Made by a program: the position numbers and the translations under genes
Shown: positions 1 to 64,000 of the stretch, in pieces
Layout of the letters: each line of letters starts with the position of its first letter
Position numbering within the stretch: position 1 is the stretch's first letter
From: a candidate division WOR_3 bacterium SM23_42
GTDB taxonomy: Bacteria; Hydrothermota; Tepidihabitantia; SM23-42
Direction: 5' to 3'
Assembly (NCBI GenBank): GCA_001303785.1
Contig: LJUJ01000004.1
Coordinates: 64,845 to 128,844 of the forward strand
DNA: 64,000 nucleotides
The notes under the pieces: model-generated
The model's database searches: none
What the model was told of the DNA's origin: nothing
What the model saw: only the letters and a program-made list of their open reading frames with translations

Positions 1-740
1 ACGAGAAAGCGAGAAAATATTACGAGACGACGTTGAAAATCAATCCGGAGAATATGGAAGCGTTACATGAACTCGAGAAGTTGATTCCCGACTTCACACC
101 GCAACCCCAGGTGGAAATAACTGAACCGGCTCCGGTAGTAGAACCCGTGGTTGAGGAATCGCAAGTTTCAGAGGTTTCAGAGACACCAATTGAAGAGGTT
201 GAGGTGGCAGCCGTGGAGGAAGAGACAGAAACCGCAGAGATTGCGGCAGCAGTGCCGGTCGTCGAGGAAGCAGAGATCCCGCAACGGGAGGCAGTGGTTG
301 AAGAATCGGATGAGTCAGAGGTCGCCGTGGCTGATCAGGTCATCGAGGAGCTGCCAGAAAAGGCAGTTGAAATCGAATCTGTGCCCTTGGAGGCACTTGA
401 CAAACCCGTCAAGAAGCTTTTGGATTTGCATACGGTGAAGGGTGTTTTTCTTTCCACCAAGGACGGCTTATTGATAAAGAACTACGACAAAGGAAAACAC
501 GATGTCGAGACAACGTGTGCCTCGATTGCTGCGATATGCATGGATGTTGACGAATCTTTTCGATTGCTGAAGCGGGGTGGATTAACGCGTTGTATAATCG
601 AAAAGTCGGATGAGACGCTCTGTGTAATGGCCGTGGGTGATTCGCTGCTGACCGTTGTCACCAGGGTTGAGGCAAAGCCTGGTCTTGTCTTTGTTTACGC
701 ACGCAAGATCATCGAAGAGATAGAGGAGATTCTAGGATGA
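1..740 (+). CDS. TPR repeat - acidic (Glu/Val-rich) linker - Roadblock/LC7 domain protein; 5' end runs off the window
   Basis: Reading frame is open from nt 3 (ARKYYETTLKINPENMEAL... reads as the end of a TPR repeat). A roughly 100-aa acidic low-complexity stretch follows. The C-terminal ~100 aa (VKGVFLSTKDGLLIKNY...LTVVTRVEAKPGLVFVYARKI) has the Roadblock/LC7 (MglB-like) alpha-beta-beta-alpha-beta pattern. Its stop overlaps the next start (ATGA). Confidence 0.6.
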   Translation, partial: EKARKYYETTLKINPENMEALHELEKLIPDFTPQPQVEITEPAPVVEPVVEESQVSEVSETPIEEVEVAAVEEETETAEIAAAVPVVEEAEIPQREAVVEESDESEVAVADQVIEELPEKAVEIESVPLEALDKPVKKLLDLHTVKGVFLSTKDGLLIKNYDKGKHDVETTCASIAAICMDVDESFRLLKRGGLTRCIIEKSDETLCVMAVGDSLLTVVTRVEAKPGLVFVYARKIIEEIEEILG

Positions 741-1039
741 AGATCGACGATTTTACGAAAATACCTAGGGTGTTAGGTGCAGGGTTGGTAAGCGAGGATG
801 GGTTTATCATTGAGGGGCAAGCCAAATTCGAATATGATACGGAAAAACTGGGTGCGATCGCGGCGCGCGTCGTGAATAGGATCAAAAATAGCCTCGGCGT
901 TGCAAAAGCCTCGGCGATAATTTACACCAAGGACAATGTGCTTTTCCTAAGAGATAGCGCGGATGGTATCGCTTTTGTTATCTGCCAGAAAGACGCAAAT
1001 GTCGGATTGGTGAAAATAAGATTGGATAAATTCGCTTAA
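737..1039 (+). CDS. Roadblock/LC7 domain protein (MglB/MglC-like)
   Basis: 100 aa. Pattern GAGLVSEDGFII...AIIYTKDNVLFL...ANVGLVKIRL is typical of Roadblock/LC7. Translationally coupled to the upstream Roadblock-containing ORF. Confidence 0.65.
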   Translation: MKIDDFTKIPRVLGAGLVSEDGFIIEGQAKFEYDTEKLGAIAARVVNRIKNSLGVAKASAIIYTKDNVLFLRDSADGIAFVICQKDANVGLVKIRLDKFA

Positions 1040-1078
1040 GCTGATTGTTGTCCCATTTATGATTGAAGTCTTTTGGTC

Positions 1079-1810
1079 ATGAAGAAGTCAAAATGTAGCA
1101 TGTTCATTATCGCATCCTTGGCATTATGCACTTTCTTGACTCTTAACTGCTCCAGCAAAACCAACAAGAGTGAAGTTCCGTGGGATGTGCTGGCTAGAAA
1201 AGATATGGTTCACAGCCAGTTAGTTGTTCGTGGCATCAGCGATGATGGAGTGATAAATGCCATGCTCAAGGTGGAGCGCCATAGATTCGTGCCTAAGAGC
1301 CTGGAGAAACTGGCATATGGAGACTATCCTTTGCCGATCGGCGAGCAGCAGACAATATCACAGCCCTATATTGTTGCCCTGATGACCGAGGAGCTAGGGT
1401 TGAGGGCAAGCGATCGAGTTTTGGAGATCGGTACCGGCTCCGGTTATCAAGCGGCCGTTCTCGCCCTGTTGGTCGAAGAAGTCTATACAATCGAAATCAT
1501 CCAATCATTGGCTGACTCTGCGGCCGAGCGTCTGAAGAGATTGGGATTTGACAATGTGAACGTGCGCTGTGGCGATGGTTTTCTGGGATGGCCCGAGGCA
1601 TCGCCATTTGATGCGATCATTATCACCTGTGCACCATCCGAGGTGCCCCAACCGCTGGTCGAGCAACTCGACGAAGGGGGCCGACTGATTGTGCCCCTCG
1701 GTGAGGACTTTCAGGTTCTCACCCTTTATGAGAAGAGAAACGGCGAAATGCAGAAAACCGAGATTGCCCCAGTCATGTTTGTACCGATGAAAGGTATGAT
1801 CGAAGAATAA
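1079..1810 (+). CDS. pcm: protein-L-isoaspartate O-methyltransferase with N-terminal lipoprotein-type signal peptide
   Basis: PIMT motifs: QTISQPYIVALMTE, VLEIGTGSGYQAAVLA, GDGFLGWPEASPFDAIII, GGRLIVPLGE. N-terminus MKKSKCSMFIIASLALCTFLTLNC has an n-region, an h-region and a lipobox-like LTLNC. The ORF-track start at 1073 is a TTG; the ATG at 1079 is preferred. Confidence 0.85.
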   Translation: MKKSKCSMFIIASLALCTFLTLNCSSKTNKSEVPWDVLARKDMVHSQLVVRGISDDGVINAMLKVERHRFVPKSLEKLAYGDYPLPIGEQQTISQPYIVALMTEELGLRASDRVLEIGTGSGYQAAVLALLVEEVYTIEIIQSLADSAAERLKRLGFDNVNVRCGDGFLGWPEASPFDAIIITCAPSEVPQPLVEQLDEGGRLIVPLGEDFQVLTLYEKRNGEMQKTEIAPVMFVPMKGMIEE

Positions 1811-1815
1811 CCACA

Positions 1816-1832
1816 TTCCCGCTACGCGGGAA
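1816..1832 (+). terminator. short hairpin (TTCCCGC-tac-GCGGGAA) immediately after the pcm stop; weak U-tract
   Basis: 7-bp perfect stem 6 nt after TAA. Downstream is attcgaaattcg rather than a clean T-run. Confidence 0.25.
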
Positions 1833-2027
1833 ATTCGAAATTCGAATATCGAAATCCTAAATAAATTCTAATACCAAAACTCGAAATTCAAAAGAACAAT
1901 TATGTTATTGTATGATTGTGTAATTCGCTAGCACAATAACGGTAGTGCTTTCCTGATAAGCTGATATCCTGGTTTCTGCGTACTGATTATCTTATCTTCT
2001 GTTATACGTGTCTTGCGCAAACAGGGC

Positions 2028-3365
2028 TTACATTTCCTCGATGAAGTCTGTTGAGATGTCGCCCGCTGCGTACTTTGGATGCTTCATTATTTTTTTGTGA
2101 AAGGGAATGGTGGTAGGGATCCCGTCAATCACGATTTCTTCAAGGGCACGATTCATTCGGGCTATCGCCTCGTCCCTTGAATTTCCATGACAGATAAGCT
2201 TACCGATTAGTGAGTCGTACTGACTCGGGATCACGTGCCCGGCAAAGATGTGGGTATCGAACCTTACCCCAATGCCTTGCGGCATATGAAAGAAAGAAAT
2301 CTTACCTGGCATGGGTACGAAGTTTCTGGCTGGGTCCTCGGCATTTATGCGACACTCAATCGCGTGACCGTGTAGCTCAACATCCTGTTGGTCGAATGCG
2401 ATTTTGTTGCCGAGTGCGATCTTGATTTGTTCCTTTACTATATCAACACCGGTTACCATCTCAGTTACCGGATGTTCGACCTGTATCCTCGTATTCATTT
2501 CCATGAAGTAGTAGTTCTTATCTTGGTCCATGAGAAACTCAATAGTGCCGGCCGATCGATAACCAATGCTCTGAGCTGCCTTCAATGCCGCTTCGATAAG
2601 CCTTTTCCTAAGGTTATCATCGACTGCCGGTGACGGCGATTCTTCAACCAGCTTCTGGTGACGTCGTTGGATTGAACACTCACGCTCGCCCAAGGCAACG
2701 ATTTTCCCGTGGTGATCGCCGAGAATCTGAACCTCGATATGGCGCGGTCGGTGGATAAATTTCTCTAAGTAGATCCTGTTGTCGCCAAATGCTGCCTTGG
2801 CTTCAGCCTGAGCGATTCGGAAACCGGCATCGAGTTCATCTTCATCGCGCGCCACGCGCATGCCTTTGCCACCGCCACCCGCCGCGGCTTTAAGAATCAC
2901 CGGGTATCCGATATTCCTGCAAAGCTTGCGGGCATCTTTTGCGTGTTCTATGTTACTTTTGCTGCCGGGTATGCCCTGCAGACCAGCTGCCTCCATGGTT
3001 TCTTTGGCCTGTATCTTGTCGCCCATCGTTCTGATGTGCGCGGGTGGCGGGCCGATAAAGATTATGCCGCACGATTCACATATCTCGGCGAATTCAGGGT
3101 TTTCGGCAAGAAAGCCGTAGCCTGGATGGATTGCCTTGGCACCGGTTATCTCGGCGGCACTGATTATTCTTGTGATGTTGAGATAACTTTCCTTACTTGG
3201 GGGAGGTCCAATGCAGACTGCTTCGTTGGCGAGACGGGCATGTAAAGATTCCGCATCTATCTCCGAATAGATGGCAACTGTTTTCAGATTTAGCTCATTA
3301 GCGGCACGTATGATGCGCAGGGCTATTTCGCCTCGGTTAGCAATGAGAATCTTCTCAAATTTCAT
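2028..3365 (-). CDS. accC: acetyl-CoA carboxylase biotin carboxylase subunit
   Basis: 445 aa. MKFEKILIANRGEIALRIIRA..., ATP-grasp motifs (GGGGKGMRV, EMNTRIQVEHPVTE) and a biotin carboxylase C-terminal domain. Confidence 0.95.
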   Translation of the reverse strand: MKFEKILIANRGEIALRIIRAANELNLKTVAIYSEIDAESLHARLANEAVCIGPPPSKESYLNITRIISAAEITGAKAIHPGYGFLAENPEFAEICESCGIIFIGPPPAHIRTMGDKIQAKETMEAAGLQGIPGSKSNIEHAKDARKLCRNIGYPVILKAAAGGGGKGMRVARDEDELDAGFRIAQAEAKAAFGDNRIYLEKFIHRPRHIEVQILGDHHGKIVALGERECSIQRRHQKLVEESPSPAVDDNLRKRLIEAALKAAQSIGYRSAGTIEFLMDQDKNYYFMEMNTRIQVEHPVTEMVTGVDIVKEQIKIALGNKIAFDQQDVELHGHAIECRINAEDPARNFVPMPGKISFFHMPQGIGVRFDTHIFAGHVIPSQYDSLIGKLICHGNSRDEAIARMNRALEEIVIDGIPTTIPFHKKIMKHPKYAAGDISTDFIEEM

Positions 3366-3399
3366 TTTGTGTCGACCGGGAGCAAATGTGTATTATTGT

Positions 3400-4518
3400 T
3401 TACTTGTTCTGATCTTTCTTCTCGAATTGTCCCCAGCCTCGCTCCGCGGTTTGCTCAATGCCGACGAGTCTCAGTTTGAATTCATCGGGATTCGTAACGG
3501 CTTGAATGGCATCATCATACGATATCAGACCATCCTTGTAGAGTTTGAATATTGCTTGATCAAAAGTCTGCATACCATATTGCCCAAAGCCATCCTCGAT
3601 CACCGATTGAATAAGCAGCGTCTTCACGGGATCTAAGAGATAATCCCTGACCGTGGGCGTTGCGACAAGAACCTCAACGGCCGGGATGCGACCTTTACCG
3701 TCGGCCCGTGGCAATAACCTGAGCGAGATCACCCCGATGAGGGTTGCGGCAAGAAGAACCCGTACGTGCTGATGTTGATGCGGTGGATAGAAAGAGATTA
3801 TGCGGTTGATGGTTTCGGTGGCATTCAGGGTATGAAGCGTAGAAAGCACTAAATGTCCGGTATCCGCGGCCTTCAGCGCGACATCCATTGTTTCCCGGTC
3901 TCTTATCTCGCCAATCAATATGACATCAGGATCTTGGCGCATGATATGTTTCAACGCGACTGAGAATGAAACAGTATCCATTAGGACTTCACGCTGACAG
4001 ACAATTGAGAGATTATCGCGGAAAAGGTATTCAATCGGATCTTCAATAGTGATGATATGGCGGGCAATATTCTCATTTATGTGCTCTATCATGGCGGCCA
4101 AGGTGGTTGATTTGCCACTACCGGTTGTGCCCGTACAAAGCATCAAGCCGCGCGGTTTGAGCGAGAGATCCTTGAGGATAGAAGGCAGGTTCAATTCTTC
4201 TGTTCTTCGCACGGACATCGGTATAGCCCGCATTGCGATGGCAATACTACCCCGCTGTAGAAATACATTCACCCTAAAGCGCCCAACGCCACGCACACCG
4301 ATGGCGAAATCCATTTCCTTCATACGTTCGAACATCTGCTGTTGAGAAGGAGTCATTATTTGATATGCCATTGCCTTTAAGCTTTCCGGGGTTAGAGATT
4401 CGCCTTTTTCTTCTGCCAACTTTCCATCAACCCTGAAAACCGGCGGTGAACCGGCCTTCAAATGAAGGTCCGAGGCATTCACTTTAACCATCTTTTCGAG
4501 TAGTGTTTTTAGTTCCAT
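3400..4518 (-). CDS. PilT/PilU-family type IV pilus retraction ATPase (third paralog; lacks a clear AIRNLIRE motif, so PilU-like)
   Basis: Walker A GTTGSGKSTT, Asp box, Walker B DVILIGEIRD, His box LVLSTLHT. The C-terminal TPTVRDYLLDP diverges from the AIRNLIRE motif. Sits between accB and accC. Confidence 0.85.
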   Translation of the reverse strand: MELKTLLEKMVKVNASDLHLKAGSPPVFRVDGKLAEEKGESLTPESLKAMAYQIMTPSQQQMFERMKEMDFAIGVRGVGRFRVNVFLQRGSIAIAMRAIPMSVRRTEELNLPSILKDLSLKPRGLMLCTGTTGSGKSTTLAAMIEHINENIARHIITIEDPIEYLFRDNLSIVCQREVLMDTVSFSVALKHIMRQDPDVILIGEIRDRETMDVALKAADTGHLVLSTLHTLNATETINRIISFYPPHQHQHVRVLLAATLIGVISLRLLPRADGKGRIPAVEVLVATPTVRDYLLDPVKTLLIQSVIEDGFGQYGMQTFDQAIFKLYKDGLISYDDAIQAVTNPDEFKLRLVGIEQTAERGWGQFEKKDQNK

Positions 4519-4539
4519 GTTACTCTCTCTTCTAGTATT

Positions 4540-5001
4540 CTATAAAGGTTCTACCAAGATAAGTTCCTGATTATATTCAACCGGATCTTCATTTTTGACT
4601 AGGATTTGCACGACCTTACCTGCAACATCGGATTCGATTTCGTTCATGAGTTTCATTGCTTCGACGATGCATACAACTTGGCCAGGTTTAATGACATCTC
4701 CAATTTCCACGTAGGAAGGTGCGTCCGGAGTCGGTGCCCGATAAAATGTCCCGACGATTGGCGAGCGTATCGCAGCGATGTTCTTCTTTGCCTCGGCTGG
4801 TTTTTCTGTGATTTCTTCTTTCCCCTCCTTGACCACCGGCTCAGAGATTCTTATGGTTTGTGTATTATTACTCAACTTGTTAATCTTGACCCTTCTGCCC
4901 CAAAAATCTGTAATCTCGATTTCCGACACAATACTTGTTTCTAAAATCCTCACGAGTTTTTCGATATCCCTTATTTTCATTTCAGCAATCCTGAGAGCCA
5001 C
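4540..5001 (-). CDS. accB: acetyl-CoA carboxylase biotin carboxyl carrier protein
   Basis: 153 aa. C-terminal biotinyl domain with the EAMKLMNEIE biotin-attachment motif. The N-terminal 25 nt overlap the upstream TPR gene. Confidence 0.9.
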   Translation of the reverse strand: MALRIAEMKIRDIEKLVRILETSIVSEIEITDFWGRRVKINKLSNNTQTIRISEPVVKEGKEEITEKPAEAKKNIAAIRSPIVGTFYRAPTPDAPSYVEIGDVIKPGQVVCIVEAMKLMNEIESDVAGKVVQILVKNEDPVEYNQELILVEPL

Positions 5002-6398
5002 TCTTGAAAGGATTTGAAGTCTTCTTCCTTGCTTTTTGTTGGCTCTTCTTTTTTCTCCAATTCTCTCTCTGGCTCGGGCTGTTGTGCCTTGTCAGGTGGC
5101 TCGACCTCGACTCCCGGGGTCGTTGTTTCTACCGGTTCCTGTGATGTAGCGGGCACGATTTCTTCTGCGGGTTCAGTTGTTTCAATAATCGGTGGTGGTG
5201 TTTCTTCGACTGGCGCAACCGGTTCCTCTTCAATCTCAGGAGACGTTGTCACCGTTGGCCTTGGTTCCACGGCTTCACCTATCGGCAATGGTTTTTCCGC
5301 TTCGCGTTCAGGGGAAGCAGTCTCAGGCAATATTGGTTCCCGTATTTCATCTGCCGGCAATGTCGTTTCAGGTTCGGGCTCGGCAGAGATGGGTTCAGCT
5401 GGTGTTGGCTCTAGCTTTGGTTCAAATGTTGCCAGTTCAATTTCTGGTGGCATGGTTTCGGGCTTGGGTGGCTCAGGTTCTGGTAATTCTTCCGTTACGT
5501 CAGCGACTGGCGCCCCTGGTTCCGGCTGCACGTCCAAGAGTGGAGTCGGCGCTACTTCGTGCGCCGGTTCCTCTCCAGAGGGTTTGCTCTCTTCCTCACT
5601 GGGTTGCGCCGCCACCTTTTCTGCAGCCTGCTCAAGCTCCTCAACTAGAAAGTCTTCCAAACTCTGGATGTCGTTTTGAACGGTTGGCGGTTTTTCTTCG
5701 GTCCCGGTATCCGATGCGCTTGGTGTCTCAGCCTTTTCAGCGGGCTCTTCAGCCGGTAGTTCTTCGGTTTTGAAAACCCTCTCAATCTGCAGGCTTTCTA
5801 TCTTTTCTTCCTCGATCCTGCGTTTTTTTTCGTTTATCGTTTTCTTCAGCGCAGCCACCCTCTGATTGAGAACCAAATCACTCGGGTCGGTGAAGAGCAG
5901 GTTCTCATATATCTTTAAGGCTTCTTTAAGATTACCTTGTTTCTCGTATTCCTCGGCCATGGCGACGGTATAAAGCGGTTCTTTACGCTGAAGAGCTTCC
6001 AACATCGATAGTTTTTCCTGCGCCGTGGTATCCATCGGATCGATGCTGACAATGCTCTTGTAGGCATGTATTTGACCTTTTTCATCTTTCAGTATCTCAG
6101 ATGTTTTTGCCAACATGCGGAGGGCGACTATGTTTTGTGGGTCTAGATCAATCGTCTTCTCAAAAGCGTCTCTTGCTTGTATGTAAGACCTTTTGTCGTA
6201 ATAGCATTTGCCGAGAATCAAGTAGGCAACTGGATACTGTGAGTGGTGCTGGAGACCCTTGTTGAGGACGTCCAGTGCCTCCTCGATCATGTTGTTCTTG
6301 CGATAGACGTCGGCAAGTTGTACGAAAATCCGTGATTTCGGATCCTTATTTAATTTGTCGCTCAGCCTTGCGATATCAGAAAAATCTGCTTCATTCAT
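4977..6398 (-). CDS. TPR repeat protein with long Pro/Glu-rich intrinsically disordered C-terminal half
   Basis: N-terminal ~200 aa have TPR-like repeats (YLILGKCYYDKRSYIQARDAFEKTIDLDPQN...). Roughly 270 aa of PEPEP/EEP low complexity follow. The opposite-strand ORFs 5014..5679 and 5192..5773 are antisense artefacts of this low-complexity region. Confidence 0.6.
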   Translation of the reverse strand: MNEADFSDIARLSDKLNKDPKSRIFVQLADVYRKNNMIEEALDVLNKGLQHHSQYPVAYLILGKCYYDKRSYIQARDAFEKTIDLDPQNIVALRMLAKTSEILKDEKGQIHAYKSIVSIDPMDTTAQEKLSMLEALQRKEPLYTVAMAEEYEKQGNLKEALKIYENLLFTDPSDLVLNQRVAALKKTINEKKRRIEEEKIESLQIERVFKTEELPAEEPAEKAETPSASDTGTEEKPPTVQNDIQSLEDFLVEELEQAAEKVAAQPSEEESKPSGEEPAHEVAPTPLLDVQPEPGAPVADVTEELPEPEPPKPETMPPEIELATFEPKLEPTPAEPISAEPEPETTLPADEIREPILPETASPEREAEKPLPIGEAVEPRPTVTTSPEIEEEPVAPVEETPPPIIETTEPAEEIVPATSQEPVETTTPGVEVEPPDKAQQPEPERELEKKEEPTKSKEEDFKSFQEWLSGLLK

Positions 6399-6442
6399 CT
6401 CATTCCTCAGTATAAATTATCTTATTCATAATATCTATTTTG

Positions 6443-7405
6443 TCAAGAACGAATTAAATTGAACGAATTCAAGATAACCTCTATTTTTGTGAAATAGTCA
6501 GTCTTACGCTCGCCAGGATTGAAAACCATTCCATCAATAATGTAGAGGGTTGCTCCATCGCTGAGGAAATAAGAAAGGAAAGGTCCGCCGGCTATGAGTG
6601 AGTCATTCTGCCAGACACCTCTGAGCCTAACTCCTTTGAGATTGGCGAACTCGATGGTTTCCGCTGTGGTCAGTTCCTTCAAGATGTAATCACCGTTGTA
6701 GTAGAGTTTGGTAAGCGAATCACGCTTTGCCAGGGCAAATTGCCCGTCGGGTTTTGTTCGCCTGGTTTCCTTGTAGAAGAATATGCTACGGTCGGGAAAG
6801 TGAGTGTGCATGTAGATGAAGTTGGCATCCTGATGGGTGGAGTCAATCAACCAGGCCTCGTTTATATCAAGCTTCATACCGTATCTCTTCAGTCGATCCT
6901 TCATCTTGCTACTGACCCCGGTTAAGTAGTAATTTTTCTTCACTCTCTGGTAATAATGTTCCTCCAATACCTGTGCGATGAGCTGGCCGTATTTTTCGAT
7001 ACCACGGGCGATGTGTGACTCATCCCTCGCTGCCAGTATGACCGTCAGTTGTCCGTCCGCCCACAGATTACTCAGTTTGAACAAGGTGAAGGTGTCTTTC
7101 TTGGTTGCCGCCCGCGCATCTTTACTCAGCATGTCATATATGTATTCGTCTTCCAGACTTCCGTACAGCAGAATAGCATGGTGGTTCTTATATGCTTCAA
7201 TGGCCGTGTCGCCCACGAATATGAAGTTGAATATTCCTTCTTCCTGCGGGACATAGTTGTACAGCTGAATGTTTTCATATACCTTATCCTCTTCGATTTG
7301 ACGCGCAATGACGATCACGTCGTTGCTTTTTCCGACGCTACGTGTTAATCGTGCACACGTCACAACCACTAGAAGCATGAGTAAGATAAGAACTGTGTTT
7401 TTCAC
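6443..7405 (-). CDS. hypothetical lipoprotein (possibly DUF4837-like)
   Basis: Signal peptide MKNTVLILLMLLVVVTCARL. No recognisable catalytic motifs. The DUF4837 family assignment is from memory only. Confidence 0.45.
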   Translation of the reverse strand: MKNTVLILLMLLVVVTCARLTRSVGKSNDVIVIARQIEEDKVYENIQLYNYVPQEEGIFNFIFVGDTAIEAYKNHHAILLYGSLEDEYIYDMLSKDARAATKKDTFTLFKLSNLWADGQLTVILAARDESHIARGIEKYGQLIAQVLEEHYYQRVKKNYYLTGVSSKMKDRLKRYGMKLDINEAWLIDSTHQDANFIYMHTHFPDRSIFFYKETRRTKPDGQFALAKRDSLTKLYYNGDYILKELTTAETIEFANLKGVRLRGVWQNDSLIAGGPFLSYFLSDGATLYIIDGMVFNPGERKTDYFTKIEVILNSFNLIRS

Positions 7406-7416
7406 TTATACCTCCT

Positions 7417-9495
7417 CTAGCCGATGCGCAGCAATTCGGCCCGGTCTGCCAAATTCCTTAAATGTGCCTTGATTACTTCGTTTTCGGGTCGGCTAATATT
7501 GGGATCCGTTTTAATCAATTCGAATGCGTCATCACGTGCTTGGAACAGCAATTCTCGGTCGTACTCGAGGTCACCGACTCTTATGTCTGGCAGGCCATGT
7601 TGTCTCTTGCCAAGAACTTCTCCAGGCCCCCGAAGTCTGATATCCTTCTGGGCAAGTGCAAAACCGTCGTTGTTGCGCTCGAAGAATTTTATGCGTTCAT
7701 ACGTCTCGGGCTGTACATAGCGATTTAAGACAAGAAAGCAGTAAGATTCCTGTGCGCCCCTGCCGATACGGCCTCTCAATTGATGCAATTGGGCAAGGCC
7801 GAAACGTTCAGGGTGTTCGATAAGCATGATCGTCGCATTGGGTATATCGACACCAACTTCGACGACGGTGGTGGCAACGAGGATCTCGATCTTGCCGAGT
7901 CGATATTCGTTCATGATATGCATTCTCTCCTTGGTATTGAGTCGGCCATGAATCACACCCACTGAGAAATTTGGGAAAGCGTCTGTTATCTCTTTAGTAA
8001 CTTCCTGTACAGATTTCAATTCCAGTTTTTCGGATTTCTCAATGATCGGACAAATGACAAAGGCTTGACGGCCTTGGGCCAGGATGTCTCTGATGAAACT
8101 AAATGTGGCCTTCTTATCTTTCTCTTTAACGATTTTTGTTATGACCTCGCCGCGTTTGGGTGGTTTTTCCTTGATTATTGAGATATCCAGATCACCATAC
8201 AAGGTCAGGGCGAGGGTTCTTGGTATGGGTGTGGCCGATAAAACGAGAAAATCCGGATTCACTCCTTTATTCACGAGTGCCGCACGTTGCATTACTCCGA
8301 ACCGGTGTTGCTCGTCGACGACCGCTAGTCCTAGGTTCTTGAAGGTGATGTCTTCTTCGATCAGGGCATGGGTGCCAAGTATTAACTTTGCCGTACCGGA
8401 AGCGATCATGTCGATTACTTCGGTGCGCTCCTTACCTTTTGTGCTACCGGTAAATAAATATGGTGTAACTCCTACGCTCTGTAGCATTTCATGGAGCACG
8501 ATGTAATGCTGTTCGGCAAGTATCTCGGTAGGTGCCATGAGCACCGCTTGATAGCCGTTCTCTATTGCGACCAGTATTGCATAGAGAGCGACCACGGTTT
8601 TCCCTGAACCCACATCTCCTTGCAGCAGCCGATTCATGGGTTTGGGGCGGGCCATATCAGTAACGATTTTCTCTACCGCTTGTGTTTGCCCTTGTGTCAG
8701 TGTGAAGGGAAGTGATTCGCGAAATCTCTTGGTTAATTCTCCATTATCTCTAAATGCGATGCCTGCTTTGCACTGCAGCTTGGCCTTCCGCCTGGCTAGG
8801 ATCAGTTCAAAAAAGAAAAATTCATCATAGACAAGACGTTTGCGCGCGGCATCTGCTTCTTCGAGACTCACGGGAAAATGTAAGGACTGGAGTGCTCTCT
8901 TCAGGGGGGCTAAATGGTTCTTCGCGATTACCGATTCGGGTAGGGTTTCGGCGACATCGCCCAGGCATTCGTCGAGGGCGATCCTTACTGCTCGGCGAAT
9001 GTCCCATATGCTTAACCCCTCGGTAAGTGGATAAATAGGAAATACCGAACCCCGCTTCTTCTGTGATATTTCCTCCTCGCCGATCAATTCATACAAAGGA
9101 TTGACGAATTGTTGACGACGGTAAAAACTGACCTTGCCGGATACCAGCAACCAATCACCCCTTTTGAATTTATTCTTCAAGTCCGGTCGGTTGAACCATT
9201 TCAGGACTACAGACCCAGTTTCGTCGCGTAGTACAACGTTGACGAGGCTCATGTGTTTTCTTGTCCGGCGTGCTTCGACCAGTTGTGCCTTACCAATGAC
9301 GGTTGCCTGGTCATTTATTCTTATGTCCGCGATCTTGGATACTGTTGAATGGTCGACGTATCTTCGTGCGACCAGGTGAATTAGATCGTCCACCGTTGTG
9401 ACGCCGACTTTTTCGAAGTATCGTGAACGTTTCGGCCCGATACCTTTGATATACTGAACCGGGCTATCGAGACGGAGAAATGTTTTCTTGGTCAC
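7417..9495 (-). CDS. recG: ATP-dependent DNA helicase RecG
   Basis: 692 aa. N-terminal wedge domain. Helicase motifs GDVGSGKTVVA, DEQHRFG and a C-terminal helicase domain. Start overlaps the upstream pilT stop by 1 nt. Confidence 0.95.
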   Translation of the reverse strand: MTKKTFLRLDSPVQYIKGIGPKRSRYFEKVGVTTVDDLIHLVARRYVDHSTVSKIADIRINDQATVIGKAQLVEARRTRKHMSLVNVVLRDETGSVVLKWFNRPDLKNKFKRGDWLLVSGKVSFYRRQQFVNPLYELIGEEEISQKKRGSVFPIYPLTEGLSIWDIRRAVRIALDECLGDVAETLPESVIAKNHLAPLKRALQSLHFPVSLEEADAARKRLVYDEFFFFELILARRKAKLQCKAGIAFRDNGELTKRFRESLPFTLTQGQTQAVEKIVTDMARPKPMNRLLQGDVGSGKTVVALYAILVAIENGYQAVLMAPTEILAEQHYIVLHEMLQSVGVTPYLFTGSTKGKERTEVIDMIASGTAKLILGTHALIEEDITFKNLGLAVVDEQHRFGVMQRAALVNKGVNPDFLVLSATPIPRTLALTLYGDLDISIIKEKPPKRGEVITKIVKEKDKKATFSFIRDILAQGRQAFVICPIIEKSEKLELKSVQEVTKEITDAFPNFSVGVIHGRLNTKERMHIMNEYRLGKIEILVATTVVEVGVDIPNATIMLIEHPERFGLAQLHQLRGRIGRGAQESYCFLVLNRYVQPETYERIKFFERNNDGFALAQKDIRLRGPGEVLGKRQHGLPDIRVGDLEYDRELLFQARDDAFELIKTDPNISRPENEVIKAHLRNLADRAELLRIG

Positions 9496-10565
9496 TATGT
9501 TTTCGAAAGATGTTCAAGTTCCTTGTGAAAGGTGTCAGGTTTTAAGGCCTTACGCAGTGCCTCCTCTTTTGTTGTAATTCTTCTTTTTACCAATTTTGCC
9601 AGGCAGGCGTCAAATGCAATCATGCCTTGTTGTCGTTGAGTTTGTAGTATCGATCCGATCTGGTAAGTCTTGGCTTCACGGATCAAGTGTCTCACTGAAG
9701 GTGTCGCAATTAGTATTTCATATGCTGCAACTCTTCCCGTACCATCGGCACGCTTCAGAAGATTCTGTGATACTACACAGAGTAAATTCAATGAGAGTTG
9801 CATCCTGATCTGTCCCTGCTGATGAGGAGGGAAAACGTCGATCATACGGTCGATGGTTGATACGGAATCCGAAGTATGCAGGGTTGTGACCACAACGTGT
9901 CCAGTTTCCGCAGCCGTGACTGCGAGCGAAATTGTCTCAAGGTCTCTCATTTCACCGACGAGAATCACATCTGGGTCTTGACGTAAAACAAATTTAAGAG
10001 CATTGGCAAAGGAGTGCGTATCGCGCCCAACCTCACGCTGGGTGACCAACGCCATTTTGTTCTCTTGAATGAATTCTATGGGGTCTTCAACGGTGACAAT
10101 GTGGCATTTGTCATTTTCGTTGCGGTGGTTGATCAGTGCAGCCTGAGTGGTCGACTTACCACAGCCAGAAGGTCCAGTGACGATAATCAGACCACGCGGT
10201 CGCAGCATGATACTTTTTAGAATTGCTGGGAATCTTAAATCGTCGAGCGTAGGCACGTGTGCGGGGATCGATCTGAGCACCATGCCCGACGCGCCCTGTT
10301 GGCGAAACACGTTAACACGAAAACGGGCGACACTAGGTTCTTCGTATGACAGGTCGATTTCTTTAAGCGATTGGAATTCGTCGAGTTGACCTTTGGTGAG
10401 TATTGCCGAGATGCCCGATTCGATGTCCGCGGCGGTCATGGGCGTTGAATCCAATGTTACAAGGTCACCATTTATGCGCACGGTTGCGGGCGTGCCTACC
10501 TTAAGGATAAGATCAGAAGCACCTTTATCAATCTGCGTTCTCATCAATTCATGGATTCTTGCCAT
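9495..10565 (-). CDS. pilT: type IV pilus twitching-motility ATPase PilT
   Basis: Walker A GPSGCGKSTT, Walker B DVILVGEMRD, His box VVTTLHT. PSVRHLIRE matches the AIRNLIRE-type motif. Confidence 0.9.
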   Translation of the reverse strand: MARIHELMRTQIDKGASDLILKVGTPATVRINGDLVTLDSTPMTAADIESGISAILTKGQLDEFQSLKEIDLSYEEPSVARFRVNVFRQQGASGMVLRSIPAHVPTLDDLRFPAILKSIMLRPRGLIIVTGPSGCGKSTTQAALINHRNENDKCHIVTVEDPIEFIQENKMALVTQREVGRDTHSFANALKFVLRQDPDVILVGEMRDLETISLAVTAAETGHVVVTTLHTSDSVSTIDRMIDVFPPHQQGQIRMQLSLNLLCVVSQNLLKRADGTGRVAAYEILIATPSVRHLIREAKTYQIGSILQTQRQQGMIAFDACLAKLVKRRITTKEEALRKALKPDTFHKELEHLSKT

Positions 10566-10566
10566 G

Positions 10567-11631
10567 CTACATTATCCTTTCGAATTCCTCGGGATGAGAG
10601 GAATGAGCAACTGCTTCCTCGAAATCGATTAATCCCTTGCGAAACATATTTTTCAAGCATTGATCCATCGTGATCATACCCATGCGTGAACCGGTCTGAA
10701 TCGCGGTGAAAATCTGGTGTGTCTTGGCTTCGCGGATGGCGCTTCTGATTGCCGGTGTGCAAATCATGACCTCGAACGCGGGGATTCGGCCGGCATCGTT
10801 TTTTCTGCGCAGTAGTGTTTCGGTAATAACCGCCTGTAAGGTCATCGAGAGCTGCAGGCGAATCTGTGATTGATGGGAAGGTGGGAAGACGTCGATGATC
10901 CTGTCGACTGTCTGTACTGCATCTATGGTATGTAATGTTGAGAAAACGAGATGCCCAGTTTCCGCGGCGGTGATGGTTTCGGCTACGGTCTCGAGATCAC
11001 GCATCTCGCCGACAAGAATGATGTCAGGGTTCTGTCTGATAACTCTACGCAGGGCCTCACTGTAAGAATTCGTGTCGATGCCTACCTCTCGCTGCTCGAT
11101 GATTGAGTTTTTATCGCGGTGTAAGAATTCTATGGGGTCTTCGACGGTTATCACATGCTTTCTCGTATTTTGGTTGATGTGTTCAAGGATTGCTGCCAAG
11201 GTTGTTGATTTGCCGCTTCCGGTCGGACCGGTCACTAGTACTAAACCCCGAGGTAATTCTGCGATTTTCTTAAAAACATCGGGGAGATTTAATTCGTCAA
11301 TTGTCTTAATCTTGAGCGGTATAGTACGCATTACCGCGCCGATATGGTTCATTTCTTTGAAACAATTGACCCTAAATCGCGCGACCCCTGAGATTTCATA
11401 GGCCATATCAAATTCTAGATTTTCCTCGAACGCCTTTTTCTGGACCGGGCTCATCATGCCGAAGATGAGTGTCTCCAGGTCTCGATCATCGAGTTTCGTG
11501 TTTTCTGTTTTGACTAAGCTGCCAGCGATGCGATATATCGGCGGTTCACCGTACCGCAGGTGCAAGTCAGACCCTTCCTGCAAAACAAGCTGCTCCAGGA
11601 GGGCATCGAGGTCGACTCTTGGGTTCGTCAT
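10567..11631 (-). CDS. pilT: type IV pilus twitching-motility ATPase PilT
   Basis: Walker A GPTGSGKSTT, Walker B DIILVGEMRD, His box LVFSTLHT. PAIRSAIRE is AIRNLIRE-like. Tandem with the next pilT, with a 1-nt gap. Confidence 0.9.
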   Translation of the reverse strand: MTNPRVDLDALLEQLVLQEGSDLHLRYGEPPIYRIAGSLVKTENTKLDDRDLETLIFGMMSPVQKKAFEENLEFDMAYEISGVARFRVNCFKEMNHIGAVMRTIPLKIKTIDELNLPDVFKKIAELPRGLVLVTGPTGSGKSTTLAAILEHINQNTRKHVITVEDPIEFLHRDKNSIIEQREVGIDTNSYSEALRRVIRQNPDIILVGEMRDLETVAETITAAETGHLVFSTLHTIDAVQTVDRIIDVFPPSHQSQIRLQLSMTLQAVITETLLRRKNDAGRIPAFEVMICTPAIRSAIREAKTHQIFTAIQTGSRMGMITMDQCLKNMFRKGLIDFEEAVAHSSHPEEFERIM

Positions 11632-11844
11632 GCGCTCCGAATCCCCGATTTGCTTGAGTTGTCTCTCAAAATCGTAGAATTAAAGTATCCGTCCATATCG
11701 AAATTTCCTTTAGTTATATAGCTGCTTCGTTCCATATTCAACTTGAGTTATTCAAGAATAATAGTCAATACTGCGTTATTTGTCAAGAAAAATATCCGGA
11801 ATACAGGTTGTCCCTCGGTCAAATGAGACGGGGTGTTCGTAATG

Positions 11845-13155
11845 TTAATACGCCATTTTGGTCCGCGACACCGAGAGACATACGCCGATAGCCATGAAGC
11901 ATGAGAGCAATGCGGAACCACCATAGCTAATGAATGGCAAGGGTACTCCTGTGACCGGTAGCAGACCCATGGTTACGCCGAGATTGACAAAGGTCTGGTA
12001 TCCAATCCATGTCATCACACCGCTGACAAATATACCCGAGAATCGGTTCCTTGTTTCTTTTGCCAGCACGAGTAAGCGGTATGTCAGATATCCATAAATC
12101 GCGATGACGATGATGATTCCGATCAGACCGAATTCCTCACCCAGACACGAGAATATGAAATCTGTATGACGCTCGGGTAAGAATTCAAGTTTTTTCTGCG
12201 TGCCTGAGAGAAATCCTTTGCCGAAAAACCGCCCCGAGCCAATGGCGATTTTTGACTGGATGATCTGCCAAGACATTCCTTGGGGGTCTACCCAAGGCGA
12301 GAAGAATGAAACGATTCTCTTTTGCTGGTACACTTTGAGGGAATTCCAGACCAGGGGCATGATGAGTCCTACTAATGAATTGCTAACCAGCCCATATATT
12401 AGATCGGTAAGTTGCTTTCTGAAATACAACACAATAAGCAGAAGTACCATATAGATAGCCCAGACGTAGATTGAAAAACTCGCGGCCGCCGAAATTATGG
12501 GTGAGAAGAGAATGAGAATTTTGAGCCCGGACATTCCAGCCCAATAGCTCATAACGATCAATATCGGCAAGAAGATCTGCGCCGCACCTAGGTCTGGTTC
12601 GACAAAGATTAGTAACGCAGGTAAACCAGCAATGACAATCGGTGCAAGCATATCAGAGAAGCTCTGGAGTTTTTTCTTGGTCGCCAAATAATTCGCGAGC
12701 ATGAGGACGGTGGCGAACTTCGCAAACTCGGATGGTTGTATGGAGAATTCACCCAGTCGAATCCATCGCTTCGGATACACATCGCTCTTGAGGAGAATGA
12801 TGAAGATCAGAAAGATTGATGCAAGGTAGATGAGCGGTGTTAGATTAGCCCAGATGCGGGGTGAAATTCTGGAGAAGACCAGAGCAACGAAAACACTGAA
12901 TACGAGCCAGACGATTTGCCGGGCCATTAGTGCCGAGCCTGCGGTCGAATATATCATCATGACGCCGAGTAGCGAAAGGGCGCCTACCGCCGTGATGATG
13001 CTGAGATCAATCTTCTTGAACACTGGTGCCTTGCTGGAGCACAGCCGCGATCTCGTGTTGCCTTTTTGAATTAAGATACGATTTGATGATTTTACCGGTA
13101 ATCGGAGCGGCCACGCTTGCCCCGTGGCCGGCATTCTCAGCGATAAGGCACACAA
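11845..13155 (-). CDS. rodA: SEDS-family peptidoglycan glycosyltransferase RodA
   Basis: About 10 transmembrane segments with FtsW/RodA signature regions (ILILFSPIIS..., GSGRFFGKGFLSGTQKKLEFLPERHTDFIF). Directly downstream of PBP2. The first ~44 codons overlap mrdA; a GTG at 13023 (V45) is the likelier start, so true extent is probably 11845..13023. Confidence 0.8.
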   Translation of the reverse strand: MCALSLRMPATGQAWPLRLPVKSSNRILIQKGNTRSRLCSSKAPVFKKIDLSIITAVGALSLLGVMMIYSTAGSALMARQIVWLVFSVFVALVFSRISPRIWANLTPLIYLASIFLIFIILLKSDVYPKRWIRLGEFSIQPSEFAKFATVLMLANYLATKKKLQSFSDMLAPIVIAGLPALLIFVEPDLGAAQIFLPILIVMSYWAGMSGLKILILFSPIISAAASFSIYVWAIYMVLLLIVLYFRKQLTDLIYGLVSNSLVGLIMPLVWNSLKVYQQKRIVSFFSPWVDPQGMSWQIIQSKIAIGSGRFFGKGFLSGTQKKLEFLPERHTDFIFSCLGEEFGLIGIIIVIAIYGYLTYRLLVLAKETRNRFSGIFVSGVMTWIGYQTFVNLGVTMGLLPVTGVPLPFISYGGSALLSCFMAIGVCLSVSRTKMAY

Positions 13156-14758
13156 GTATCACTGGGTCGGCTGCCGGTGCATAGCCAACAAAAAGCGAGT
13201 GGTCTTCACCGTGCGGATTCTGACTCGTCCCGGTCTTGCCGCACACCTCAACGTTGGGGACCCGAGCCAGCGTGCCAGTACCGCGGGCAACGACGCCGGC
13301 GAGTGCTTCTTTCACGATGTCTATTGCCTCACTAGATACGTCCTTGGTGGAGTATGTTGTGTCAGGTTTCTCTATGACATGTGGGATGGGTATTTTCCCC
13401 TTGTTGGCAAAAAGTGTGTAGGCACAAGCGAGCTGGAGTGGGGTTACGAGGAGGTCACCTTGACCGATGCTCAGATTGAATATGTGCCCGGTGGTCCAGT
13501 TGCTGCCATAGCGTGCCTCAAACCACTTACGGTCAGGAAGCAATCCTTGTTTCTCGTTGGGCAGGTCGATACCTGTTTTCTTGCCAAAACCTATTCTGCT
13601 TGCGCGGTCAAAGAGCGTATCGATGCCAATAAACCTACCCAGCTGATAGAAATAGATGTCGCAGGAATGGACGATTGCCCCGTGTAGATCCAGGCTCCCA
13701 TGTTTTTTCCAACACTTGAAGATACGCCGGCCGAGTCGGTACTCACCCGCACACCAGTCAAATCGTTGTTTTTCATTTATGAGCTTTGAGTCGAGTGCAG
13801 CAAGGGCAACGAACGGCTTGAATGTTGAGCCACATGGATAGCAGCTCATGATGGCACGATTATACATTGGTGCATTCGGGTCTTTGTGTAGAATATCCCA
13901 TTCAAGCTTCTGTATACCGTGGGTGAAGAGGTTTGGGTCGAAGCCCGGTTTCGAGTAGAGCACTAAGATTTCTCCGCTCTGAGGGTTGAGACATACACAA
14001 GCTGCCTTTTCGTAATCTTCAAGATAGACGGCCACCGATTCGCTTAGGGAGATGTCTACGGTTGTAAGAAGATCTTCACCCGCGGTCGGCGGGATGCTTC
14101 TCTTCTCGGTTATTTTGCCTACCTCCTTGCCGCGGGCATCTACCTCCACATATTCTACGCCCCGGATGCCTTTAAGCATACCTTCGTAATATTCTTCGAG
14201 TCCCATCTTGCCGATATAGTCACCGATGGAATACGTCTTGTCACTTTCTAACTCTCTATCCGTAATTTCACCAACATAGCCGATGAGGTGAAAGAGCAAT
14301 TCTCCATAAGGATAATTTCTCAACGGCTCGACGCCTACTTCAACACCACTTAAGACATCAATGCGTTCTTCGATCAGTGACAGCTGCTCGTACGAGATGT
14401 CATGAGCGATTTTCACCGGGTTATAAGGATTTTTCTCGATTTTGCTTTTTTCGATGATCGTCGCGCCGTCTGTGTCGAGGATGCTCGACAGCCGTTCGAG
14501 GGTAGTTGAGTCGATTGCCGCTCTGACGACTGATACATAGAAACCAGGTCTTGTATTAGCGATTTCCACCCCGTTGCGATCGAAGATTCTACCGCGTGGT
14601 GCCGCGACATATTTCATCCGGATACGGTTCTTTTCAGATAAACGGGAGTATTTCTTGCCTTCAAATACTTGCAGTTTAATCGACCATATTATTATTACAG
14701 CTGCTAGCAGTACAACTACGTTACGGATGATTTTGAATTTTATTAACTTCTCATCCAT
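13007..14758 (-). CDS. mrdA: penicillin-binding protein 2 (elongasome transpeptidase)
   Basis: 583 aa. N-terminal TM anchor, PBP dimerisation domain, and transpeptidase motifs STFK (SXXK), SCD/SxN-like and KTGT. Confidence 0.9.
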   Translation of the reverse strand: MDEKLIKFKIIRNVVVLLAAVIIIWSIKLQVFEGKKYSRLSEKNRIRMKYVAAPRGRIFDRNGVEIANTRPGFYVSVVRAAIDSTTLERLSSILDTDGATIIEKSKIEKNPYNPVKIAHDISYEQLSLIEERIDVLSGVEVGVEPLRNYPYGELLFHLIGYVGEITDRELESDKTYSIGDYIGKMGLEEYYEGMLKGIRGVEYVEVDARGKEVGKITEKRSIPPTAGEDLLTTVDISLSESVAVYLEDYEKAACVCLNPQSGEILVLYSKPGFDPNLFTHGIQKLEWDILHKDPNAPMYNRAIMSCYPCGSTFKPFVALAALDSKLINEKQRFDWCAGEYRLGRRIFKCWKKHGSLDLHGAIVHSCDIYFYQLGRFIGIDTLFDRASRIGFGKKTGIDLPNEKQGLLPDRKWFEARYGSNWTTGHIFNLSIGQGDLLVTPLQLACAYTLFANKGKIPIPHVIEKPDTTYSTKDVSSEAIDIVKEALAGVVARGTGTLARVPNVEVCGKTGTSQNPHGEDHSLFVGYAPAADPVILVCLIAENAGHGASVAAPITGKIIKSYLNSKRQHEIAAVLQQGTSVQED

Positions 14759-15165
14759 ACGCCGAAATTGATCTTATTTAGAACTAGAATGGTTGGAAAA
14801 AATGCGAGAATTGCATAGCCGATTTGTGTAAAGCTGATCGGCGAGGATAAGATGATGTTTGTTACAGCTAATTTGCTGAGAAAAAAAACGATAAAAGTGG
14901 TAAAAGTCGTTAGGGGATTCAGTACCAGATACTTCTTGAGATAGAGCAGCGATTGCGTGAAAACAATATAGATTAGTGTGTTGATTCCGAGTCGGATAGG
15001 GTAGTAGAGGTCAAACAGCAGCCCGGCGATGGAGGAGAAGACTAGTGCGAATCGTTCATCTTCGTGTATGATGATGAAGAAGACTATTGCTGTTACGATA
15101 TCCACAAATGCACTGAACGGCAGCACAACATAGAGGGCAACGAAATACACCAAGTATCGTATCAT
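14743..15165 (-). CDS. mreD: rod shape-determining protein MreD (small polytopic membrane protein)
   Basis: 140 aa with 4-5 hydrophobic helices. Position between mreC and mrdA is the conserved mre operon order. Assignment is by context. Confidence 0.55.
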   Translation of the reverse strand: MIRYLVYFVALYVVLPFSAFVDIVTAIVFFIIIHEDERFALVFSSIAGLLFDLYYPIRLGINTLIYIVFTQSLLYLKKYLVLNPLTTFTTFIVFFLSKLAVTNIILSSPISFTQIGYAILAFFPTILVLNKINFGVWMRS

Positions 15166-15926
15166 GGCTGGTTGATCGTATGGGATTCGTGCTCGTTAAG
15201 TATCAAGTATAAGGAAACAAGGCGATTCACCTGTACCGCGGGCGTAACGTACACATGCTTGAAGAATAGGTCCTCTGATTCCGAAATTCTATGAACCGTG
15301 CCGATTAGTATGCCCTTTGGAAAAAACTCGCTCATGCCTGAGGTTTGTATGGAATCACCAACATTAATTCTGTCCGTGTGACGGATATAATCAAACATGA
15401 GGTTTTTTTGACTCTTGATGACCCCATGAATGCTTGTATTGATGTCGAGGGCACTGACCGAAAAACCGTTGTTTTCGATGGTTTCGACGATGCTGCTCGT
15501 CGGTCCAGCATGTCTGATTTTGCCAACAAAACCATCAACGGCTATTACCGGTTGATTCATGGCGACACCATTTTCAGCACCCTTATCGATGTATAAATAG
15601 CCATTTATGTTGAGGGGATCACGGCCGATGACCGAGGCCTTTAGCAATCTCAGGTCCTGGGATTGCATGTTAGTAGTATCAAGATTGAATCGGTCGCGCA
15701 GCTGGGCATTCTCCAACTTCAGTTGATTGACCAGGATTTCAAGTTTTTCGATTCGAACTTTGGAGATTGCCAAATATTCCAGTATGTTTGTCGTGATTTT
15801 TATGGGAACAAGCAGAAATGATGATAGCGTGCGTGACAAAACGACATTAGCATTTTTGTGCAGAAAGACCGGTACTGCGGATGCGATGAGCAAAAAAAGG
15901 AAGAGTATTATCTGCTGACGGCGCAA
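15162..15926 (-). CDS. mreC: rod shape-determining protein MreC
   Basis: N-terminal TM, then coiled coil (LENAQLRDRFNLD) and a C-terminal beta-domain (VIAVDGFVGKI..., GDSIQTSGMSEFFPKGILIGTV). Confidence 0.8.
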   Translation of the reverse strand: MRRQQIILFLFLLIASAVPVFLHKNANVVLSRTLSSFLLVPIKITTNILEYLAISKVRIEKLEILVNQLKLENAQLRDRFNLDTTNMQSQDLRLLKASVIGRDPLNINGYLYIDKGAENGVAMNQPVIAVDGFVGKIRHAGPTSSIVETIENNGFSVSALDINTSIHGVIKSQKNLMFDYIRHTDRINVGDSIQTSGMSEFFPKGILIGTVHRISESEDLFFKHVYVTPAVQVNRLVSLYLILNEHESHTINQP

Positions 15927-16982
15927 CTATGCTCTCTTCATAGTGTATATTACTTTTTCGTACTTGTTCAGATCTTCAAGAATCTTTCCTGCCCCTATGA
16001 CAACCACTTTGTTTGGCTCATCGGCAATCGTCACAGGCAGATTGGTTTCTTCCCTGACTAGGGTATCGACTCCTCTTAGTAATGAACCGCCACCCGCCAT
16101 GTAGATGCCGTTGTTTACGATATCCGCGGCTAATTCTGGAGGCGTTTTCTCCAAGGTGAGGCGTATCGTTTCGGTAATCATTGACAAGGGTTCTTGTATT
16201 GCTTCTCTAACTTCGTGACTGGTGAGTTTAACCGTTTTAGGAATACCTGATACCAGATCTCTTCCCTTCACCTCGAGCGCTTTTTCTTCGACGGTTGGAA
16301 ATGCATTACCAATGGCGATTTTTATGGTTTCTGCGGATTGTTCGCCGATGATTAGATTATAGTTTTTCTTGATATATTGAACGATGGCGTCATCCATTTC
16401 GTCACCGGCGATACGAATCGAGCTATTCGTTACGATCCCGGAAAGCGCAATAACGGCTATTTCCGTCGTACCGCCCCCAATATCTATTATCATGTTGCCA
16501 GTTGGTGAATGTACTGGTAAGCCAATGCCGATCGCCGCTGAGATGGGTTCTGGAACCAAGAAGACCTCGCGCGCACCAGCGGCTTCTGCAGAATCGCGGA
16601 CCGCTCTTTTCTCAACCTCGGTGATGCCGGACGGTACGCAGATAAGCACGCGAGGCCGCATCAAGAGCCGTTTCTTTTGAACCTTCTCGATGAAGATTCG
16701 CAGTAATAGTTCAACCATTTCGAAGTCGGCAATGACACCGTCTTTCATCGGTCTTATTGCTTTTATTTCATTGGGTGTTCTGCCGAGCATCTGCTTTGCC
16801 TCGTCGCCGATGGCGAGACATCGCTTGGTCTTCGTGTCTATGGCGACGACGGTTGGTTCATCGAGCACTATCCCGCGGCTGTTGATATATATCAAAGTCG
16901 TACGTGTTCCGAGGTCGATTGCTATATCGCTCAAGAACTGGCTCTTAATACTTCGAAATAATGAAAATATGTTGAATGCCAC
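15927..16982 (-). CDS. mreB: rod shape-determining actin homolog MreB
   Basis: 351 aa. DIAIDLGTRTTLIY, actin-fold phosphate-1/2 and adenosine motifs (IDIGGGTTEIAVI, MAGGGSLLRG). Confidence 0.95.
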   Translation of the reverse strand: MAFNIFSLFRSIKSQFLSDIAIDLGTRTTLIYINSRGIVLDEPTVVAIDTKTKRCLAIGDEAKQMLGRTPNEIKAIRPMKDGVIADFEMVELLLRIFIEKVQKKRLLMRPRVLICVPSGITEVEKRAVRDSAEAAGAREVFLVPEPISAAIGIGLPVHSPTGNMIIDIGGGTTEIAVIALSGIVTNSSIRIAGDEMDDAIVQYIKKNYNLIIGEQSAETIKIAIGNAFPTVEEKALEVKGRDLVSGIPKTVKLTSHEVREAIQEPLSMITETIRLTLEKTPPELAADIVNNGIYMAGGGSLLRGVDTLVREETNLPVTIADEPNKVVVIGAGKILEDLNKYEKVIYTMKRA

Positions 16983-17053
16983 TTATGTGCCTCCTTTGTT
17001 AGTAAAATGATATGTAGTTTTCTCTGAAAGTCAAGGCAAAAGTGGTAGGTAGA

Positions 17054-17081
17054 TTGACAAAGCGTGTTTGATGTGTACAAT
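17054..17081 (+). promoter_or_regulatory. sigma-70-type promoter (TTGACA-N16-TACAAT) for the small basic ORF
   Basis: TTGACA at 17054-17059, TACAAT at 17076-17081. SD GGAGAAGGAGG at 17082-17092, ATG at 17099. Confidence 0.4.
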
Positions 17082-17098
17082 GGAGAAGGAGGTTCAGC

Positions 17099-17269
17099 AT
17101 GAAAGAGCAGAGAAAAAAGGGTGAGCGACGAAAAAAGGAGAGACGCAAACTCCTGACGGAAAAGCAATTTCGTAAGCTTATCGAGGAGGGTAAGGTATCT
17201 AAATATGACGAAAGAGTATGGAAAAAGAGGCGCAAGACAAAGAGGCGTAGGAAGCAGATGGGTGTATAG
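17099..17269 (+). CDS. small (56 aa) highly basic Lys/Arg-rich protein, not in the ORF track
   Basis: ATG 7 nt after a strong SD (GGAGAAGGAGG) and behind a consensus promoter. Translation: MKEQRKKGERRKKERRKLLTEKQFRKLIEEGKVSKYDERVWKKRRKTKRRRKQMGV. Below the 60-aa cutoff of the supplied track. The opposite-strand ORFs 16999..17328 and 16931..17167 are considered spurious. Confidence 0.45.
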   Translation: MKEQRKKGERRKKERRKLLTEKQFRKLIEEGKVSKYDERVWKKRRKTKRRRKQMGV

Positions 17270-17321
17270 CGGATGATACGCATGTGCCTTGGGATATGCT
17301 CGGAATTGCGTGACAAAGACA

Positions 17322-17349
17322 TTGACATGCTATCTTATATGGGTATAAT
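17322..17349 (+). promoter_or_regulatory. sigma-70-type promoter (TTGACA-N16-TATAAT) upstream of the HU/IHF gene
   Basis: TTGACA at 17322-17327, TATAAT at 17344-17349. About 85-nt leader. AGGAGG SD before the ATG at 17434. Confidence 0.4.
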
Positions 17350-17433
17350 ACGCTGTTACTGTTCAGGTGTGTTGTTTTCAGCTCGGGGCAGTTTTATATT
17401 TCAAATATAAGGGTATATTGACAGCAAGGAGGA

Positions 17434-17733
17434 ATGATGCGAAGGGAATTTTTGATCGAAAAAATCGCCGAGAAGATTGGCCCAGCGTATACTAAAACAG
17501 ATATCGAAAAGTTGATTGATACGTTTTTGGATACGCTCTTTGAAATCTTGATACAAAACAAACGAGTCGAGTTGCGTAGGTTTGGAACTTTCGAGCTCCG
17601 AAAGAGGCCGGGCCGGAGTGCAAAGGCCCCCAAGAGTGGCAAGGTTTATACTCTTGCTGATCGATATGTACCATTCTTCCGTCCATCAAAGATATTCAAG
17701 AATATGGTTCAGGAAAGGACAAGGCCAGAGTAG
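17434..17733 (+). CDS. HU/IHF-family DNA-binding protein
   Basis: 99 aa. RRFGTFELRKRPGRSAKAPKSGKVYTLADRYVPFFRPSK matches the HU/IHF beta-arm (GFGxFxxRxRxxRxxRNPxTGxxxxIxxxxxxxFKxGK). Confidence 0.85.
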   Translation: MMRREFLIEKIAEKIGPAYTKTDIEKLIDTFLDTLFEILIQNKRVELRRFGTFELRKRPGRSAKAPKSGKVYTLADRYVPFFRPSKIFKNMVQERTRPE

Positions 17734-17880
17734 TCCTGAAACGTAATAGATCCGGAATACAACAATCTGATATCAGATAGCTAACAGTTGATATCAACAA
17801 ACCCCTGCAAGATGTCGGATTACTGATAGCTGATGATCGATACTGATATCTGTTATCCGTTGTCCGCTATCCGTTGATAG

Positions 17881-19464
17881 TTATCCGTTTAAGATCTTTT
17901 CGACTTCTTCCTTGTCAACATCCATGACATATGGAATTCCAGATATATTCGCAGCGTCTTTGGTCAGTGACGCGATGTCATCACGCGAGATATGTTTTAG
18001 GGCAAACTTACGATTGCCGGTCATTAGCTGTTTCAGGCCTTGGCCCATTCGTTCGACATATGTATAAACGCCAAGTGCTCCGGTTGGAACGCGGTCAAAA
18101 TCCTTACCCAATTCTTTTTTCAACTTTGATGCGGTTACGAATATCTCTTCTTTCTTGTTGCCAAAGCGCTCAATAAATACTGGAATTTCGTCCTCATCGA
18201 TCTTCTTGCCGATCGTTTTGCCGACCATAGCCGCACACAGAGGTCCGCGCGCCATACCGACAATCTTCGTGTACGGAGCACCCAGGGCGAGGGCCTTGAA
18301 GATTTGATCCTCGAAAGCGATACCACCAGCAAACGCGAGAGCTGGTACGTATTCACCCTTCTTTGCCAATTTATCTGTGTAGAAATAAGTCAAAGAATGA
18401 ATCTCGACCGGTGGCATACCCCATTCATTCATCATGTGCCAGGGACTCATACCAGTCCCGCCACCTGCTCCGTCCACAGTCAACAAGTCGATCTTCGCTT
18501 TCGAAGAGTATTTTACGGCTCGCGCCAGGTCGGCCGGACGGTAGGCACCCGTTTTCAAGAATACATACTTGGCTCCGGCTTTACGCAATTCCTCAACTCG
18601 TTTCATGAATGATTCTTCTTCGACCATGCCGATGCGTGAGTGTCGTTCAAATTCGGTAAATGTTTTGTGCTCAAACGCAGTGATGACATCGGGATCAAGC
18701 GGGTCCGGTAATACTACATAACCACGTTTTCTCAATATCTGTGCTTTCTTTAGATCTTTTATCTTCACCTCACCACCGATATCCTTGGCGCCTTGCCCCC
18801 ATTTCAACTCGACCGTTTCGACTCCGAGCTTTCGTATGGCAAATTCTTGCACACCGAGTCTCGTGTCTTCCACATTTGCCTGGACAATGATCATGCCATA
18901 GCCATCCCTTTGCCAGTCCTTGTAGAGTCGCACTCGGTTTTCAAGGTCGGGAGCCTTGAGTATTTTGTTATTCCTGATTTCACTCTTCATGTCCATGGCG
19001 ACAACATTTTCGCCTATTGTCAACATGGCTCCGGATAAGGCAGTGCCGATTGCCAATCCTTGCCAGTTATTCTTGGCGACATTAGTCGACCCTAGACCTG
19101 GAACGACCATCGGGAACTTCAGCTTGATGCCGTTGCCTGCGCCGAATCTCTGCTCGATATTGACGTTCGGAAAGATTGCCTTATCTGGATCAGCCTCGAT
19201 GCCGAAAGCACCAACCGCCGTGCCCATAATATTAAAATGAGAATAATCGACTGGATAGTTCTTCTCGGCGGCGGCGGTCAGTATGCCGAATGGTTGTGGG
19301 TATATTACCTCATGTCCGCGAATAGCAGATTTTCCAATTTCGCACATACCGATACACCCATCAACACACGTAACGCACATTCCGCTCAACGGAACAATAG
19401 AATCTTCGGTTCTGTTCTTTGTCAATGTTGCTGCTGAAGCATTCATTCTTGATAATGAAGGCAT
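17881..19464 (-). CDS. glutamate synthase-family FMN-binding protein (GltB central-domain-like), N-terminal Cys4 motif
   Basis: 527 aa. VDGAGGGTGMSPW and the surrounding TIM-barrel region resemble the FMN/FeS domain of the glutamate synthase large subunit (archaeal split type). N-terminal CVTCVDGCIGMC (CxxCxxxCxxxC). Good SD (GAAAGGAGAG) before the ATG. Lacks the amidotransferase and GXGXG domains. Confidence 0.8.
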   Translation of the reverse strand: MPSLSRMNASAATLTKNRTEDSIVPLSGMCVTCVDGCIGMCEIGKSAIRGHEVIYPQPFGILTAAAEKNYPVDYSHFNIMGTAVGAFGIEADPDKAIFPNVNIEQRFGAGNGIKLKFPMVVPGLGSTNVAKNNWQGLAIGTALSGAMLTIGENVVAMDMKSEIRNNKILKAPDLENRVRLYKDWQRDGYGMIIVQANVEDTRLGVQEFAIRKLGVETVELKWGQGAKDIGGEVKIKDLKKAQILRKRGYVVLPDPLDPDVITAFEHKTFTEFERHSRIGMVEEESFMKRVEELRKAGAKYVFLKTGAYRPADLARAVKYSSKAKIDLLTVDGAGGGTGMSPWHMMNEWGMPPVEIHSLTYFYTDKLAKKGEYVPALAFAGGIAFEDQIFKALALGAPYTKIVGMARGPLCAAMVGKTIGKKIDEDEIPVFIERFGNKKEEIFVTASKLKKELGKDFDRVPTGALGVYTYVERMGQGLKQLMTGNRKFALKHISRDDIASLTKDAANISGIPYVMDVDKEEVEKILNG

Positions 19465-19530
19465 ATTTTTCTCTCCTTTCGCTACTGATGACAGATAACT
19501 GATAACAGATGACTGCTTGGCATAGAGTGA

Positions 19531-19944
19531 TCAGCCATTATCAAGTCTGTCAAATATTTCTGTTTCATGTTTTTCACGTACTGACTGAATCAGATTAAAC
19601 AGCATACCACAGAGATCATTGTAGTCTTTGCTTAATCTGCGGTATGACTCTTTGTTTTCAAGCGATCCAGTTTCAAATAAATAATCTAAATGTTCAATTG
19701 TTTCTTGCGATGATGCATATGCGAGCGAGAGATAACGTAGATATTCGTTCTTATAGTGCCTCAAGGAAAAACCTTCAACGATGTTGCTGGAAACTGATTT
19801 AGACGACCCTCTTATTTGGCTTCCTTCTTCGTATAATTCGAATCGAGGGAGGCTTAAAGATATCTCATGAATTTCCAGTGCAAGCCTATGTGCTTGTTGA
19901 TAGACCTTGAGGTTCCGGTATCCTGTTTGTTTCTGGTGTTTCAT
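19531..19944 (-). CDS. four-helix-bundle protein (TIGR02436-type, '23S rRNA intervening-sequence protein' family)
   Basis: 137 aa. YRNLKVYQQAHRLALEIHEISLSLPRFELYEEGSQIRGSSKSVSSNIVEG is the signature of this family. The gene exactly fills the gap between the NuoG-like and GltB-like genes and is flanked by imperfect inverted repeats. Confidence 0.8.
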   Translation of the reverse strand: MKHQKQTGYRNLKVYQQAHRLALEIHEISLSLPRFELYEEGSQIRGSSKSVSSNIVEGFSLRHYKNEYLRYLSLAYASSQETIEHLDYLFETGSLENKESYRRLSKDYNDLCGMLFNLIQSVREKHETEIFDRLDNG

Positions 19945-19955
19945 ACAGTTATCCG

Positions 19956-20657
19956 TTATCTCTTATCTGACTTCTTCTGGTCCGGCCGTCCTTCGCATGT
20001 GCCGCAGTCACCCGTCGTAGCCATCCAGCATTGGTAATCTTCGTGGGCCTCGATACAGGTCGGTTCAAGAGAAAGACAGCCGCTGCACAAGTCGGTCATA
20101 GCATCTGGCCCCTGGCACCGCAGTTGGCATGCTGGACAAACATAGATGCATCCGCCACACAGGCGACACTCTTCGGACTTGATGTTAAAGGGAGTCTCGA
20201 TCTTTTTCTTATTGCCGCGGTTTGTAAAACCTATCGCACCCCCTTGCATTTGTTCCTTGCACATTCGAACACAGCGGCCGCAGAGCACGCAGTCTTCATG
20301 ACGCGCAGGGAAACGAACTGAGGTTACATGAAATTTGGACGCCAGGTCCTGAATCGTTTTTGATTGTGGACAGATTGAAACCAGTAATTCGATCATCATC
20401 TTGCGAGCATTGACTACGCGTTTTGTATTTGTGCGCACGATGAGCCCTTCTTCAACGGGATAGGTGCACGAGCTTACCAATTTGCTGTTCTCTCCTTTGT
20501 CTATTTCGACAAGACACAGACGGCAGCCACCGTAGGGTGATAATCCTTCGTAATAACAGAATGTTGGTATCTCAATACCGTAGAATTTGCAGGCTTCGAG
20601 AATGGTCGATCCTTCTTGAATCTGGACTTCGAGACCGTTCAGAATGAAGTTTATCAT
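19956..20657 (-). CDS. NuoG-N-terminal-like iron-sulfur protein: 2Fe-2S, His-ligated 4Fe-4S, 4Fe-4S; no H-cluster or molybdopterin domain (StnC/HydA-N-like)
   Basis: 233 aa. 2Fe-2S cysteines (CYYEGLSPYGGCRLCLV...SSC), HxxxCxxCxxxxxC (HEDCVLCGRCVRMC), CRLCGGCIYVCP, and a C-terminal Cys-rich tail. Confidence 0.8.
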   Translation of the reverse strand: MINFILNGLEVQIQEGSTILEACKFYGIEIPTFCYYEGLSPYGGCRLCLVEIDKGENSKLVSSCTYPVEEGLIVRTNTKRVVNARKMMIELLVSICPQSKTIQDLASKFHVTSVRFPARHEDCVLCGRCVRMCKEQMQGGAIGFTNRGNKKKIETPFNIKSEECRLCGGCIYVCPACQLRCQGPDAMTDLCSGCLSLEPTCIEAHEDYQCWMATTGDCGTCEGRPDQKKSDKR

Positions 20658-23600
20658 TTTTGCTCCTTTTCATCTTCATCTCTTACTTCTAGATCACATC
20701 TCAAGCATCTCTTTGCTTCTTTGATTGCTGCACTTTTTTTGAGCCCAAGGTCTACTTCATTGAAATTCTTCGCACGCTTGCGAGGGTCGAGTTTCCAGGT
20801 TACTTGCCGTGTACTTTCCAATGTTTCCTTTACCGTCAACTTGACTGGTTCGACGTAGATTGATGGTCTAGTCACTCTATACTCAAACTTGATTTCCTTA
20901 TCGCTTAGATACTGGTCAATGGCTTTGGCCGCTTTTTTGCCGTCGGCCATTGCGTCAATAACCGAACTGGGACCGCGTATCGCATCACCGCCCGCAAAGA
21001 CTCCCGGAATATTGGTTGCGAGTGTTTCTTCATTTACGACAAATGTATTCCAACCCGTTATTTCGAAATTGTGATCCTTCTTCAAGAAAGAAATATCGGG
21101 CTGCTCGCTGATAGCCGAGATCAGAGTATCCAACTCAAATACCGATTCGGATCCCTTAATTGGTATCGGACGACGCCGTCCGCTTTGGTCAACAGCCCCG
21201 AGTTCCATCCGTGTACACTTCACACCCGCAACGCGGCCGTCTTTCATGACGATTTCAGTGGGTGCGGTGAGGAATTGTATATTGATCCCTTCTTCAAGTG
21301 CGGCTTCTATCTCTTCCGCATATGCGGGCATTTCGTTCCTCGTTCTGCGATAGATGATTGTGACATCGTCTACTTGCGGGAGTCGGTTAGCGGCGCGAGC
21401 TGCATCGACAGCTGAATTACCGCCGCCGATTACACCAATCCTGGCGCCAATATTGGTTTTTTCGCTCAGACTTTGCTTGGTGAGAAATTCCATTGCCGGT
21501 ACTACACCCGCTGTATCTTCGTTCGGTATTCCCAATTTTATGCTTTTGTGTGCACCGATCGCAATATACACGGCTTTGTAACCCTGTTTAAATAGCTGAT
21601 CCAGTGTAAAATCGCGACCCAGTTTCTGATTAGTCATGACCTCCGCCCCGGCGCGGACTACCCGATCGATGTCCTCCTTTAATGCTTTTTTTGGAAGCCG
21701 ATAAGCTGGAATGCCGACGGCAAGCATGCCTCCGGCAACCGGCAGTGCCTCAAAAACAGTCGAAGCATAGCCTCTGCATGCCAGATCATGCGCAGCCATT
21801 AGGCCGGACGGTCCAGACCCGATTATCGCGACCTTGGCACCAGACGGTTTACGCCTCTTGGATGTTCGTTTTCTAGTGCTACTGTGCTCAATGGCCGCGC
21901 GCTTCAGGGCTCGAATCGAAATTGGTTTGCCACCTTGCCCAGCACGGCACTTTGTTTCACATGGGTGATGGCAAACGCGAGCGCAGATATTGAGCAGTGG
22001 GTTGTCCTTCAGGATAATATCGTATGCCTTATCAAATTGTCCGTGAGCGATATACGCAATGTATTGAGGTGCTTCTGTGTCAATCGGACATGTATGCTGA
22101 CACGGCGAGGAGATGATATGCTTGCACACAACTGCAGGACATCTCTTGTATTTTATGTGTGCCTGGTATTCGTCCCTGAAATATCTGAGAGTGCTGAGTA
22201 CGGGATTGGCTGCGGTTTGCCCCAACCCGCACATTGAAGCATCTTTGGTCGCGACTGCGAGTTCCTCCAGTAATGGGATATCCTCAGGACGCCCTCTGCC
22301 TTTGGTAATCTTATCGAGTATCTCCCAAATTCGCTGCGTGCCTTCACGACACGACAGACACTTGCCGCAAGATTCGTCACGTAGAAAGTTCATGAAGTAT
22401 TTCGCCACATCGACCATGCATGTGTCTTCGTCCATGACAATCATGCCGCCCGAACCCATCATCGAGCCTGCTTGTTTCAGACTTTCGTAGTCAATTGTAA
22501 GATCAAGGAGATTTTCGGGTATGCAACCGCCAGATGGACCCCCGGTCTGGACAGCCTTAATTTTCTTATTATTGGGTATTCCACCACCAATTTCGTAGAT
22601 GATATCTTTCATGGTGATGCCCATCGGGACTTCCACGAGACCCGTATTGCTAATTTTGCCTACGAGGGAGAAGATTTTCGTACCCTTGCTACCTTCAGTA
22701 CCGATCGCTGAATACCAATCGGCACCACGTAGAATAATGTGGGGTACGTTCGCCCACGTTTCAACGTTGTTTATGTTAGTCGGTTTTCTCCACAATCCTT
22801 GTTTTACAGGATATGGCGGACGTTGTTTTGGGATGCCAATCTTACCTTCTATGGCTGCGAGTAATGAGGTTTCTTCTCCGGATACGAATGCACCGGCGCC
22901 TCTTTTTACTTCAATCGAAAAATCAAAACCGGTGTGGAGCACATTCTTACCAAGTAGTCCATATTCCTCTGCCTGCTCTATTGCGATTTTGATTCTCCTC
23001 AAAGCGAGAGGGTATTCTGTACGTACATAAATGAAACCTTTTGCAGCCTCGATTGCCCGCGCTCCGATGATCATGCCTTCCAGAACCGCGTGGGGATCTG
23101 CTTCGAGTATGCTGCGATCCATGAAGGCACCGGGATCACCCTCGTCTGCGTTGCACACCACATACTTCGAATTTCCTGCAGTCTTATGGCACAGCTCCCA
23201 TTTGAGCCCGGTTGGAAACCCTGCACCTCCGCGGCCTCTTAGGCCGGCATCTTTGACTTCTTTTATGATATCTTCAGGAGTCATGTCAGTTAATGCTTTT
23301 TCGAGTGCCCGGTAGCCATCAAAGGCAATATACTCGTCAATATTTTCCGGATCGATTCGCCCACGGTTTCTTAGTACGATCAGACGTTGATGTTTGAAAA
23401 ATCCTATGTCCATCATTCTAGGTATTGGCGCAGCTTCGGTTGGCGGTACATACATCAGTTTCTTGACCGGCCTTCCCTTAATGAGGTGTTCTTCAACGAG
23501 AAGGGGGATGTCTTCCCGCTTCAGGCGTTGATAGAATATTCCGTCCGGTTGCACAACAACAATCGGCCCTCTTTCGCAAAAACCGTTGCATCCTGTGGAG

Positions 23601-23731
23601 ATGATTGCCACTTCATTCTGCAATTTTCTTTTCGTGATTTCTTTCTCTAACGTTGTCTTGATTTCAAAAGAGCCTGCCGCCACACAGCCTGTCCCGGCAC
23701 AGACGAGTAGATGCGTGCGATACTGTTTCAA
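20654..23731 (-). CDS. fusion protein: thioredoxin-like 2Fe-2S domain + NuoF-like FMN/NADH-binding 51-kDa subunit + GltD-like FAD/NAD(P)H oxidoreductase with FeS (HydB/NuoF-GltD fusion as in Stn/Nfn-Bfu-type complexes)
   Basis: 1025 aa. N-terminus CAGTGC...CNGFC. NuoF motifs GRGGAGFPTGLKWE, ADEGDPGAFMDRS, CGKCLSCREG. GltD-like N-terminal FeS cysteines (CPAVVCKHIISSPCQHTCP, CARVCHHPCETKC). Rossmann fold KVAIIGSGPSGLMAAHDLA and a second dinucleotide site IGVIGGGNSAVD. FAD motif VFAGGDAIRG. Confidence 0.85.
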   Translation of the reverse strand: MKQYRTHLLVCAGTGCVAAGSFEIKTTLEKEITKRKLQNEVAIISTGCNGFCERGPIVVVQPDGIFYQRLKREDIPLLVEEHLIKGRPVKKLMYVPPTEAAPIPRMMDIGFFKHQRLIVLRNRGRIDPENIDEYIAFDGYRALEKALTDMTPEDIIKEVKDAGLRGRGGAGFPTGLKWELCHKTAGNSKYVVCNADEGDPGAFMDRSILEADPHAVLEGMIIGARAIEAAKGFIYVRTEYPLALRRIKIAIEQAEEYGLLGKNVLHTGFDFSIEVKRGAGAFVSGEETSLLAAIEGKIGIPKQRPPYPVKQGLWRKPTNINNVETWANVPHIILRGADWYSAIGTEGSKGTKIFSLVGKISNTGLVEVPMGITMKDIIYEIGGGIPNNKKIKAVQTGGPSGGCIPENLLDLTIDYESLKQAGSMMGSGGMIVMDEDTCMVDVAKYFMNFLRDESCGKCLSCREGTQRIWEILDKITKGRGRPEDIPLLEELAVATKDASMCGLGQTAANPVLSTLRYFRDEYQAHIKYKRCPAVVCKHIISSPCQHTCPIDTEAPQYIAYIAHGQFDKAYDIILKDNPLLNICARVCHHPCETKCRAGQGGKPISIRALKRAAIEHSSTRKRTSKRRKPSGAKVAIIGSGPSGLMAAHDLACRGYASTVFEALPVAGGMLAVGIPAYRLPKKALKEDIDRVVRAGAEVMTNQKLGRDFTLDQLFKQGYKAVYIAIGAHKSIKLGIPNEDTAGVVPAMEFLTKQSLSEKTNIGARIGVIGGGNSAVDAARAANRLPQVDDVTIIYRRTRNEMPAYAEEIEAALEEGINIQFLTAPTEIVMKDGRVAGVKCTRMELGAVDQSGRRRPIPIKGSESVFELDTLISAISEQPDISFLKKDHNFEITGWNTFVVNEETLATNIPGVFAGGDAIRGPSSVIDAMADGKKAAKAIDQYLSDKEIKFEYRVTRPSIYVEPVKLTVKETLESTRQVTWKLDPRKRAKNFNEVDLGLKKSAAIKEAKRCLRCDLEVRDEDEKEQK

Positions 23732-23923
23732 ACTAACCTCCTAGCTGTAAAAGGTTACGTTTAATGGTTAGGGTCACGAGGCCCGCTTCGGATGAAAAAG
23801 CAACGTTTCTTGGCGATACTGACATCACGGGATTCGTTGAAGGGCAACGGTCCAAGTGTGTAGACATCACCGTGAGACGTCTAACGATACTGGCTTCGTA
23901 GCCATTACCGTAACCGATCCTTT

Positions 23924-24307
23924 TCAGTGCGTCCTCTCACTGCCAATCGCAAGGGCGTACTCATTGACAATATCACCTTTGACAATATGCCTTTCCAGGA
24001 TTTTTCTCATTTTCTCTGGCGTCAGGTCAACGTATTTAACTGGTGGTTTGCCGGTAATTTCCACTGTGGCCATAGGTTCTCGGCTGCAAAGTCCTGCGCA
24101 ACCCGATGTCGTGACAATCACATCATCGAGTTTCTTCTTCCGGATATCCTTGAGTAGTCCTGTGAGCACATCACGCGCACCGGCAGCAATGCCGCATGTT
24201 CCCATATGCACGGTAACCTTTGCCCGTGCCTTGCCTTGGCGTAGGACTGCAGTCCTTCTGACCTTGTCACGTATTTTTTCCAAATCGCCAATCTTTAATT
24301 TCTTCAC
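23924..24307 (-). CDS. NuoE-like thioredoxin-fold [2Fe-2S] ferredoxin (HydC/24-kDa subunit-like)
   Basis: Cys spacing CGIAAG...C...CAGLC, typical of NuoE/HndA. The ORF-track start at 24346 is a TTG overlapping the upstream gene by 80 nt. A GTG at 24307 preceded by AAGGAG-N6 is preferred. Confidence 0.75.
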   Translation of the reverse strand: MKKLKIGDLEKIRDKVRRTAVLRQGKARAKVTVHMGTCGIAAGARDVLTGLLKDIRKKKLDDVIVTTSGCAGLCSREPMATVEITGKPPVKYVDLTPEKMRKILERHIVKGDIVNEYALAIGSERTH

Positions 24308-24860
24308 TTTTTGCTCCTTTCTGAATTGCCTGTAATCCCTCCTCAATTTGTTCTCTTAGAAACAGGATTATTTCAGGGTCGTTGATTGCCACTCCGTTAA
24401 GTCTCTTTTTGATTTCTTTGGTGCTAAAGATAAACTCTTGGTCGCCCTTACGGTGACGGTATTTGAAATCTGCTTTGGGGCTGCTACCCGCAATGCAGGT
24501 AGTAATCGTCTCGGCCATGTTTCCGAGAGGCTTTCGATCGATGTGATCATATACGAACCTCGCGGTGATTCTTGTGCCCTTACCTGGTTTCGATCTAACG
24601 TCGAGGCTGCCGGCGGCTTCTTTTGTAGCCTGAGCGAGCATTGAAAGCCCCAAACCAACTCTTCTCGTTCCTTTCGTTGTATAGAACGGATCAATCGACT
24701 TGGTGAGGGTCTCTTTGTCCATTCCTCTACCATCGTCATTGATCTTGATGAGTAGCAAATTCCCGACGATGTCCTCTTCGATCACAATCTCAATGTTCGT
24801 TGCCCCAGCAGCCACAGAATTTTCGATGATGTCCAATATGTGGAGCGAGAGGTCTTCCAT
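24267..24860 (-). CDS. histidine-kinase-like ATPase (HATPase_c) domain protein, kinase-like component of the hydrogenase-associated regulatory module
   Basis: 197 aa. N-box/G-box-like INDDGRGMD, GLGLSMLAQ. No DHp or sensor domain. Confidence 0.6.
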   Translation of the reverse strand: MEDLSLHILDIIENSVAAGATNIEIVIEEDIVGNLLLIKINDDGRGMDKETLTKSIDPFYTTKGTRRVGLGLSMLAQATKEAAGSLDVRSKPGKGTRITARFVYDHIDRKPLGNMAETITTCIAGSSPKADFKYRHRKGDQEFIFSTKEIKKRLNGVAINDPEIILFLREQIEEGLQAIQKGAKSEEIKDWRFGKNT

Positions 24861-24862
24861 GT

Positions 24863-25612
24863 CTAAGCCTCCAGCATCACGGAACGTCCTTGCTTAACTT
24901 TGAATGCTTTGCCTAGTTCTTCGATGGTCGGTGCAGCAATCCTGAAGCGAGCGATTACCTTGCCGATTTCGTCCAGACTGTGAGCATCAGATGACGATAT
25001 CAGTGAGAACTTCTCTATTTGAGGCGCCATCTTGGCTGCCTCGGCATGGGTGATTGAAGAGGAAATCTCCAAGGCATCAAGTTCGAGACCCTCAGGTATG
25101 AATCCCAATTGACCGATGATACTGTAGGCTTCCCGGTCGATGTGAGAAGCAATGGCCAAGCCGTCCAACCGGTGAATCTCTTGAACGGTGTCGCTAATCG
25201 ACAGATTTGTTGCGCCGATCAACAATCTGTGGTTGTAACCCTCGACTTCATCGAATTCATTGGCAATGATCTGCTCACCGAACAACTTTTCTTTGTTCTC
25301 GCCGGGTGCAAGGTTCTGATATACTAATTGCTGCATTATCAGAGCAGTATCGACGTCTTTAAATAATCCGATAACGTGAACTTCTTCCGAACTGGTGATT
25401 TCCATGCCAGCAAGCACGGTTAGACTCGTGTCTCGAGCCGCGTTCGCTGCGGCCCTTAGGTTTTCCGCTGAGTTATGGTCACATATTGCGATCATATCGA
25501 GTTTCTTGGCAAGCGCGGCCTTGACTACTCTCCTGGGGGACATTGTCAAATCCGCGCAGGGTGATAGACACGTATGAATGTGCAGATCCGCACGATAGCA
25601 TCGCAACATCAA
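24863..25612 (-). CDS. PHP (polymerase/histidinol-phosphatase) family metal-dependent phosphoesterase
   Basis: 249 aa. ADLHIHTCLSPCAD, ICDHNSAENL, IASHID and SSDAH histidine/aspartate metal-binding motifs. Confidence 0.75.
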   Translation of the reverse strand: MMLRCYRADLHIHTCLSPCADLTMSPRRVVKAALAKKLDMIAICDHNSAENLRAAANAARDTSLTVLAGMEITSSEEVHVIGLFKDVDTALIMQQLVYQNLAPGENKEKLFGEQIIANEFDEVEGYNHRLLIGATNLSISDTVQEIHRLDGLAIASHIDREAYSIIGQLGFIPEGLELDALEISSSITHAEAAKMAPQIEKFSLISSSDAHSLDEIGKVIARFRIAAPTIEELGKAFKVKQGRSVMLEA

Positions 25613-25968
25613 CGCTTTCCGCTGATACCCATTTCATATAGTCTGCCTACCAATTCGAAAGCCGGTGAATCACTTGTCATTATTGGCAGGCCTTCGGATT
25701 CGGCCTTTTCTATAGTCTCCTTTTCTGGCATACGTCCATTGATCATCACGATCCCTGCGATTTCTTTTAACATTGCCACAGCTACGACATTCGGATGCAC
25801 TTGCAAAGTTATCCAGACATCACCCTTCTTACTATTTGCCATCACATCACTCAGAAGGTCACTCGAGTAACCTCCGCATACTTCTTTGTCTAGTTGTTGC
25901 TCTCCACATGCTACTTGGAGATTAAGCGATTTGACTATCTCGGTAAGCTTCATCTTGCTTTTCTCCAT
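25609..25968 (-). CDS. DRTGG domain protein
   Basis: 119 aa. Pattern G..SDLLSDVM...GDVWITLQVHPNVVAVAMLKEIAGIVMINGRMPE is typical of the stand-alone DRTGG domain found with CBS/phosphatase regulators. Start may be the internal M (MKLTEI). Confidence 0.6.
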   Translation of the reverse strand: MEKSKMKLTEIVKSLNLQVACGEQQLDKEVCGGYSSDLLSDVMANSKKGDVWITLQVHPNVVAVAMLKEIAGIVMINGRMPEKETIEKAESEGLPIMTSDSPAFELVGRLYEMGISGKR

Positions 25969-27248
25969 TTTTTTTCACCTTGCGATTCATTTCTGCTAAT
26001 GTATATGCAATCCTCTGGTTTTGCTTCACCACGCACGATATCTTCAGCCAGGGTCTGACAATCTGGAGCGCCGCATACCCCGCAATCGGTGCCGGGAAGC
26101 TTGCCAACCAGTTCCTCTTTCATTTTCAATTTTTCGATCGCTACGCCACGGTCTGCGTCAAGTGGTGGAAAGGACTTGGGCTCAACCGCCCAAGCAAATG
26201 AAAAGAAATTTTCTTTGTAGAGTTTCTGCACTAATTCGGTATTCACTCTTCTCTTTCCGCCAAAATGCCTTAGAAGTCTTAGGACATTACTCTTGGCGAC
26301 AAATCTGTTCTCTACGGTAAGCGGACCACCAATACATCCATCTGGGCATACCAGACATTCGAGATACTCGATATTACGCAATCTCCCTGATTCCACATCT
26401 TCGAGAATGCGGATCGTATCCAGCAAACCAGACACCGAAACAGTGTTGGAGTATTTGAGTCCCCTGATTTCACCACCCTCAAAGGCCCAGCCAATTCCGA
26501 CGCCGCTAATGCGTGTTTGTGTCTGCATCATCAACAGCCCGGCCTCTTGCTTCAGTTTCATCATTACTTTGTTGTATATTTCTCGTATGGAAATTGCGCC
26601 ATCAAGATGCGATTTTGCCATACTTTCGGGATGATTAATCGACACCATCTTGGCCGAACACGGCGTGATGTGGATGATACCGATTTCTTCAGCCTTGAGC
26701 TCCTCCTGTTTTGCTGTCTCACTACGCAAATTCTTTGCTGCGATTTCGCGAGGCGGCTCGAGTGGCAAAATGTTGCCACAGAGACTTGGGAACAGCCTCT
26801 GCACAAGCCGCACAACAACCGGGCATATTGATGAGATTATGGGTCGGGGAGATCTGTTCTCGTCGAGGTACTCTTCAGTGGCGACGCTCATCATTTCGCA
26901 GACCAATGCCTCGTCATACACATGGTCAAAGCCGATTTCTTTGAGTACGGTCAGAATCTCAGAAGGCATTGATTGTTGGCCAAATTGAGTGTAAAGTACA
27001 GGCGAAGGTAACGCGATTTTGAATTTGAAGCGATTGAGATCAGAGAGGAGAGTCGTTAGTGGTATTATAGCGCTGTGGGGGCACGCCCTGAGACATTCGC
27101 CACAGTCAATGCATCTTTCGTAATTGATATGTGCCTTCTGTTCGCGGACGCGTATTGCCTTTGTTGGACACACCTTCATACAAGTGACGCAACCAATGCA
27201 CTTTGCCTTATCAACTTTTATGGAGTGAAAGTATGTTTGTTCAGCCAT
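25950..27248 (-). CDS. [FeFe]-hydrogenase-like protein of the putative sensory type (HydS-like): 2x 4Fe-4S ferredoxin + H-cluster domain with altered motifs + C-terminal Cx2Cx4Cx16C; no PAS domain
   Basis: 432 aa. CIGCVTCMKVCP and CIDCGECLRACP. L1 is SSICP (canonical TSCCP; first Cys replaced by Ile). L2 is TPCSAK (MPCxxK). L3 is EYLECLVCPDGCIGGP (ExMACxxGCxxGG). C-terminal CGVCGAPDCQTLAEDIVRGEAKPEDC. Flanked by kinase-like, DRTGG and PHP genes. Confidence 0.8.
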   Translation of the reverse strand: MAEQTYFHSIKVDKAKCIGCVTCMKVCPTKAIRVREQKAHINYERCIDCGECLRACPHSAIIPLTTLLSDLNRFKFKIALPSPVLYTQFGQQSMPSEILTVLKEIGFDHVYDEALVCEMMSVATEEYLDENRSPRPIISSICPVVVRLVQRLFPSLCGNILPLEPPREIAAKNLRSETAKQEELKAEEIGIIHITPCSAKMVSINHPESMAKSHLDGAISIREIYNKVMMKLKQEAGLLMMQTQTRISGVGIGWAFEGGEIRGLKYSNTVSVSGLLDTIRILEDVESGRLRNIEYLECLVCPDGCIGGPLTVENRFVAKSNVLRLLRHFGGKRRVNTELVQKLYKENFFSFAWAVEPKSFPPLDADRGVAIEKLKMKEELVGKLPGTDCGVCGAPDCQTLAEDIVRGEAKPEDCIYISRNESQGEKKWRKAR

Positions 27249-27720
27249 TCTTTCCGTTCAGAAGAATCTTAATTTCCAAGCTTGTACCTTGCCCTACTTT
27301 TGAAGTTATTTGGAAAACATCAGAGTTCTTCTTTATATTAGGCAGACCCATTCCAGCACCAAATCCCATTTCTCTCATTTCTTCTGTTGCGGTCGAGAAC
27401 CCGGGTTTCATTGCCAACTCAATATTCTCTATGCCTGGCCCTTTATCGTCGATTATCAGTAATATGTTGTCCTGATATACGTTTATTTTCATCGTGCCGT
27501 GTTGGGCATACATCACTACATTCATTTCTGCTTCATATGCAGCAATAGCGATGCGTCTTATTATATCACTATTGATACCAATCTCCCGCAGAGTGTTTCT
27601 TATCTTACACGACGATTCGCCAGCATTGACGAAGTCACCACCTTGTATTTCGAATTCTTGCTGGAACAAAACCCTATTTTTCATTCCTTTTCTCTTCATC
27701 TCCATATGTGGACGCACCAC
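27241..27720 (-). CDS. RsbW/SpoIIAB-like anti-sigma-factor-type Ser/Thr kinase (HATPase_c only)
   Basis: Roughly 145-159 aa. IDDKGPGIEN, GFGAGMGLPNI. Track start 27720 is a GTG; internal ATGs at 27705, 27699 and 27684 are alternatives. Confidence 0.65.
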   Translation of the reverse strand: MVRPHMEMKRKGMKNRVLFQQEFEIQGGDFVNAGESSCKIRNTLREIGINSDIIRRIAIAAYEAEMNVVMYAQHGTMKINVYQDNILLIIDDKGPGIENIELAMKPGFSTATEEMREMGFGAGMGLPNIKKNSDVFQITSKVGQGTSLEIKILLNGKNG

Positions 27721-28063
27721 TTACGCCATTCGTATATAGTATACCGCATACTTCGTACATCTTCAATTTTGTTGTCAGGAGAGGAATGTTACATTGTTGA
27801 GCTAGTTCGATTGTCTCAGCCGATGGATTCTTGCCCCGCACGAAGACGATTGCTCCAATCCCCGCGATTTCACAAGTTCTCACAACTTGTTTGTTAGTAA
27901 GTCCGGTGATGAGCAAGGTGTTGCGATCTGAGAAGGGTTGGGAAAATGCAAGAACATCACTCATCAAATCTGATGCCTTGGCAAATTTTATATCAATGCT
28001 GTGCGCTTCTTGTTCTGAGACTAATTCTGCGTTCAGCAGTTCTCTAATTTGGGAAAGGATCAT
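27674..28063 (-). CDS. DRTGG domain protein
   Basis: 129 aa. DLMSDVLAFSQP...TLLITGLTNKQVVRTCEIAGIGAIVFVRGKNP. Second stand-alone DRTGG in the module. Confidence 0.6.
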   Translation of the reverse strand: MILSQIRELLNAELVSEQEAHSIDIKFAKASDLMSDVLAFSQPFSDRNTLLITGLTNKQVVRTCEIAGIGAIVFVRGKNPSAETIELAQQCNIPLLTTKLKMYEVCGILYTNGVSGASTYGDEEKRNEK

Positions 28064-28066
28064 CTG

Positions 28067-28567
28067 CTACTTTTTTCTTTTTCGAGTTACCTTTCTTTTG
28101 TGTTTCTTTTTCTTATATTGATCGATTATTTGGTCAACCTTCTGGACAGTGGACTGTCCATAATACTTACCATCGACCACAACTATGGGTGCCAAAGCGC
28201 AAGCGCCCAAGCAGTTAACACTTTCCAACGTGAAGTTCTCATCTGCAGTTGTGCAACCGGGTTCGATTTTAAGCTTGTTCTTCACTCGATCCAGGACCGT
28301 TGGTGCACCTCGCACGTGGCATGCTGTGCCGAGGCACACGGTTACGACATGTTTGCCCCTGGGTGTGAGGCTAAAGGCTCGATAGAATGTCGCGACACTG
28401 TAGACATCGATCAGGGGAATGCACAATCTATTTGATATCAGTCTCAGTGCTTCAGGAGGGAGCCAATTGTATTTCTCTTGTACATCTTGTAGAACTGAAA
28501 TTAACGATGATTTTTCATTGTGATATCTTTCAACTATTTTTGTCAGATCTTGCGCGTTGATTTTCAT
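28067..28567 (-). CDS. NuoE-family [2Fe-2S] protein (NADH dehydrogenase 24-kDa subunit / HydC / HoxE-like)
   Basis: 166 aa. CLGTACHVRGAP...CLGACALAPIVVVDGKYY is the canonical NuoE cysteine pattern. Lys-rich C-terminal tail. First gene of the operon, directly behind the promoter. Confidence 0.85.
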   Translation of the reverse strand: MKINAQDLTKIVERYHNEKSSLISVLQDVQEKYNWLPPEALRLISNRLCIPLIDVYSVATFYRAFSLTPRGKHVVTVCLGTACHVRGAPTVLDRVKNKLKIEPGCTTADENFTLESVNCLGACALAPIVVVDGKYYGQSTVQKVDQIIDQYKKKKHKRKVTRKRKK

Positions 28568-28590
28568 ATGACTCCTTTCTCGTGGTCATT

Positions 28591-28618
28591 ATTATACCTA
28601 TTTTTCCGCGATAGTCAA
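28591..28618 (-). promoter_or_regulatory. near-consensus sigma-70 promoter (TTGACT-N16-TATAAT) of the NuoE/HydS-like operon
   Basis: Minus strand reads ...ctgtatgTTGACTatcgcggaaaaataggTATAATaatgaccacgagAAAGGAGtcatATG. ATG is at 28567. Confidence 0.45.
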
Positions 28619-28705
28619 CATACAGATTGGTTGTTTTATGTTGCATTATGCATAAATTGGGTTTGGAAATCAAGCATATATGATTCAATAGGGCGTTCGC
28701 AGGCC

Positions 28706-28735
28706 AAAAAAAAGCCGGGTTCAATCGAACCCGGC
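28706..28735 (-). terminator. rho-independent terminator of gdh (9-bp GC-rich stem, 4-nt loop, U8 tract)
   Basis: Plus strand aaaaaaaaGCCGGGTTCaatcGAACCCGGC. On the minus strand the hairpin is followed by TTTTTTTT, 22 nt after the gdh stop. Confidence 0.7.
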
Positions 28736-28756
28736 CTCTCGGGATTAATAGAACAA

Positions 28757-30040
28757 CTAGTTTCTACCTATTCTACCAAACATACGGACAGAATCTGCCA
28801 CGCGCTGTACGGCCAATATATAGGCGGCATGACGCATATCGGTTCTGTGTTTGTCGGCGGCTCGTACAACATCCCAGAATGCTCTTTGCATCATCCGGTA
28901 ACACCTTTCGTTGACCTCTTCTTCGCTCAGGAAATATTTCTGTAAATCCTGAATCCACTCTAGGTACGATACAGTAACGCCACCAGCATTAGCTAAGATG
29001 TCGGGGATTACAAAGATTCTTTTAGCGTTCAATATCTCATCTGCTTCATTGGTTGTTGGCCCATTGGCGCCTTCGCATATCACTCTTGCTTTGATCTTAT
29101 CAGCATTCTTAGAATTTATCATGCCTTCGATTGCGCAGGGGAGAAGGATGTCACACTTCAGATTGATAAGTTCTTCATTCATGATGGAATCATGTTGCTT
29201 AAATCCAGATACGGTTTTTGCCCTTGCAACATAATTGTCCAGTTCAGGGATATTTATGCCGTTTCTGTTATATATGCCGCCATAAATGTCAGTTATCGCA
29301 ACAATCTTACAGCCATAATTGTATAAGAGTTGGGCAATAGAGGCACCAACGTTGCCATAACCTATGATGGCAATTCGCTTGCCTTCGAGCGGGTATTCGA
29401 GGTGTTTGGACGCCTCGATCAATGCATAATACATACCAAGACCGGTAGCACCGCTTCTGCCCTTTGAACCCCCGCATTCTAATGGCTTGCCTGTCACTAC
29501 CGCAGGCTCGAAATGTCCGACATATCTGCTGTATGCATCACATATCCATGCCATGGTTCGGGCATTGGTCCAGACGTCTGGCGCAGGGATATCTTTGTTC
29601 GGTCCAATTATATCCTTGATTGAATATGTGTATTCCTTGGTCAGTTTTTCCAGGTCGCTTTCGGTCATTTCGGGCGGATTGCAGATGACTGCACCCTTAG
29701 CACCACCTAAGGGTAAATCCAGCACTGCAGTCTTCCAAGTCATCCAGGCAGCGAGTGCTTTACATTCACTCAAGGAAGCATCCGGGCTGTATCTTATGCC
29801 GCCTTTACCCGGGCCTCGCGTGGTGCTGTGCTGAACCCGATAACCAGTATATGTCTCAACCTTGCCGTCGTCGCGTGTGATTGTCATGTGCACTGTGAGT
29901 TCTTTTTCCGGAAACTTCAAGCGATTGTAAATCCAGGGTTCGAGGTCGAGCGTGGATGCAGCTCTTTCATACTGCACTGTCGCCTCGATGAACGGATCGT
30001 ATTTCTTCTGCCTAAGTTTTGCGTCATTTATTTTTACCAT
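28757..30040 (-). CDS. gdhA: NAD(P)-dependent glutamate dehydrogenase
   Basis: Glu/Leu/Phe/Val dehydrogenase motifs (LGGAKGAVICNP; Rossmann IIGYGNVGAS). ORF track starts at 30052 (MEAFM...). The second ATG at 30040 has a GGAGG SD at optimal spacing and is preferred. Confidence 0.9.
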   Translation of the reverse strand: MVKINDAKLRQKKYDPFIEATVQYERAASTLDLEPWIYNRLKFPEKELTVHMTITRDDGKVETYTGYRVQHSTTRGPGKGGIRYSPDASLSECKALAAWMTWKTAVLDLPLGGAKGAVICNPPEMTESDLEKLTKEYTYSIKDIIGPNKDIPAPDVWTNARTMAWICDAYSRYVGHFEPAVVTGKPLECGGSKGRSGATGLGMYYALIEASKHLEYPLEGKRIAIIGYGNVGASIAQLLYNYGCKIVAITDIYGGIYNRNGINIPELDNYVARAKTVSGFKQHDSIMNEELINLKCDILLPCAIEGMINSKNADKIKARVICEGANGPTTNEADEILNAKRIFVIPDILANAGGVTVSYLEWIQDLQKYFLSEEEVNERCYRMMQRAFWDVVRAADKHRTDMRHAAYILAVQRVADSVRMFGRIGRN

Positions 30041-30066
30041 GAAAGCCTCCATCTGTCGCTATATAG

Positions 30067-30085
30067 TTGCATTATTCATGCCTGG
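30067..30085 (-). promoter_or_regulatory. candidate sigma-54 (-24/-12) promoter upstream of gdh
   Basis: Minus strand reads cAGGCATGaataaTGCAa, against the consensus TGGCACG-N4-TTGCA. GG-to-GC spacing is exact. Predicted TSS about 30057, giving a 16-nt leader with an SD to the ATG at 30040. A sigma-54 activator (NtrC-type) gene is adjacent. Confidence 0.3.
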
Positions 30086-30220
30086 AAGCTGTCATGAAAT
30101 TTCAGTACTTATTTCTGTACCCTCAAGCATTATGCAATGTACCATAGCAAAATGCTATGACACAATTGGCAACGCTGGTTATGACTAGAAGAATTTTGTT
30201 GATGAACTACGCTGAGATTC

Positions 30221-31579
30221 CTACTTGAGTTTCTTTATTTTCCTGAAAAGTGACGTTGGATGTATGCCTAGTATTCGTGCAGCTTTGGACTTGTTGCCGC
30301 CCGTGTGTTTAAGTACTTGTTTGATATATTGTTTCTCCAAATCTTCGAGGCTCAGGAATTTCTCTTCTTCAAGACTTTCTCTAATGACTGGCGGTGGGCC
30401 TTGTTGCATCGTAATTTCGGTTGGCAGGTGATCGACGCTGATTTCTTCGGCGCTGTGTAGAGCCATTGTTCTTTCTATGATATTCCTCAATTCCCTGACG
30501 TTACCGGGCCAGTCGTACTCATGTAGAGCTTTGGCTGCATCTGCAGATATACCTTTGAATGAACGATGGAGTTCGGTATTGAAATTCTCAATGATATGAA
30601 GAGTAAGCGGTATGATATCATCTTTTCGTTCCCGGAGTGGTGGTATGGCAATTGGTACGACGTTCAATCGGTAAAATAGGTCTTCTCGGAAATTGCCCGC
30701 TTCTATTTCCCTTTTCAAATTTTTGTTTGTAGCCGCAATAATGCGAATATCTACGGCTATCTGGTTAGTCCCGCCGAGACGCTTGAATGATTGGTCCTCG
30801 AGTACCTTGAGAACTTTCGCCTGAAGCGGGAGTGGCATGTCAGCGATTTCATCGAGGAATACTGTACCGCGATCTGCTTTCTCCAATAATCCTATTTTCC
30901 GGCGTCGCGCGTCGGTAAACGCGCCGGCTTCGTGCCCAAATAGTTCACTTTCCATGAGGGTTTCGGGAATAGCAGCGCAGTTTATTTCTAGGAATGGTGC
31001 ATCAGCCCGCGTGCTGTTATAATGTATGGCGCGTGCCAGGAGTTCTTTCCCCACGCCGCTTTCGCCAGTTATGAGAATCGTTGTTTTTTCTAATGGTGCG
31101 ACCCGACGTGCGGTTTGCACCGCTTGTGTCATTTTCTTGCTCTCAGCAATGATTCGGTTGAAATAGTATTTTCCTTTCTCACTTTCCACCGTGTCTGATA
31201 CACGCACGCGTAGAGACTGCAATTCGAGTGCCCGAGCGATACTGGCCTTCAATTCATTCAATTTGAAGGGTTTCATAAGGTAGTCGTACGCGCCCAGTTT
31301 CATTGCTTTAATGGCTTTTTCAATGATTTCGTAAGCAGTTATCATGATGACAACGGTATTTGAATCACATTCTTTTATTTGCTTCAGCACCTCAATGCCG
31401 TCGACACCCGGAAGCATCAAATCAACCAATGCAAGGTTGGGTCGGTGTTTCTTGAAAAACTCGATGCCGTTTTCACCTGAATCAGCTAGTAAAATCTCGT
31501 ACCCTTCCTTCTCCAGTGCTTTCTTCAGGTTTGTAAGCGTCAGAACCTCATCATCAACAATAAGAACCGATGCAGCCAT
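30221..31579 (-). CDS. sigma-54-dependent response regulator (NtrC family: REC + AAA+ sigma-54 activation + Fis-type HTH)
   Basis: 452 aa. REC (LIVDDE...D54-like DLMLPGVDG), Walker A GESGVGKE, GAFTDA (GAFTGA motif), ESELFGHE, C-terminal HTH AARILGIHPTSLFRKIKK. Confidence 0.9.
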   Translation of the reverse strand: MAASVLIVDDEVLTLTNLKKALEKEGYEILLADSGENGIEFFKKHRPNLALVDLMLPGVDGIEVLKQIKECDSNTVVIMITAYEIIEKAIKAMKLGAYDYLMKPFKLNELKASIARALELQSLRVRVSDTVESEKGKYYFNRIIAESKKMTQAVQTARRVAPLEKTTILITGESGVGKELLARAIHYNSTRADAPFLEINCAAIPETLMESELFGHEAGAFTDARRRKIGLLEKADRGTVFLDEIADMPLPLQAKVLKVLEDQSFKRLGGTNQIAVDIRIIAATNKNLKREIEAGNFREDLFYRLNVVPIAIPPLRERKDDIIPLTLHIIENFNTELHRSFKGISADAAKALHEYDWPGNVRELRNIIERTMALHSAEEISVDHLPTEITMQQGPPPVIRESLEEEKFLSLEDLEKQYIKQVLKHTGGNKSKAARILGIHPTSLFRKIKKLK

Positions 31580-33789
31580 TATTCGATCACCTCGGATTTT
31601 CGTTTGCTGAGCTGTCTGATTGGCAGTCGAACTGTTACTCGGGTGCCCTCATTGATTATGCTATCAATAGATATCTGACCATTGTGGCTTTTAACGTAGC
31701 TGTAGCTGATGCTCAGCCCGAGTCCAGTTCCTTCGCCTTTCTTGGTGGTGAAGAATGGCTCAAAAACCCGCGTTAGATCTTCACTCGAGATACCTGAACC
31801 GGTATCGACAACATTGATTTCGACGTAGTCCTCAAACTTGACTTTCCGTGCGGTAACTGTTATTGTTCCCCCTTTTGCCGTGGCTTGTGCAGCATTGAGG
31901 AAGATGTTGACAAGAACCTGTCTTATTTGGTTGGCGTCCGCAGTGATTTGGGGTACTGAATCAGCAAGTTCTTTCTGGATTTTGATTTTTTTGAATAATG
32001 GTTGATGATCGAGAAACGATATTGTCTCAGAGATGAGCTTGTTAATACTGATTTTACTGAACGTCGGGGGTGACGGGCGGGCGAAGTTTAAGAGCCCTCT
32101 AACTGTTTCCGAAATTCGGTAGGCGCTATCAAGCACTTGCTTTGCTTGTGTCTTCTTCTCGAATTCTGTTTCATCTTCCAGAAGCAGTTCAATATATGAT
32201 GTTATGCCAAGGAGTGGGTTGTTGATTTCGTGGGCGGCACCTAGTGCGAGTTGACTCAAAGCCGAGAGTTTCTCGTAATCAGCCATTTGAGCACGCAACT
32301 TCTCTTCACTAGTTATATCGGTGATTAGTAGCGTTACACCGGATACGCTGTCTTCCCTTATCATAGGAAAACCTGATATTCGCAGCGCCACTTCATTTTC
32401 ATTCCCGGTTAATGAAATTCTTTTGATGATAAAAGGTTCACGGCTCGTGAATACGGTATTGATTTCATTCTTGATCAGTATGTTTTCTAACATTGGTAAC
32501 GAATCATAGAGAAGTGTTGCTATCGCGATATCAGGTGCGCTAAAAAGCTCCTTTACAACATCATTATAGTATGTTATCTTCATATTATTATCGACAGCTA
32601 TGACGCCACTGGAGATACTGTTGATTATGTTCTTTATGTATTCTTCTGAGGTGCTTAGTTGTTTGCTTAAAGACTGGCAGTCCCGCAGGCGCTTACGGAG
32701 TTCTATATTGATGGTGTCTATCGTATCTTTCTTATTCCTTGCGTCTTCCAGTGCAGATTTGAGAGCACTCGTGAGATTCTTCAGCGAATTAGTGATTTGA
32801 CGGGAAAAGAAAACCGAAGAAAAAATCAGGAAGCCGCCGAATAATAGGAAAATGTATAGCATCACCGTTCTCAAACGTGCAACCGGAGCTAGTGCCTCAC
32901 GTACATCCATTTCAGAAATTAAGTATCCGTGGAATTCGCTGAATTTCTGATATGCACAGATAACTTTTTCTCCACGGTAGTCTAGATGGATTTTGATGCC
33001 TCCTTCACCTGTATGCGGATTAATATCACCTTTGTAGTGACCGTATTCATCTAATACCTTACCGCCTAGTTTAGATGAGGATAGGAAAATTCCTTTATCG
33101 TCAACAAGAAAAATTTCGCTCGTCTTGCCGATGCGCAGGTCGAGTATGAGATCATAGAAAGTCTTCAGTGAAATCGAGGCGAAGATTACACCGATGATTT
33201 TGTTTTTTTGATTGAAGAGGGGTGAAGAAATGATCATCGCTGTTGTGTCGAGCAGGTCAGCATGAAATATCCCGCTGTTGTAGAAGTCTCCCCGCAGCGA
33301 TTTCTGAAAATATGTACGTTCCTTGATATTGCCGGTTAATCCATCAGTTGAATAGACAATTGCACCACCTCGGTCAGCGATTGCTATTAGGTCAAACCAA
33401 GGTTTCTCTCTTATGAAGCGTCTGTAGAACGGAGCGCTTGATTTCACGGCACTGAGGTCCTTTATTTCGACATTCGCAATGGACAGGAGGTCTCTTCTTC
33501 TCTCTTCGAGGAACGACTTTATAGTCCTGACGTTCACATCCACGCTATAGCTAAGGTTTTGCTTCACCTGATATTCAAGATGTCTAGAAGTCTCGAAGTT
33601 GACAATATACGAAAAAATGATAAAGGGAAGGAGAAAAAGTCCGAGGGTGATCATCGTGTTCCTTAATCGAAGCCCTTTGTAGTAGTCGGGGGAGATTTCA
33701 TTGCCACACGTGATACAATGCGTTGCGCTCTTTTGGTTTACCCCTCCACATTTCTCGCAGATGACTAGTTTTGTGATCTCCTTGGCCAT
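31579..33789 (-). CDS. sensor histidine kinase: N-terminal zinc-ribbon, TM, periplasmic Cache-like domain, TM/HAMP, PAS, HisKA, HATPase
   Basis: 736 aa. N-terminal CEKCGG...CITCG before the first TM. H-box ALGAAHEINNPL. N, G1, G2 boxes (NIFLNAAQAT, VDTGSGI, GTGLGLSI). 1-nt overlap (ATGA) with the downstream NtrC-type regulator. Confidence 0.85.
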   Translation of the reverse strand: MAKEITKLVICEKCGGVNQKSATHCITCGNEISPDYYKGLRLRNTMITLGLFLLPFIIFSYIVNFETSRHLEYQVKQNLSYSVDVNVRTIKSFLEERRRDLLSIANVEIKDLSAVKSSAPFYRRFIREKPWFDLIAIADRGGAIVYSTDGLTGNIKERTYFQKSLRGDFYNSGIFHADLLDTTAMIISSPLFNQKNKIIGVIFASISLKTFYDLILDLRIGKTSEIFLVDDKGIFLSSSKLGGKVLDEYGHYKGDINPHTGEGGIKIHLDYRGEKVICAYQKFSEFHGYLISEMDVREALAPVARLRTVMLYIFLLFGGFLIFSSVFFSRQITNSLKNLTSALKSALEDARNKKDTIDTINIELRKRLRDCQSLSKQLSTSEEYIKNIINSISSGVIAVDNNMKITYYNDVVKELFSAPDIAIATLLYDSLPMLENILIKNEINTVFTSREPFIIKRISLTGNENEVALRISGFPMIREDSVSGVTLLITDITSEEKLRAQMADYEKLSALSQLALGAAHEINNPLLGITSYIELLLEDETEFEKKTQAKQVLDSAYRISETVRGLLNFARPSPPTFSKISINKLISETISFLDHQPLFKKIKIQKELADSVPQITADANQIRQVLVNIFLNAAQATAKGGTITVTARKVKFEDYVEINVVDTGSGISSEDLTRVFEPFFTTKKGEGTGLGLSISYSYVKSHNGQISIDSIINEGTRVTVRLPIRQLSKRKSEVIE

Positions 33790-33926
33790 ATTGTATCTAT
33801 CCTTCCATGTATTGTAGGTAAAAAGGTTTTCCTTGTCAATATTGTGGCTAACGCGATGATGTTGTAAGACAGTCGGGACTGAACAAGCAATCCAAAAAGA
33901 CCGAGTTGAGTAGACAGATAGTGTGT

Positions 33927-34730
33927 TTAGTATCTAAAATAGAGGTCTTGTCGGCGGTCTACAAATAGGTCATTGTGTGCATTCATTTTCTTGTCCAAAG
34001 CAGTAGCAGGATTGAGTTCGACGACTTTGACACAGGGTTCTTCACTGACGCGCTCTAGAATCTTGCCATTAGGTGCCACGACTTGACTCATGCCTATGAA
34101 ATGATAGTTCTTGCCATCCCGTGTCTCATCACCGGCGCGGTCGGCAGTGACAATGAATAAACGGTTTTCGACGGCCCGGGTCACCATGGCATCTGGACAG
34201 TAGGGTGTAACGAGATTCGCAGCCTGGAGTACGACCTGCGCGCCCTTTAGGGCAAGTGTTCTCATTGCTTCCGGATATATCCAATCCCAGCATATCATCA
34301 TACCGAACTTGACATGCTCATATTCGAAGACATTGAAACCAGTGTCGCCAGGCTGAAAAATGAATCTTTCTTCAAAAAACAGATGGGATTTGCGATAGCT
34401 GGCAATCAGCCCTGAGGGTGTAATAAAGGACATGGAATTGTAGTACAAATTATCTGATCGCTCGGCAAAACCGTAAGCGATTGCGCATTTTGTACTTTTG
34501 ACTACATCATGTATGAAATGGTACGTGTCGCCCTGGACCGGTTCAGCAAGTTCGCCGAGCTCCTTTTTGTCGAGAAACGCGTAACCAGTATTGAACAATT
34601 CTGGAAGCAGCAAGACATCGGCGTTCACACTCTGTAACATATTCTCAACGGTCTTGAAGTTCGCCTTTTTATTACCAAATGATGGGTTGAATTGCACGAA
34701 TCCGACTCTCATATTTGCCCTAAAAACCAA
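33927..34730 (-). CDS. carbon-nitrogen hydrolase (nitrilase superfamily; omega-amidase-like)
   Basis: 267 aa. E-K-C triad context (LLPELF, YRKSHLF, GMMICWD). Confidence 0.8.
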   Translation of the reverse strand: MVFRANMRVGFVQFNPSFGNKKANFKTVENMLQSVNADVLLLPELFNTGYAFLDKKELGELAEPVQGDTYHFIHDVVKSTKCAIAYGFAERSDNLYYNSMSFITPSGLIASYRKSHLFFEERFIFQPGDTGFNVFEYEHVKFGMMICWDWIYPEAMRTLALKGAQVVLQAANLVTPYCPDAMVTRAVENRLFIVTADRAGDETRDGKNYHFIGMSQVVAPNGKILERVSEEPCVKVVELNPATALDKKMNAHNDLFVDRRQDLYFRY

Positions 34731-35373
34731 GGATTTCGTTGACTAGTAAGACTGTGATATTTGTCTGCCATGGTCGATATTGGATGATCGTGGTGACCCG
34801 ACAAATCCGACCAGGTGCGTCGCAGTCAATGCATTTACCAGTTGTCGCACACGGTGTTTTGGCACCGACTCGCTTGGCGTTCATGACCGCCGCGATTTCC
34901 TTAGTGCGCAGTATTCCTTCATCAATATCGGTCACTATTTTGTTGTAGCCGGCGATGATTATCACGTTGTTGGGGCCGTAGATCATGTGTGAGACACGGT
35001 TACCGATACCATCGATGTTTATGATATCACCGTCTTTGGTTATAGCGTTGGCACTTGTCAGATAATACTCGGCAATCCCTTCTTCTTTTCTAGTTTCACG
35101 GTTTTTTTGCTTGGCGAGGCCTTCTTTCCAGTGATGTATTACTGTGTTACCCTTTTTTTCGAGTTTTTGTATTAGACCCAATTCGCGAATGGTTACCGAA
35201 CCACCGACACCTACTGCTGTATTAGCAGGTATCATTTCTAGTAGAGCTTTCTTCGCTTCATCAGTTGTTGTGAAAAATGATGCAGCGAAATCTCGGTTCT
35301 TAAGTGCTTTTACCACATCCGATAGCATACTTTCTCGGTACCATTTCTTGTAATCATCGTAATCAGGTTTCAT
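34720..35373 (-). CDS. LUD-domain (LutC/YkgG-like) protein with C-terminal Cys motif
   Basis: 217 aa. LUD/DUF162-like core. C-terminal CATTGKCIDCDAPGRIC. 11-nt overlaps with both neighbours. Confidence 0.6.
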   Translation of the reverse strand: MKPDYDDYKKWYRESMLSDVVKALKNRDFAASFFTTTDEAKKALLEMIPANTAVGVGGSVTIRELGLIQKLEKKGNTVIHHWKEGLAKQKNRETRKEEGIAEYYLTSANAITKDGDIINIDGIGNRVSHMIYGPNNVIIIAGYNKIVTDIDEGILRTKEIAAVMNAKRVGAKTPCATTGKCIDCDAPGRICRVTTIIQYRPWQTNITVLLVNEILGF

Positions 35374-35725
35374 TCTTTGTACTCCTTCTTAGTTCATACC
35401 ATGTTGCGTATGCGCTGCGCATATGTGGTATGGTTATCGAACCGCCAACCATGAGTCCGATGGTTAAAGCCTCGGCGAGTTCCTTGTCACTCACACCATT
35501 TTCATAGCAATTGATCAAATGGTAGTTAATACAATCTTCACAGCGCAGCACGAGCGAAGCAACCAGCCCCATTAATTCCTTAATCTTTGCAGGCAGAGCA
35601 CCGTCTTTGTAGATTTGAGAATCAAGGTGGAATATCCTTTTTGCATTCTCCCCGCAATAGTTCGACATGTTTCTGTTTAGTAATTCACGTTCGTGAACGA
35701 ACTCTTCAACTTTTTTTCTTATCAT
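35363..35725 (-). CDS. carboxymuconolactone decarboxylase family (AhpD-like) protein
   Basis: 120 aa. CEDCINYH (CxxC..H) AhpD-core-like motif. Confidence 0.65.
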   Translation of the reverse strand: MIRKKVEEFVHERELLNRNMSNYCGENAKRIFHLDSQIYKDGALPAKIKELMGLVASLVLRCEDCINYHLINCYENGVSDKELAEALTIGLMVGGSITIPHMRSAYATWYELRRSTKNET

Positions 35726-35854
35726 ACATTGGCCTCCTCATTAGTTGCAGCAGAGTCTATTATAACAGCATTGAATGGCGTGTCAACCGAAACGGCGTAT
35801 TATTAAGAAGGGTAGGTTTTGATAAAGATTCTGTGTCGTTCTGGTCCAGTCAAC

Positions 35855-35886
35855 AAAAAAGGGTCGGCTTCCACCGACCCTTTTTT
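35855..35886 (-). terminator. bidirectional rho-independent terminator after pckG (A6-GGGTCGG-cttcca-CCGACCC-T6)
   Basis: Perfect 7-bp GC-rich stem flanked by an A-run and a T-run, 19 nt downstream of the pckG stop. Confidence 0.7.
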
Positions 35887-35904
35887 ACAGCAGTCTCGTG
35901 ATCT

Positions 35905-37785
35905 TTAGGCGAATTTGTCGGGTGAGATGTAATCGCCGTGTTTCTTCTGGGCCTCTAATAATCTCTTTCGTTGTTCCTCGAGAACGTCGAATAGTATCTT
36001 TGGGGTATCCTTTACCTTAGTCTGATAGACTTCCTTTATCCTGTCAATTTTCGCCAGGCTCTCGGGTACGCGCACCATGAATTGCTTCTTGTAATCTTCT
36101 TCGCTGTAATCCTTATCGAGCACTTCTTTGAACAACTTCTTGAGGTCTTCGTATTTGGGAATGCGTCCGGTTGGCGTATCGATAGCGCCAACATCATTGT
36201 GCGCTCTCAGTTCCATCCACTTGTACCATACTTTCTTATCCGTTTTTTCATTGAGGAAATTACCTTCTTTGTCCTTTAAGAAATAGTTCACCGAAAAGAT
36301 GAGGGGTGTTTTCTCAAGATCTTTTGCAAAATCCAAGTTTTTCTGAATATACTCGCCAACCGGGATCGAGAGAAAATCGAGATTGGACATGAGATTAAAT
36401 TTCCTGACGCCTGCCTTACCAAGCGTCGCCGCGGTTGTTTCCGATTCCAATGAAGCACCCTTGGTGATTATGCCATGAGTCCAGTCAAAGGATTCCTCAA
36501 CCGGCACCCAGGTGTCTGAATCGCGGCCGCCATAAACCATGCCGCCAACAGCTACACCGTCCGGATCATGCAAAGCCTTGTCCAGATTCTCAAGATTCTC
36601 GAGCGATAGGGTGAACCGAGCATTGGGGTGAGATACGGTGATTTCGTTACCCTTCTCATCCTTCTTGCCCTTATGCCACTCGCCTGAATGATTATATCCC
36701 TTTGGTGGTATTTCGCCGTCCTTGCCTATCCAATGAGCACCTCTTTCCTGCGTAACAAGGACATTCGAAACGATCAATTCACCTGGCGTGTGAAGTGCTT
36801 TCCACTGTATAGGGTCATCTTTTGAGTTGATGCCCTGAATAATACCAAACATACCTTTTTCTACGTTGACCGCATGTACTTCGCCTTCTTTTTTCCTCAA
36901 ATATGCAATGTCATCGCCGACAATTGTTTCGTTGTCAAGCATTGCAGTCGATGTTTTGCCGCAGAGTGATGGAAAGGCCCCAGTGAAGTAGGTTACTCTG
37001 TTCTTCGGACCGTGGACACCCATGACCAGCATGTGTTCGGTGAGCCATCCTTCCTTTGACCCGCGATTTATCGCCAGACGCATGGACAGCTTTTTCAACC
37101 CTATCGTATTGCCGCCATATTGCGTGTTGGAGCTGTAGACCGTGTTATTCTGGAGGTCGATGTAGATGCGTCGCTTGTCAAGATTCTTGCTTGTCTTGCG
37201 CTCGTCTAGTTCACCGGCCGAATGAACCATCTTGAAGAATTGTGCCTTTTGTCCCTGACGTATGAATTCCTCATAACCGCGCCGGTAGAGCAGATCTTCG
37301 CTGTGTGCGACATAGGCGGAATCTGTTAGCTGGATAACCGGTATCGAGAAAATTGAGTTTGTTGGTCCGAGGCAGAAGAAGCGTATGTATAATTCTTTGC
37401 CCTTCATGATGTCTTTCATGATCTCATGAATTTCCTTGAGACACTCATCACGGTCTCCGGTTCTTATGGTGGGTCCGAGGTCAACGCCTTTGGGTACCAG
37501 TATCACGGTGTGTTCCTTGTCGCGTGCCTGGTCATGGAAGTTGTCAAAGTGAATTGTGTGCCCTGGAGTCGCGAGTTTTGCCTCTTCGGCGTTTGTGATG
37601 GCTGCATCCCTGATGTACTTGACATCTTCTGGTGTGTCAGCACATACGAAAATCTTGGCCGGATTGCAGTGTTCGACATATTTTGCGATAAATGTATGGA
37701 GATCAGGGTTGTCTATCTTCGCCAGTTTATCGAAGCCTTCTTGCCCTAACCTTTGTTTGAGAAAATCGCTGGCTTTTGCATCCAT
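35905..37785 (-). CDS. pckG: phosphoenolpyruvate carboxykinase (GTP)
   Basis: 626 aa. GTP-PEPCK kinase-1a P-loop FPSLCGKTSTAM, plus OAA- and GTP-binding regions. Confidence 0.9.
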   Translation of the reverse strand: MDAKASDFLKQRLGQEGFDKLAKIDNPDLHTFIAKYVEHCNPAKIFVCADTPEDVKYIRDAAITNAEEAKLATPGHTIHFDNFHDQARDKEHTVILVPKGVDLGPTIRTGDRDECLKEIHEIMKDIMKGKELYIRFFCLGPTNSIFSIPVIQLTDSAYVAHSEDLLYRRGYEEFIRQGQKAQFFKMVHSAGELDERKTSKNLDKRRIYIDLQNNTVYSSNTQYGGNTIGLKKLSMRLAINRGSKEGWLTEHMLVMGVHGPKNRVTYFTGAFPSLCGKTSTAMLDNETIVGDDIAYLRKKEGEVHAVNVEKGMFGIIQGINSKDDPIQWKALHTPGELIVSNVLVTQERGAHWIGKDGEIPPKGYNHSGEWHKGKKDEKGNEITVSHPNARFTLSLENLENLDKALHDPDGVAVGGMVYGGRDSDTWVPVEESFDWTHGIITKGASLESETTAATLGKAGVRKFNLMSNLDFLSIPVGEYIQKNLDFAKDLEKTPLIFSVNYFLKDKEGNFLNEKTDKKVWYKWMELRAHNDVGAIDTPTGRIPKYEDLKKLFKEVLDKDYSEEDYKKQFMVRVPESLAKIDRIKEVYQTKVKDTPKILFDVLEEQRKRLLEAQKKHGDYISPDKFA

Positions 37786-37985
37786 CTTGATATCCTCCTT
37801 CAGAATTTAGTGTAGTTTTTCATAAAATTTCAATTAACTGCCGTTTGAATCAATGGTAATAAAGCGAATTTCTAGTATGGCAATTATATATATTTTTGGA
37901 TTTATTGCAAGAGGATAATGTGGCGTAAGTTATAGAAAATTCCCGGCACAAACATCGTCAAGAGACTAACGATCCTTGGTTTCAA

Positions 37986-38216
37986 CTATTTGTTGTTTTT
38001 TGTGCCTGTATAGAAGAACGAGGCTCGGCGCATCTTGATCCATTTTTCCTCATCGATACCGACAAGATTACCGCATTTGCACATCACCTTGTTGCCCTCG
38101 CGGAGGCTGTAATCTCTTTTTATTCGGTTCTTCCAGCAGTGGAGTACTCGCCCCTTGCCGAGCTTAAGATACCGAAGTACCTTACGCTGGCACTTGGCGC
38201 ACTTTATCGTGAGCAC
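37986..38216 (-). CDS. small zinc-ribbon-like hypothetical protein
   Basis: 76 aa. CAKC...CKCG Cys pairs. Basic. No family recognised. Confidence 0.35.
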   Translation of the reverse strand: MLTIKCAKCQRKVLRYLKLGKGRVLHCWKNRIKRDYSLREGNKVMCKCGNLVGIDEEKWIKMRRASFFYTGTKNNK

Positions 38217-38252
38217 ACTTATCTAAGGAATCGCGATTCTTGCCCGTAATTG

Positions 38253-39383
38253 CTATTGAATCAGAATTATCTTCTTGATTGGCTCGGCCGAGGATTGGGA
38301 TCGTAGGAAATAAACGCCAGATCCTAGGTCACCCAAGTTGACGCTTTCCGTTTTCTTGTTCAACAATAATGTTTTTACGCAACGGCCAGTGGCGTCGTAT
38401 ATTCGAAACTCTGTGGGCGATTTCTCGATGGTTATTCTTATGACATCCCTAATGGGATTGGGTTGGATGCTTATTGTCGATGGGGATGTTATATAGAACT
38501 CGCTCAGGCCCGTATATTGACCAACATAGATGGTACCGACTGCACCGGAGTCACCATTAGTTCCCATAGAAGTGTCGGCGATGCCGCCTAGTCCTTTCTG
38601 CGTTGAGAGAACAAGGCCTGTAGTATCGAGTAGCGAGGCATAGAGGATCTTGATACGGCCGCCGCCGGCACCACCACCACCACCAAAGCCCATCGTGTTT
38701 CCACCGTTCGCGCCATTTGCGCTCATTGAACAATCAAGGATGTCAACCGTATCTGCCCATATCAATATGCCACCGCCGGCACCACCACCACCTGCCTCAA
38801 CTGAGCCATCATAGCCAACCTGCCCATCTACCGTGATACCAGAGGAATCTAGTTCAACGAGAGCACCGCGCAATGAGACTGCGGAGCCACCGTTGCCCCC
38901 TGCGCCGTCGACTGCGCTCAATCGCCCTGCGCCGCCGCCCGAGCCCATCTCGATGATTGTGTCCGAAGGATCACCATACGCAGTTCCGCCGTAGCCACCA
39001 TAATAATCTCCGCCATCGCCACCATTACCTCCGTAAGCGCCGCCACCCCCGCCTCCGCCGCTGACTCCTCCGGCACCGCCGCCGCCGGGTCCATATCCCC
39101 AGGGATGGCTGTTCATATAGGCACCCCTGTATCCTCGCTCAGAACCATTTACGGATGAGGAATCAGTGATGACGATTAACGGTGCATGCAGTACGAGCCA
39201 ACCGGTTGAATCAGGGGCTCCGGTTTCCGCGCGCACGAAGAGTGCTCCATGGTTTTTCAGATGCACCTTACACAGATATTGATGATTGCCGCATATTGTG
39301 AGCGTGTCATTTTCAACAAGCAGGCTATCGCTGTCTTCATATATATAGCCCAGAATTATTGTGATGCACAAGAACAGTGTCAT
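38253..39383 (-). CDS. glycine-rich secreted protein with T9SS C-terminal sorting domain
   Basis: Long GGxGG low-complexity core. C-terminal ~80 aa (RIYDATGRCVKTLLLNKKTESVNLGDLGSGVYFLRSQSSAEPIKKIILIQ) is a typical Por/T9SS CTD. The track start at 39428 is a TTG; the start at 39383 (MTLFLCITIILG) is preferred. Confidence 0.6.
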   Translation of the reverse strand: MTLFLCITIILGYIYEDSDSLLVENDTLTICGNHQYLCKVHLKNHGALFVRAETGAPDSTGWLVLHAPLIVITDSSSVNGSERGYRGAYMNSHPWGYGPGGGGAGGVSGGGGGGGAYGGNGGDGGDYYGGYGGTAYGDPSDTIIEMGSGGGAGRLSAVDGAGGNGGSAVSLRGALVELDSSGITVDGQVGYDGSVEAGGGGAGGGILIWADTVDILDCSMSANGANGGNTMGFGGGGGAGGGRIKILYASLLDTTGLVLSTQKGLGGIADTSMGTNGDSGAVGTIYVGQYTGLSEFYITSPSTISIQPNPIRDVIRITIEKSPTEFRIYDATGRCVKTLLLNKKTESVNLGDLGSGVYFLRSQSSAEPIKKIILIQ

Positions 39384-39471
39384 TTTGCCCTCGCAATCAT
39401 ATTTTACCGCTGCGCCTCGTTTTGTCAATACCCTATGTTGACAATAATAGGTAATTAATTATAATTTGTGC

Positions 39472-40485
39472 ATGCTTAAAGAGCTCAGTGAATTGACAGG
39501 CGTGAGCGGCGATGAAGGTAATGTTAGGGCATTCATAAGAGGCAAGATAGAGAAGCACGTCGATGAAATAGTCGAGGACCCTTATGGCAATCTAATCGCG
39601 CGCAAGGGCAGGAAACACAAACCGAGAATAATGCTCGCCGCGCACATGGATGAAGTCGGCCTGATGATAACTGGCATTGATAAGGATGGGCTTCTCAAGT
39701 TTCATGCACACGGTATCATGGCCGGCGTCCTACTTGCCAAGAGAGTCTTAATAGGCAAGGATCGCATATGTGGCGTGATTGGAAACAAACCAGTGCATCT
39801 AGTGAAGAAAGAAGAGATGCAGAGACTACCTGATGCGCGAAGTCTTTTCATTGATATCGGTGCTTCTTCGAAGGATGCGGCGAGTAAACTTGTTCAGATT
39901 GGCGACCATGCAACGTTTGACACAGAATTTTCAGAGAATGGAGATATCATACTGGGTAAGGCATTTGATAACCGCATCGGTTGTTACATATTGCTCCAGT
40001 TGATTCTCAAATCCGATCTGCCATTGTATTACGCGTTCACGGTACAGGAAGAGGTTGGTCTGAGAGGCGCCAAGATTGCGGCCTATCGGGTAAAACCTGA
40101 CATAGCATTTGCCGTTGATACAACCTCTTCGGGCGAGTGGCCGGGAGAAGACGACACGCCACAGTATCCAGTAATTGGCAAGGGGCCAACCATAACCATT
40201 GCCGACCGTTCGGTGATTTGTGACGCGGCGCTAGTTAGCTTACTGAGGGAAACGGCTGAACAGCAGAATATTCCTTACCAGATCAAGAAGCCAATGGTGG
40301 GTGGTACTGATGCCGGCACCATGCATCTGTCCCATGAGGGCGTGAGGACGGCGGTAATAGCCGTGCCGGCGCGCTATATCCATTCACCCCTTTCATTTGC
40401 TTCGAAAAAGGACATCGCCGCGGCAGGTAAATTGATCGACTCTTGCATTCAAAAAATCATTAGAAAGGAAAAAACATGGGTTTGA
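39472..40485 (+). CDS. M42 family metallo-aminopeptidase (FrvX/glutamyl aminopeptidase-like)
   Basis: HMDEVG, FTVQEEVGLRGA, GGTDAG motifs. The track start at 39466 is a TTG. Confidence 0.85.
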   Translation: MLKELSELTGVSGDEGNVRAFIRGKIEKHVDEIVEDPYGNLIARKGRKHKPRIMLAAHMDEVGLMITGIDKDGLLKFHAHGIMAGVLLAKRVLIGKDRICGVIGNKPVHLVKKEEMQRLPDARSLFIDIGASSKDAASKLVQIGDHATFDTEFSENGDIILGKAFDNRIGCYILLQLILKSDLPLYYAFTVQEEVGLRGAKIAAYRVKPDIAFAVDTTSSGEWPGEDDTPQYPVIGKGPTITIADRSVICDAALVSLLRETAEQQNIPYQIKKPMVGGTDAGTMHLSHEGVRTAVIAVPARYIHSPLSFASKKDIAAAGKLIDSCIQKIIRKEKTWV

Positions 40486-41486
40486 TTGAAGAACTCTGTG
40501 ATGCCTATGGTCCAGCTGGGCGCGAGCACCGTGTACGCAAGCTGATTGAAAAGGAGATAAAAAAATATTGTCTGAAAATCCATACGGACCGGCTCGGCAA
40601 CCTGATTGCGTACCGTCCTGGGCAGGCTGCCAGTAAAGGCGATAAGATAATGCTCTGCGCACACATGGACGAAATAGGTTTAATCGTTACCTATATTGAC
40701 AAAAATGGATTTTTGAGATTCACAAACGTGGGTGGTATTTTCCCGACGCGGATTCTTCATCAAAGAGTTGTTTTTGAAAACGGAACCGTCGGCGTAATCG
40801 GTATTGAGCCTGACAAGGATCAAGCAAAACTGAAAGGAAAACCTAAACTGGATAAGATGTATATTGACATCGGGGTCTCTGACAGAAAGAGTGCTGAGAA
40901 ATTGGTCCAGATCGGAGACATTGCATCCTTTCAGCAGCGTGCTACCCATATCAGTAGTACCCGGATATCCGCAAAAGCACTCGACGACCGAATTGGCTGC
41001 TATTGCTTGATCGAAGTCGCCAAGCGGGTAAAAAACATGAAAGATGATATCTACTTCGTATTCTCGGTGCAGGAAGAGGTGGGCTTGCGCGGTGCGCGTA
41101 CCGGTGCTTTCGGTATTGCGCCGAAATTCGCCCTCGCCGTCGACGTGACGGACACCGGTGATACGCCTGAGGCACACAAGATGCAGGTTGCACTAGGCAA
41201 GGGGGTGGCGATAAAAGTGAAGGACAGTTGGTTTATCGCCAACCCTAAGGTAAAAGACAAACTAGTAAATCACGCCCGAGCCTTGGGTGTGTCGTATCAG
41301 TTGGAAATCTTGGAAATGGGCACTACCGACGCGGCAGTTATTCAGCTGGTAAAGGAAGGTGTGATGAGTGGCGTTTTATCAATACCCACTAGATATATCC
41401 ACTCCACCAACGAGGTGTGTGATTTGAATGATGTTGAGGTCACGATAAAACTCCTGATGCGTGTCTGTGAAAAAGGATTGAGTTGA
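40476..41486 (+). CDS. M42 family metallo-aminopeptidase, tandem paralog
   Basis: HMDEIG, FSVQEEVGLRGA, MGTTDAA motifs. Confidence 0.85.
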   Translation: MGLIEELCDAYGPAGREHRVRKLIEKEIKKYCLKIHTDRLGNLIAYRPGQAASKGDKIMLCAHMDEIGLIVTYIDKNGFLRFTNVGGIFPTRILHQRVVFENGTVGVIGIEPDKDQAKLKGKPKLDKMYIDIGVSDRKSAEKLVQIGDIASFQQRATHISSTRISAKALDDRIGCYCLIEVAKRVKNMKDDIYFVFSVQEEVGLRGARTGAFGIAPKFALAVDVTDTGDTPEAHKMQVALGKGVAIKVKDSWFIANPKVKDKLVNHARALGVSYQLEILEMGTTDAAVIQLVKEGVMSGVLSIPTRYIHSTNEVCDLNDVEVTIKLLMRVCEKGLS

Positions 41487-41490
41487 GGTC

Positions 41491-42243
41491 ATGAAAAAAG
41501 GTTACTCGATTCTGATCACACCTGACGATTCGACCAACTCGAGACACTATTTCTTTGGGAAAAAGAGCATTTTTCTCCTTTCCGTGATAATCATTTCAGT
41601 AGTGGTTATTGCGATTATCGCAGCTTTTAGCTACACGAGCGTTTACGTGAAGGCGATGGAGGTGGAAGTGCTGAGAAGGCGTAATGCTCAACTTGAGAAG
41701 GAGTTTGCCAAGGTTGAAGAGATTCGCGAGGCGCTGCAAATTGCCGAGGCGAACAATAGAAAGATAAAGGTCATGTTGGGTATTGAGAAAACGCCTGAGC
41801 CTGTCGAGCCCAGTATAACCGAGATAAGTCCAAACTATTCGGAGATTCAAGTGCTCACGGGATTGCAGGAGAACATTCCATCACTGCTGCCCACCATGGG
41901 GCAAGTATCCAGAGATTTCGGTCCAGGACATTACGGTATCGATATTGCTGCGCCACAATTCTCCCCAGTCATCGCCGCTGCCTCGGGTATCGTCAACGGT
42001 ACTGGTTGGGATTCGTTGTACGGAAATTATGTTGTGGTTGAGCACAACCAGAACTACTCAACATTCTATGGACACTTGAATTCGATTGCGGTACTCGATG
42101 GTGGTAGAGTGAATGGCGGACAGGTCATTGGTACCGTTGGTTCCACTGGGAAATCCACCTCGCCGCATCTCCATTATGAGGTGCGATTCCGCAATGAACC
42201 AGTGGACCCGGTGGGTTATCTCCCATTTTTTGTGAAGCTATAA
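41491..42243 (+). CDS. M23 family peptidoglycan DD-metalloendopeptidase
   Basis: N-terminal TM and coiled coil. C-terminal LytM domain HYGIDIAAP...HLHYEV (HxxxD...HxH). Confidence 0.85.
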   Translation: MKKGYSILITPDDSTNSRHYFFGKKSIFLLSVIIISVVVIAIIAAFSYTSVYVKAMEVEVLRRRNAQLEKEFAKVEEIREALQIAEANNRKIKVMLGIEKTPEPVEPSITEISPNYSEIQVLTGLQENIPSLLPTMGQVSRDFGPGHYGIDIAAPQFSPVIAAASGIVNGTGWDSLYGNYVVVEHNQNYSTFYGHLNSIAVLDGGRVNGGQVIGTVGSTGKSTSPHLHYEVRFRNEPVDPVGYLPFFVKL

Positions 42244-42252
42244 GGAGCGTTT

Positions 42253-43209
42253 ATGAGGATACTGATTACTGGCATATCTGGTTTCGCTGGAAGCCATCTT
42301 GCAGACTACTTTTTGAACGAGGAAAAACACGAAGTCTTTGGCACGATAAAATGGCGGTCCAATCGGGAAAACATCTGTCACATCGAACATAGGCTTGAAC
42401 TTCTTGAATGTGATATCAAAGACGCATTTGCCATGAAAACCACTCTTGCGGAGTCCAAACCTGATCAAATCTTTCATCTTGCGGCACAGAGCTATGTCCC
42501 ATTTTCTTGGCGTACACCCCAGGAAACAATACAGACCAATATCATCGGCGAAGTGAATCTTTTTGAAGCAGTACGTGAGTTGAAGTTGGATCCAATGATA
42601 CACATTGCTGGTTCTAGTGAAGAGTATGGTTTGGTAAATCCTGATGAGTTGCCCATAACCGAAGGCAATCCGTTACGTCCCTTGAGTCCCTACGCTGTGA
42701 GTAAGGTCGCCCAGGATTTGCTTGGCTATCAGTATTTCAAGAGCTATGGCCTAAAAATTGTGCGGACTAGAGCGTTCAATCATACCGGACCGAGGCGGGG
42801 TGAGGTCTTTGTGACATCCAACTTTGCAAAACAGTTGATTGAGATCGAGCTTGGCAAGAGAAAACCGGTTCTGTACGTGGGGAACTTGGAGGCGGTGCGT
42901 GATTTCTCAGATGTCAGGGATGTTGTACGCGGCTACGCGCTCGCGCTCCAAAAGGGCACACCTGGTGAGGTGTACAATATCGCATCTGGTAAAGGAATTA
43001 CGATCAAGGGTCTGCTCGACAAACTGATCGAACTCACCAAGGCGGATGTGAAAATCGAGAAAGACCCGGCGCGGCTACGTCCTTCAGATGTTGAATTGCT
43101 AACTGGTTCCCCAGAGAAATTCCAGAAGGCGACGGGCTGGAACCAAGAAATTCCTTTTGACCAGACCCTGAAAGATTTGATGGATTTTTGGCGTGGCATC
43201 ATAAAATGA
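42253..43209 (+). CDS. NAD-dependent epimerase/dehydratase of the GDP-mannose 4,6-dehydratase / GDP-6-deoxy-mannose reductase family
   Basis: ILITGISGFAGSHL, YxxxK (YAVSKVAQD), extended SDR fold. Confidence 0.8.
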   Translation: MRILITGISGFAGSHLADYFLNEEKHEVFGTIKWRSNRENICHIEHRLELLECDIKDAFAMKTTLAESKPDQIFHLAAQSYVPFSWRTPQETIQTNIIGEVNLFEAVRELKLDPMIHIAGSSEEYGLVNPDELPITEGNPLRPLSPYAVSKVAQDLLGYQYFKSYGLKIVRTRAFNHTGPRRGEVFVTSNFAKQLIEIELGKRKPVLYVGNLEAVRDFSDVRDVVRGYALALQKGTPGEVYNIASGKGITIKGLLDKLIELTKADVKIEKDPARLRPSDVELLTGSPEKFQKATGWNQEIPFDQTLKDLMDFWRGIIK

Positions 43210-44123
43210 AGACGATTCTTGTGACTGGCAGTGAGGGCTTTGTCGGTTCTCATTTGATTAAGGCTCTTGATGAATCGTCTTACAATGTTGTAGCTACCTG
43301 CCTGCCCCAGCTGATACCGAAAAAGGGCCATTATGTTCCCGTGGATATACTAAACCTAGACCTGACCATTGACGTTTTTAAGCAACACGAGCCAGATGTC
43401 ATCTTCCATCTTGCGGCATTGAGTTCTGTGGCGAAGTCTTTCCGCGACCGACCCGTGGCGTACAGCACAAATATCACTGGCACCGCAAACGTGTTGGCTG
43501 CGGCTAACTCCCTGAGCAAGAAGGTAGTATTCTACTTCGTTTCGACGTGCGAGGTCTATGGAGGCGGTGAGAATCTATCTGAAGATTCTCCCGTGGTACT
43601 TAAGAATCCATACGCGATAAGTAAATACGCGGCTGAATTGGTCTGCGCTGACTACCAGAGCGCCGGGCTAGATTGTGTCGTTCTTAGACCCTTCACGCAC
43701 ACCGGCCCCGGTCAAGCCGAAACATTTGTGCTGCCAACGATTGCGAAGCAGGTCAGTGAGATTGAGAAAGGCAAGCGAGCACCCTTGATCGAGTTGGGTA
43801 ACATCGAGGTGAAGAGGGAGTTTTTAAACATTGGGGACATCGTATCGGCCTATGCACTAGCCCTTCAGAAGTGTGTTCCGGGCGAGACCTACAACATCTC
43901 AGTTGGTATGGGCTACACAATATCGGAGATGGTCGATATCTTTGCGAAGCTTTCAAAGAAGGGATTCGATCTGAGAATCAACCCTAAGAAGATCAGAAAA
44001 GTTGATATCCCTGTGTTGTTGGGTGATGGCAGTAAATTCAGCAAGCTCACTGGGTGGTCGCCCAAAGTTAACATTGAGAAGACCGTCGAGGACCTTCTCA
44101 ATTATTGGCGGGCAAAAGTATAG
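43206..44123 (+). CDS. NAD-dependent epimerase/dehydratase (second extended-SDR paralog)
   Basis: ILVTGSEGFVGSHL, YAISKYAAE. ATGA overlap with the upstream paralog. Confidence 0.8.
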   Translation: MKTILVTGSEGFVGSHLIKALDESSYNVVATCLPQLIPKKGHYVPVDILNLDLTIDVFKQHEPDVIFHLAALSSVAKSFRDRPVAYSTNITGTANVLAAANSLSKKVVFYFVSTCEVYGGGENLSEDSPVVLKNPYAISKYAAELVCADYQSAGLDCVVLRPFTHTGPGQAETFVLPTIAKQVSEIEKGKRAPLIELGNIEVKREFLNIGDIVSAYALALQKCVPGETYNISVGMGYTISEMVDIFAKLSKKGFDLRINPKKIRKVDIPVLLGDGSKFSKLTGWSPKVNIEKTVEDLLNYWRAKV

Positions 44124-44134
44124 TAAATTTCCCT

Positions 44135-45235
44135 ATGGACATTCTGGTAGTTAATTGGCAGGATTGGAAAAATCCTTATTCCGGTGGGGCAGAGGTCTAC
44201 CTATATGAAATCTTCTCACGGTTGATAAAAAGAGGACACAGGGTCATCCTTCTCTGTAGCAGAGCAGAAGGACAGAGCCGACATGACGTGATCGACGGTT
44301 TTGAGATATTCAGAATCGGCAGACGTTCAAATTTCAATATTTACGCACCAACTGCATTACGAGCTCTCTTACGCCATCGCAAGGTTGACGTCATTGTTGA
44401 CGACCTCAACAAGATCCCCTTTTATTCCACCGTCTTCACACGTAAGAATGTTTTACCTACGTTGATGCATCTCTTTCGAGCGACAATATTTCGCGAGACG
44501 AACCCGCTTTTTGCGAGTTATGTGTTCCTTGCAGAAAGGCTCATTGGTATGTTATATCGACGGGCGAATTTCGTCGCGATCTCGAACAGCACGGCCCAGG
44601 ACCTCAGGGAAATCGGCATCGAGCGTCAAATTCATGTAGTACACAGCGGCATTCCAAAACAGCCACGTGGCGCTCAGCGTGCGCGTGAAGATAACCTCGT
44701 GGCATATGTCGGCCGGGTTAAAACGTATAAATCTATTGATCATTTTGTGAGAGCCGTGGCGTTGGTGAACAAGCGAAGGAGTATCAGGGCTACAATCGTT
44801 GGCGACGGCGATGCGCTTGAGAATTTGAAGTCGTTGGCAACCAAGCTGGCAGTTGACATAGATTTTCCCGGGTTTGTATCAGAGGAAGAAAAATATCGCG
44901 TTTACAAAACAGCTCGGTTGATTGTACAGCCGTCGATAAAAGAGGGTTGGGGACTTACGGCAATCGAGGCGCAGTCTTGTGGCACACCGGTGGTTTGCGC
45001 GGATTCGCCCGGTTTGCGCGAAGTGATTGTTCACGACAAGACCGGATTTCTCTATCAATATGGCAATGTAGGTGCAATGGCCGACCGCATCGTTCAATTA
45101 TTAGATGATCGACAGAAGTGGCGTAGATTCTCTGTGGCTGCTCAGAAATGGGCCAATCGTTTTTCTTGGGACCGTTCGGCTGCGAAGTTCGAAAGAGTCC
45201 TGGCAGCGGAGATTCGATCACCATATGTTAAGTAG
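44135..45235 (+). CDS. GT4-family glycosyltransferase
   Basis: C-terminal GT1/GT4 E-x7-E region (PSIKEGWGLTAIEAQSCGTPVV). The track start at 44105 is a TTG. Confidence 0.8.
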   Translation: MDILVVNWQDWKNPYSGGAEVYLYEIFSRLIKRGHRVILLCSRAEGQSRHDVIDGFEIFRIGRRSNFNIYAPTALRALLRHRKVDVIVDDLNKIPFYSTVFTRKNVLPTLMHLFRATIFRETNPLFASYVFLAERLIGMLYRRANFVAISNSTAQDLREIGIERQIHVVHSGIPKQPRGAQRAREDNLVAYVGRVKTYKSIDHFVRAVALVNKRRSIRATIVGDGDALENLKSLATKLAVDIDFPGFVSEEEKYRVYKTARLIVQPSIKEGWGLTAIEAQSCGTPVVCADSPGLREVIVHDKTGFLYQYGNVGAMADRIVQLLDDRQKWRRFSVAAQKWANRFSWDRSAAKFERVLAAEIRSPYVK

Positions 45236-47486
45236 CCGAATTGCCTTTTCGAATTTGCTATTTATCGCTTTGGTTCTTTTCTCAGGGATTTTTGCGGCTG
45301 AGGAGAGAGACTATGAACTTGCAATAGAGACATATCGGCGCGGCGATTATGTACTATCCAGCATGTATTTTGAGAACATTCTCGAGGATCAGGGATTACG
45401 CCAGCATTTTCCAGATGCGGTCTTTCACTTGACGAAAATACATGATGCCAGGGGCGATTTTGTCCATTTTGTTTCGTGGGCCACGAGATTCATGTCGGAT
45501 TATCCATATGATACGCGCGCAAAGGATATCCTTGCGTTGTTTTTGAAGAGGCTTACCGAAAAAAAATCGTATTTGATTGCCGCGAACTACGTAGAGGAAT
45601 TTGACTATTTAGTAATTGACTATTCAATCGTTGAACCGATTGGGCATGGTTTGATGGCGCAGGGGGAGATGGCGAAAGCTGACTATGTGTTTTCGCTCGG
45701 CCATCAAACAGACACAATCAAGATCCTGCGTGCAATGATGAAGAGCGATTACAGAGAGAGACAGAAGATATTCGAAACCCTTGAGGGTGCCTCGCGGAAC
45801 CTCTACGTGGTCGAGAATGATCTTCTGTTGGGCGATACGGTTAGCGCTTTTGTCAATTTCCAGAACTTATCGGAAAGAGATTTGGATGCTGGAGGATTAT
45901 ATCGATATGCTAAGCTAGCGTTGCTTTTTCGACCGGACGATGTTTCGCGTTATACTGAGGATTTGCGAGCCAAACGTGGATATGCCACGAAGGCAAAAAT
46001 CATTGATGCAATTGCTCGGCGTCGTCCCGAAGTGCAGCTAATACCCGAGGATGCTGAGGAGATTCGGCTCTATCAACAGCTATGCGGTTTGGATACTGTA
46101 TCGAAGGAACCACCTGAAGACATCGCGCTCGATTCATTGCTCGCCGAAGCGGAAGATACGTTGGCACTAATGGCGGGGTTGCGGCAGCGTTACAAGAACA
46201 ACTACCTGCTGGATTCCGTATATTGTCAGCAGTTGGTCAATCTTGGTAGTTACAATAAGGCGAGCGAGTCGATATCGTCGTACCTAAAGTATGCTAACAC
46301 GCAAGGCTATGTGCGGAAGATACTTGGGTTTGAGCGCTACGTGGATCGAGCTTACCATGATGTGGCAAAACATATGATACTTTCCAACCAGCGCAGTCCT
46401 AGCATATTGTATCTGCTCGCTGAATGTTTCAGGCAATTAGGGTACAACAGTGGAGATTTGTACACAAAGGTCATGGACCTGACCGCTGATTCATTGCTGT
46501 ATATGAAGGCACTGAATGGCTACGTGCTGGACCGATACGAGGCGGCGGCCTTTGATGAGATATGTTCGGTTGACGTTAGCGATCTGCAGGGTGATACCAG
46601 CACGATTCGTATGTATATACACAGCCTGGCCCGTTGTGGACAAAGAGAACGTGCCGATTCTCTTTTCCATCATTATTTTGACGAACCCGATTACATGTTG
46701 CTTAACCTTCATGGTGAACATTTAATAAACGAAAAAGAGTACGACAGGGCGAAGGTCTATTACGATTCGATGGTCCAGGAAATGGCCGACATCTTTGATG
46801 ATCAGATATATTATAATTGGGCGTTGATTTCGTTTCTGAATGGTAAGATGGACGAGGCGCATGAGAGATTTAGATTCTACATCGCGAATTTTCAGAGGTC
46901 GTTGCATTACCACGATGCACTATTCAAGATTGCCACGCTGAGCTACCTTGCTGAGAATTACGATTCTGCGGCCCATTATTATGGGTTAGCAAGTGAGAAG
47001 GAAACGCTCACATCGGATGCACTCGATAATCAGCTTATAAGTTATAAGAAAGCCGGCAATTGGCCAATGGTGATCGAAACCGGTAGAAAATTGCTGGGGA
47101 TTATCGACAAAGAAGGTGAAGCACGCGTTCGATTTGACATCGGATATGCCTTTTTGCGCGTCGGCAAAACCAAAGAAGCGGTCGAGAATCTGCTTGTTGC
47201 ATCACGCATGAAATCTGATCCAGGATACTACTACTGGTTGGGCGAGGCGTATTTAGGAAGGGGTGATTTCACACGTGCACTTTATAGCTATCAGAAAATA
47301 ATCGATTTGTATGCACGAGACGATATGTGGATGCCAACCGCACAATACAAGACGGGCATTGTGTTAGAACTCCTTGACGAAACCGGTGCCGCCCGAGACG
47401 TCTATCGTCAACTCATAAAGCAAAGAGGCATTAATGACCCGATTGCCATTGAAGCAAACATTCGATTGCAGCGCATCGAAGAGTGA
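45225..47486 (+). CDS. large TPR-like repeat protein with N-terminal signal/TM
   Basis: About 750 aa of helical-repeat sequence. N-terminus MLSSRIAFSNLLFIALVLFSGIFA. Start chosen at the ATG at 45225, overlapping the GT4 stop. Confidence 0.5.
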   Translation: MLSSRIAFSNLLFIALVLFSGIFAAEERDYELAIETYRRGDYVLSSMYFENILEDQGLRQHFPDAVFHLTKIHDARGDFVHFVSWATRFMSDYPYDTRAKDILALFLKRLTEKKSYLIAANYVEEFDYLVIDYSIVEPIGHGLMAQGEMAKADYVFSLGHQTDTIKILRAMMKSDYRERQKIFETLEGASRNLYVVENDLLLGDTVSAFVNFQNLSERDLDAGGLYRYAKLALLFRPDDVSRYTEDLRAKRGYATKAKIIDAIARRRPEVQLIPEDAEEIRLYQQLCGLDTVSKEPPEDIALDSLLAEAEDTLALMAGLRQRYKNNYLLDSVYCQQLVNLGSYNKASESISSYLKYANTQGYVRKILGFERYVDRAYHDVAKHMILSNQRSPSILYLLAECFRQLGYNSGDLYTKVMDLTADSLLYMKALNGYVLDRYEAAAFDEICSVDVSDLQGDTSTIRMYIHSLARCGQRERADSLFHHYFDEPDYMLLNLHGEHLINEKEYDRAKVYYDSMVQEMADIFDDQIYYNWALISFLNGKMDEAHERFRFYIANFQRSLHYHDALFKIATLSYLAENYDSAAHYYGLASEKETLTSDALDNQLISYKKAGNWPMVIETGRKLLGIIDKEGEARVRFDIGYAFLRVGKTKEAVENLLVASRMKSDPGYYYWLGEAYLGRGDFTRALYSYQKIIDLYARDDMWMPTAQYKTGIVLELLDETGAARDVYRQLIKQRGINDPIAIEANIRLQRIEE

Positions 47487-47502
47487 GGTGAGATTGTACG
47501 GT

Positions 47503-48015
47503 ATGAAAAGGGAGCGTGGTGTCATGCCATCTAGCACGCGTTGCTATGTTTTAATTGTCGTTGTAATGTCGTGTTTACTGATAATTGCCTGCTGCGGTTA
47601 TTCAACGCGTTCCCTTCTGCCTAGCCATATGCAGAGAATCCACATTGCACTTTTCGAGAATAGGACTCTGAAGGCTGGTCTTGATGAATTGGCCACTAAT
47701 ACCGTGATCGAGGCGTTTCGCAGTGGTTCGAATTTACGCATCGTTGATGAGGGCAGCGCCGATCTCCTGTTGGAGGGTAGTGTGTCAGGTTACTCAAAAG
47801 ATCCGCATACATATACGTCAAATCAAACCGTTCTCGAATACAAGATTACTGTCAGATATTCGGTGCGCTGTGTCGATAAGGTGCGCAATGAGGTATTTTG
47901 GGAAGGAGATGTATCGGACTGGGCGCTGTATGATATCGATGAGGACGAGGGTATAAGGAAGGCAGCCCAGAAGGCAGCAGACAGATTAGTGACCAACATT
48001 CTGACATACTGGTAA
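47503..48015 (+). CDS. putative lipoprotein (possibly LptE-like)
   Basis: Lipobox LLIIAC. Alternative start at 47434. Assignment is weak. Confidence 0.4.
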   Translation: MKRERGVMPSSTRCYVLIVVVMSCLLIIACCGYSTRSLLPSHMQRIHIALFENRTLKAGLDELATNTVIEAFRSGSNLRIVDEGSADLLLEGSVSGYSKDPHTYTSNQTVLEYKITVRYSVRCVDKVRNEVFWEGDVSDWALYDIDEDEGIRKAAQKAADRLVTNILTYW

Positions 48016-48885
48016 ATGCGTTTCACTGGTTTTGCTAGAATCAATCTACCTCCCCATGAGGAAAAGGCATTTGATGATTTCCTGCTGGGTTGTGCGGAAG
48101 CGGAGCAACTATCGAGCGGCGATTCGGGTGAAGAAAACCGCAGTGGTATTGGTGAGCTAGAAAGCAATGCTCATGATGCGTATTTCCGTGGATTTTACCT
48201 GGATGGTTTGAAATATTATGCCCGCTCTTTGGCCTCAAATAGAGAAAAAGTGACTGCGTGGGTTGGAGAGGTCAGAATCTTGGTTGACGTCGGAAGGTTT
48301 GATGCTGCCGTGTATTGGGCGAACCGGGGTCTTGAGTCGTTCGGCGAGTCAAGGTTACTGGCTTCTTCCAAGGCATTTGCCCTGGCGTATGCAGGAGATA
48401 CCGAAGCGGCCAAGAGACTAATCAATGTACCTGTAGAGAAAGATGAAACTCCCGTGCTTTGGTTGCTGCGTGGGGAAGTGTTCTTGAGAATAAGGATAAA
48501 CCTACTTCAGAAGCTATTTGCGCCGCATAAGGGCATAGGCAGTTTGGGTGCCTTCTTCTGTTTTCTCAAGGCTCTTAGCTCTGACCCAGGAGATCCGTTC
48601 ATGAACCAGCGCATCGGTCTTGCCTATCTGCTTGCAAATAAGACAAAGAGAGCATTTGAACACTTGAAAACATCTTTGAATGTAGTGCCTGACAACCCAC
48701 TCACCCTTTATGGCTTTGCTGAGTGTCATAGGGCACAGCGTGATTACGAGCGTGCTCTGTACTATGTGAAAAAAGCATTAGCTGGGAATCCGCATCTGGA
48801 CAGTGCCTTTGGGCTCTTACAGTGGTTACATGGTCCGATAAGGAAGATACTAGGTGGACTGCATAAGAAAATAAGAAAGGGATAA
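48016..48885 (+). CDS. TPR repeat protein
   Basis: 289 aa of TPR-like helices. Confidence 0.5.
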   Translation: MRFTGFARINLPPHEEKAFDDFLLGCAEAEQLSSGDSGEENRSGIGELESNAHDAYFRGFYLDGLKYYARSLASNREKVTAWVGEVRILVDVGRFDAAVYWANRGLESFGESRLLASSKAFALAYAGDTEAAKRLINVPVEKDETPVLWLLRGEVFLRIRINLLQKLFAPHKGIGSLGAFFCFLKALSSDPGDPFMNQRIGLAYLLANKTKRAFEHLKTSLNVVPDNPLTLYGFAECHRAQRDYERALYYVKKALAGNPHLDSAFGLLQWLHGPIRKILGGLHKKIRKG

Positions 48886-48887
48886 CA

Positions 48888-50858
48888 ATGAGAAGAAAAT
48901 ATGTCGGTATCGATGATTTGTATAAGATACAATTTTTGAGAGAAATCGCGCTGTCCCCTGATGGGGGAAAGGTTGCCTACACTGTAGAATGGATGGACAA
49001 GAAGAAGAACAAGTACTTTTCGAACCTTTACGTCGTTGCTGAGGATGGTAAGATTCGTCATTATATAAGGGGAAACAAAGATATAAAGAATCCGAAGTGG
49101 GCGCCTAATGGTAAATTAATATCATTCGTTTCAACCGAAAAGGAGAAGCAGAACCTGTGGGCCATCCCGGCAGATGGTGGCGAGGCCTACGTGGTCACTG
49201 ACGCCAAAGGATTTTTCGGCGACTATTCGTGGACTCCGGACAGCAAATACGTAGTATGTGAGTTCACCGAGAAGAAAGATGACAAGGAAAGAATCCCCGA
49301 GAAAGATAAGCCACCACTTTATCGCCACATAAAGAACATGTGGTACAAATTAGATGGCCGAGGTTTTCTCCCTGAGGAAAAGCAGCATATCTGGAAGGTC
49401 AATGTCCGTTCCGGTAAGATGACACAGCTGACCTTTGGCAAGAACGGCGACAACTCCCCAAGTGTATCTCCAGATGGCAAATTTGTGGTTTTTTCGTCGA
49501 ACCGAAGCGAGAATTTTGAGGAAAGGTTTACATATATCGATATCTACATTATCAACATCAAGAGTGGCAGGGAGAGAAAGATAAAGACCCCGGCTGGACC
49601 AAAGGGGTCACCGGCGTTTTCTCCAGACGGCAAGTACGTAGTATACTTAGGTAGGTTATATCCTGAACAATGGGTGGGGTGGCGCAACGTATACTTGTGG
49701 ATGGTACCATCTAGAGGCGGCAAGGTTATTAATATGACAAAATCTTTTGACCGAACCTTTGAAGCTTTGACAATCGATGACTTGGGACACTACGCGCGCA
49801 CTCGTCCGCTATTCTCTGCCGATGGTAAGCATATTTATAACATTACGGCAGATGGGGGAGACAAAAGTCTTTATCGGATTACCATCCAGAAGAGAAAGGT
49901 ATCTAAGGTCTTGGGCACAAATGAAAGGATATACGCATTTGATCATGATGGTAGGAATACTTTTGCGCTGGCCATTAGCAATGCTTTAGACCCTGGTAAT
50001 CTATTTTTATTCAAAGATGGGGTTCGTAAGCAACTCACCTATCTTAACAAGCATTACCTGAAGACATACCGTCTGGCTAGACCTGAGGAATTGAAGTGGA
50101 AGGGTTATGGACGCGATGAAATACAGGGTTGGTTGCTAAAGCCGCCCAACTTCAACCGTAGGAAGAAATATCCGTTGATCGTTCAAATTCATGGTGGACC
50201 ACATGCCGCCTATGGTAACTCTCTTTTTCATGAATTCCAGTTTCTTGCGGCGAATGGCTACTTGGTTTTCTATTCAAATCCGCATGGCAGCGATGGCTAC
50301 GGCGAGAAATTTGCCAGAGCATTGCACAACCAATGGGGTATCCCCGACACAAAAGACATCTTGAAAGGGATTTCATTGATCAGCAAACGCAGGTATGTAG
50401 ATAGAAAGAGAATGGGAGTGATGGGCGGTAGTTATGGCGGGTTCATGACCAATTGGATCATTGGGCATACGGATATCTTCAAGGTTGCCGTGACCATGCG
50501 TAGCGTCGTGAATATGTTGTCTTTCTTTTCATCAGATTTTGGCTTTGGGTTACCCAAGGAGTTTACAGGCAATTGGTGGGAAAAAAGGAATTTTGAATTC
50601 TACTGGAACATGTCGCCCTTGAAATACGTAAAACGAATAAAGACTCCGTTGTTGATTATCCACAGCGAGCAAGACCATCGTTGCCCTGTTGATCAGGCTG
50701 AGGAACTCTATGTTGCGCTCAAACTTTTGAAACGTGACGTAGAGATGGTGCGTTTTCCAGGCGAGCCTCACGGTTTGTCACGACACGGTTCACCGCGTCG
50801 ACGTGAGAAGAGGCTAGAATTCATATTAGATTTCGTGAACCGCTACTTGAAAAAATAG
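48888..50858 (+). CDS. S9 family serine peptidase (acylaminoacyl-peptidase / dipeptidyl-peptidase-like) with N-terminal beta-propeller
   Basis: GGSYGG nucleophile elbow. D and H of the triad in EQDHRCP and PGEPHGL. TolB-like propeller repeats N-terminally. Confidence 0.85.
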   Translation: MRRKYVGIDDLYKIQFLREIALSPDGGKVAYTVEWMDKKKNKYFSNLYVVAEDGKIRHYIRGNKDIKNPKWAPNGKLISFVSTEKEKQNLWAIPADGGEAYVVTDAKGFFGDYSWTPDSKYVVCEFTEKKDDKERIPEKDKPPLYRHIKNMWYKLDGRGFLPEEKQHIWKVNVRSGKMTQLTFGKNGDNSPSVSPDGKFVVFSSNRSENFEERFTYIDIYIINIKSGRERKIKTPAGPKGSPAFSPDGKYVVYLGRLYPEQWVGWRNVYLWMVPSRGGKVINMTKSFDRTFEALTIDDLGHYARTRPLFSADGKHIYNITADGGDKSLYRITIQKRKVSKVLGTNERIYAFDHDGRNTFALAISNALDPGNLFLFKDGVRKQLTYLNKHYLKTYRLARPEELKWKGYGRDEIQGWLLKPPNFNRRKKYPLIVQIHGGPHAAYGNSLFHEFQFLAANGYLVFYSNPHGSDGYGEKFARALHNQWGIPDTKDILKGISLISKRRYVDRKRMGVMGGSYGGFMTNWIIGHTDIFKVAVTMRSVVNMLSFFSSDFGFGLPKEFTGNWWEKRNFEFYWNMSPLKYVKRIKTPLLIIHSEQDHRCPVDQAEELYVALKLLKRDVEMVRFPGEPHGLSRHGSPRRREKRLEFILDFVNRYLKK

Positions 50859-50876
50859 GACTCAAGACCGGCAGCA

Positions 50877-51386
50877 ATGCAGTTGCTGATTATTCTGGGC
50901 ATTGTCTTCGTTGCTTATGTAGTATGGAGATACTGGGCGCTTACCATGGGTGCCGCTTATGATCCAGCACCGATGGATAAGGTCTATAAGATGCTTACGA
51001 TCGCCAACGTCGGAAGCAATGACATCGTTTACGATCTCGGTAGTGGCGATGGTCGTATCGTGATTACTGCGGCAAGGCAATTCGGCGCTCGTGCCGTGGG
51101 CATTGAAATCGATCCCCTTAGATTCTTGTTCGCGTGTTTCATGAAATCAATATCCGGACACTCGGGCAGGATACAGATCAAGTTTGGAAATATCTTCAAG
51201 AAGACCATTGCTGATGCGACGGTGGTGACGCTGTTTCTGTATGGGCCAACAAACAATCGTCTCAAGGAAAAATTCTCTCGTGAACTCAAACCAGGCACGC
51301 GTGTGGTATCGTACGTTTGGCGATTCGACGATTGGCAGTTGGTCGATTTTTTACCTGAAGATAGGATCTATCTGTACAAATTATGA
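50877..51386 (+). CDS. small membrane-anchored class I SAM-dependent methyltransferase
   Basis: N-terminal TM helix, then motif I VYDLGSGDGRIV. Confidence 0.6.
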   Translation: MQLLIILGIVFVAYVVWRYWALTMGAAYDPAPMDKVYKMLTIANVGSNDIVYDLGSGDGRIVITAARQFGARAVGIEIDPLRFLFACFMKSISGHSGRIQIKFGNIFKKTIADATVVTLFLYGPTNNRLKEKFSRELKPGTRVVSYVWRFDDWQLVDFLPEDRIYLYKL

Positions 51387-51438
51387 CAGTATCATGCTAC
51401 TTCATTGACTTTGTTTTGGAATACTCTATAATTCCACG

Positions 51439-53484
51439 ATGAAAGTCGACATCTCAGTGATTATCGTCAACTACAACGTGAAGGCGTTTCTCGAACAATG
51501 CCTCATCGCGATTGAACGCGCGCACAATGATATCAAGCTTGAGGTATTTGTGGTGGACAATGCGTCGGTCGATGGTAGCCAGGCGATGGTCAAGAAACGA
51601 TTTCCTTACGTTCACCTGATTGAAAACCACAAGAACGTTGGTTTCTCGACTGCCAATAATCAAGCAATAAAAATCGCGCGTGGACAGTACATATTCATAA
51701 TTAATCCTGACACGTTGATTCAGGAAGATACCCTTGTCACCCTGAAGAAATACCTTGATGCGAAACCTGAGGTTGGAGCTGTCGGCTGCAAACTTCTCAA
51801 TCCAGACGGGTCTTTTCAAATTTCGAGCCGGCGGAGCTTTCCAACACCTTGGGTGGCATTCTCGAGAATCACGGGATTGAGTAGAATTTTCCCGAGAAGC
51901 CGCCTCTTTGGACAATATAATGTTACATATCTCGACCCGGATGTAGAGGCCGAAGTAGATGTTTTGTCTGGCTCCCTTATGATGTTGAGGAAGAATGCAC
52001 TCGAGGAAGCTGGGTATTTTGATGAAGATTATTTCATGTACGGTGAAGATATTGATTTGTCTTACAAGATCAAGAAGGCGGGTTGGAAAATAATTTATAC
52101 CCCGTCGACTAAAGCAATACACTATAAAGGTGAAAGCACCAAGAAAAGTGATTTTTCGGCAATTGCGACATTCTATTCCACGATGCTCATCTTCATACGT
52201 AAGCATTTTGGCGGACGTTATTCGTTAATACTAAGGTTGTTGTTGACGCTTGGTATCTACACTCGGGCCACGATTGCGTTTTTGTGGCAGACAGCAAAGA
52301 ATCTGGCGCCTCCGATTATCGATTTTGGCTTTATATTGGCCAGTCTAGTAATTGCCATAAGGATTCGCTTTCCTCACTATCCGTTGGAGCGATTCCGGAT
52401 CATTTTGCCGATCTATGCGCTGGTATGGTTGATCAGCATATATCTATTTCGTGCTTACCACAGAAAGGAGAGATATCATCTCAAACCGGTTTTGTGGGGT
52501 TCGATATTTGGACTCTTGGTTAATTCGACGTTTACTTACTTCTTCAAACAGTTTGCGTATTCCCGTATTGTGGTTATGATATCATTTTTGCTCATCGTTT
52601 TTTTCACGGCAACGTGGCGACTCGTATATCGATTTACCGGTTATGGAACGGCCAAGGGACCTCTTTCCCGGTTGCGCCGCGTGATAATAATCGGTGCGGG
52701 CAGAGAGGGTAAGAGAATCTTGAGCAAGCTGCAGGCAAGGCCAGATATGCACTACGAGGTCTGCGGTTTCGTTGATTTTGAAACAAAGAGTATCGGTAGG
52801 GAAATCGACGGGACCGAAGTCTTGGCGACCATTGATAACATCAAGGATGTCATAAGAGTGGAGAAGGTTGACGACGTCATCTTCTCGTCGGATCGCTTGA
52901 CCAATGCTCAGATTCTCGAAACCATCATCCGTGCTCAGGGTAGTGGTGTTAATTTCCGCATTGTACCGCACGAAGTGGAATACATTGTTGCGAAGTCATC
53001 GGTCGACGACATTGATGCCGTGCCACTTCTGGATATAAATGGTTTTGCCGGCCCCATTGATTTGTTGGTCAAGCGTGTTTTTGATCTCATCGCCGCAACG
53101 TTGGTCATTGTTGTCAGTTCACCGTTGTTGCTCGCTAATTTCATTATCGGCGCGCGATTCAAGCAAAAGGAGATTCTTGGTGCCGGGGGTCAGCCGGTGA
53201 CAGTTTTTGTGTTTAACGGTGGTTTGGGATTCATGAAAAATATTCCGCTCTATCTTTCGGTCTTTGCGGGCACGTTAAGCATTGTTGGCTCAGAGATAAT
53301 CGTATTCAAGCCTGGTAAGTTCTACCCCACATACAAGCCGGGATTGACCGGCCTCGTGCAAGTGAAGGGGAACGAAAAAAGACAGCCGCTGACGCAACAA
53401 GAGAAAGATTACTACAACTTATACTACATAAAGAACCAGTCAATTATTACCGATCTACAGATTATCGCAAAATCAATTTTCTAA
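51439..53484 (+). CDS. fusion of GT2 glycosyltransferase (N-terminal) with a WbaP-type polyprenyl-phosphate sugar transferase domain (C-terminal)
   Basis: GT2: VIIVNYNV...DNASVDGS...DxD-like region. Middle: 4 TM helices plus Rossmann-like IIIGAGREGKR. C-terminus: KPGLTGLVQV, the signature of bacterial sugar transferases. The usual DELPQL / LVGPRP elements read KNIPLYL / IVGSEI. Confidence 0.75.
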   Translation: MKVDISVIIVNYNVKAFLEQCLIAIERAHNDIKLEVFVVDNASVDGSQAMVKKRFPYVHLIENHKNVGFSTANNQAIKIARGQYIFIINPDTLIQEDTLVTLKKYLDAKPEVGAVGCKLLNPDGSFQISSRRSFPTPWVAFSRITGLSRIFPRSRLFGQYNVTYLDPDVEAEVDVLSGSLMMLRKNALEEAGYFDEDYFMYGEDIDLSYKIKKAGWKIIYTPSTKAIHYKGESTKKSDFSAIATFYSTMLIFIRKHFGGRYSLILRLLLTLGIYTRATIAFLWQTAKNLAPPIIDFGFILASLVIAIRIRFPHYPLERFRIILPIYALVWLISIYLFRAYHRKERYHLKPVLWGSIFGLLVNSTFTYFFKQFAYSRIVVMISFLLIVFFTATWRLVYRFTGYGTAKGPLSRLRRVIIIGAGREGKRILSKLQARPDMHYEVCGFVDFETKSIGREIDGTEVLATIDNIKDVIRVEKVDDVIFSSDRLTNAQILETIIRAQGSGVNFRIVPHEVEYIVAKSSVDDIDAVPLLDINGFAGPIDLLVKRVFDLIAATLVIVVSSPLLLANFIIGARFKQKEILGAGGQPVTVFVFNGGLGFMKNIPLYLSVFAGTLSIVGSEIIVFKPGKFYPTYKPGLTGLVQVKGNEKRQPLTQQEKDYYNLYYIKNQSIITDLQIIAKSIF

Positions 53485-53491
53485 TTCATTC

Positions 53492-55468
53492 CTAAAACAC
53501 ATCAAGGGGATCAACATCGATTTCTATGCTACATTTGGTGGGCTTGTAATTGGTCAGAAACCTTAATTTACGATGCGGATAATCTTTTCTAACTTTGATG
53601 ATGATGAACACACGATAGTCCTTCCTTATTTTATAGTAGAATGATCGGTTCGGCCCGAAGATCTCTGCCTTGCCAAGTTCATTCAACATACGATATATCT
53701 TTTTCGCCTCACCCCAAACGTTCTCTTCATCCTCTCCCTTGAGTCGAATCAGAATCAGCCTGGTGAATGGAGGGAAATCAAGCTCTTTACGTACCTGCAG
53801 CTCTTGTTCATAAAATCGTGCGTAGTCCTGTAATTGTCCAAAAATCGTTGAATACTGCTCGGGATGATATGTCTGCACCAGGACTTTACCGGCTTTCTTA
53901 CCCCGACCCGAACGTCCGGCGACCTGGGTGAGTACCTGAAATGTCCTTTCGCCGCTGCGGAAATCCGGCAGGTGCAGTATGATATCGGCGTTGACAATGC
54001 CCACGAGCGTGACGTCATGAAAATCGAAACCCTTGGTTACCAATTGTGTGCCGAGAAGGATTTTAGCCTTCCCTTGTTCGAATGTCTTCAAAATCGTCTG
54101 CAAACGACCCTTGCGCCGTACCGAATCTCGGTCAAGACGAACGACTAAAGATTCTTCTTTACTAGTGGTCAGCTCTTTTTCGCGTAGAATCTTGTTCAGG
54201 AGTTCCTCGATACGTTGGGTACCGGCGCCGCGGTACAAAAGAGTGCCGCGTCCGCATTTCGGGCAGATGCTTCTTATACGTGCTTGGTGGGAACAAATGT
54301 GGCATGATAGGGAGGATTTTTCTTTTTTTTCTGATTTATGATAGACAAGTGGCAAATTGCAGAATGGACATTTTGCGGTGTAACCACAGTGCGGGCATAT
54401 TAGACTCGGGGCGAAGCCCCGTCGATTCAAGAAGATTATGATTTGTTCATTATTCTTCAGGGTCGTTTCGATTTGAGCTTCCATCTTCGGAGAAATATAT
54501 GGTTTGGTTTCTTGCCTTATGTCGATAATTTCAATCTCGGGCAGCGGCCGAGCGTCGATACGTTCCTTCAGGTCGAGTAATTCGTATTTGCCTATTTCGG
54601 TATTATGATACGATTCAATTTGTGGTGTAGCACTCCCCAAGACCGCAACGATGTTTTCAAGTTTGCTCCGCGTCACGGCGACGTCGCGCGCGTTATAGTG
54701 TGGCATGCGTGTATGTTCCTTGTACGACTGGTCATGTTCTTCATCGACAATGATTATCTTCAAATCCGGGATAGGAATGAATACCGTGGAGCGAGGTCCG
54801 ATAACAACACTATACTTGCCTTCCTTGATGGCATACCAAAGCCGCCTTCGTTCCTTGTCGGTTAAGGTCGAGTGGATCGTAGCAACGTCGTCGTGAAAAC
54901 GCTCTTCGAATCGCTCGAAAAGCAATGGTGTCATCGATATCTCGGGTACGAGAACCAGAGCACGTCCGTCAGTGCGTAGCACTTTCTCAACGCATCTAAG
55001 ATAGACCTCGGTCTTGCCACTGCCAGTTATGCCGTACAACAAGAATGCTGCATAGCGATTGGCTTGCAGTGCTCCAGAAATTTTGCTGATGGCGATGCCC
55101 TGCTGATAATTCGGCTTCGGTGCTTTTGCCAGTAATGGTGCTCGTACCTGCCTCTCGACCATTTCATACTTCCTCAATATCTTTGAAGGCAGAGCAAGTC
55201 TCAGCACTTCGCCTAATGATGCCAAGTAATACTCGGCCATCCATTTGTATAGTCGCAGCAGGTTGTCGGGAATGAAGTTTTTCTCGACGAGCTCCTGTAC
55301 TTTTTTTATACCTGCGACCTCTCTTTGAGAATTCTTGTTGATAACGATGCCATATTTCACCTTATTTCTGATTGGAACCATGATTAGATCACCGGACGCG
55401 AGGTTTTCCTCGGTGAAATAAGTTAAGAAATCGAATTTTGTCCTCGGGATTGCAACATCGACTTTCAC
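53492..55468 (-). CDS. priA: primosomal protein N' (replication restart helicase PriA)
   Basis: Walker A GITGSGKTEVY, DEEHD, Cys-rich zinc-binding insertion (CPHCGYTAKCPFC...CHICSH...CPKCG). Confidence 0.9.
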   Translation of the reverse strand: MKVDVAIPRTKFDFLTYFTEENLASGDLIMVPIRNKVKYGIVINKNSQREVAGIKKVQELVEKNFIPDNLLRLYKWMAEYYLASLGEVLRLALPSKILRKYEMVERQVRAPLLAKAPKPNYQQGIAISKISGALQANRYAAFLLYGITGSGKTEVYLRCVEKVLRTDGRALVLVPEISMTPLLFERFEERFHDDVATIHSTLTDKERRRLWYAIKEGKYSVVIGPRSTVFIPIPDLKIIIVDEEHDQSYKEHTRMPHYNARDVAVTRSKLENIVAVLGSATPQIESYHNTEIGKYELLDLKERIDARPLPEIEIIDIRQETKPYISPKMEAQIETTLKNNEQIIIFLNRRGFAPSLICPHCGYTAKCPFCNLPLVYHKSEKKEKSSLSCHICSHQARIRSICPKCGRGTLLYRGAGTQRIEELLNKILREKELTTSKEESLVVRLDRDSVRRKGRLQTILKTFEQGKAKILLGTQLVTKGFDFHDVTLVGIVNADIILHLPDFRSGERTFQVLTQVAGRSGRGKKAGKVLVQTYHPEQYSTIFGQLQDYARFYEQELQVRKELDFPPFTRLILIRLKGEDEENVWGEAKKIYRMLNELGKAEIFGPNRSFYYKIRKDYRVFIIIKVRKDYPHRKLRFLTNYKPTKCSIEIDVDPLDVF

Positions 55469-55600
55469 TTCGCCATTATAACATCTTGTTTGTCCAGTGT
55501 CAATATAAGTGCAATCTTGGTAATTCCGCTTCTTGTTCTATCTTGATTCAACCACGTTAATCAAATATTTTACGCTTCTTAGAAAATTTGTTTGGTGGCC

Positions 55601-55628
55601 TTGACACCAGTATGTCACGGTATATAAT
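55601..55628 (+). promoter_or_regulatory. sigma-70 consensus promoter (TTGACA-N16-TATAAT) ending 5 nt before the ATG of the STAND regulator gene (leaderless candidate)
   Basis: TTGACA at 55601-55606, TATAAT at 55623-55628, ATG at 55634, no SD. Confidence 0.4.
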
Positions 55629-55633
55629 TTTTC

Positions 55634-58600
55634 ATGGAAGGGAAACATTACGGTATAATATTGTTGAACAAACTCCAACCACCAGGAATAAAGACCAAGA
55701 CTTTGCGACGCAGGCGCTTGCTGAATGTTATTTCAAGAAACTTGGATAAGAAACTTGTTCTACTTTTTGCGGGAGCAGGATATGGGAAGACGACTCTTTT
55801 ATCTCATATGTTGTCTGAACAGAAGTTACGCTTTGTATACTATCATCTAGAGAAAACAGACGCCGAACCAGCCGTTTTCTTTTCTTATCTCATCAATGGA
55901 ATTCGCAGATTATTTCCGAATTTTGGCTACAAGTTTGAGGGTTTGCGGCATCTCTTCAATTATCCGGAGAAGTATTTGGGGATTATCGTGGGGACTTTCG
56001 TTAATGAAGCCTTGGAAACGGTGAAAGGTGATTTGTACCTAATTCTGGAAGACTATCACATACTGGCTCCGTCTGACTCGGTTGATAAGATACTAGATTA
56101 TCTTTTCGACCACATGCCTTCGAATTTGCATTTCATAATCACCTCACGATCAAAGCCTGCGATTTCCCTTTCGCAGATGACTGCCCGTGATGAATTATTC
56201 GAATTGGGCACTAATCAGCTGAGGTTCACAAAAGAAGAAATTCGGAGACTCTTCAAGAAAACATATTCGATTTCACTCAAGGGTAAGGATCTTGATTGGG
56301 TCGAGAGATATTCGGAGGGTTGGCCCGTGAGTTTGCGATTGATGTTGCAATCCACAAATTATCTTGAAGGCATTCGGTCTTCAGATCATGTAAGGAAAGT
56401 GATAGGTAATTATTTACAATCTCAAGCGAGTCTTTTCAACTACTTCGCTCAGGAAATTTACTTCCAGGAACCAACACGAATACGTGATTTCCTTTTGGAT
56501 TGTTCAGTATTTGAGTGGTTAAGTCCGAGTTTGTGTAATGCGGCCACCGGGCGCAGGAGTTCGGCCAGGTTGTTGTCAGATTTGACGAAACGAAATGCAT
56601 TTATTGTTGAAATACCGGAAAATGGTTACCGATTTCACCATCTTTTCAGAGATTTCTTGTTTAGCAAATTCACCGATGTAAGTAGACGAAGAAATGTCTA
56701 TTTTCGTGCCGCTAATCATTTATCTAAGAAGGGCAAATTAGAGGATGCCTTAGGTTTCTATTTACGATCTCGTAATTTCAGGAAGGGTATTTCAATCATC
56801 GTGAGAATTGGGCCAAGTCTGATTGGGCAGGGTCGAAGTAATGCATTATGTTCATATGTTGAACAGATACCGGTCTCCATGCGAGATAGACTGCCCGACC
56901 TACTGACGGTTTATGCTCAGGCATTGATTCAAGAAGGACGTCAGCCCGAGGCCAAGAAACATGCTCTACGGGCTGCCTATCTTCTAAAAGATAAGAAGAG
57001 CAAACGCCGGCCGTATGCCGAATCATTATATGGATTAGGCGGTATAAGTCTTAATCTGGGCAATTTCCAAGCAGCAAAGAAGTGGTATAACCGGGCGCTG
57101 AGAGCTTGTCCAAAGGGTTCGAGTCTTGCCCGGGCATCAATCATGAACTCACTGGGTTCTTTGTATAATGAGATGGGCAGCAAGTTTCTGCCTAAGGCAA
57201 TTGGCTATTTTGCCCAGGCATTAAGTGTGACCGAGCGACATGCTTACCGGGAGCTTGAAGCGAGCATCCTGAACAATTGGGCGATGAGCGAATGGAAAAT
57301 GGGAAACCTGAATGAGGCGTATGCAAAACTCGTTAAAATAACCGATATTCTGGAGAAACATTTTTCTCCGGGTTGCGGTGCAGGGTTTTTTAATGCGGCC
57401 AGGTTGAGTCTACTGTTGGGACGCAAGAAAGAAGCAAAGGAAATTCTCGATATTGGTATGAGGACATGTAGTACGTATAATGACCAATGGTCAATGGGTA
57501 GTCTATGGGCAGGGTACGCTTTGTTGTATCAAGAATTCGGTGATCTTAATAAAGCGCAGCAGTCAGGATCAAAATCCTTGGAGATAAGTAAGAAATTAGG
57601 TATCGATCGATTGGTCATTATTGCGCATACCGAACTCTGTAAAATAAATATCGCGAATCGGAACTTCGAAGAAGCCGAAAAAAATCTCTCATCAATCTGG
57701 TTGCTTAAGAAAGAGCATGACGATACCATATACATTCCTGTTCACTTCGTTGAAGGCAAGCTTAGGATTGCACAGGGAAGGTTGCAGCGAGCCGATGAGA
57801 TTCTTGATAAAACCTTGCATTTGGCGCAGAATTTCAATAGGGCATTCGATTTGTTTCAAATTAATATTGAGTTGAGTAGACTTTATCACTTACAGAAAAA
57901 TGATGTAGACAGTATAGTGGCTTTGAGACATGCTGTGGGAATTAGCCGGCTCAAGGGTTATGAATATTTGCTAGTTAAGGAATTAATGAGTGATAGCTGG
58001 ATGCTTAAGGCAACAAGGGAAAATGATATTGATAGGCAATATGTGATGAGTACCATCAAAAAATCAAAACTTGATGTTCACTGGGTGGATGCCTTACTGT
58101 TTGGTGTACCTAAGGTCATTGTCGATGGCCAAGAAATAGAAGATGGCAGTTGGAGGACGATGAAGGCAAAGAAGCTTTTCTGCTATCTTCTGTTACATCA
58201 CACCGAAAAAACAACTAGTGATACACTAATCGATACGCTGTGGCGTAATGTATCACATAGGAAGGGTTGCGATAGCTTACGTAAAGCAGTACAATACGTC
58301 AGGGAGACCATGAAGAAAGCTTCCGGCGCCGAAAACGTGTTATTGGTTTCAAAGGGTTCTTATCAGGTCTTTCCCAGTGTTTCTGTTTGGCTTGATGTGG
58401 AGACGTTTGAAGGTTTTCTGAAGCAGGCGAAAAGTACGCAGGATGACGATCACAAGATTACCTTGCTGCACAAAGCGATTAACCTGTACAAAAGAGGTTT
58501 TGCCTATGGATGGTATGATCATTGGGTGGAAGATATGCGTCTTTACTATCAAGCCCGTTATGAAGAATGCTTATCTTTGCTAGCCGATTTTCATTACAAA

Positions 58601-58840
58601 AAGGCTGATTACAGTGATTCCGTGACGATCTACAAGGAGCTGATATCGTTGAATTCTTATGACGAGAGGTACCACCGTGGAGTAATGGTATCGCTTGCCA
58701 AGTTGCAGAAGTATAAGGAAATCGAAGAGCAGTTCAAAAAACTCGAAGAGACTTTGGACAAAGAACTCAAGGCAAGGCCGCAGACCGCAACCATTGAGCT
58801 CTACAATTCACTACTTCGACCCATCAAGGGTCGGCGTTAA
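55634..58840 (+). CDS. STAND-type NTPase - TPR - C-terminal SARP (winged-helix + BTAD) transcriptional regulator
   Basis: 1068 aa. N-terminal P-loop LLFAGAGYGKTTLL (MalT-like). Long TPR-like region. C-terminal OmpR/PhoB-type wHTH followed by a BTAD (LDVETFEGFLKQA...YHRGVMVSLAKL). Confidence 0.7.
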   Translation: MEGKHYGIILLNKLQPPGIKTKTLRRRRLLNVISRNLDKKLVLLFAGAGYGKTTLLSHMLSEQKLRFVYYHLEKTDAEPAVFFSYLINGIRRLFPNFGYKFEGLRHLFNYPEKYLGIIVGTFVNEALETVKGDLYLILEDYHILAPSDSVDKILDYLFDHMPSNLHFIITSRSKPAISLSQMTARDELFELGTNQLRFTKEEIRRLFKKTYSISLKGKDLDWVERYSEGWPVSLRLMLQSTNYLEGIRSSDHVRKVIGNYLQSQASLFNYFAQEIYFQEPTRIRDFLLDCSVFEWLSPSLCNAATGRRSSARLLSDLTKRNAFIVEIPENGYRFHHLFRDFLFSKFTDVSRRRNVYFRAANHLSKKGKLEDALGFYLRSRNFRKGISIIVRIGPSLIGQGRSNALCSYVEQIPVSMRDRLPDLLTVYAQALIQEGRQPEAKKHALRAAYLLKDKKSKRRPYAESLYGLGGISLNLGNFQAAKKWYNRALRACPKGSSLARASIMNSLGSLYNEMGSKFLPKAIGYFAQALSVTERHAYRELEASILNNWAMSEWKMGNLNEAYAKLVKITDILEKHFSPGCGAGFFNAARLSLLLGRKKEAKEILDIGMRTCSTYNDQWSMGSLWAGYALLYQEFGDLNKAQQSGSKSLEISKKLGIDRLVIIAHTELCKINIANRNFEEAEKNLSSIWLLKKEHDDTIYIPVHFVEGKLRIAQGRLQRADEILDKTLHLAQNFNRAFDLFQINIELSRLYHLQKNDVDSIVALRHAVGISRLKGYEYLLVKELMSDSWMLKATRENDIDRQYVMSTIKKSKLDVHWVDALLFGVPKVIVDGQEIEDGSWRTMKAKKLFCYLLLHHTEKTTSDTLIDTLWRNVSHRKGCDSLRKAVQYVRETMKKASGAENVLLVSKGSYQVFPSVSVWLDVETFEGFLKQAKSTQDDDHKITLLHKAINLYKRGFAYGWYDHWVEDMRLYYQARYEECLSLLADFHYKKADYSDSVTIYKELISLNSYDERYHRGVMVSLAKLQKYKEIEEQFKKLEETLDKELKARPQTATIELYNSLLRPIKGRR

Positions 58841-59084
58841 CGTCTTACTTTTACAATCTTATCACAAGTTTTTCACAAGTAAATATTACAATATAATCAG
58901 ATAGATTCTGCGATACAGTTGGCAGGCTATCTTTGGTGGATGCACCGATGGAATATATGACCGCCAAGGAATCGGTGAAAGAAAAGGAAATTATCTTGTT
59001 CTTGAGGCACCTGAAAAATGTAGGAATATTCTTTGGCGGTCATATGTGAATGAGGGTTGTGCAAGTGTAAAAAAAAGAGGAGTC

Positions 59085-61937
59085 ATGAAACACTGGTCAT
59101 TATTGATCTTGGTGACCTGCCTTTGGGCACGACAAGCAACTAATCAGTGTTCGGGTCGCGAATTCCAAAATGCGCGGCACGACATCAACAATCTAACACT
59201 AGTAATCAGCAATTTTGGTACGTTCGGGCAGAGCGAAAGCGGTAACAGTGGAGGTCTTTGGTGGCAATTCAGTGGCTACGGACTGACAAACACATACATA
59301 TATGGTGCCGGCGTGTGGTTTGGTACAATTGATTCAACCGCTGATACGCTTGTGACCATCGGTTATGGTCCGAGTGGCGGGCAATTTGAGTTCAGTCCAG
59401 GCCTTGGTGGTTGGTCGGTAACCGACCCGGATGCGATTATCTATCTGTATCCGAACCCTTGGCCGCCGAATCAGGCTAGATTGCCAATGGCGCCGTTGGA
59501 GCCGATCTCCCGTCAGGATTCCTGGTGTGTCTATAATGACTGTGATTCTTTGTATCATATGGCTGAGGATACGCGACCGATTGGCATCGAAATATACCAG
59601 ACAGGGTACGCTTGGGATTTTCCTGTGCTGGAGGACGCTGTTTTTCTTGTTTTTCAAGTGAAGAATGTTTCAGGAAATAACCTTTACGATTGCTATTTTA
59701 GCATCGGTATGGATAGCGACATTGGAAATGAGGCAGGATATTTTGCAAATGATTTGTGTGATTATATACTCGATCAAACCTACGTTATCGCAGGAGATAC
59801 AATTCACGTTGATGACCTTGTTTATCAGTGGCAGCAAGTACCTGAAGGAGGCTGGCCGGAATTCCCTGGAGTGATAGGATTTGACTTGGTACAGACACCG
59901 TTTGATTTAGAGTGGGGCCAGGATAAAGATGGGGATGAGATTCCCGACCAACGTGAACGTGACAGTGTGTACTACCGGCACAGCGTGCCACAAAATCAAT
60001 GGGACGTTGACCATGATGGCGTACCGGATTGGCGTGATGCTTCAGAAAATCCACAACTTGGCTTGACATCCTTTAAGCTGTTCACTTTGGATCTTGAGCC
60101 GAGCCGCGATAATCAACGTTATATGACAATGGCTGGCCACAACTTTGTAACCGGCCAGTATGAGCCGTTTGATTCTGCATTGACAAATCCTGGAGATCGG
60201 AGATTTCTTATGTCCAGTGGTCCATTCGACCTCGGACCAGATTCAACAGCCACGTTAGTACTTGGCATTATGTTGGCCGAATGGTTTGGTGTATACCAAA
60301 CACCCGATACTGCAATTGCGATAATCGATTACTACTGTCAGCTTACGGCGGATATGAACTGGCTACTGCCCGGACCACCGCCTGCGCCGAGTTTGACGTG
60401 TGTGCCGGGTGATGCGCGAATCACACTTATTTGGCAGAGTGCCCCCGAGACCACGCCAGACCCTTTCTTTGACATAGTTGGTGATTCCGGTTCAACCTAC
60501 TTTGATCCGTTTTATCGCCAGTATGACTTTGAAGGCTATGGGGTATGGAAGAGTCTGGATGGTGAGACTTATGAGCTTTTGACACGTTATGATTTGCATA
60601 ACGATATCATGTTCGAAGACACGGCAACGGATATCTATGCTACCAATTCTGGATTGAGACACTATTTTATCGACGAGGATGTGCGTAACGGTTTTACTTA
60701 TCACTATGCGCTGACTTCGTATGACTGTAACTATCATGCCGGTCAAGATAGTCTGGGCAATCAGTATGTGGTGCCTTTTTGGCTTGAGAGTGAAAAGGTG
60801 AGCGTTTCAGCAATCGCGCGGCGTGACCCAGCGAATTATCAGCCTGGATGTTATCACGTTGAGGCGGTGTATGGTAATCCGGTGTTGGCTGACTCTGGTG
60901 TGGATTTGGTAATCACTCATCCGTTGCAGATGACTGAAGATCCGTATTATCTTGTTTTTGGTCCCATCGAGTATGCAAATAGTGAAGCGTGTTACACTGC
61001 ATCATTATTAGATCATCTCGGTGATTTGATTGATAGTGTGCGTGTCGTGTTCTTGAGGGGGGAGCGGATTTTTCGAGATTTTGGCACGCGTAATGGGTTG
61101 AATATTAGTGTCTTATTGTGGCGTGAGGATATTCCGACCGGTGTTTCGATCTTCGAGGATGTGATGGTTGAGTCGGGGACTTATCCAGAGAGTCTATTAG
61201 TCCCGTCGTCGGGTGGGACGAACTGGGCCTATCGTGGTAATGATTTTCGGGTTTACTGGCGTGCGCTGAATGCGGGTGGTCCGGTGAATACGGTAACGGT
61301 GGTTGATGTGTACAGTGGGGATACGATTCCGTTCAAGCCGGGTACGACTGATACTCTGGCTGATGGTTGGTGTTTCGAATCAGTATCACAGACCACGGAC
61401 ACTTTGGTTTACAGTAATTGGGTGGCCATAGCGACACGTTACATGTATATCTGCGGTGGTAAGTTCCGGTTGAAACCGGCCGGTGGTTTAGTGCCTGGTG
61501 ACCCCGTGCCTTCGGAGAATGATGTGTGGTTGGTACGGGCATGTGCCGATTACTTGCCGGCGCCGGCAAATACGCGTTTAAAGATAACGCCGACACCGGC
61601 CCAGCTCACGACCGGTGAAGTCAGTCTGAATGTCAAGGTTTGTCCGAATCCATATGTTGTTACTAATGAGTGGCAGCGACATATGTTTAAGCGGAGATTG
61701 AGGTTCATCAACCTGCCGTCGCAGTGCACCATACGGGTCTTTAATATCAATGGTGAGCTCGTGAAATTGATTGAGCATCATCATACTTCTGAGGGTGGGC
61801 TGGAGGGCGATCTTGGTGGTGATGAGTGGTGGGATGGATTGAATTTGTTTCGTCAACTTGTGGCGAGCGGTGTTTATGTCTTCCATGTGCAGTCAGAAGT
61901 AGGTGAACAGGTCGGCAAATTCGTTGTGGTGCACTAA
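59085..61937 (+). CDS. large secreted T9SS cargo protein with thrombospondin-type-3-like Ca-binding repeats, paralog 1
   Basis: Signal peptide MKHWSLLILVTCLWA. Conserved N-terminal module shared with the two downstream genes. DKDGDEIPD / DVDHDGVPDWRD (DxDxDGxxDxxD). C-terminal T9SS CTD (VYVFHVQSEVGEQVGKFVVVH). The track start at 59046 is a GTG. Confidence 0.65.
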   Translation: MKHWSLLILVTCLWARQATNQCSGREFQNARHDINNLTLVISNFGTFGQSESGNSGGLWWQFSGYGLTNTYIYGAGVWFGTIDSTADTLVTIGYGPSGGQFEFSPGLGGWSVTDPDAIIYLYPNPWPPNQARLPMAPLEPISRQDSWCVYNDCDSLYHMAEDTRPIGIEIYQTGYAWDFPVLEDAVFLVFQVKNVSGNNLYDCYFSIGMDSDIGNEAGYFANDLCDYILDQTYVIAGDTIHVDDLVYQWQQVPEGGWPEFPGVIGFDLVQTPFDLEWGQDKDGDEIPDQRERDSVYYRHSVPQNQWDVDHDGVPDWRDASENPQLGLTSFKLFTLDLEPSRDNQRYMTMAGHNFVTGQYEPFDSALTNPGDRRFLMSSGPFDLGPDSTATLVLGIMLAEWFGVYQTPDTAIAIIDYYCQLTADMNWLLPGPPPAPSLTCVPGDARITLIWQSAPETTPDPFFDIVGDSGSTYFDPFYRQYDFEGYGVWKSLDGETYELLTRYDLHNDIMFEDTATDIYATNSGLRHYFIDEDVRNGFTYHYALTSYDCNYHAGQDSLGNQYVVPFWLESEKVSVSAIARRDPANYQPGCYHVEAVYGNPVLADSGVDLVITHPLQMTEDPYYLVFGPIEYANSEACYTASLLDHLGDLIDSVRVVFLRGERIFRDFGTRNGLNISVLLWREDIPTGVSIFEDVMVESGTYPESLLVPSSGGTNWAYRGNDFRVYWRALNAGGPVNTVTVVDVYSGDTIPFKPGTTDTLADGWCFESVSQTTDTLVYSNWVAIATRYMYICGGKFRLKPAGGLVPGDPVPSENDVWLVRACADYLPAPANTRLKITPTPAQLTTGEVSLNVKVCPNPYVVTNEWQRHMFKRRLRFINLPSQCTIRVFNINGELVKLIEHHHTSEGGLEGDLGGDEWWDGLNLFRQLVASGVYVFHVQSEVGEQVGKFVVVH

Positions 61938-61989
61938 GAACATCACTTATTATATGATGTGAATGCAGCTGTGCGTGCTCTTTGATGCC

Positions 61990-62017
61990 TTGACAGATTT
62001 GCGACCGCTATTATAAT
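61990..62017 (+). promoter_or_regulatory. sigma-70 consensus promoter (TTGACA-N16-TATAAT) of paralog 2
   Basis: TTGACA at 61990-61995, TATAAT at 62012-62017. GGGGG SD at 62032-36, ATG at 62041. Confidence 0.4.
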
Positions 62018-62040
62018 GAAGTATGTAGATAGGGGGAAAT

Positions 62041-63627
62041 ATGAGAAAATATGTCATAGTAATGTGTGCAATAGGGTGCCTTTTGGCAAACACAAGGTAC
62101 CCTAACTCAAACCTTCGCGAATTCCAACAAGCTCGGCATGATACCAACAATATTCAAATGGTTATTAGTAATTTCGGCACATTCGGTCAAGATGAATCGG
62201 GGAATTTGGGCGGTTGCTGGTGGTTGCCAACGGGTTGGGGTGCTTTAAATTATTATATATACGGTGCCGGTATATGGTTTGGTACGATCGATTCGCTGAC
62301 TGGCGACACACTGGTCACGATCGGCTATGGACCTAGTGGCGGACAATTCGAATTTGCGCCTGGTCTTTCAGGCTGGCCAGTTGATCATCCCGCAGCCGTA
62401 ATTTATATGTATCCAGACAACTGGCCGCCGCCAGCGGACACTCTTCCCATGGCGCCTCAGGATACGATTTCCTATCAGGATTCCTGGTGTTGTTACAACG
62501 ACAGCGACATTCAATATCATATGATTGGTGATACACGACCGATTGGTATTGAGGTGTATCAGACTGGATACGCCTGGTCTTATCCCTTCGCTGACGATAT
62601 TATCTATCTGACGTGTGATGTGAAGAACGTGTCTGGCCATAATCTGACGGACTGCTATTTTGGAGTATGTACTGACTGCGATGTCGGTAATGAAGCGGGT
62701 ACAAACGCAAACGATATGTACACAGGGATTGTTGAACGAACGTATTTAATCAATAATGATACGATCAACGTAGACGACGTGGGTTATCAGTGGCAGGAGG
62801 AGCCAGAATACGGCTGGCCTGATTTTCCTGGCGTCATAGGTTTCGACCTGTTGCAGACCCCCTTCGATTTAGTATCAGGACAGGATAAAGATGGTGATGG
62901 AATACTAGATCAATATGAGAGAGACAGCGCGTATTATGTCACCCACTTTCCACCCTCGATGTGGGATGTTGATTTGGATGGTGTTCCTGATTGGCGGGAT
63001 CCATCGCAATGGCCACAGTATGGAATGTCTGCGCTAAAGAGGTTTACTCTTGATCTCGAGCCCACTATTGATGCCGACCGTTATGCGACCTTAGCTGGTT
63101 ATAACTTTGTGACTGGCCAGTATGAACCTTACGACACAGTCATTCCTGACCCGAATGACCAGAGGTTCTTGATGTCGAGTGGACCTTTTGATCTTGCCCC
63201 TGATTCTGTTGCGACTCTCGTATTTGCCATTATGATCGCAGCTTGGCATGACATTTACGAAACTCCGGATACTGCCGTGGTTCTAGTCGATCAGCGGGTC
63301 CAGCTGCATTATGATTTGTACTGGTTTACATATACAGGGATAGAAAAGAATTACGAATTGCGGATTTCGAATTGCGAAATGAAGATAACGCCGAATCCTG
63401 TTACGTACAATGAAAATGTTCGCTTCTCATTGGATCAGCCAAGCTATATTACCTTGAAATTATACAATATATTGGGTCAGTTCGTTACGACGCTATTTGA
63501 GGGGCTAACATCTGTTGGTGAACATGAACTTCGTCTTGATGTGTCGAACCTTGCCCATGGTACCTATTTCTTAGTGCTCGAGACACCAGAGCAGAGTACA
63601 TCGCAGTCGTTTGTTGTGGTGCGTTAG
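62041..63627 (+). CDS. secreted T9SS cargo protein, paralog 2 (N-terminal module + TSP3-like repeats + CTD)
   Basis: Residue-by-residue similarity to 59085..61937 over the first ~430 aa (REFQQARHDTNNIQMVISNFGTFGQ..., GAGIWFGTID, TIGYGPSGGQFEF, DKDGDGILD, DVDLDGVPDWRD). T9SS CTD (TYFLVLETPEQSTSQSFVVVR). Confidence 0.65.
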   Translation: MRKYVIVMCAIGCLLANTRYPNSNLREFQQARHDTNNIQMVISNFGTFGQDESGNLGGCWWLPTGWGALNYYIYGAGIWFGTIDSLTGDTLVTIGYGPSGGQFEFAPGLSGWPVDHPAAVIYMYPDNWPPPADTLPMAPQDTISYQDSWCCYNDSDIQYHMIGDTRPIGIEVYQTGYAWSYPFADDIIYLTCDVKNVSGHNLTDCYFGVCTDCDVGNEAGTNANDMYTGIVERTYLINNDTINVDDVGYQWQEEPEYGWPDFPGVIGFDLLQTPFDLVSGQDKDGDGILDQYERDSAYYVTHFPPSMWDVDLDGVPDWRDPSQWPQYGMSALKRFTLDLEPTIDADRYATLAGYNFVTGQYEPYDTVIPDPNDQRFLMSSGPFDLAPDSVATLVFAIMIAAWHDIYETPDTAVVLVDQRVQLHYDLYWFTYTGIEKNYELRISNCEMKITPNPVTYNENVRFSLDQPSYITLKLYNILGQFVTTLFEGLTSVGEHELRLDVSNLAHGTYFLVLETPEQSTSQSFVVVR

Positions 63628-63711
63628 CTTGATCGATAGCTTTACTTCTCATAACATCTCAACGACACCGCTGCACCGACTGTTATTATGAAGTACGCAA
63701 CGTGAGGAGAT

Positions 63712-64000
63712 ATGAGAAGATATATTGTTGCCCTGTGTTTAGTGTGTTGCCTTTTAGCAAGGACAAAATTCAATAACCCTGCTTTTCGTGAATTCCAGAA
63801 CGCCAGGCACGATACCAATAATATTCAGATGGTAATTAGCAATTATGGCACCTTCGGTCAAAGTGAGTCCGGTTATTCTGGCGGCTGCTGGTGGGCACCT
63901 TCGGGCTGGGATTACTTCAATTTTTACATCTATGGCGCCGGTATCTGGTTTGGGGCTATCAGTTCGCTGACCTACGACACATTAGTCACGGTCGGCTATG
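63712..64000 (+). CDS. secreted T9SS-cargo-family protein, paralog 3 (3' end runs off the window)
   Basis: MRRYIVALCLVCCLLA signal, then the same REFQNARHDTNNIQMVISNYGTFGQ...GAGIWFG module. GAGGAG SD. Confidence 0.55.
   Translation, partial: MRRYIVALCLVCCLLARTKFNNPAFREFQNARHDTNNIQMVISNYGTFGQSESGYSGGCWWAPSGWDYFNFYIYGAGIWFGAISSLTYDTLVTVGY

Follow-up and report, generated by a model that had tools for sequence, protein, structure and literature searches.

What does a gene for a PilT-family ATPase do between accB and accC, and does its position tie pilus retraction to fatty-acid synthesis? The question was raised by a first-pass annotation of a 64,000-nucleotide stretch of DNA (hereafter the window) from the candidate division WOR-3 bacterium SM23_42. 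Here accB (biotin carboxyl carrier protein) is not directly before accC (biotin carboxylase), and a 1119-nt PilT-family gene lies between them. The annotation's premise that accB and accC are almost universally adjacent was overstated; the two are known to be separated elsewhere, for example in the streptococcal order accB-fabZ-accC. No description of an accB-pilT-accC order was found in the searchable literature.

From the ORF list and the sequence, the minus-strand order was established as a TPR/Pro-Glu-rich protein gene, accB, the PilT-family gene and accC. The TPR gene (4977..6398; 473 aa, an ORF with TPR Pfam hits) is followed by accB (4540..4980), a 21-nt spacer (4519..4539), the PilT-family gene (3400..4518; 372 aa), whose product is hereafter called PilT3, a 34-nt spacer (3366..3399), and accC (2028..3365; 445 aa, with all three Pfam domains). 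Both acc products score above their NCBIfam equivalog cut-offs (TIGR00531, 134.5 bits with a cut-off of 115.2, for accB; TIGR00514, 701.2 bits with a cut-off of 626.5, for accC). This block is joined by recG (7417-9495) and a DUF4837 gene (6443-7405), both on the minus strand and assigned from Pfam and ORF coordinates, to a tandem of minus-strand AIRNLIRE-type pilT genes at 10567-11631 and 9495-10565 (TIGR01420, 468 and 444 bits). The tandem forms the head of the same co-directional array, in which the largest gap from pilT1 to accC is 44 nt, and G+C content is even across the block. The layout, gene families, two spacers and accB/TPR overlap given in the first-pass annotation were all confirmed from the ORFs and sequence, as were its two pilT genes 5 kb upstream in the same direction, whose motifs read AIRSAIRE (10567-11631) and SVRHLIRE (9495-10565). 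No pilB, pilC, pilMNOPQ or pilin gene was found in the first 49 kb of the window, and the presence of a pilus machine in this genome is for that reason assumed from the three PilTs only. The genes recA, recX and alaS were found neither in the window nor in the WOR-3 and TA06-type loci.

The packing of the four genes was then considered for signs of a shared transcript. The mechanical accB ORF covers 4540-5001 and starts at a GTG; the TIGR00531 alignment begins at residue 8 of this ORF, which is the ATG at 4980, and accB orthologues agree with that start. This ATG (4980-4978) overlaps the TPR stop codon (4979-4977) as ATGA. The same 4-nt overlap was computed in WOR-3 loci L001, L090 and L091, and the coordinates obtained by tblastn for the metagenomic loci agree with such an overlap. 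A terminator/promoter pair in the spacers, which the first-pass annotation had named as evidence against its reading, was sought by consensus scan, and no promoter-like or terminator-like site was found in either the 21-nt or the 34-nt spacer; nor did the scan find a terminator-like hairpin on the coding strand from the TPR start to the accC stop. A candidate sigma-70-like promoter (TTGACA, 16 nt, TAAGAT; 6419..6446, minus strand; 10 of 12 positions) was placed in the 44-nt gap upstream of the TPR gene, a candidate terminator-like hairpin with a weak T-run (1816..1832, minus strand) lies about 200 nt downstream of accC, and weak promoter-like matches (9 of 12 positions) occur inside pilT3 at 3824-3797 and 3542-3514, but all such matches are at chance density, the promoter-like total being no higher than in shuffles, and the sigma-70 consensus may not be that of WOR-3. 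Gaps of -4, 21 and 34 nt with no internal terminator-like hairpin are consistent with co-transcription of TPR-accB-pilT-accC.

PilT3 itself retains the catalytic features of its family. Residues 3-346 align to positions 2-343 of the 343-position TIGR01420 model (460.2 bits, cut-off 319.1). The Walker A motif GTTGSGKST (residues 130-138; 4105..4131), Asp box EDPIE (159-163), Walker B motif DVILIGEIRD (198-207, with glutamate E204) and His box TGHLVLSTLHT (220-230) are intact, and all four were invariant in an alignment of 11 PilT3 orthologues. Loss of AIRNLIRE, as claimed for this copy in the first-pass annotation, was borne out by alignment with Pseudomonas aeruginosa PilT, in which the equivalent position reads TVRDYLLD (3631..3654) and is followed by a one-residue insertion, P297; the consensus of the acc-linked clade described below is T[IV][KR]EYLLDPVKT at this position. 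A C-terminal extension of 25 residues past the end of P. aeruginosa PilT (KLRLVGIEQTAERGWGQFEKKDQNK; 3403..3477) was delimited by eye from the sequences and HMMER alignments. The best PDB match was Thermus PilT2 (5fl3; 397 bits, 54.5% identity), and identity to Pseudomonas PilU was 41.7%. PilT3 is predicted to be a hexameric motor ATPase of the PilT family, intact and belonging to a subfamily that lacks AIRNLIRE.

Phylogenetic placement was examined in trees that were all built by neighbour joining (NJ), not maximum likelihood. PilT3 fell in the AIRNLIRE-less part of the tree, with bipartition support of 64/100, and did not group with the characterized PilTs of P. aeruginosa and Aquifex or with Geobacter PilT4; the two upstream PilTs grouped with AIRNLIRE-type PilTs. 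PilU and PDB 10my formed a separate long branch, and Thermus PilT2 branched with an Actinomycetota group. Of the three paralogues for which a PilT versus PilU phylogeny had been proposed, the upstream two thus fall among AIRNLIRE-type PilTs, and the third groups neither with the characterized PilTs nor with Pseudomonas PilU. The label "PilU-like" given to the third copy holds for the AIRNLIRE loss, the GMQTFDQ motif and the C-terminal extension, and fails for descent and position, as PilT3 neither branches with Pseudomonas PilU nor is encoded directly after pilT. Its nearest relatives are Thermus PilT2 and a clade of the Geobacter PilT1 type. All PilTs linked to acc or efp formed one exclusive clade (bootstrap 90 and 84 in two runs), outside which Thermus PilT2 fell. 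In the neighbouring clade the gene lies inside recA-pilT-recX-alaS in 30 of 48 tips; a sister relationship between the acc-linked and recA-linked clades received NJ support of 48/100, or 59/100 with the Fibrobacter locus L025 free to move.

The accB-pilT-accC order extends well beyond the window. It was present in all 32 informative WOR-3-type metagenomic loci (32/32), in the complete WOR-3 genome CP070834, in WOR-3 locus L091, in TA06-type loci, in eight Gemmatimonadales genomes and, with quite different flanks, in a second WOR-3-type group; in CP070664 (L090), accB-pilT is followed by an accC match ending after 277 aa. Spacers within the trio are short (-1 to 136 nt), with longer pilT-to-accC gaps of 136, 179 and 614 nt in some relatives. 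The pilT tandem is likewise conserved in WOR-3 loci, and the order of tandem, recG, DUF4837 gene and block is the same in most WOR-3-type loci with enough upstream DNA. Within WOR-3, PilT3 is the best-conserved gene of the block (83-97% identity, with 73-87% for accC and 52-71% for accB). Among 66 other PilT-like loci from a genome scan (L010-L089), none had accB, accC or efp directly beside the pilT-like gene.

These comparisons bear on a rival view in which the genes came together recently, through misassembly or by accident, and are transcribed independently of one another. The weak promoter-like matches inside pilT3 and the longer pilT-to-accC gaps of some relatives could be read in that direction, but dozens of independent assemblies, and two complete genomes as well, show the identical order across several phylum-level lineages, and the acc-linked PilTs form a monophyletic clade of their own. 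The even G+C content also counts against this view, which is barely credible. A recent event or an assembly artefact in particular is refuted by conservation across assemblies and lineages. The first-pass annotation had envisaged relatives with accB and accC adjacent and the pilT-like gene elsewhere, and the synteny comparison found the opposite. Its suggestion of a lineage-specific operon fusion is supported, although the fusion is older than was supposed, given the shared order in WOR-3, TA06-type and Gemmatimonadales loci and the monophyly of the PilTs.

The explanation judged best, and held with somewhat better than even confidence, is that PilT3 is an accessory, probably PilT-dependent motor ATPase that rides as a passenger in an accB-accC housekeeping operon. 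The aroQ-pepP-efp-accB-accC neighbourhood of Gemmatimonadales and TA06-type loci resembles those of many bacteria. The pilT3 gene may have entered the accB-accC interval in a single event, in an ancestral array of the form (TPR-tether)-(aroQ)-pepP-efp-accB-accC, either before WOR-3, TA06-type lineages and Gemmatimonadales separated from a shared ancestor or with the gene passing among them early. Read from the accB/accC transcript, it would be made constitutively with growth, and it would be hard to remove because any break would sever accC from its promoter. PilT3 would most likely serve retraction of a type IV pilus or filament, as do Thermus PilT2 and proteobacterial PilU, with the two PilTs encoded 5 kb upstream as its probable canonical partners; a biochemical link to acetyl-CoA carboxylase (ACC) is not expected.

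Alternatively, the embedding could be adaptive, with expression of an accessory motor tied to a growth-rate-controlled accBC/efp transcript, or with the ATPase in physical partnership with ACC or the membrane-tethered TPR protein, so that pilus dynamics track membrane-lipid supply. The order survives although PilT3s are only 56-59% identical across lineages and the flanks change; the three-gene block was also found as a unit in a chemosensory neighbourhood (MCP, PatA_N-TPR, CheR, CheD and CheB genes), the array begins with a member of the TPR-tether family in WOR-3, TA06-type and Gemmatimonadales loci alike, and the WOR-3 TPR stop codon overlaps the accB start. Cross-phylum conservation of gene order is often read as a sign of functional or physical interaction, and because this order is conserved across phyla there may be a real link of PilT3 to ACC, EF-P or the TPR protein. 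However, one TA06-type lineage keeps efp-pilT with neither accB nor accC within its 13-kb locus, an Edwardsbacteria locus keeps pilT-accC without accB, and the neighbouring clade sits between recA and recX, which suggests a subfamily with no fixed metabolic partner; moreover, the accB-accC pairing alone accounts for retention of any insert between them. Adaptive embedding is accordingly considered unlikely. Co-regulation of fatty-acid synthesis and pilus retraction as a functional design, suggested in the first-pass annotation, found no specific support, and the efp-pilT lineage together with the recA-linked clade favors a passenger gene rather than an ACC partner. In favor of the accessory-motor reading, accC of one TA06 locus is directly followed by genes for a PAS histidine kinase, a sigma-54 response regulator and pilin-like proteins. 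Gemmatimonadales also carry recA-recX-alaS, 3.5-7 kb downstream of accC, but without a pilT among these genes.

The TPR protein at the head of the block was characterized further. It matches AMJ83_03300 of WOR-3 bacterium SM23_42 at 100% identity. Its TPR head of about 190 aa (residues about 20-208; 5775..6341) was predicted by AlphaFold2 with pLDDT about 90, and a Foldseek search of this domain against the PDB returned only generic TPR proteins. Pro makes up 19% and Glu 24% of the tail of about 270 aa, in agreement with the Pro/Glu-rich tail of that size noted in the first-pass annotation. Most of it is a disordered linker by composition and AlphaFold2 pLDDT (residues about 209-455; 5034..5774), mostly below pLDDT 40 with one short helix at residues 248-263 (pLDDT 51-67). 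Among orthologues this linker is hypervariable in length and sequence and unalignable apart from one short conserved mid-motif (column F250). The C-terminal segment, EEDFKSFQ[DE]WLSGLLK (4980..5033), is almost invariant across 12 family members and takes the related form D[FL]xxFQxWLxxLK in Gemmatimonadales and TA06-type orthologues; it is predicted to be an amphipathic helix (AlphaFold2 pLDDT about 87), with a hydrophobic moment of 0.52 versus 0.24 +/- 0.12 in shuffles. This architecture recurs in orthologues from WOR-3, TA06-type and Gemmatimonadales loci, and judged from sequence the protein, here termed the tether, represents a conserved family in which a TPR head is followed by a long disordered linker and a predicted amphipathic C-terminal helix. 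This uncharacterized protein is thereby flagged as travelling with the same array as PilT3. It is quite improbable, though worth stating, that the AIRNLIRE-less PilT acts with the membrane-tethered TPR protein as a conserved module whose function is bound up with the efp-accB-accC array. Such a module might, for example, link retraction of pili or remodelling of the envelope to the supply of membrane lipids or to EF-P-dependent translation. More broadly, on this improbable reading the PilT subfamily would do housekeeping work that has nothing to do with classical pili, and the location of its two main clades within accBC and recA-recX operons would then be accounted for.

A further alternative is that PilT3 is a traffic ATPase for some other process, such as DNA uptake or recombination, or another type IV-filament or secretion system, and not a retraction motor. 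The nearest characterized clade is recA-linked, and Geobacter PilT1 did not rescue a P. aeruginosa delta-pilT strain, its authors proposing a role in DNA uptake (PMC5065972); in addition, recG belongs to the same WOR-3 array, and PilT3 lacks AIRNLIRE, a motif modelled at the PilT-PilC interface. Yet PilU and Thermus PilT2 serve pilus retraction although they too lack this motif, an accessory motor dependent on PilT would be just as unable to complement a pilT deletion, and no competence gene adjoined the acc-linked copies in the loci examined. A role outside retraction thus seems improbable, and an accessory motor carried in the acc operon is preferred.

Extra PilT paralogues are common and mostly unexplained, and a clean, deeply conserved acc-linked clade is now defined among them, with a neighbouring clade shown inside recA-recX-alaS. 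The pattern points to a subfamily habit of expression from core housekeeping transcripts rather than from pilus gene clusters, and indicates that a passenger can persist, across divergence at the phylum level, within a gene pair that is among the most stable in bacteria. Housekeeping embedding also offers a concrete handle on accessory-motor function, as some Gemmatimonadota are in culture and the recA-linked relative can already be studied through Geobacter genetics.

Several known systems may be compared with this locus. As in the canonical accBC operon of Escherichia coli, accB lies ahead of accC on the same strand and the gaps are short; in contrast to that operon, a 1.1-kb unrelated gene separates the pair, and in WOR-3 the stop codon of the TPR gene and the start codon of accB have a 4-nt overlap. 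PilU lacks AIRNLIRE, has a C-terminal extension reported to contact PilT, and needs PilT to reach the machine (bioRxiv 10.1101/2025.10.30.685630). PilT3 resembles the PilU of P. aeruginosa and Vibrio cholerae (PDB 9n32) in lacking AIRNLIRE and in having GMQTFDQ and a C-terminal extension, and just as PilU co-exists with the canonical PilT on which it depends, PilT3 co-exists with the two upstream PilTs. The extension of PilT3 is, however, 25 residues long versus 36 in PilU, with sequence similarity only in the first few residues, and whereas pilU lies directly downstream of pilT, pilT3 is about 5 kb away, with recG, DUF4837, TPR and accB genes between. With PilT2 of Thermus thermophilus, a secondary retraction motor beside the primary PilT1 (PMC12393216), PilT3 shares the one-residue insertion after the degenerate AIRNLIRE position, YGM[QR]TFDQ, and the "EF[KR]L" start of the extension. 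The closest parallel in gene arrangement is PilT1 of Geobacter sulfurreducens (GSU0146), which is encoded in a recA-pilT1-recX operon and co-transcribed with recA (Speers et al. 2016, PMC5065972), an arrangement whose published conservation covers Geobacteraceae only (PMC5065972). Identity between Geobacter PilT1 and the PilT3 of the window is about 50-52%, and Geobacter-type loci (L030 and L032) fall in the clade nearest the acc-linked clade in the NJ tree. Like Geobacter PilT1, PilT3 lacks AIRNLIRE and is encoded outside a pil cluster, wedged with short gaps between normally adjacent housekeeping genes of the same strand; it differs in its host operon, which is accB-accC and not recA-recX-alaS.

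The 372-residue PilT-family ATPase, hereafter called PilT3, is encoded at 3400-4518 on the minus strand, between accB (4540-4980, minus) and accC (2028-3365, minus), with spacers of 21 nt to accB and 34 nt to accC. This arrangement, described in the first-pass annotation, was reproduced in the ORF list and the sequence, and all three products pass curated NCBIfam cut-offs. The reported overlap between accB and the 3' end of the gene for a 473-residue TPR protein (4977-6398, minus) was also found, with the TPR stop codon and the accB start codon sharing ATGA. The accB start was placed at the ATG at 4980 because the BCCP model aligns from there and orthologues begin there; a GTG at 5001 was rejected as a mechanical ORF start. 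These genes belong to a one-strand run of eight, namely pilT (10567-11631, minus), pilT (9495-10565, minus), recG, DUF4837, TPR, accB, pilT and accC, in which no gap exceeds 44 nt. Consensus scans gave a sigma-70-like match directly upstream of the TPR gene, a hairpin downstream of accC and no terminator-like site on the coding strand between the two, results that say little because promoter and terminator matches both occur at chance density. An Rfam scan of the window gave no match, hence neither a riboswitch nor a leader is evident. Two plus-strand ORFs (5014-5679 and 5192-5773) lie antisense to the Pro/Glu-coding region and were rejected as genes; their Ser/Gly-rich translations suggest artefacts of low-complexity sequence. 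AMJ83_03300 of WOR-3 bacterium SM23_42 matches the TPR protein at 100% identity, and the closest homologues of PilT3 in a protein search were every one labelled WOR-3.

Upstream on the same strand, the pilT tandem is adjoined by mreB, mreC, mreD, a PBP2 gene and rodA (11845-16982, minus); with the pilT-to-accC array included, housekeeping and pilT genes run in one direction for about 15 kb. Just past accC and a PCMT gene (1073-1810) sits a pair of Roadblock/LC7 (MglB-like) genes (33-740 and 737-1039, plus) that overlap by 4 nt, the product of the first being extended at its N-terminus by about 120 residues of acidic, Glu/Val/Pro-rich sequence. A minus-strand cluster at 17881-28567 encodes a 1025-residue fusion of NuoF-like and pyridine-nucleotide-disulphide-oxidoreductase domains, 2Fe-2S and 4Fe-4S proteins, a [FeFe]-hydrogenase-like large subunit, two small HATPase_c proteins, a PHP-domain protein and a 23S-rRNA-IVS-family protein, and looks, by sequence, like a bifurcating-hydrogenase-type locus.

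The accB-pilT-accC order was compared in relatives, the check proposed at first pass, and was kept. The entire eight-gene array is present in the complete WOR-3 genome CP070834 and at a further locus (L091), while CP070664 carries recG-DUF4837-TPR-accB-pilT and then a shortened accC match. In that complete WOR-3 genome (CP070664.1, locus L090, 11684-12517) the accC match ends after 277 of 445 residues with no gene called, which may reflect a frameshift or a pseudogene. When the TPR protein was used to search metagenomes, 37 WOR-3-type loci were recovered; TPR-accB-pilT was observed in every one with enough downstream DNA (32/32), and accC follows in each of the 27 that extend further. The accB-pilT-accC order also occurs in a second WOR-3-type group (one member is labelled Cloacimonadota), where the gaps are 10 and 5 nt and the flanks wholly different (MCP, PAS sensor, DnaA-like ATPase, PatA_N-TPR protein and CheR-CheD-CheB). 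At loci L002-L004 and L129 (about 3000-19500) the three genes have relocated together to this chemosensory neighbourhood, where the MCP carries an SBP_bac_5 domain, the sensor is multi-PAS and the ATPase is a 642-residue double DnaA-like protein.

TA06-type loci have efp-accB-pilT-accC, preceded in one case by a TPR protein and pepP. An efp...spoIIIA...accBC neighbourhood is found in Bacillus, a parallel on which the present argument does not rely. At the TA06 locus L007 (3707-8245), a PilS/PilR-like gene pair comes directly after accC and encodes a PAS histidine kinase and a sigma-54 response regulator; three pilin-like genes with GspH and N_methyl domains come next. The order accB-pilT-accC, with or without a preceding efp, was also found by a profile scan of genome contigs in at least eight Gemmatimonadales species genomes, one locus of which (L010) reads TPR, aroQ, pepP, efp, accB, pilT, accC, comB-like gene, ftsK. 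At an Edwardsbacteria locus pilT-accC is present and accB absent. In one TA06-type lineage (L008 and L009, 5442-7119), efp is followed after 1 nt by pilT, a comB-like gene, ftsK and lolA, with neither accB nor accC within the 13-kb locus. Over all compared loci the accB-pilT spacer is 3-85 nt and the pilT-accC spacer -1 to 136 nt, save two of 179 and 614 nt. The genome-contig scan, which used the PilT alignment, supplied the outgroups as well as the Gemmatimonadales loci; the matches listed included generic-motif ones, and no WOR-3 genome was among them. A protein search with a Gemmatimonadales PilT returned only relatives at least 89% identical and no cultured species. A recent rearrangement, raised as an alternative in the first-pass annotation, and an assembly artefact were both rejected on the wide conservation of the order; the operon fusion that it had proposed was upheld, as an ancient one conserved over WOR-3, TA06-type and Gemmatimonadales lineages. 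No description of this order was found in the searchable literature, and a literature search on Gemmatimonas pilT gave nothing relevant.

PilT3 retains the Walker A, Asp box, Walker B and His box motifs. It lacks AIRNLIRE, as had been noticed from the sequence, and reads TVRDYLLD with one inserted residue at that position; the tandem PilTs read AIRSAIRE (10567-11631) and SVRHLIRE (9495-10565). The acc-linked clade has the signature EYLLDPVKT, which takes the form DNIRD in Gemmatimonadales. The 97 sequences aligned were the three paralogues encoded in the window, orthologues at the loci compared above, those of 66 further scan loci and reference proteins from the PDB (P. aeruginosa PilT and PilU, 10my, Aquifex PilT, Thermus PilT2 and two Geobacter PilTs). 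In neighbour-joining trees of these sequences all PilTs encoded beside accB, accC or efp formed one exclusive clade (bootstrap values of 90 in one run and 84 in another), with its WOR-3/TA06 and Gemmatimonadales halves each at 100. Among the matches listed, none of the 66 other scan loci had accB, accC or efp directly beside the pilT-like gene. The phylogeny of the paralogues, suggested as a means of separating PilT from PilU, placed the acc-linked clade among the family members that lack AIRNLIRE (support 64 for that bipartition) but apart from PilU, which formed a separate long branch. PilT3 shares 54.5% identity with Thermus PilT2, 43.9% with P. aeruginosa PilT, 41.7% with PilU and 42-45% with the other two PilTs of the window, and strict PilU orthology was rejected on the tree and these identities. 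Within WOR-3 it is the most conserved product of the block, at 83-97% identity versus 73-87% for accC and 52-71% for accB, and its gene is clearly under purifying selection.

The TPR protein upstream of accB represents a distinct family. Twelve members have in common a nearly invariant 190-residue TPR head with the motif DPKSRIFVQLADAYRK and a C-terminus that hardly varies, EEDFKSFQ[DE]WLSGLLK, separated by a hypervariable Pro/Glu/Ala-rich linker that can differ by over 200 residues from one member to another. This layout recurs in Gemmatimonadales and TA06-type orthologues, whose C-terminal motif is D[FL]xxFQxWLxxLK. AlphaFold2 predicted the TPR domain and the terminal helix with confidence and a disordered middle; the helix is strongly amphipathic (hydrophobic moment 0.52 vs 0.24 in shuffles). 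A fold search with the model returned only generic TPR matches (designed consensus TPRs, OGT and MamA). The protein looks like a TPR module that a long flexible tether would hold to a membrane or to a partner. Its stop overlaps the accB start in WOR-3, and in other lineages its gene heads the array upstream of pepP-efp. The gene at 4977-6398 encodes PP and PPP runs, and its relatives in Gemmatimonadales and TA06-type loci (L010, 3848-7436; L130, 1336-4684) lie beside pepP (Xaa-Pro aminopeptidase) and efp (polyproline translation factor); either the proximity is coincidental, or translation of the protein may depend on EF-P as a client.

The nearest relatives outside the acc-linked clade include a Nitrospira pilT-like gene that comes after recA and, in another lineage, one that precedes recX-alaS. 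In a tblastn survey of tree tips, 30 of the 48 tips of this neighbouring clade (Nitrospirota, Desulfobacterota including Geobacter, Acidobacteriota and Myxococcota; among them L015, L018, L022, L027, L030, L032, L034 and L039) were directly adjacent to recA and/or recX/alaS, an adjacency absent from the tips of all other clades. The clade had a bootstrap of 74, and its grouping with the acc-linked clade 48, or 59 with a Fibrobacter sequence free to move. Geobacter sulfurreducens PilT1 (GSU0146) lies between recA and recX, shares a transcript with recA and is conserved among Geobacteraceae; a P. aeruginosa pilT deletion was not complemented by it, and a role in DNA uptake was proposed (PMC5065972). 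Gemmatimonadales have an unbroken recA-recX-alaS 3.5-7 kb downstream of accC, and these genes were not found in the window or in the WOR-3/TA06-type loci examined. The order recA-pilT-recX-alaS is published for Geobacteraceae only (PMC5065972), a literature search on the full order gave nothing relevant, and its wider spread seems under-appreciated.

Co-transcription of pilT3 with accB and accC is likely in view of the short spacers, the upstream ATGA overlap and the precedent in Geobacter. The simplest evolutionary account would be one insertion into an ancestral efp-accB-accC array, after which pilT3 would have been retained, and shielded from rearrangement while useful because accB and accC must stay together. 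Two observations argue against an obligate partnership with ACC: one lineage keeps efp-pilT after the loss or move of accBC, and the neighbouring clade has another host operon. A functional lipid-pilus link, along the lines of the co-regulation of fatty-acid synthesis and pilus retraction suggested at first pass, is on balance unlikely. The pattern is robust and testable.

We infer, with moderate confidence, that PilT3 is an accessory motor that would depend on a canonical PilT for access to the platform protein, on account of its intact catalytic motifs, loss of AIRNLIRE and C-terminal extension. The obvious candidate partners would be the two AIRNLIRE-type PilTs of the same array. AIRNLIRE has been modelled at the PilT-PilC interface, and PilU, which lacks the motif and whose C-terminal extension touches PilT, is an accessory motor requiring PilT (bioRxiv 10.1101/2025.10.30.685630); Thermus PilT2 is a secondary motor alongside PilT1 (PMC12393216). 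The earlier description of PilT3 as PilU-like holds for the motif loss, GMQTFDQ and the C-terminal extension (25 residues in PilT3), but not for orthology or gene position. With the neighbouring clade in recA-recX-alaS and the acc-linked clade in accBC, this PilT subfamily habitually resides in core housekeeping operons, and the accBC embedding is a new version of an already published pattern, a PilT paralogue in a housekeeping operon.

Follow-up and report, generated by a model that had tools for sequence, protein, structure and literature searches.

The locus lies in a 64,000-nt stretch of DNA (the window) from an uncultured candidate division WOR-3 sediment bacterium. Twelve intact minus-strand ORFs follow one another in the same direction from 28567 to 17881, and the ORF map thus bore out a sequence-only reading of this DNA that had described a co-directional twelve-gene operon. 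From upstream to downstream, the following features were assigned:

31579..33789, minus strand: dCache_1/PAS histidine kinase (Pfam)
30221..31579, minus strand: NtrC-type sigma-54 activator (Pfam)
30068..30083, minus strand: sigma-54-type -24/-12 element AGGCATGAATAATGCA upstream of gdh
28757..30052, minus strand: glutamate dehydrogenase gene gdh (ELFV_dehydrog, 257 bits), directly upstream of the operon
about 28706..28736, minus strand: gdh intrinsic terminator, hairpin GGCCGGGTTC/GAACCCGGC followed by T8
28642..28652, no strand: perfect palindrome of 11 bp, TGCATAATGCA, upstream of the promoter
28591..28618, minus strand: sigma-70-type promoter of the operon, TTGACT-16-TATAAT
28067..28567, minus strand: NuoE/HydC-like [2Fe-2S] subunit, BfuC (PF01257, 2Fe-2S_thioredx, 180 bits)
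27674..28063, minus strand: DRTGG-domain protein 1 of the cassette (PF07085, 26 bits)
27241..27720, minus strand: small HATPase_c protein of the SpoIIAB/RsbW-like serine kinase type (PF02518 and PF13581, HATPase_c_2)
25950..27248, minus strand: Group D (M2e) [FeFe]-hydrogenase-like protein HydS (two Fer4, Fe_hyd_lg_C at 102 bits, PF04060)
25609..25968, minus strand: DRTGG-domain protein 2 of the cassette (PF07085, 23.8 bits, just under the cut-off)
24863..25612, minus strand: PHP-family phosphoesterase of the cassette (PF02811, 36 bits, and PHP_C)
24267..24860, minus strand: HATPase_c protein 2 of the cassette, a histidine-kinase-type ATPase domain without HisKA (PF02518, 63 bits)
23924..24346, minus strand: HydD-like small thioredoxin-type ferredoxin, 140 aa (PF01257, 21.9 bits, under the Pfam cut-off)
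20654..23731, minus strand: fusion of a NuoF/BfuB-like FMN subunit with a GltD/NfnL-like FAD-NADPH domain, 1025 aa
19956..20657, minus strand: short NuoG-N-terminal-like subunit (Fer2_4 and Fer4; [2Fe-2S] and two [4Fe-4S])
19531..19944, minus strand: four-helix-bundle gene, 23S rRNA IVS protein family (PF05635, 23S_rRNA_IVP, 86 bits)
17881..19464, minus strand: divergent GltS-synthase-domain (FMN TIM barrel) protein (PF01645, Glu_synthase, 54 bits, residues 280-409 only)

Neighbouring genes overlap or lie at most 11 nt apart, except at two gaps of 192 nt (23732-23923) and 66 nt (19465-19530). The near-consensus promoter matched 11 of 12 consensus positions; with 26 such sites found in the scan against 21.7 expected, a single site is not beyond chance. 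The hexamers and their spacing were, however, kept upstream of the NuoE gene in the WOR-3 relatives L082, L083 and L084, in which the surrounding intergenic sequence has otherwise diverged. Hairpins were also present in these relatives at the position of the rho-independent gdh terminator. The conservation of promoter and terminator in WOR-3 argues for the operon.

The neighbours named before, i.e., gdh, an NtrC-type two-component system and a CN_hydrolase, were all recovered by Pfam. The gdh gene adjoins the operon in L082, L084 and L086 as well, and a truncated remnant remains in L083. The sigma-54 element has a perfect counterpart in L082 (TTGGCACGAATCTTGC) and a near-perfect one in L084 (AGGCACACTTATTGCA), both of which also possess the activator and kinase pair. 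In WOR-3, the sigma-54 promoter drives gdh and not the operon.

The product of the first operon gene gave NCBIfam matches to NuoE/HoxE, and its Cys78, 83, 119 and 123 were invariant across 126 orthologues. In loci lacking the cassette, this gene stands directly upstream of the NuoF::GltD gene. It encodes the structural BfuC/HydC subunit, the first of the complex; of the seven genes previously read as a regulatory cassette, those from the first DRTGG to the second HATPase gene could be retained, but not the NuoE-like gene. Clostridial hydABC operons show the identical order NuoE-DRTGG-HATPase-HydS-DRTGG-PHP-HATPase-Trx-HydB-HydA, with the cassette likewise inserted after NuoE. The position of DRTGG protein 1 is matched in these operons, and that of DRTGG protein 2 is conserved there and in WOR-3 relatives. 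The best NCBIfam match of the small HATPase protein was TIGR01925 (spIIAB; 50 bits, under the cut-off). The start codon of its gene is uncertain.

In the HydS-like protein, the H-cluster residues Cys 142, 197, 301 and 305 and the C-terminal Cys 389, 392, 397 and 414 were invariant in 18 orthologues, and no PAS domain was detected by Pfam. Ile stands in for the proton-relay Cys, Leu for Met497 and Thr for Met353, substitutions already described for TamHydS (PMC8163306, PMC10407848). Conserved cysteines and substitutions fit a putative sensory Group D protein (PMC8163306), as suggested earlier, and the HydS-like protein is a putative H2 sensor of this class. These features, together with the Clostridial gene order, support the identity of the cassette. 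Neither a catalytic hydrogenase, in agreement with the view of a hydrogenase-less locus, nor the H-cluster maturases HydE/F/G, nor GATase_2 or GXGXG domains were found in a scan that covered nearly every window ORF of at least 150 aa.

The gene following the cassette had been taken for a second NuoE. Its product is rather a HydD-like ferredoxin: it matched the Clostridial 2Fe-2S ferredoxin NF041612 (36 bits), Cys51, 83 and 87 were conserved at 90%, and His120 was invariant. The HydD-like gene precedes HydB in Clostridial operons. Since homologues have about 127 aa, its true start probably lies downstream of 24346.

The fusion gene has a TTG start and an AGGAGG RBS, and its product comprises 2Fe-2S_thioredx, Complex1_51K, SLBB, NADH_4Fe-4S, Fer4_20 and Pyr_redox_2 domains. 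Residues 3-541 scored 643-793 bits against BfuB subunits (full-length chains) and 383 bits against Nqo1. Residues 542-1013 matched residues 102-567 of NfnA with 381 bits, the NADPH-binding NfnL-like domain of NfnA/StnC being the closest match, while E. coli GltD aligned end to end (207 bits). The FAD and NADPH motifs GxGxxG, GGGNSAxD and YRR are intact. BfuB scores, NfnL-like part and motifs argue for a Bfu/Nfn relationship. The Stn architecture proposed in the sequence-only reading did not hold: in the characterised Nfn-Bfu enzymes Stn/NfnABC, the NuoG-like subunit harbours the GltD/NfnL-like domain (PMC11829005, PMC10482914), whereas here this domain sits in the NuoF-like subunit, in place of its C-terminal di-cluster domain.

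The C-terminal extension of the NuoG-N-like subunit, which contains 8 Cys, is specific to the family. Across 80 orthologues, 18 of the 20 conserved Cys of the subunit were invariant, Cys191 and Cys201 were 99% conserved, and the His-ligated cluster motif was absent. Beyond residue 185, only versions partnered with the GltB-like protein aligned, which argues for one complex. A 15-nt inverted repeat flanks the four-helix-bundle gene. WOR-3 relatives have this gene, lack it or carry it in duplicate, and the junctions differ; it is a variable insert and probably encodes no subunit.

The GltB-like protein was 73-76% identical across other phyla and up to 95% identical in WOR-3 relatives. Its N-terminus carries an invariant C-x2-C-x3-C-x3-C motif; beyond this, a nucleotide-binding input domain of its own is missing, which again favours one complex. 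Compared with E. coli GltB, QGAK, R247 and GGTGxSP are retained, and the segment with the 3Fe-4S cysteines is deleted. An invariant Arg follows the Lys of QGAK at a distance of 20 residues, which matches the spacing of K972 and R992, the residues that bind 2-oxoglutarate in GltS according to the Azospirillum and Synechocystis structures. Since amidotransferase domain, GXGXG domain and canonical 3Fe-4S site are all missing, the designation 'glutamate synthase' derives from context and not from sequence. No PDB entry was matched by sequence or profile, hhalign gave a probability of only 43%, the family HMM scored 7.5 bits against E. coli GltB, and the predicted fold (pLDDT 67) was matched better by lactate oxidase, IDI-2 and IMPDH than by anything named GltS. 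The proposed GltB-like subunit remained a PF01645 member, but a very divergent one that is only remotely related to the GltS synthase domain. One same-clade relative is a fusion with an FrhB-type F420 input module, paralleling predicted F420-dependent glutamate synthases (PMC3448663).

NuoE, NuoF::GltD, short NuoG-like and GltB-like genes form a module that is near-invariant across metagenome loci. In 79 of 80 loci, the GltB-like gene came after the NuoG-N-like gene; where enough upstream sequence was available, NuoF::GltD preceded it in 44 of 45 and NuoE in 40 of 41, which supports one complex. Six genome loci, drawn from five phyla that include Lokiarchaeota, showed the same order. The module recurs in many anaerobic phyla; hosts are WOR-3, Aminicenantes, Acidobacteriota, Gemmatimonadota, one Bacillota MAG and Lokiarchaeota. 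Against one complex, no NuoE gene adjoins the module in the complete WOR-3 genome L081. The cassette is a minority add-on (4 of 29 loci, mostly WOR-3). The module adjoins gdh in WOR-3, Acidobacteriota, Gemmatimonadota and Lokiarchaeota (three copies), follows glnA directly in six loci and, in 16 of 29 metagenome loci, lies downstream of an NtrC-type gene. Of 22 intergenic regions between NtrC and NuoE, 20 had a -24/-12 promoter (shuffles, 2.4; opposite strand, 2). Gene-neighbourhood comparison across phyla thus strengthened the link to nitrogen and glutamate. No published description of module or locus was found in the literature, consistent with the combination having been called undescribed. 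Overall, operon, domain assignments (H-cluster, NuoF, GltD and GltB, all upheld by Pfam) and nitrogen link of the earlier interpretation persisted, while cassette boundary, second NuoE and Stn architecture were revised.

We see an even chance that the locus encodes an NAD(P)H/ferredoxin complex of the Bfu/Nfn type that supplies an ammonia-dependent site of glutamate formation, or one of glutamate oxidation, with a putative H2 sensor over the WOR-3 version. BfuC, HydD-like ferredoxin, BfuB-like FMN/NADH subunit, NuoG-N-like cluster carrier and terminal FMN subunit would constitute one multi-subunit iron-sulfur flavoprotein on a HydBC/BfuBC-type core. The NfnL/GltD-like module of the BfuB-like subunit would provide two [4Fe-4S] clusters, FAD and an NADPH site, and the terminal subunit is homologous to the 2-oxoglutarate/iminoglutarate-reducing synthase domain of glutamate synthase. 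NADH, NADPH and probably ferredoxin pools would be joined to a reductive-amination site (2-oxoglutarate + NH3 + 2e- -> glutamate, or the reverse), possibly with electron bifurcation or confurcation. Since a glutamine amidotransferase is missing, an ammonia-dependent, ATP-free glutamate synthase or a reductant sink is proposed. In most phyla, the module would be a sigma-54 operon controlled by an NtrC-type two-component system encoded next to it; in WOR-3, gdh would have taken the sigma-54 promoter, and the module would be read from the sigma-70-type promoter. The cassette, known from bifurcating-hydrogenase operons, may adjust the WOR-3 complex to H2 or redox pressure at the post-translational level. 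Domain content, conserved cofactor ligands, gene order, the recurrence of the module and its genomic associations are observed, whereas assembly into one complex, substrate, reaction direction, bifurcation and the signal and role of the cassette are inferred.

PF01645 membership, the QGAK/Arg spacing, the gdh/glnA/NtrC context and the F420-fused relative speak for the glutamate/ammonia link. Against it stand the great distance from authentic GltS and the functional gdh next door, beside which an enzyme forming glutamate from ammonia would seem superfluous. The canonical B3/B4 clusters of HydABC, cited as required for its bifurcation in PMC11829005, are not present as such here, which also counts against the proposed complex. 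So do the lack of an H-cluster maturase gene in the window and the unproven H2 sensing by Group D proteins, whose C-terminal cluster is unresponsive to H2 (PMC13104023).

The palindrome TGCATAATGCA has near-copies upstream of gdh. Allowing up to one mismatch, 6 matches were found against 1.8 expected, 3 of them inside the two intergenic regions upstream of the promoter and of gdh. L082 and L084 contain similar GCAT-N-ATGC motifs, and the palindrome is a possible regulator binding site.

The operon was found to consist of twelve intact ORFs, all on the minus strand and extending from 28567 to 17881, and every domain that the sequence-only reading had named in them was recovered by Pfam and NCBIfam searches. 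Neighboring genes overlap by a few bases or lie at most 11 nt apart, with two exceptions. A gap of 192 nt (23732-23923), in which neither a promoter nor a terminator was predicted, precedes the gene of the NuoF::GltD fusion, which starts with TTG after the ribosome-binding site AGGAGG, and a gap of 66 nt precedes the last gene, which encodes the GltB-like protein. At the place equivalent to the 192-nt gap, a four-helix-bundle gene sits in the WOR-3 relative L082. The near-consensus promoter assumed for the operon (TTGACT-16-TATAAT, 28618-28591) matches at 11 of 12 positions. Such a match is by itself within chance (26 sites in the scan against 21.7 expected), but this promoter was accepted as real, since three WOR-3 relatives have identical hexamers and spacing before the orthologous gene although their intergenic sequence has otherwise diverged. 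The rho-independent terminator of gdh, likewise assumed, is a GC-rich hairpin followed by eight T, and in WOR-3 relatives a hairpin is present at the same position. On its 5' side the operon is accompanied by gdh, an NtrC-type sigma-54 activator gene and a dCache_1/PAS histidine kinase gene, and on its 3' side by a convergent HU-like gene and then mreBCD. The following features were located:

17322-17349, plus strand: perfect promoter (TTGACA-16-TATAAT, 12/12) of the HU/IHF-like gene
17434-17733, plus strand: gene of an HU/IHF-like DNA-binding protein, converging on the end of the operon
19487-19501 and 19946-19960: arms of a 15-nt inverted repeat flanking the four-helix-bundle gene
19531-19944, minus strand: four-helix-bundle gene (23S rRNA IVS protein family, PF05635), between two subunit genes
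28642-28652: perfect palindrome TGCATAATGCA, upstream of the operon promoter
30068-30083, minus strand: conserved sigma-54-type -24/-12 element AGGCATGAATAATGCA, just upstream of gdh
33927-35373 (minus strand), 35905-37785 (minus strand), 39466-41486 (plus strand) and 48888-50858 (plus strand): neighborhood of nitrogen and peptide metabolism genes

The arrangement of the HU/IHF-like gene is conserved in the WOR-3 relatives L081 and L084, and a terminator-like hairpin of the minus strand (17466-17487) lies within this gene. Genes of nitrogen and peptide metabolism are abundant nearby and encode a CN_hydrolase, a LUD-domain protein, a GTP-PEPCK, two tandem M42 glutamyl aminopeptidases and an S9 prolyl oligopeptidase. 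A scan of nearly all ORFs of the window with at least 150 aa found, as anticipated, no catalytic subunit of a hydrogenase, and also no H-cluster maturase, glutamine amidotransferase or GXGXG domain.

Several genes of the operon encode putative subunits of a redox enzyme. The first NuoE-like protein of the operon matched PF01257 with 180 bits and has four invariant Cys, and it corresponds to BfuC, the NuoE-like [2Fe-2S] subunit. A second protein taken for NuoE-like, of 140 aa (23924-24346, minus strand), turned out to be a HydD-like ferredoxin. It has only three conserved Cys (51, 83 and 87) and an invariant His120, which suggests a Cys3His-ligated cluster. The NuoF::GltD fusion comprises 1025 aa and scored 159 bits with Complex1_51K and 115 bits with NADH_4Fe-4S. 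The ligands of its N3-type [4Fe-4S] cluster (B1), Cys455, 458, 461 and 501, are invariant, as are Cys48 and 52 of the N-terminal thioredoxin-like [2Fe-2S] domain (B2; PF01257 at residues 5-80), in which Cys11 and 16 are conserved to at least 90%. Residues 3-541 aligned with HydB of a NiFe-Bfu enzyme at 793 bits, with other full-length HydB, NfnB and StnB chains at 643-775 bits and with Nqo1 of complex I at 383 bits. The alignment to solved BfuB chains stops at about residue 541-551, and the C-terminal two-cluster ferredoxin domain with B3 and B4 is absent. Where canonical BfuB carries B3/B4, a GltD-type module begins at residue 523 with a Fer4_20 di-cluster domain. The best PDB matches of this module were the NADPH-binding NfnL-like domains of NfnA and StnC (381, 339 and 311 bits), and NfnI-L was matched as well. 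It aligned end-to-end with GltD of E. coli (207 bits) with the cluster Cys kept, and its FAD motif GxGxxG (GSGPSG), its NADPH motif GGGNSAxD (GGGNSAVD) and YRR are intact. [quoted passage not shown] It ends in a tail with eight extra Cys (residues 177-221), six of which are invariant and two 99% conserved among 80 orthologues; over the whole protein, 18 of the 20 conserved Cys are invariant and the other two 99% conserved in this set. In the genome scan, which covered species-representative genomes and was queried with an alignment of the fusion protein, alignment past residue 185 was obtained only for versions with a GltB-like partner. As the 8-Cys tail occurs only where a GltB-like gene follows, it is a candidate docking or electron-transfer module.

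The GltB-like protein (527 aa) matched PF01645 with 54 bits and over residues 280-409 only, and no NCBIfam model matched. It is the most conserved subunit across phyla: its identity is 73-76% across WOR-3, Aminicenantes, Spirochaetes, Deltaproteobacteria, KSB1, Krumholzibacteria and Edwardsbacteria, compared with about 62% for the fusion. At the same time, it is remote from known glutamate synthases. Searches of all PDB chains with the sequence or with the family profile did not find a GltS structure and returned chance-level matches or de novo TIM barrels, the family HMM scored 7.5 bits on GltB of E. coli, and hhalign gave a probability of 43%. When 1.8 billion cluster representatives were searched exhaustively with phmmer, only 1108 hits at E <=0.001 were obtained, mostly fragments. 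Judged by sequence, the GltB-like proteins form a compact, separate clade. The local alignment with GltB of E. coli spans the TIM barrel and shows that QGAK and the phosphate-binding motif GGTGxSP are kept, and an invariant Arg follows exactly 20 positions after the Lys of QGAK. The spacing is that of K972 and R992 of GltS, the residues that bind 2-oxoglutarate. In the same alignment, the segment with the three Cys of the [3Fe-4S] motif C-x5-C-x4-C is deleted from the GltB-like protein, and an N-terminal motif C30-x2-C33-x3-C37-x3-C41 is invariant. The Ntn amidotransferase domain is absent from the protein, the operon and the window ORFs scanned (nearly all of at least 150 aa), and Pfam found no GXGXG beta-helix domain in the protein or the operon. 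The AlphaFold model was of moderate quality (pLDDT 67, N-terminal 100 residues unmodelled), and its best fold matches were generic FMN barrels, i.e., lactate oxidase, IDI-2 and IMPDH, with GltS not favored. A distant member of the clade was found in P0363, a representative-library protein of 800 aa in which 2x[4Fe-4S] (2xFer4) and an F420-binding FrhB/FdhB domain are fused to a GltB-like domain with 37% identity that includes the Cys4 motif. Thus, the same catalytic domain occurs with a different electron-input module.

The four genes for NuoE, NuoF::GltD, NuoG-N-like and GltB-like (the module) recur in this order well outside WOR-3, as the suggested comparison of gene neighborhoods revealed. 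In the genome scan, the module order was found without the cassette in one MAG each of Aminicenantales, Acidobacteriota and Gemmatimonadaceae, in one labelled Eubacteriales, in one unclassified MAG and in the Lokiarchaeon Loki_b31. A metagenome scan seeded with the GltB-like family confirmed at least 573 of 600 candidate stretches, and 80 loci were kept. Among the matches listed, the NuoG-N-like gene precedes the GltB-like gene in 79 of the 80 loci, the remaining contig being too short to tell. Of the listed loci with enough upstream sequence, 44 of 45 also contain NuoF::GltD and 40 of 41 contain NuoE. No fifth gene (amidotransferase, GXGXG, aminotransferase) was commonly conserved next to the module in 86 loci, among the matches listed. 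The largest co-oriented downstream clusters were housekeeping genes (M50 peptidase, TrpS/TyrS, ScpA/B), each in at most 9 of the 86 loci among the matches listed. A large protein with PPDK_N (PEP-utilising, ATP-binding) and nucleotidyltransferase domains is encoded directly 3' of the GltB-like gene in five comparison loci (L094, L101, L113, L119 and L145) and may be a modifying or regulatory enzyme; its cluster was partly merged with GAF histidine kinases, and the association is weak.

The genomic company of the module points to nitrogen metabolism. The gdh gene flanks it in many loci, with three copies on the Loki contig, and glnA lies directly upstream and co-directional in at least six loci (L001, L096, L097, L124, L129 and L151). 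An NtrC-type activator gene is located upstream on the same strand in 16 of the 29 loci with at least 7.5 kb of upstream sequence (among the matches listed). With the criterion TGGCAC-N5-TTGC, at most two mismatches, GG and GC intact, a -24/-12 element was present in 20 of 22 intergenic regions between NtrC and NuoE among the matches listed, compared with a mean of 2.4 in shuffled sequences and 2 on the opposite strand. In the other phyla, the kinases paired with this activator are cytoplasmic GAF-HisKA-HATPase proteins (L006, L101, L125, L142, L143, L147 and L162). The regulatory input is exchanged: the kinase encoded at 31579-33789 of the window has an extracytoplasmic dCache_1 domain and PAS, and those of other phyla have GAF.

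In WOR-3, the sigma-54 element precedes gdh, and the operon has a sigma-70-type promoter; a sigma-54 promoter before the operon was looked for in the window and none was found. The equivalent element before gdh in L082 is a perfect TTGGCACGAATCTTGC. Sites resembling TGGCAC-N5-TTGC were not enriched across the window as a whole (61 compared with 55 expected). The annotated ATG of gdh at 30052 may lie too far upstream, since a GGAGG comes after it. Near-copies of the palindrome TGCATAATGCA occur upstream of gdh at 30126-30136 and 30068-30078, with six matches compared with 1.8 expected, and similar GCAT-N-ATGC motifs are present in WOR-3 relatives. The palindrome may be a binding site of the adjacent NtrC-type activator. 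Another motif, CGGATAAC, present at three gene junctions of the operon, was not significantly enriched (3 compared with 1.5 expected).

The cassette that follows the first NuoE gene (DRTGG, HATPase, HydS, DRTGG, PHP and HATPase genes) is of a kind known from hydrogenase operons. HydS comprises 432 aa with two N-terminal ferredoxin-type cluster motifs, an H-domain and a C-terminal PF04060 cluster, and Pfam found no PAS domain in it. Compared with the Desulfovibrio enzyme DdH, all four H-cluster Cys are kept (SSICP, TPCSAKMVS and ECLVCPDGC), the proton-relay Cys299 is replaced by Ile, the relay Glu by Ser, Met497 by Leu and Met353 by Thr. The position of Cys299, occupied by Ile in the window, holds mostly Ala across the family, and all 16 cluster Cys are invariant in 18 orthologues. 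Group D (M2e) enzymes, of which TamHydS is an example, are characterized by loss of Cys299, exchange of Met497 for Leu and of Met353 for Ser and the lack of PAS (PMC8163306, PMC10407848); they are regarded as putative H2 sensors with signalling partners that are not known (PMC8163306, PMC10407848, PMC13104023). As far as the residues allow its classification, HydS of the window bears the signature of these putative sensory enzymes. HydE, HydF and HydG maturase genes were absent from the 64-kb window, and H-cluster assembly and H2 binding remain predicted.

M2e genes have been reported at a distance of a few genes on the 5' side of trimeric bifurcating hydrogenase genes, with kinase genes between (PMC3561251). 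In Clostridia, Erysipelotrichia and relatives (reference loci L058, L060, L061, L067 and L076), the order is NuoE - DRTGG - HATPase - HydS - DRTGG - PHP - HATPase - small thioredoxin-like ferredoxin - HydB - HydA. The window has the same order up to HydB, so the view that its cassette is that of the bifurcating hydrogenases held, but the first NuoE-like gene, which had been counted with the cassette, is the structural subunit HydC/BfuC. Downstream, where a trimeric bifurcating Group A hydrogenase was expected, the complex has no H-cluster subunit. The cassette accompanied the module in 4 of 29 metagenome loci among the matches listed, and one of these, L129, also has glnA in front and unites glnA, HydS cassette and module. 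The DRTGG/HATPase/PHP set was also observed without HydS next to Bfu-type complexes (L009, L031, L035, L040 and L068) in Anaerolineales, Verrucomicrobiota, Spirochaetaceae and Bipolaricaulota, and these kinases and phosphatases may regulate BfuBC cores in general.

The gene order of the window is repeated in four further WOR-3 loci, including the complete genomes CP070664 and CP070834, and the protein identity of these window-like loci is 74-89%. Two of the four have kinase, activator and gdh, the third has a truncated gdh remnant, and the fourth has gdh only, without kinase and activator. In a further complete genome, CP070802 (L081), fusion, NuoG-N-like, four-helix-bundle and GltB-like genes are present, and NuoE and the cassette are absent at that site. 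The four-helix-bundle gene was considered as a subunit gene and rejected, as its presence, copy number and junction vary among WOR-3 relatives: it is absent, single or double, lies at differing junctions, and its copies are divergent. It is regarded as an insertion that behaves like a small mobile or selfish element.

The module was compared with five known systems. With Nfn-Bfu/Stn, i.e., NfnABC of Caldicellulosiruptor saccharolyticus and Thermococcus sibiricus and StnABC of Sporomusa ovata, it shares the NuoE-like C subunit, a NuoF-like FMN subunit with an N-terminal thioredoxin-like [2Fe-2S] domain, the NuoG-N clusters and an NfnL/GltD-like FAD/NADPH domain, and these enzymes provided the best PDB matches of both halves of the fusion. 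The sequence-only reading had equated the two architectures. This was rejected on the basis of the structure papers, in which the GltD-like domain and an Fdh-like domain both belong to the NuoG-like subunit (PMC11829005, PMC12018979, PMC10482914). In the module, by contrast, the GltD domain forms the C-terminus of the NuoF-like subunit and replaces B3/B4, the Fdh-like domain is missing, the NuoG-like subunit of 233 aa has the novel 8-Cys tail, and a GltS-synthase-like FMN subunit is added. Thus, the domain inventory is shared and the connectivity differs. In L057 (MAG Zod_Metabat.86), the genes after the cassette and NuoE encode a stand-alone NuoF of 646 aa and a GltD::NuoG-like fusion of 701 aa, and a GltB-like gene is absent. 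This is Stn/NfnABC-type connectivity, and both connectivities therefore occur beside the same cassette.

The hydrogenase operons with a HydS cassette (e.g., Caldanaerobacter TTE0887-0894, Caldicellulosiruptor Csac_1857-1864, Thermoanaerobacter mathranii) have the order of the window up to HydB, and their HydS shows the same domain and active-site pattern (PMC3561251, PMC8163306). The window differs in that HydA is replaced by the short NuoG-N-like and the GltB-like protein and that its HydB has an additional GltD-like domain. Published cases place Group D HydS beside bifurcating hydrogenases, whereas here it accompanies a hydrogenase-less complex. Archaeal hybrid [FeFe]/[NiFe] hydrogenases have been described in which HydB bears a glutamate-synthase (GltA/GltD) domain (PMC11216029), and in the genome scan the NuoF::GltD fusion adjoined true HydA or 900-aa Fdh-like genes in many lineages. 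The last subunit of such complexes is a hydrogenase or resembles formate dehydrogenase, and that of the module is the GltB-like FMN protein.

Bacterial NADPH-dependent GltB/GltD has in common with the module the GltD-like FAD/2x[4Fe-4S]/NADPH unit and, as predicted from the PF01645 match, an FMN barrel with QGAK, Arg and GGTGxSP. Unlike GltB, the GltB-like protein lacks the Ntn amidotransferase, central and GXGXG domains, has lost the 3Fe-4S site and gained the N-terminal Cys4 motif; moreover, GltD forms one chain with the NuoF-like subunit, the module includes NuoE- and NuoG-like subunits, and GltS structures lie beyond profile detection. A parallel is offered by the F420-dependent glutamate synthases (FGltS) of methanogens, which were predicted from genomic context and have an exchanged input module (PMC3448663), as P0363 pairs its domain of the GltB-like clade with 2xFer4 and FrhB/FdhB. 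FGltS was proposed to be glutamine-dependent with F420 input, while the input of the module is NuoEF(G)/GltD-like, and as far as the literature searched shows, both are predicted enzymes.

We propose that the four or five redox proteins are assembled into one complex and that the GltB-like FMN subunit is its terminal catalytic site. The arguments are the invariant gene order, the lack of an electron-input domain in the GltB-like protein itself, the co-occurrence of the 8-Cys tail with this protein and its extreme conservation. The most likely substrate pair is 2-oxoglutarate plus ammonia and glutamate, given the kept Lys, Arg and FMN motifs together with the company of gdh, glnA and NtrC/sigma-54 control. 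With no amidotransferase nearby, the reaction would depend on ammonia. The potential of the couple 2-oxoglutarate + NH4+/glutamate, calculated from the GDH equilibrium, is near -130 mV and thus well above those of NAD(P)H and ferredoxin, which leaves three possible working modes. NADH and reduced ferredoxin could both be consumed to force amination, and Schut et al. proposed the same pattern for the high-potential acceptors menaquinone or H2O2 (PMC9304861). Exergonic amination could instead drive the reduction of ferredoxin by NAD(P)H, following the classical logic of flavin-based bifurcation, or the complex could run in reverse and render glutamate oxidation feasible. Thermococcales are known to dispose of reductant into amino acids at high H2, and an H2-responsive switch on such a complex would be sensible. 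We tentatively designate the module 'GltS-Bfu', possibly a new Bfu class: an amidotransferase-less glutamate synthase/oxidoreductase that would bifurcate or confurcate with NAD(P)H and ferredoxin and that, in its WOR-3 form, would be gated by a Group D H2 sensor.

Other explanations were weighed on the same data. The enzyme could be a simple transhydrogenase of the Nfn type, acting on NADPH, NAD+ and ferredoxin. As an Nfn-Bfu in rearranged form, it would rebalance the NADPH from the adjacent GDH during amino-acid fermentation. The closest solved relatives of the fusion halves are indeed NfnB and NfnA/StnC, the FAD and NADPH motifs are intact, gdh adjoins the operon, and the M42 aminopeptidases and S9 peptidase nearby suggest peptide fermentation. 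We nevertheless consider it rather doubtful, as the GltB-like protein is the most conserved subunit and has kept the FMN phosphate motif and the presumed substrate-binding Lys and Arg, which is unexpected for a mere scaffold, as glnA adjacency and NtrC/sigma-54 control favor nitrogen metabolism over pure redox balancing, and as the ferredoxin-reducing B3/B4 domain of NfnB is missing. A catabolic complex would oxidize glutamate at the FMN subunit, with reduced ferredoxin pushing the electrons to NAD(P)+ by confurcation, as in Ldh-EtfAB, and with the H2 sensor shutting it off at high H2. The structural evidence is identical for this proposal and for the main reading, and with NAD+ as the acceptor the oxidation of glutamate is endergonic (about +36 kJ/mol, as calculated from the GDH equilibrium). 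The dCache_1 domain of the WOR-3 kinase, which is extracytoplasmic and of a type that binds amino or organic acids, the peptidase-rich surroundings and the three gdh copies flanking the module in Lokiarchaeota, described as an amino-acid fermenting lineage, also agree with catabolism. However, glnA adjacency and the cytoplasmic GAF-type kinases of other phyla fit assimilation better, neither a 2-oxoglutarate:ferredoxin oxidoreductase gene nor another downstream catabolic gene was linked to the module loci among the matches listed, and the direction of the reaction cannot be read from sequence. A catabolic role is therefore considered unlikely; if true, glutamate oxidation would become feasible for a fermenter.

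Less probable still is that the substrate of the FMN subunit is a different 2-oxo, 2-hydroxy or amino acid (e.g., in a 2-oxoglutarate/2-hydroxyglutarate or an N-methylglutamate-type reaction), which would make the complex a bifurcating 2-oxoacid reductase unrelated to ammonia assimilation. The divergence of the GltB-like protein from GltS is extreme, and PF01645 also holds non-GOGAT enzymes such as subunits of N-methylglutamate synthase (family annotation, PMC6237917). The fold ranking, with a moderate model (pLDDT 67) and all matched folds within one FMN TIM-barrel superfamily, does not discriminate. The associations with gdh, glnA and NtrC indicate glutamate and ammonia, and no hydroxyglutarate-pathway or methylamine genes were linked to the module loci among the matches listed. 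We consider it very improbable that the genes of an Nfn-like enzyme, those of a stand-alone FMN enzyme and a cassette remaining after the loss of a hydrogenase operon were juxtaposed by chance and are uncoupled. The cassette is lacking in 25 of 29 module loci among the matches listed and in L081, the operon contains the 192-nt gap, and a selfish-looking four-helix-bundle gene has been inserted. Yet at least four other WOR-3 loci, with protein identities of 74-89%, keep the whole order, including histidine kinase, NtrC and gdh, every ORF is intact, the ligands of the H-cluster and the other clusters are invariant, the four-gene core is essentially never broken, and cassette, module and glnA recur together in the independent metagenome locus L129.

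The module is rated as related to known kinds, i.e., the Bfu/Nfn family and glutamate synthase, and not as a categorically new system. The third substrates listed in the Bfu survey are hydrogen peroxide, pyruvate, CO, aldehydes, aryl-CoA, NADP+, F420, formate and quinones; the list runs from H2O2 to benzoyl-CoA without a nitrogen-assimilation reaction, 17 BfuB clades are unassigned, and a glutamate-synthase-type partner is not mentioned (PMC9304861). Nor is the module described in the review of GltD-like modules (PMC8097209), HydDB (PMC5037454), the structure papers on Stn/Nfn-Bfu or the archaeal hydrogenase paper (PMC11216029). The module itself and its association with the Group D HydS cassette are undescribed within the searchable literature, i.e., papers readable without subscription.

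If the GltS-Bfu reading is right, glutamate/2-oxoglutarate plus ammonia would join the third substrates of the bifurcating Bfu family, and a highly conserved enzyme, abundant in anoxic sediments and also found in Lokiarchaeota, would have been identified. It may link redox carriers to the central nitrogen node in many uncultured anaerobes, for assimilation or as a reductant sink, and anaerobes such as Asgard archaea, Aminicenantes and WOR-3 would gain an ATP-free, ferredoxin-linked route between ammonia, 2-oxoglutarate and glutamate. HydS would then be the first Group D [FeFe]-hydrogenase-type sensor to control something besides hydrogenase, and its cassette with DRTGG, HATPase and PHP, apart from any hydrogenase, would provide a natural test of H2 sensing and of action on BfuBC cores as opposed to hydrogen catalysis. 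Whatever its substrate, the module is a well-defined, widespread and unstudied complex. Elsewhere in the window, a 963-aa ORF (59046-61937, plus strand) without a Pfam match adjoins the gene of a Por-secretion-tail protein.

Follow-up and report, generated by a model that had tools for sequence, protein, structure and literature searches.

In about 20 bacterial phyla, a conserved four-gene operon encodes the BfuA, BfuB and BfuC subunits of a bifurcating-type flavoenzyme together with a protein related to the synthase domain of the glutamate synthase large subunit (GltB). We describe it here from a stretch of 64,000 nucleotides (the window) of a candidate division WOR_3 bacterium. We lean towards viewing the product of the region as a member of the Bfu (HydABC-type) family, a soluble iron-sulfur flavoprotein of several subunits in which the hydrogenase domain is missing. 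By a similarly slight preference, the putative site of the third reaction would be the separately encoded, divergent GltB-like protein. Sequence features of the subunits modestly favor a Bfu-type complex with a reductive amination like that of glutamate synthase (GltS) as this third reaction, with glutamate probably formed from 2-oxoglutarate and ammonia. We found no description in the Bfu literature of a BfuABC complex with a GltB-like subunit as an enzyme type.

Gene order and conservation of the operon

The minus-strand segment 17881-23731 consists of four ORFs, placed exactly as in a preliminary description of this DNA, which in the sense of transcription encode a 1025-aa BfuB-GltD fusion, a 233-aa BfuA, a 137-aa four-helix-bundle protein and the 527-aa GltB-like protein (Table 1). 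The gene for the last of these, previously taken to be next but one to the fusion gene, is actually the third downstream, with the BfuA and four-helix-bundle genes lying between. Of the loci compared, only the window, L002 and L003 have the four-helix-bundle gene, which is a lineage-specific insertion outside the conserved unit. The start of the BfuA gene overlaps the stop of the BfuB gene by 4 nt, and this overlap recurs in synteny across about 20 bacterial phyla.

Table 1. Features of the operon and of the genes upstream of it (coordinates of the window)
Feature	Position	Strand	Support
GltB-like FMN/Fe-S subunit, 527 aa, proposed catalytic "third-substrate" subunit	17881..19464	-	PF01645, 54 bits
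Codons of C30-x2-C33-x3-C37-x3-C41, presumed [4Fe-4S] electron entry site	19342..19377	-	Invariant, 138 sequences
Four-helix-bundle protein (23S rRNA IVS protein family), 137 aa	19531..19944	-	PF05635 / TIGR02436
Short BfuA (NuoG/HydA N-terminal type), 233 aa	19956..20657	-	Fer2_4 and Fer4 domains
BfuB (NuoF/HydB)-GltD fusion, 1025 aa	20654..23731	-	Pfam, NCBIfam, PDB sequence matches
GltD/NfnB-like module, aa 542-1013	20693..22108	-	Fer4_20 and Pyr_redox_2; NfnA/StnC 102-567 match
BfuB part, aa 5-541	22109..23719	-	Collinear with A. mobile NiFe-BfuB 3-541
Small thioredoxin-like [2Fe-2S] ferredoxin	23924..24346	-	Weak PF01257 and NF041612 matches
Six-gene regulatory cassette	24267..28063	-	Pfam
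BfuC (NuoE/HydC-like [2Fe-2S] subunit), first gene of the operon	28067..28567	-	PF01257, 180 bits
Sigma-70-like promoter TTGACT-16-TATAAT before bfuC	28591..28618	-	Consensus match only
Hairpin and T8 terminator after GDH gene	28706..28735	-	Read from sequence
Glutamate dehydrogenase (GDH) family gene	28757..30052	-	NF040817, 489 bits
Sigma-54-dependent response regulator	30221-31579	-	Pfam
dCache/PAS histidine kinase	31579-33789	-	Pfam

This arrangement is not due to chance: of 80 related genomic loci, essentially all show this gene order. A short BfuA gene directly precedes the GltB-like gene in all 75 testable loci (within 300 nt in 73 and with an inserted gene in two; median gap about 21 nt), while a NuoF-type gene is found upstream in 66 of 66 and a NuoE-type gene in 52 of 54, a near-absolute co-occurrence of the GltB-like gene with these partners that speaks for the preliminary description. 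The GltB-like protein, about 73% identical across some 20 phyla, is the best conserved subunit, the median identities being 73% for it, 58% for BfuA, 57% for the NuoF part, 50% for NuoE and 46% for the GltD part. As the GltD module is optional (fused in 46 and absent from 15 of 61 loci), the constant unit is BfuABC with the GltB-like subunit and not GltD with GltB. Thus, the operon joining a GltD-like and a GltB-like partner to NuoE/NuoG-like proteins is real as first described, but the GltD-GltB pairing within it is facultative.

The six-gene cassette following bfuC (DRTGG, HATPase, a HydS-like [FeFe]-hydrogenase-like sensor, DRTGG, PHP and HATPase) is common to L002, L003 and L050, and the small thioredoxin-like ferredoxin gene is found in these three loci and in L006, L047 and L059. 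The hairpin and terminator separate the GDH gene from the Bfu operon. The same pair of kinase and sigma-54-dependent regulator is found upstream in about 30 loci and sigma-54 activators in 33 of 81; the window itself revealed no convincing -24/-12 site. The window also holds M42, S9 and M23 peptidases.

The Bfu core and its GltD module

The domain order given earlier for the 1025-aa protein is confirmed by Pfam mapping, with which NCBIfam and PDB sequence matches agree: 2Fe-2S_thioredx (5-80), Complex1_51K (159-331), SLBB (354-402) and NADH_4Fe-4S (441-525) are followed by Fer4_20 (PF14691, 523-619) and Pyr_redox_2 (PF07992, 633-931). In PDB sequence matches residues 3-541 correspond to the HydB/BfuB subunit of bifurcating hydrogenases and residues 542-1013 to the GltD-like part of NfnA/StnC. 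The former comprise the N-terminal [2Fe-2S] domain (B5; PF01257 at 5-80), the NADH/FMN site, the B1 [4Fe-4S] cluster and the B2 ligands, with PF01512 and PF10589 marking the NuoF core. The latter, recovered in the NCBIfam search by TIGR01316 and PRK12771, contain two [4Fe-4S] motifs and then the FAD and NAD(P)H Rossmann folds.

In the definition of the Bfu family the B2 [2Fe-2S] cluster is ligated by C438, H525, C531 and C536 (three cysteines and one histidine), with threonine or cysteine at position 476 (Schut et al. 2022). In the BfuB of the window C438, T476, H525, C531 and C536 are all present, and about 62 of 64 aligned sequences keep these ligands, position 476 being threonine or serine. 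The stretches VCNADEGDPGAFMDRS and RGAGAFVSGEETSL of the BfuB sequence match those in Supplementary Figure 10 of the same study (Schut et al. 2022), and the motifs DEGDPGAFMDR and GAGAFV are of the bifurcating type. At the sequence level, the NuoF part therefore bears the features published for bifurcating members of the family. What the BfuB of the window lacks is B3/B4, the C-terminal 2x[4Fe-4S] domain that has been proposed as the path of ferredoxin in the Bfu family (Schut et al. 2022); the Fer4_20 module of GltD stands in its place. Fifteen unfused relatives possess this domain as CxxCxxCxxxCP...CxxCxxCxxxC, the canonical HydB C-terminus.

BfuA combines an N-terminal [2Fe-2S] domain (Fer2_4), two [4Fe-4S] motifs (CxxCxxCxxxC) and a C-terminal tail with eight cysteines; all 20 of its cysteines are invariant across 56 loci and its best PDB match is WorA (9mqx_A). 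BfuC, a NuoE-like protein of 166 aa, carries a [2Fe-2S] site. WorABCSL (PDB 9MQX) and the "Type 2" Bfu enzymes likewise have a bifurcating-type BfuBC core and a short BfuA which, being devoid of a large C-terminal domain, recruits a separately encoded catalytic subunit. However, WorABCSL recruits a tungstopterin enzyme (a tungsten aldehyde oxidoreductase) rather than an FMN/Fe-S GltB-like protein, WorA has a zinc finger and an adaptor helix instead of the conserved 8-Cys tail, and only in the family described here is BfuB usually fused to GltD. A Bfu core with a GltD/NfnL-like FAD-NADPH module is also seen in NfnABC/StnABC (PDB 9N5U, 8OH5, 9BOV), the Bfu-type NADH-dependent ferredoxin:NADP oxidoreductases. 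In these enzymes the module resides within a large BfuA, whereas in the window it occupies the C-terminus of BfuB, replacing B3/B4, and BfuA is of only 233 aa; furthermore, the module is dispensable in the present family, while the fourth, GltB-like, subunit is always present.

The GltB-like subunit

The sole Pfam family detected in the GltB-like protein is PF01645 (Glu_synthase; 54.1 bits, gathering cutoff 20.4), which matches residues 280-409 only, and its relatives show the same weak, partial match. There was no NCBIfam and no PDB sequence match, and profile searches of PDB sequences from this protein missed GltS. The AF2 model (pLDDT 83) predicts a (beta/alpha)8 FMN TIM barrel, and hhalign aligns the protein with GltS over 283 columns at a probability of 58%, obtained with a thin template. 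By sequence, its relation to GltS is thus remote, with PF01645 covering only 130 residues.

We take E903, Q969, K972, Q978 and R992 (Synechocystis numbering) to be the catalytic or 2-oxoglutarate-site residues of ferredoxin-dependent GltS, Arg992 presumably being a ligand of 2-oxoglutarate. The hhalign alignment, for which the GltS residues were verified in the 1LLW sequence, equates E152 with E903, Q224 with Q969, K227 with K972 and GGGTGMSP with GGTGASP of the FMN phosphate loop; GltS R949-x-G-V, E964 and K966 are aligned too. Q978 corresponds to E232, and R992 falls on the non-conserved I243, with a variable R245 and an invariant R247 nearby. Examination of the FMN and 2-oxoglutarate residues thus gives a divided answer, in that the FMN and catalytic motifs are kept and Arg992 has no evident counterpart in the alignment.

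None of the cysteines of the GltB-like protein aligns in hhalign with the 3Fe-4S ligands of GltS (C1137, C1143 and C1148). The previous assignment to an FMN/3Fe-4S-type domain accordingly stands for the FMN barrel and the catalytic GltS motifs but fails for the cysteine triad. The C30-x2-C33-x3-C37-x3-C41 motif at the N-terminus is invariant in all three subfamilies and holds the only invariant cysteines, and it is predicted to be the only cluster site of the protein. No amidotransferase, central or GXGXG domain was detected in the GltB-like protein, in the window or among the conserved neighbors of 165 loci; both the additional N-terminal motif and the lack of an amidotransferase domain had been correctly recognized. 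GltBD and ferredoxin-dependent GltS (PDB 1EA0, 6S6S, 1LLW) share with the window a GltD-type NADPH/FAD/2x[4Fe-4S] module, a GltB-type FMN barrel, the equivalents of E903, Q969 and K972, and the FMN phosphate loop. In contrast to them, the window protein is without the three additional domains, has the 4-Cys motif instead of the 3Fe-4S triad and would receive its electrons via a Bfu core.

Two sister subfamilies, about 50% identical to the Bfu-coupled one, share with it 126 invariant positions that include the catalytic and 4-Cys motifs; subfamily-specific positions number only 17, and the changes there are mostly conservative. The sisters stand alone, with a Bfu gene in only 4 of 85 loci, and in 49 of the 85 they are accompanied by gdhA, glnA, amtB, PII, nrpR, a GAF-ANTAR regulator, carAB, purF or pyrG. 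That subfamilies with the same active site occupy nitrogen-assimilation clusters supports a role of the family in glutamate and ammonia metabolism. Within the Bfu-coupled subfamily amtB, PII, nrpR, purF, carAB and pyrG are absent from the neighborhoods, and the nitrogen link rests on GDH (a GDH-family gene near the GltB-like gene in the window and 17 of 80 related loci), three cases of glnA and the sister families. A distant relative (P0243, 37% identical) is an FrhB fusion, a layout proposed for an F420-dependent glutamate synthase (PMC3448663). That archaeal system likewise combines a unit of the GltB-domain-2 type with an exchangeable electron-input module, but it has FrhB/F420 in place of Bfu as the electron donor, and its function is also putative.

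Proposed reaction and alternatives

In the proposed mechanism NADH would donate electrons at the FMN of BfuB, and those of reduced ferredoxin and/or NADPH would enter via the clusters and FAD of GltD. Both streams would merge and reach the GltB-like subunit by way of BfuA, arriving at its N-terminal cluster and FMN. This subunit would then produce L-glutamate by reducing the 2-iminoglutarate that 2-oxoglutarate and free ammonia form. Such a glutamate synthase would need neither an amidotransferase nor ATP, being driven by low-potential electrons, and could serve in high-affinity ammonium assimilation or, alongside GDH, in the disposal of electrons. It could operate by confurcation onto the substrate, or by an NADH-driven bifurcation that also reduces ferredoxin. 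The standard potential of the 2-oxoglutarate + NH4+/glutamate couple, as estimated from the GDH equilibrium, is about -0.13 V, so NADH alone would suffice and the need for ferredoxin coupling is not explained by it. Likewise counting against the proposal, the fused form is devoid of the B3/B4 ferredoxin-binding domain, so that the docking place of ferredoxin is not evident, and with a GDH encoded next door, another enzyme forming glutamate from ammonia would seem superfluous.

It is conceivable, though rather unlikely, that the same complex performs a different chemistry, with the GltB-like subunit reducing or oxidizing a substrate other than 2-oxoglutarate/2-iminoglutarate, such as another 2-oxo or imino acid, a cyclic imine or an unrelated electron sink, and the Bfu core only supplying or accepting electrons. 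The lack of a conserved Arg992 equivalent and the glutamate in place of Q978 are in keeping with this, as is the upstream dCache sensor kinase, which suggests induction by an external small molecule; moreover, the pyrG-purF-carAB neighbors of the sister families also serve nucleotide biosynthesis. Homologs of GltB domain 2 with other chemistry exist, such as the N-methylglutamate synthase MgsB (PMC6237917). However, the GltS-specific GE(N), E-x-K-x-x-QGAK and DGxxGGTGxSP motifs are retained, the corresponding strand does not have the catalytic His/Arg motif of alpha-hydroxy-acid oxidases, and the recurrent glnA, gdhA, amtB, PII and nrpR neighbors point specifically to the ammonia/glutamate node.

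Operation in the oxidative direction, with glutamate or another amino acid oxidized in amino-acid fermentation and the electrons passed to NAD+ and ferredoxin or NADP+, appears improbable, as the estimated potential of the couple is far too positive for NAD+ and ferredoxin both to be reduced at plausible metabolite ratios and the sister families sit in assimilatory clusters. This is despite the hosts looking like peptide degraders, to judge from the peptidases in the window, the neighboring GDH being of an archaeal or catabolic-looking type, and Bfu enzymes being reversible (PMC9304861).

The alternative raised in the preliminary description, a pure Nfn/Stn-type transhydrogenase for NADH, NADPH and ferredoxin formed by BfuC, BfuB-GltD and BfuA beside an independent GltB-family gene, fits the match of the GltD module to the NADPH-binding part of NfnA/StnC, the full set of bifurcating signatures in BfuB and the presence in L111 and L141 of NfnAB-like genes next to gdhA and a stand-alone GltB-like gene, but is very improbable given that the GltB-like gene is the only invariant and the most conserved partner, following BfuA at gaps of about 20 nt, that the 15 loci retaining BfuABC and the GltB-like gene without a GltD/NADPH module cannot encode transhydrogenases, and that the 8-Cys tail of BfuA has no other obvious client.

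For the preferred glutamate-forming complex, Geobacter sulfurreducens may offer a model organism. Its five-gene, RpoN-dependent operon GSU1235-GSU1239 is treated as the GOGAT of the organism and is co-induced with glnA (PMC2725144, PMC6964889); the annotation lists two small hypothetical proteins, a pyridine nucleotide-disulphide oxidoreductase, an Fe-S protein and a "glutamate synthase-related protein" (PMC2725144). Likened by annotation only, it has the same five-gene layout as the window family, and it shares the sigma-54 link. These papers (PMC2725144, PMC6964889) speak simply of GOGAT and mention neither a NuoF/Bfu module nor bifurcation. We tentatively raise the possibility that the FMN/4-Cys family as a whole is an unrecognised class of amidotransferase-less glutamate synthases, in which ferredoxin or a Bfu core would drive the reductive amination of 2-oxoglutarate with free ammonia, with the window type being the bifurcation-coupled form. 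If the proposal is true, the Bfu family would acquire the amination of 2-oxoglutarate as a further "third reaction", and many uncultured anaerobic phyla would gain an ATP-independent route, powered by low-potential electrons, for the assimilation of ammonium or the disposal of electrons.

The Bfu core and its optional GltD module

The association of the NuoF-GltD fusion with a GltB-like protein is real, and judging from sequence it is best described as a Bfu-family complex joined to a divergent, uncharacterised branch of the glutamate-synthase FMN-domain superfamily. The complex combines BfuA, BfuB and BfuC (NuoG-N/HydA-like, NuoF/HydB-like and NuoE/HydC-like subunits, respectively). The 1025-aa fusion has the domain order previously claimed for it, with Pfam matching, from N- to C-terminus, 2Fe-2S_thioredx (5-80), Complex1_51K (159-331), SLBB, NADH_4Fe-4S (441-525), Fer4_20 (523-619) and Pyr_redox_2 (633-931); the fusion aligns collinearly over residues 3-541 with BfuB/HydB from bifurcating hydrogenases of solved structure, and its residues 542-1013 correspond to the GltD-like portion of NfnA/StnC. 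Bifurcating BfuB proteins are distinguished by the additional clusters B2-B5, with a His/Cys-ligated B2 cluster (C438, T/C476, H525, C531, C536), and by the motifs DEGDPGAFMDR and GAGAFV (Schut et al., PMC9304861). The window fusion has C438, T476, H525, C531 and C536 at the expected positions, together with both motifs and the N-terminal [2Fe-2S] domain, and the B2 ligands are kept in about 62 of 64 aligned sequences, position 476 being Thr or Ser. Its sole departure from a bifurcating BfuB is the presence of two GltD-type clusters in place of B3/B4. BfuA is of the short kind, with a [2Fe-2S] motif, two [4Fe-4S] motifs and, towards the C-terminus, another eight cysteines that are all invariant. 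Among PDB entries it matches WorA best, from the tungsten aldehyde oxidoreductase WorABCSL, an enzyme whose short BfuA brings in a separate catalytic module. Twelve Bfu enzyme types are currently described, whose third substrates are H2, formate, NADP, F420, aldehydes, pyruvate, CO, benzoyl-CoA, menaquinone and H2O2 (PMC9304861). A GltB-like subunit is absent from all twelve in that paper and its supplement, and we found no Bfu enzyme with a glutamate-synthase-like subunit in the literature; HydB-GltA fusions of archaeal hybrid hydrogenases are already on record (PMC11216029).

Synteny was assessed by searching 80 fetched loci with the window proteins (tblastn), counting for each gene only loci with enough flank. 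Upstream of the GltB-like gene, 66/66 loci have a NuoF-type gene, bearing out the proposed co-occurrence, and 52/54 a NuoE-type gene; a short BfuA gene is found at most 300 nt upstream in 73/75, the other two having the four-helix-bundle insertion of the window between these genes. The BfuB/BfuA overlap is mostly 4 nt and the gap from BfuA to the GltB-like gene has a median of about 21 nt. Median identity to the window proteins is highest for the GltB-like protein (73%, against 58% for BfuA, 57% for the NuoF part, 50% for NuoE and 46% for the GltD part), which is thus under the tightest constraint in the operon. The suggested pairing of GltD with the GltB-like protein holds for the 46 of 61 loci with the fusion, whereas the remaining 15 have no GltD module: there the NuoF-type protein is about 616 aa long and ends in the canonical HydB 2x[4Fe-4S] ferredoxin domain. 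Both forms are found within the same phyla. The constant unit thus consists of NuoE, NuoF, short NuoG-N and the GltB-like protein, with the GltD module as an optional substitute for the C-terminal ferredoxin domain.

The GltB-like protein is represented in more than 8000 database protein clusters and at least 581 species (one genome per species). It is about 73-75% identical across Aminicenantes, Zixibacteria, Planctomycetota, Ignavibacteria, Latescibacterota, KSB1, Krumholzibacteria, Acidobacteriota, Firmicutes, Spirochaetes, Marinimicrobia, Fibrobacterota, Verrucomicrobiota, Desulfobacterota-type MAGs and several others. A search for a cultured host among relatives of a deltaproteobacterial homolog returned only MAGs. 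In a MAG of Dethiobacter alkaliphilus, a cultured species, an unfused Bfu operon is directly preceded by a second GltB-like paralog, of greater divergence and flanked by two 266-aa regulator-like genes, putatively IclR-like. In most other phyla the NuoE-like protein is about 282 aa long, with a Cys-rich zinc-ribbon-like C-terminal extension (about 50 loci besides L010; cluster c3) that the 166-aa window protein lacks, and its gene often follows one encoding a protein of about 117 aa that is rich in Cys and matches no Pfam family (cluster c7). A gene for a protein of about 1000 aa, with a receiver-like N-terminus and a PEP-utilising-enzyme-like body, recurs beside Bfu-coupled and stand-alone GltB-like genes alike (L012, L017, L033, L043, L046, L061, L075 and L078, cluster c8; L132 and 10 others, cluster c3 of the second set).

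Operon boundaries and inserted genes

Features of the window and of related loci (window unless a locus is named)
Feature	Coordinates	Strand	Remark
dCache/PAS histidine kinase	31579-33789	-	Pfam; rows from here to the GltB-like gene run in transcription order
sigma-54-dependent response regulator	30221-31579	-	Pfam
glutamate dehydrogenase (GDH) family gene	28757-30052	-	NCBIfam
hairpin and eight T (terminator)	28706-28735	-	3' end of GDH gene
TTGACT-16-TATAAT, sigma-70-like promoter match	28591-28618	-	ahead of bfuC
NuoE/HydC-like [2Fe-2S] protein (bfuC)	28067-28567	-	
six regulatory genes	24267-28063	-	DRTGG, HATPase, 432-aa [FeFe]-hydrogenase-like sensor, DRTGG, PHP, HATPase
small thioredoxin-like [2Fe-2S] ferredoxin	23924-24346	-	
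1025-aa NuoF-GltD fusion	20654-23731	-	
233-aa NuoG/HydA-N-terminal-like protein (BfuA)	19956-20657	-	start overlaps fusion stop by 4 nt
137-aa four-helix-bundle protein	19531-19944	-	PF05635/TIGR02436
527-aa GltB-like protein	17881-19464	-	
mreB to GltB-like gap	16983-17880		about 900 nt
sigma-70 consensus matches in this gap	17054-17081; 17322-17349	+	12/12 for 17322-17349
carbon-nitrogen hydrolase and LUD-domain genes	33927-35373	-	directly upstream of sensor kinase
four-helix-bundle insertion, L002	9521-9892		
four-helix-bundle insertion, L003	9515-9892		
NuoE-like gene with extension, L010	5234-6082		
117-aa Cys-rich protein, L030	3422-3772		
paralog and unfused Bfu operon, L049	3096-11581		Dethiobacter alkaliphilus MAG
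sister cluster, L084	4651-13483		
sister cluster, L111	2055-14328		
NfnA-like and NfnB/GltD-like pair, L111	3466-5762		between glnA and gdhA
NfnA-like and NfnB/GltD-like pair, L141	5545-7814		between glnA and gdhA

The operon and the upstream genes of interest all lie on the minus strand, and the GltB-like gene is the third downstream of the fusion rather than the next but one. Co-transcription of the GDH gene with the Bfu operon was rejected in view of the terminator that follows it; this terminator and the promoter match ahead of bfuC indicate that GDH is probably an adjacent but separate transcript in this genome. A search of the window for -24/-12 sigma-54 promoters gave chance-level counts, with no site in the relevant intergenic regions, so that control by the adjacent sigma-54 activator lacks support in the window. 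Rfam and tRNA scans over the window were empty, and the gap between mreB and the GltB-like gene contains no convincing gene. The hydrolase (nitrilase/omega-amidase superfamily) and LUD-domain genes were not noticed as conserved neighbors at other loci. The remaining window is ordinary chromosome (mreBCD/pbp2/rodA, peptidases, PEPCK and cell-envelope genes). Candidatus Stahlbacteria/WOR-3 MAGs are the nearest relatives in the databases.

The four-helix-bundle protein, of a family named '23S rRNA intervening sequence protein', is encoded between bfuA and the GltB-like gene in the window and its two nearest relatives (L002 and L003) alone, a gap of about 20 nt being found at all other loci. The six-gene cassette, which also occurs in L002, L003 and L050, splits the operon between bfuC and bfuB; its hydrogenase-like protein has Fe_hyd_lg_C and PF04060 domains. 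Such DRTGG/HATPase/PHP/hydrogenase-like cassettes usually accompany HydABC hydrogenases, and its presence would point to sensing of H2 or redox state in an operon without a hydrogenase.

The GltB-like subunit and its stand-alone relatives

Across all relatives of the GltB-like protein the only family matched is PF01645, in the window protein weakly and partially (54 bits, residues 280-409); no NCBIfam model matches, and PDB searches with the protein and the family profile recovered neither GltS (classical glutamate synthase) nor any meaningful relative. A first AF2 model, from a shallow alignment (pLDDT 62), gave Foldseek matches to generic FMN barrels and was dropped; the model was rebuilt with divergent relatives in the alignment. 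Despite the lack of PDB and NCBIfam matches, the family is GltS-like by sequence. With GltS sequence and numbering taken from PDB alignments, hhalign against the family profile gave 283 columns at 22% identity and 58% probability, the template comprising three sequences. It pairs G151-E152 of the window protein with G902-E903 of Synechocystis Fd-GltS, R202-L-G-V with R949-F-G-V, E219-x-K221 with E964-x-K966, Q224-G-A-K227 with Q969-G-A-K972, E232 with Q978, DGAGGGTGMSP with SGHDGGTGASP and AGG with DGG. E903, Q969, K972, Q978 and R992 are active-site residues of Fd-GltS, and the residue types at these numbers agree with the PDB sequence. Of these, the equivalents of E903, Q969 and K972 are retained and Q978 is replaced by E232. 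R992, which bears on recognition of the distal carboxylate, falls on an Ile that is not conserved; R245, which varies, and R247, which is invariant, lie nearby. The extra N-terminal CxxCxxxCxxxC motif is present as C30-x2-C33-x3-C37-x3-C41 and holds the only invariant cysteines of the family; the label '3Fe-4S-type' must be withdrawn, as the cysteine triad of true GltS is missing.

An exhaustive HMMER scan of 1.84 billion cluster representatives returned only 1108 hits at E<=0.001, which marks the family as compact and clearly set apart from classical GltB. The relative P0122, 50% identical to the window protein, defines a second subfamily, 73-88% conserved across Actinobacteria, Planctomycetota, Omnitrophica, Armatimonadota and Firestonebacteria, and a third emerged from a scan of metagenomes. 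Both sister subfamilies are stand-alone genes, about 50% identical to the window gene product and each strongly conserved between phyla. Any Bfu gene occurs at only 4 of their 85 loci, and at least one nitrogen-assimilation gene at 49. The neighbors are gdhA (26 loci, often 130-500 nt downstream on the same strand), a GAF-ANTAR regulator (13), glnA (10; 28 nt upstream in L084), carB (10), carA (9), purF (7), nrpR (6), amtB (5), PII (4) and pyrG (4), making the sister proteins a widespread, uncharacterised candidate nitrogen-assimilation enzyme in their own right. Among the 80 Bfu-coupled loci a GDH-family neighbor is found at 17, plus the window, glnA at 3 and sigma-54 activators at 33; amtB, PII, nrpR, purF, carAB and pyrG are absent as neighbors. 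Over the three subfamilies (n=138 sequences), 126 positions reach at least 95% invariance with one and the same residue in each subfamily, covering every GltS-aligned motif and the four cysteines, against only 17 subfamily-specific positions, mostly conservative changes; hence Bfu-coupled and stand-alone proteins almost certainly share one reaction. P0243, which is more distantly related, carries a fused FrhB-type F420 module, the layout proposed for the F420-dependent glutamate synthase (PMC3448663, PMC9012536). In L111 and L141 an NfnA-like/NfnB-like pair lies directly upstream of the stand-alone gene; from this composition we rejected it as a dedicated GltD partner. At these loci GDH and the GltB-like protein are accompanied by a module of transhydrogenase type that has no homology to the Bfu-GltD fusion.

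Proposed reaction and its implications

The cofactor sites and gene linkage of the complex are established from the sequences, and the main interpretation of the preliminary description is upheld as far as sequence analysis can go. NADH would reduce the BfuB FMN, while reduced ferredoxin and/or NADPH would enter through the GltD clusters and FAD or, in unfused forms, through B3/B4. From B1, electrons would travel by way of BfuA with its Cys-rich tail and reach, in the GltB-like subunit, the N-terminal cluster and FMN. This subunit may reduce the imine of 2-oxoglutarate and free ammonia to glutamate. By our own estimate from the GDH equilibrium, the 2-oxoglutarate plus ammonia/glutamate couple lies near -0.13 V under standard conditions and would shift to -0.28 to -0.34 V at micromolar-to-millimolar ammonium and low 2-oxoglutarate/glutamate ratios. 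A drive of about -0.39 V from NADH and ferredoxin would then render assimilation effectively irreversible without ATP. Alternatively, the complex could serve as an electron sink once H2 accumulates, a speculation with which the embedded hydrogenase-like sensor cassette agrees.

With equal standing, the exergonic amination might be driven by NADH and itself drive ferredoxin reduction. An oxidative role in glutamate degradation is implausible on thermodynamic grounds. A pure Nfn/Stn transhydrogenase with an unrelated GltB-family neighbor, offered earlier as the alternative, is contradicted by the invariant linkage of the GltB-like gene and by the 15 loci in which the NADPH module is missing altogether.

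The GSU1235-GSU1239 operon of Geobacter sulfurreducens has the same five-gene layout, as judged from annotation, and is a possible cultured model of the GltB-like/Bfu operon; it is RpoN-dependent, co-induced with glnA and taken as 'the GOGAT' in metabolic models (PMC2725144, PMC6964889).

The GltB-like module would add a nitrogen- or amino-acid-linked reaction to the Bfu family, and the forms with and without GltD/NADPH modules would provide a natural series of a Bfu core working against a comparatively high-potential acceptor. The GltB-like family itself is very widespread and unusually conserved, and occurs in glnA/gdhA/amtB/PII clusters. Even if the substrate differs, the operon would still encode a large, conserved redox complex worth characterising. 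Should the family form glutamate with no need for glutamine or ATP, ammonium assimilation would have to be modelled anew for anaerobes of sediments, digesters and the subsurface, possibly including Geobacter.
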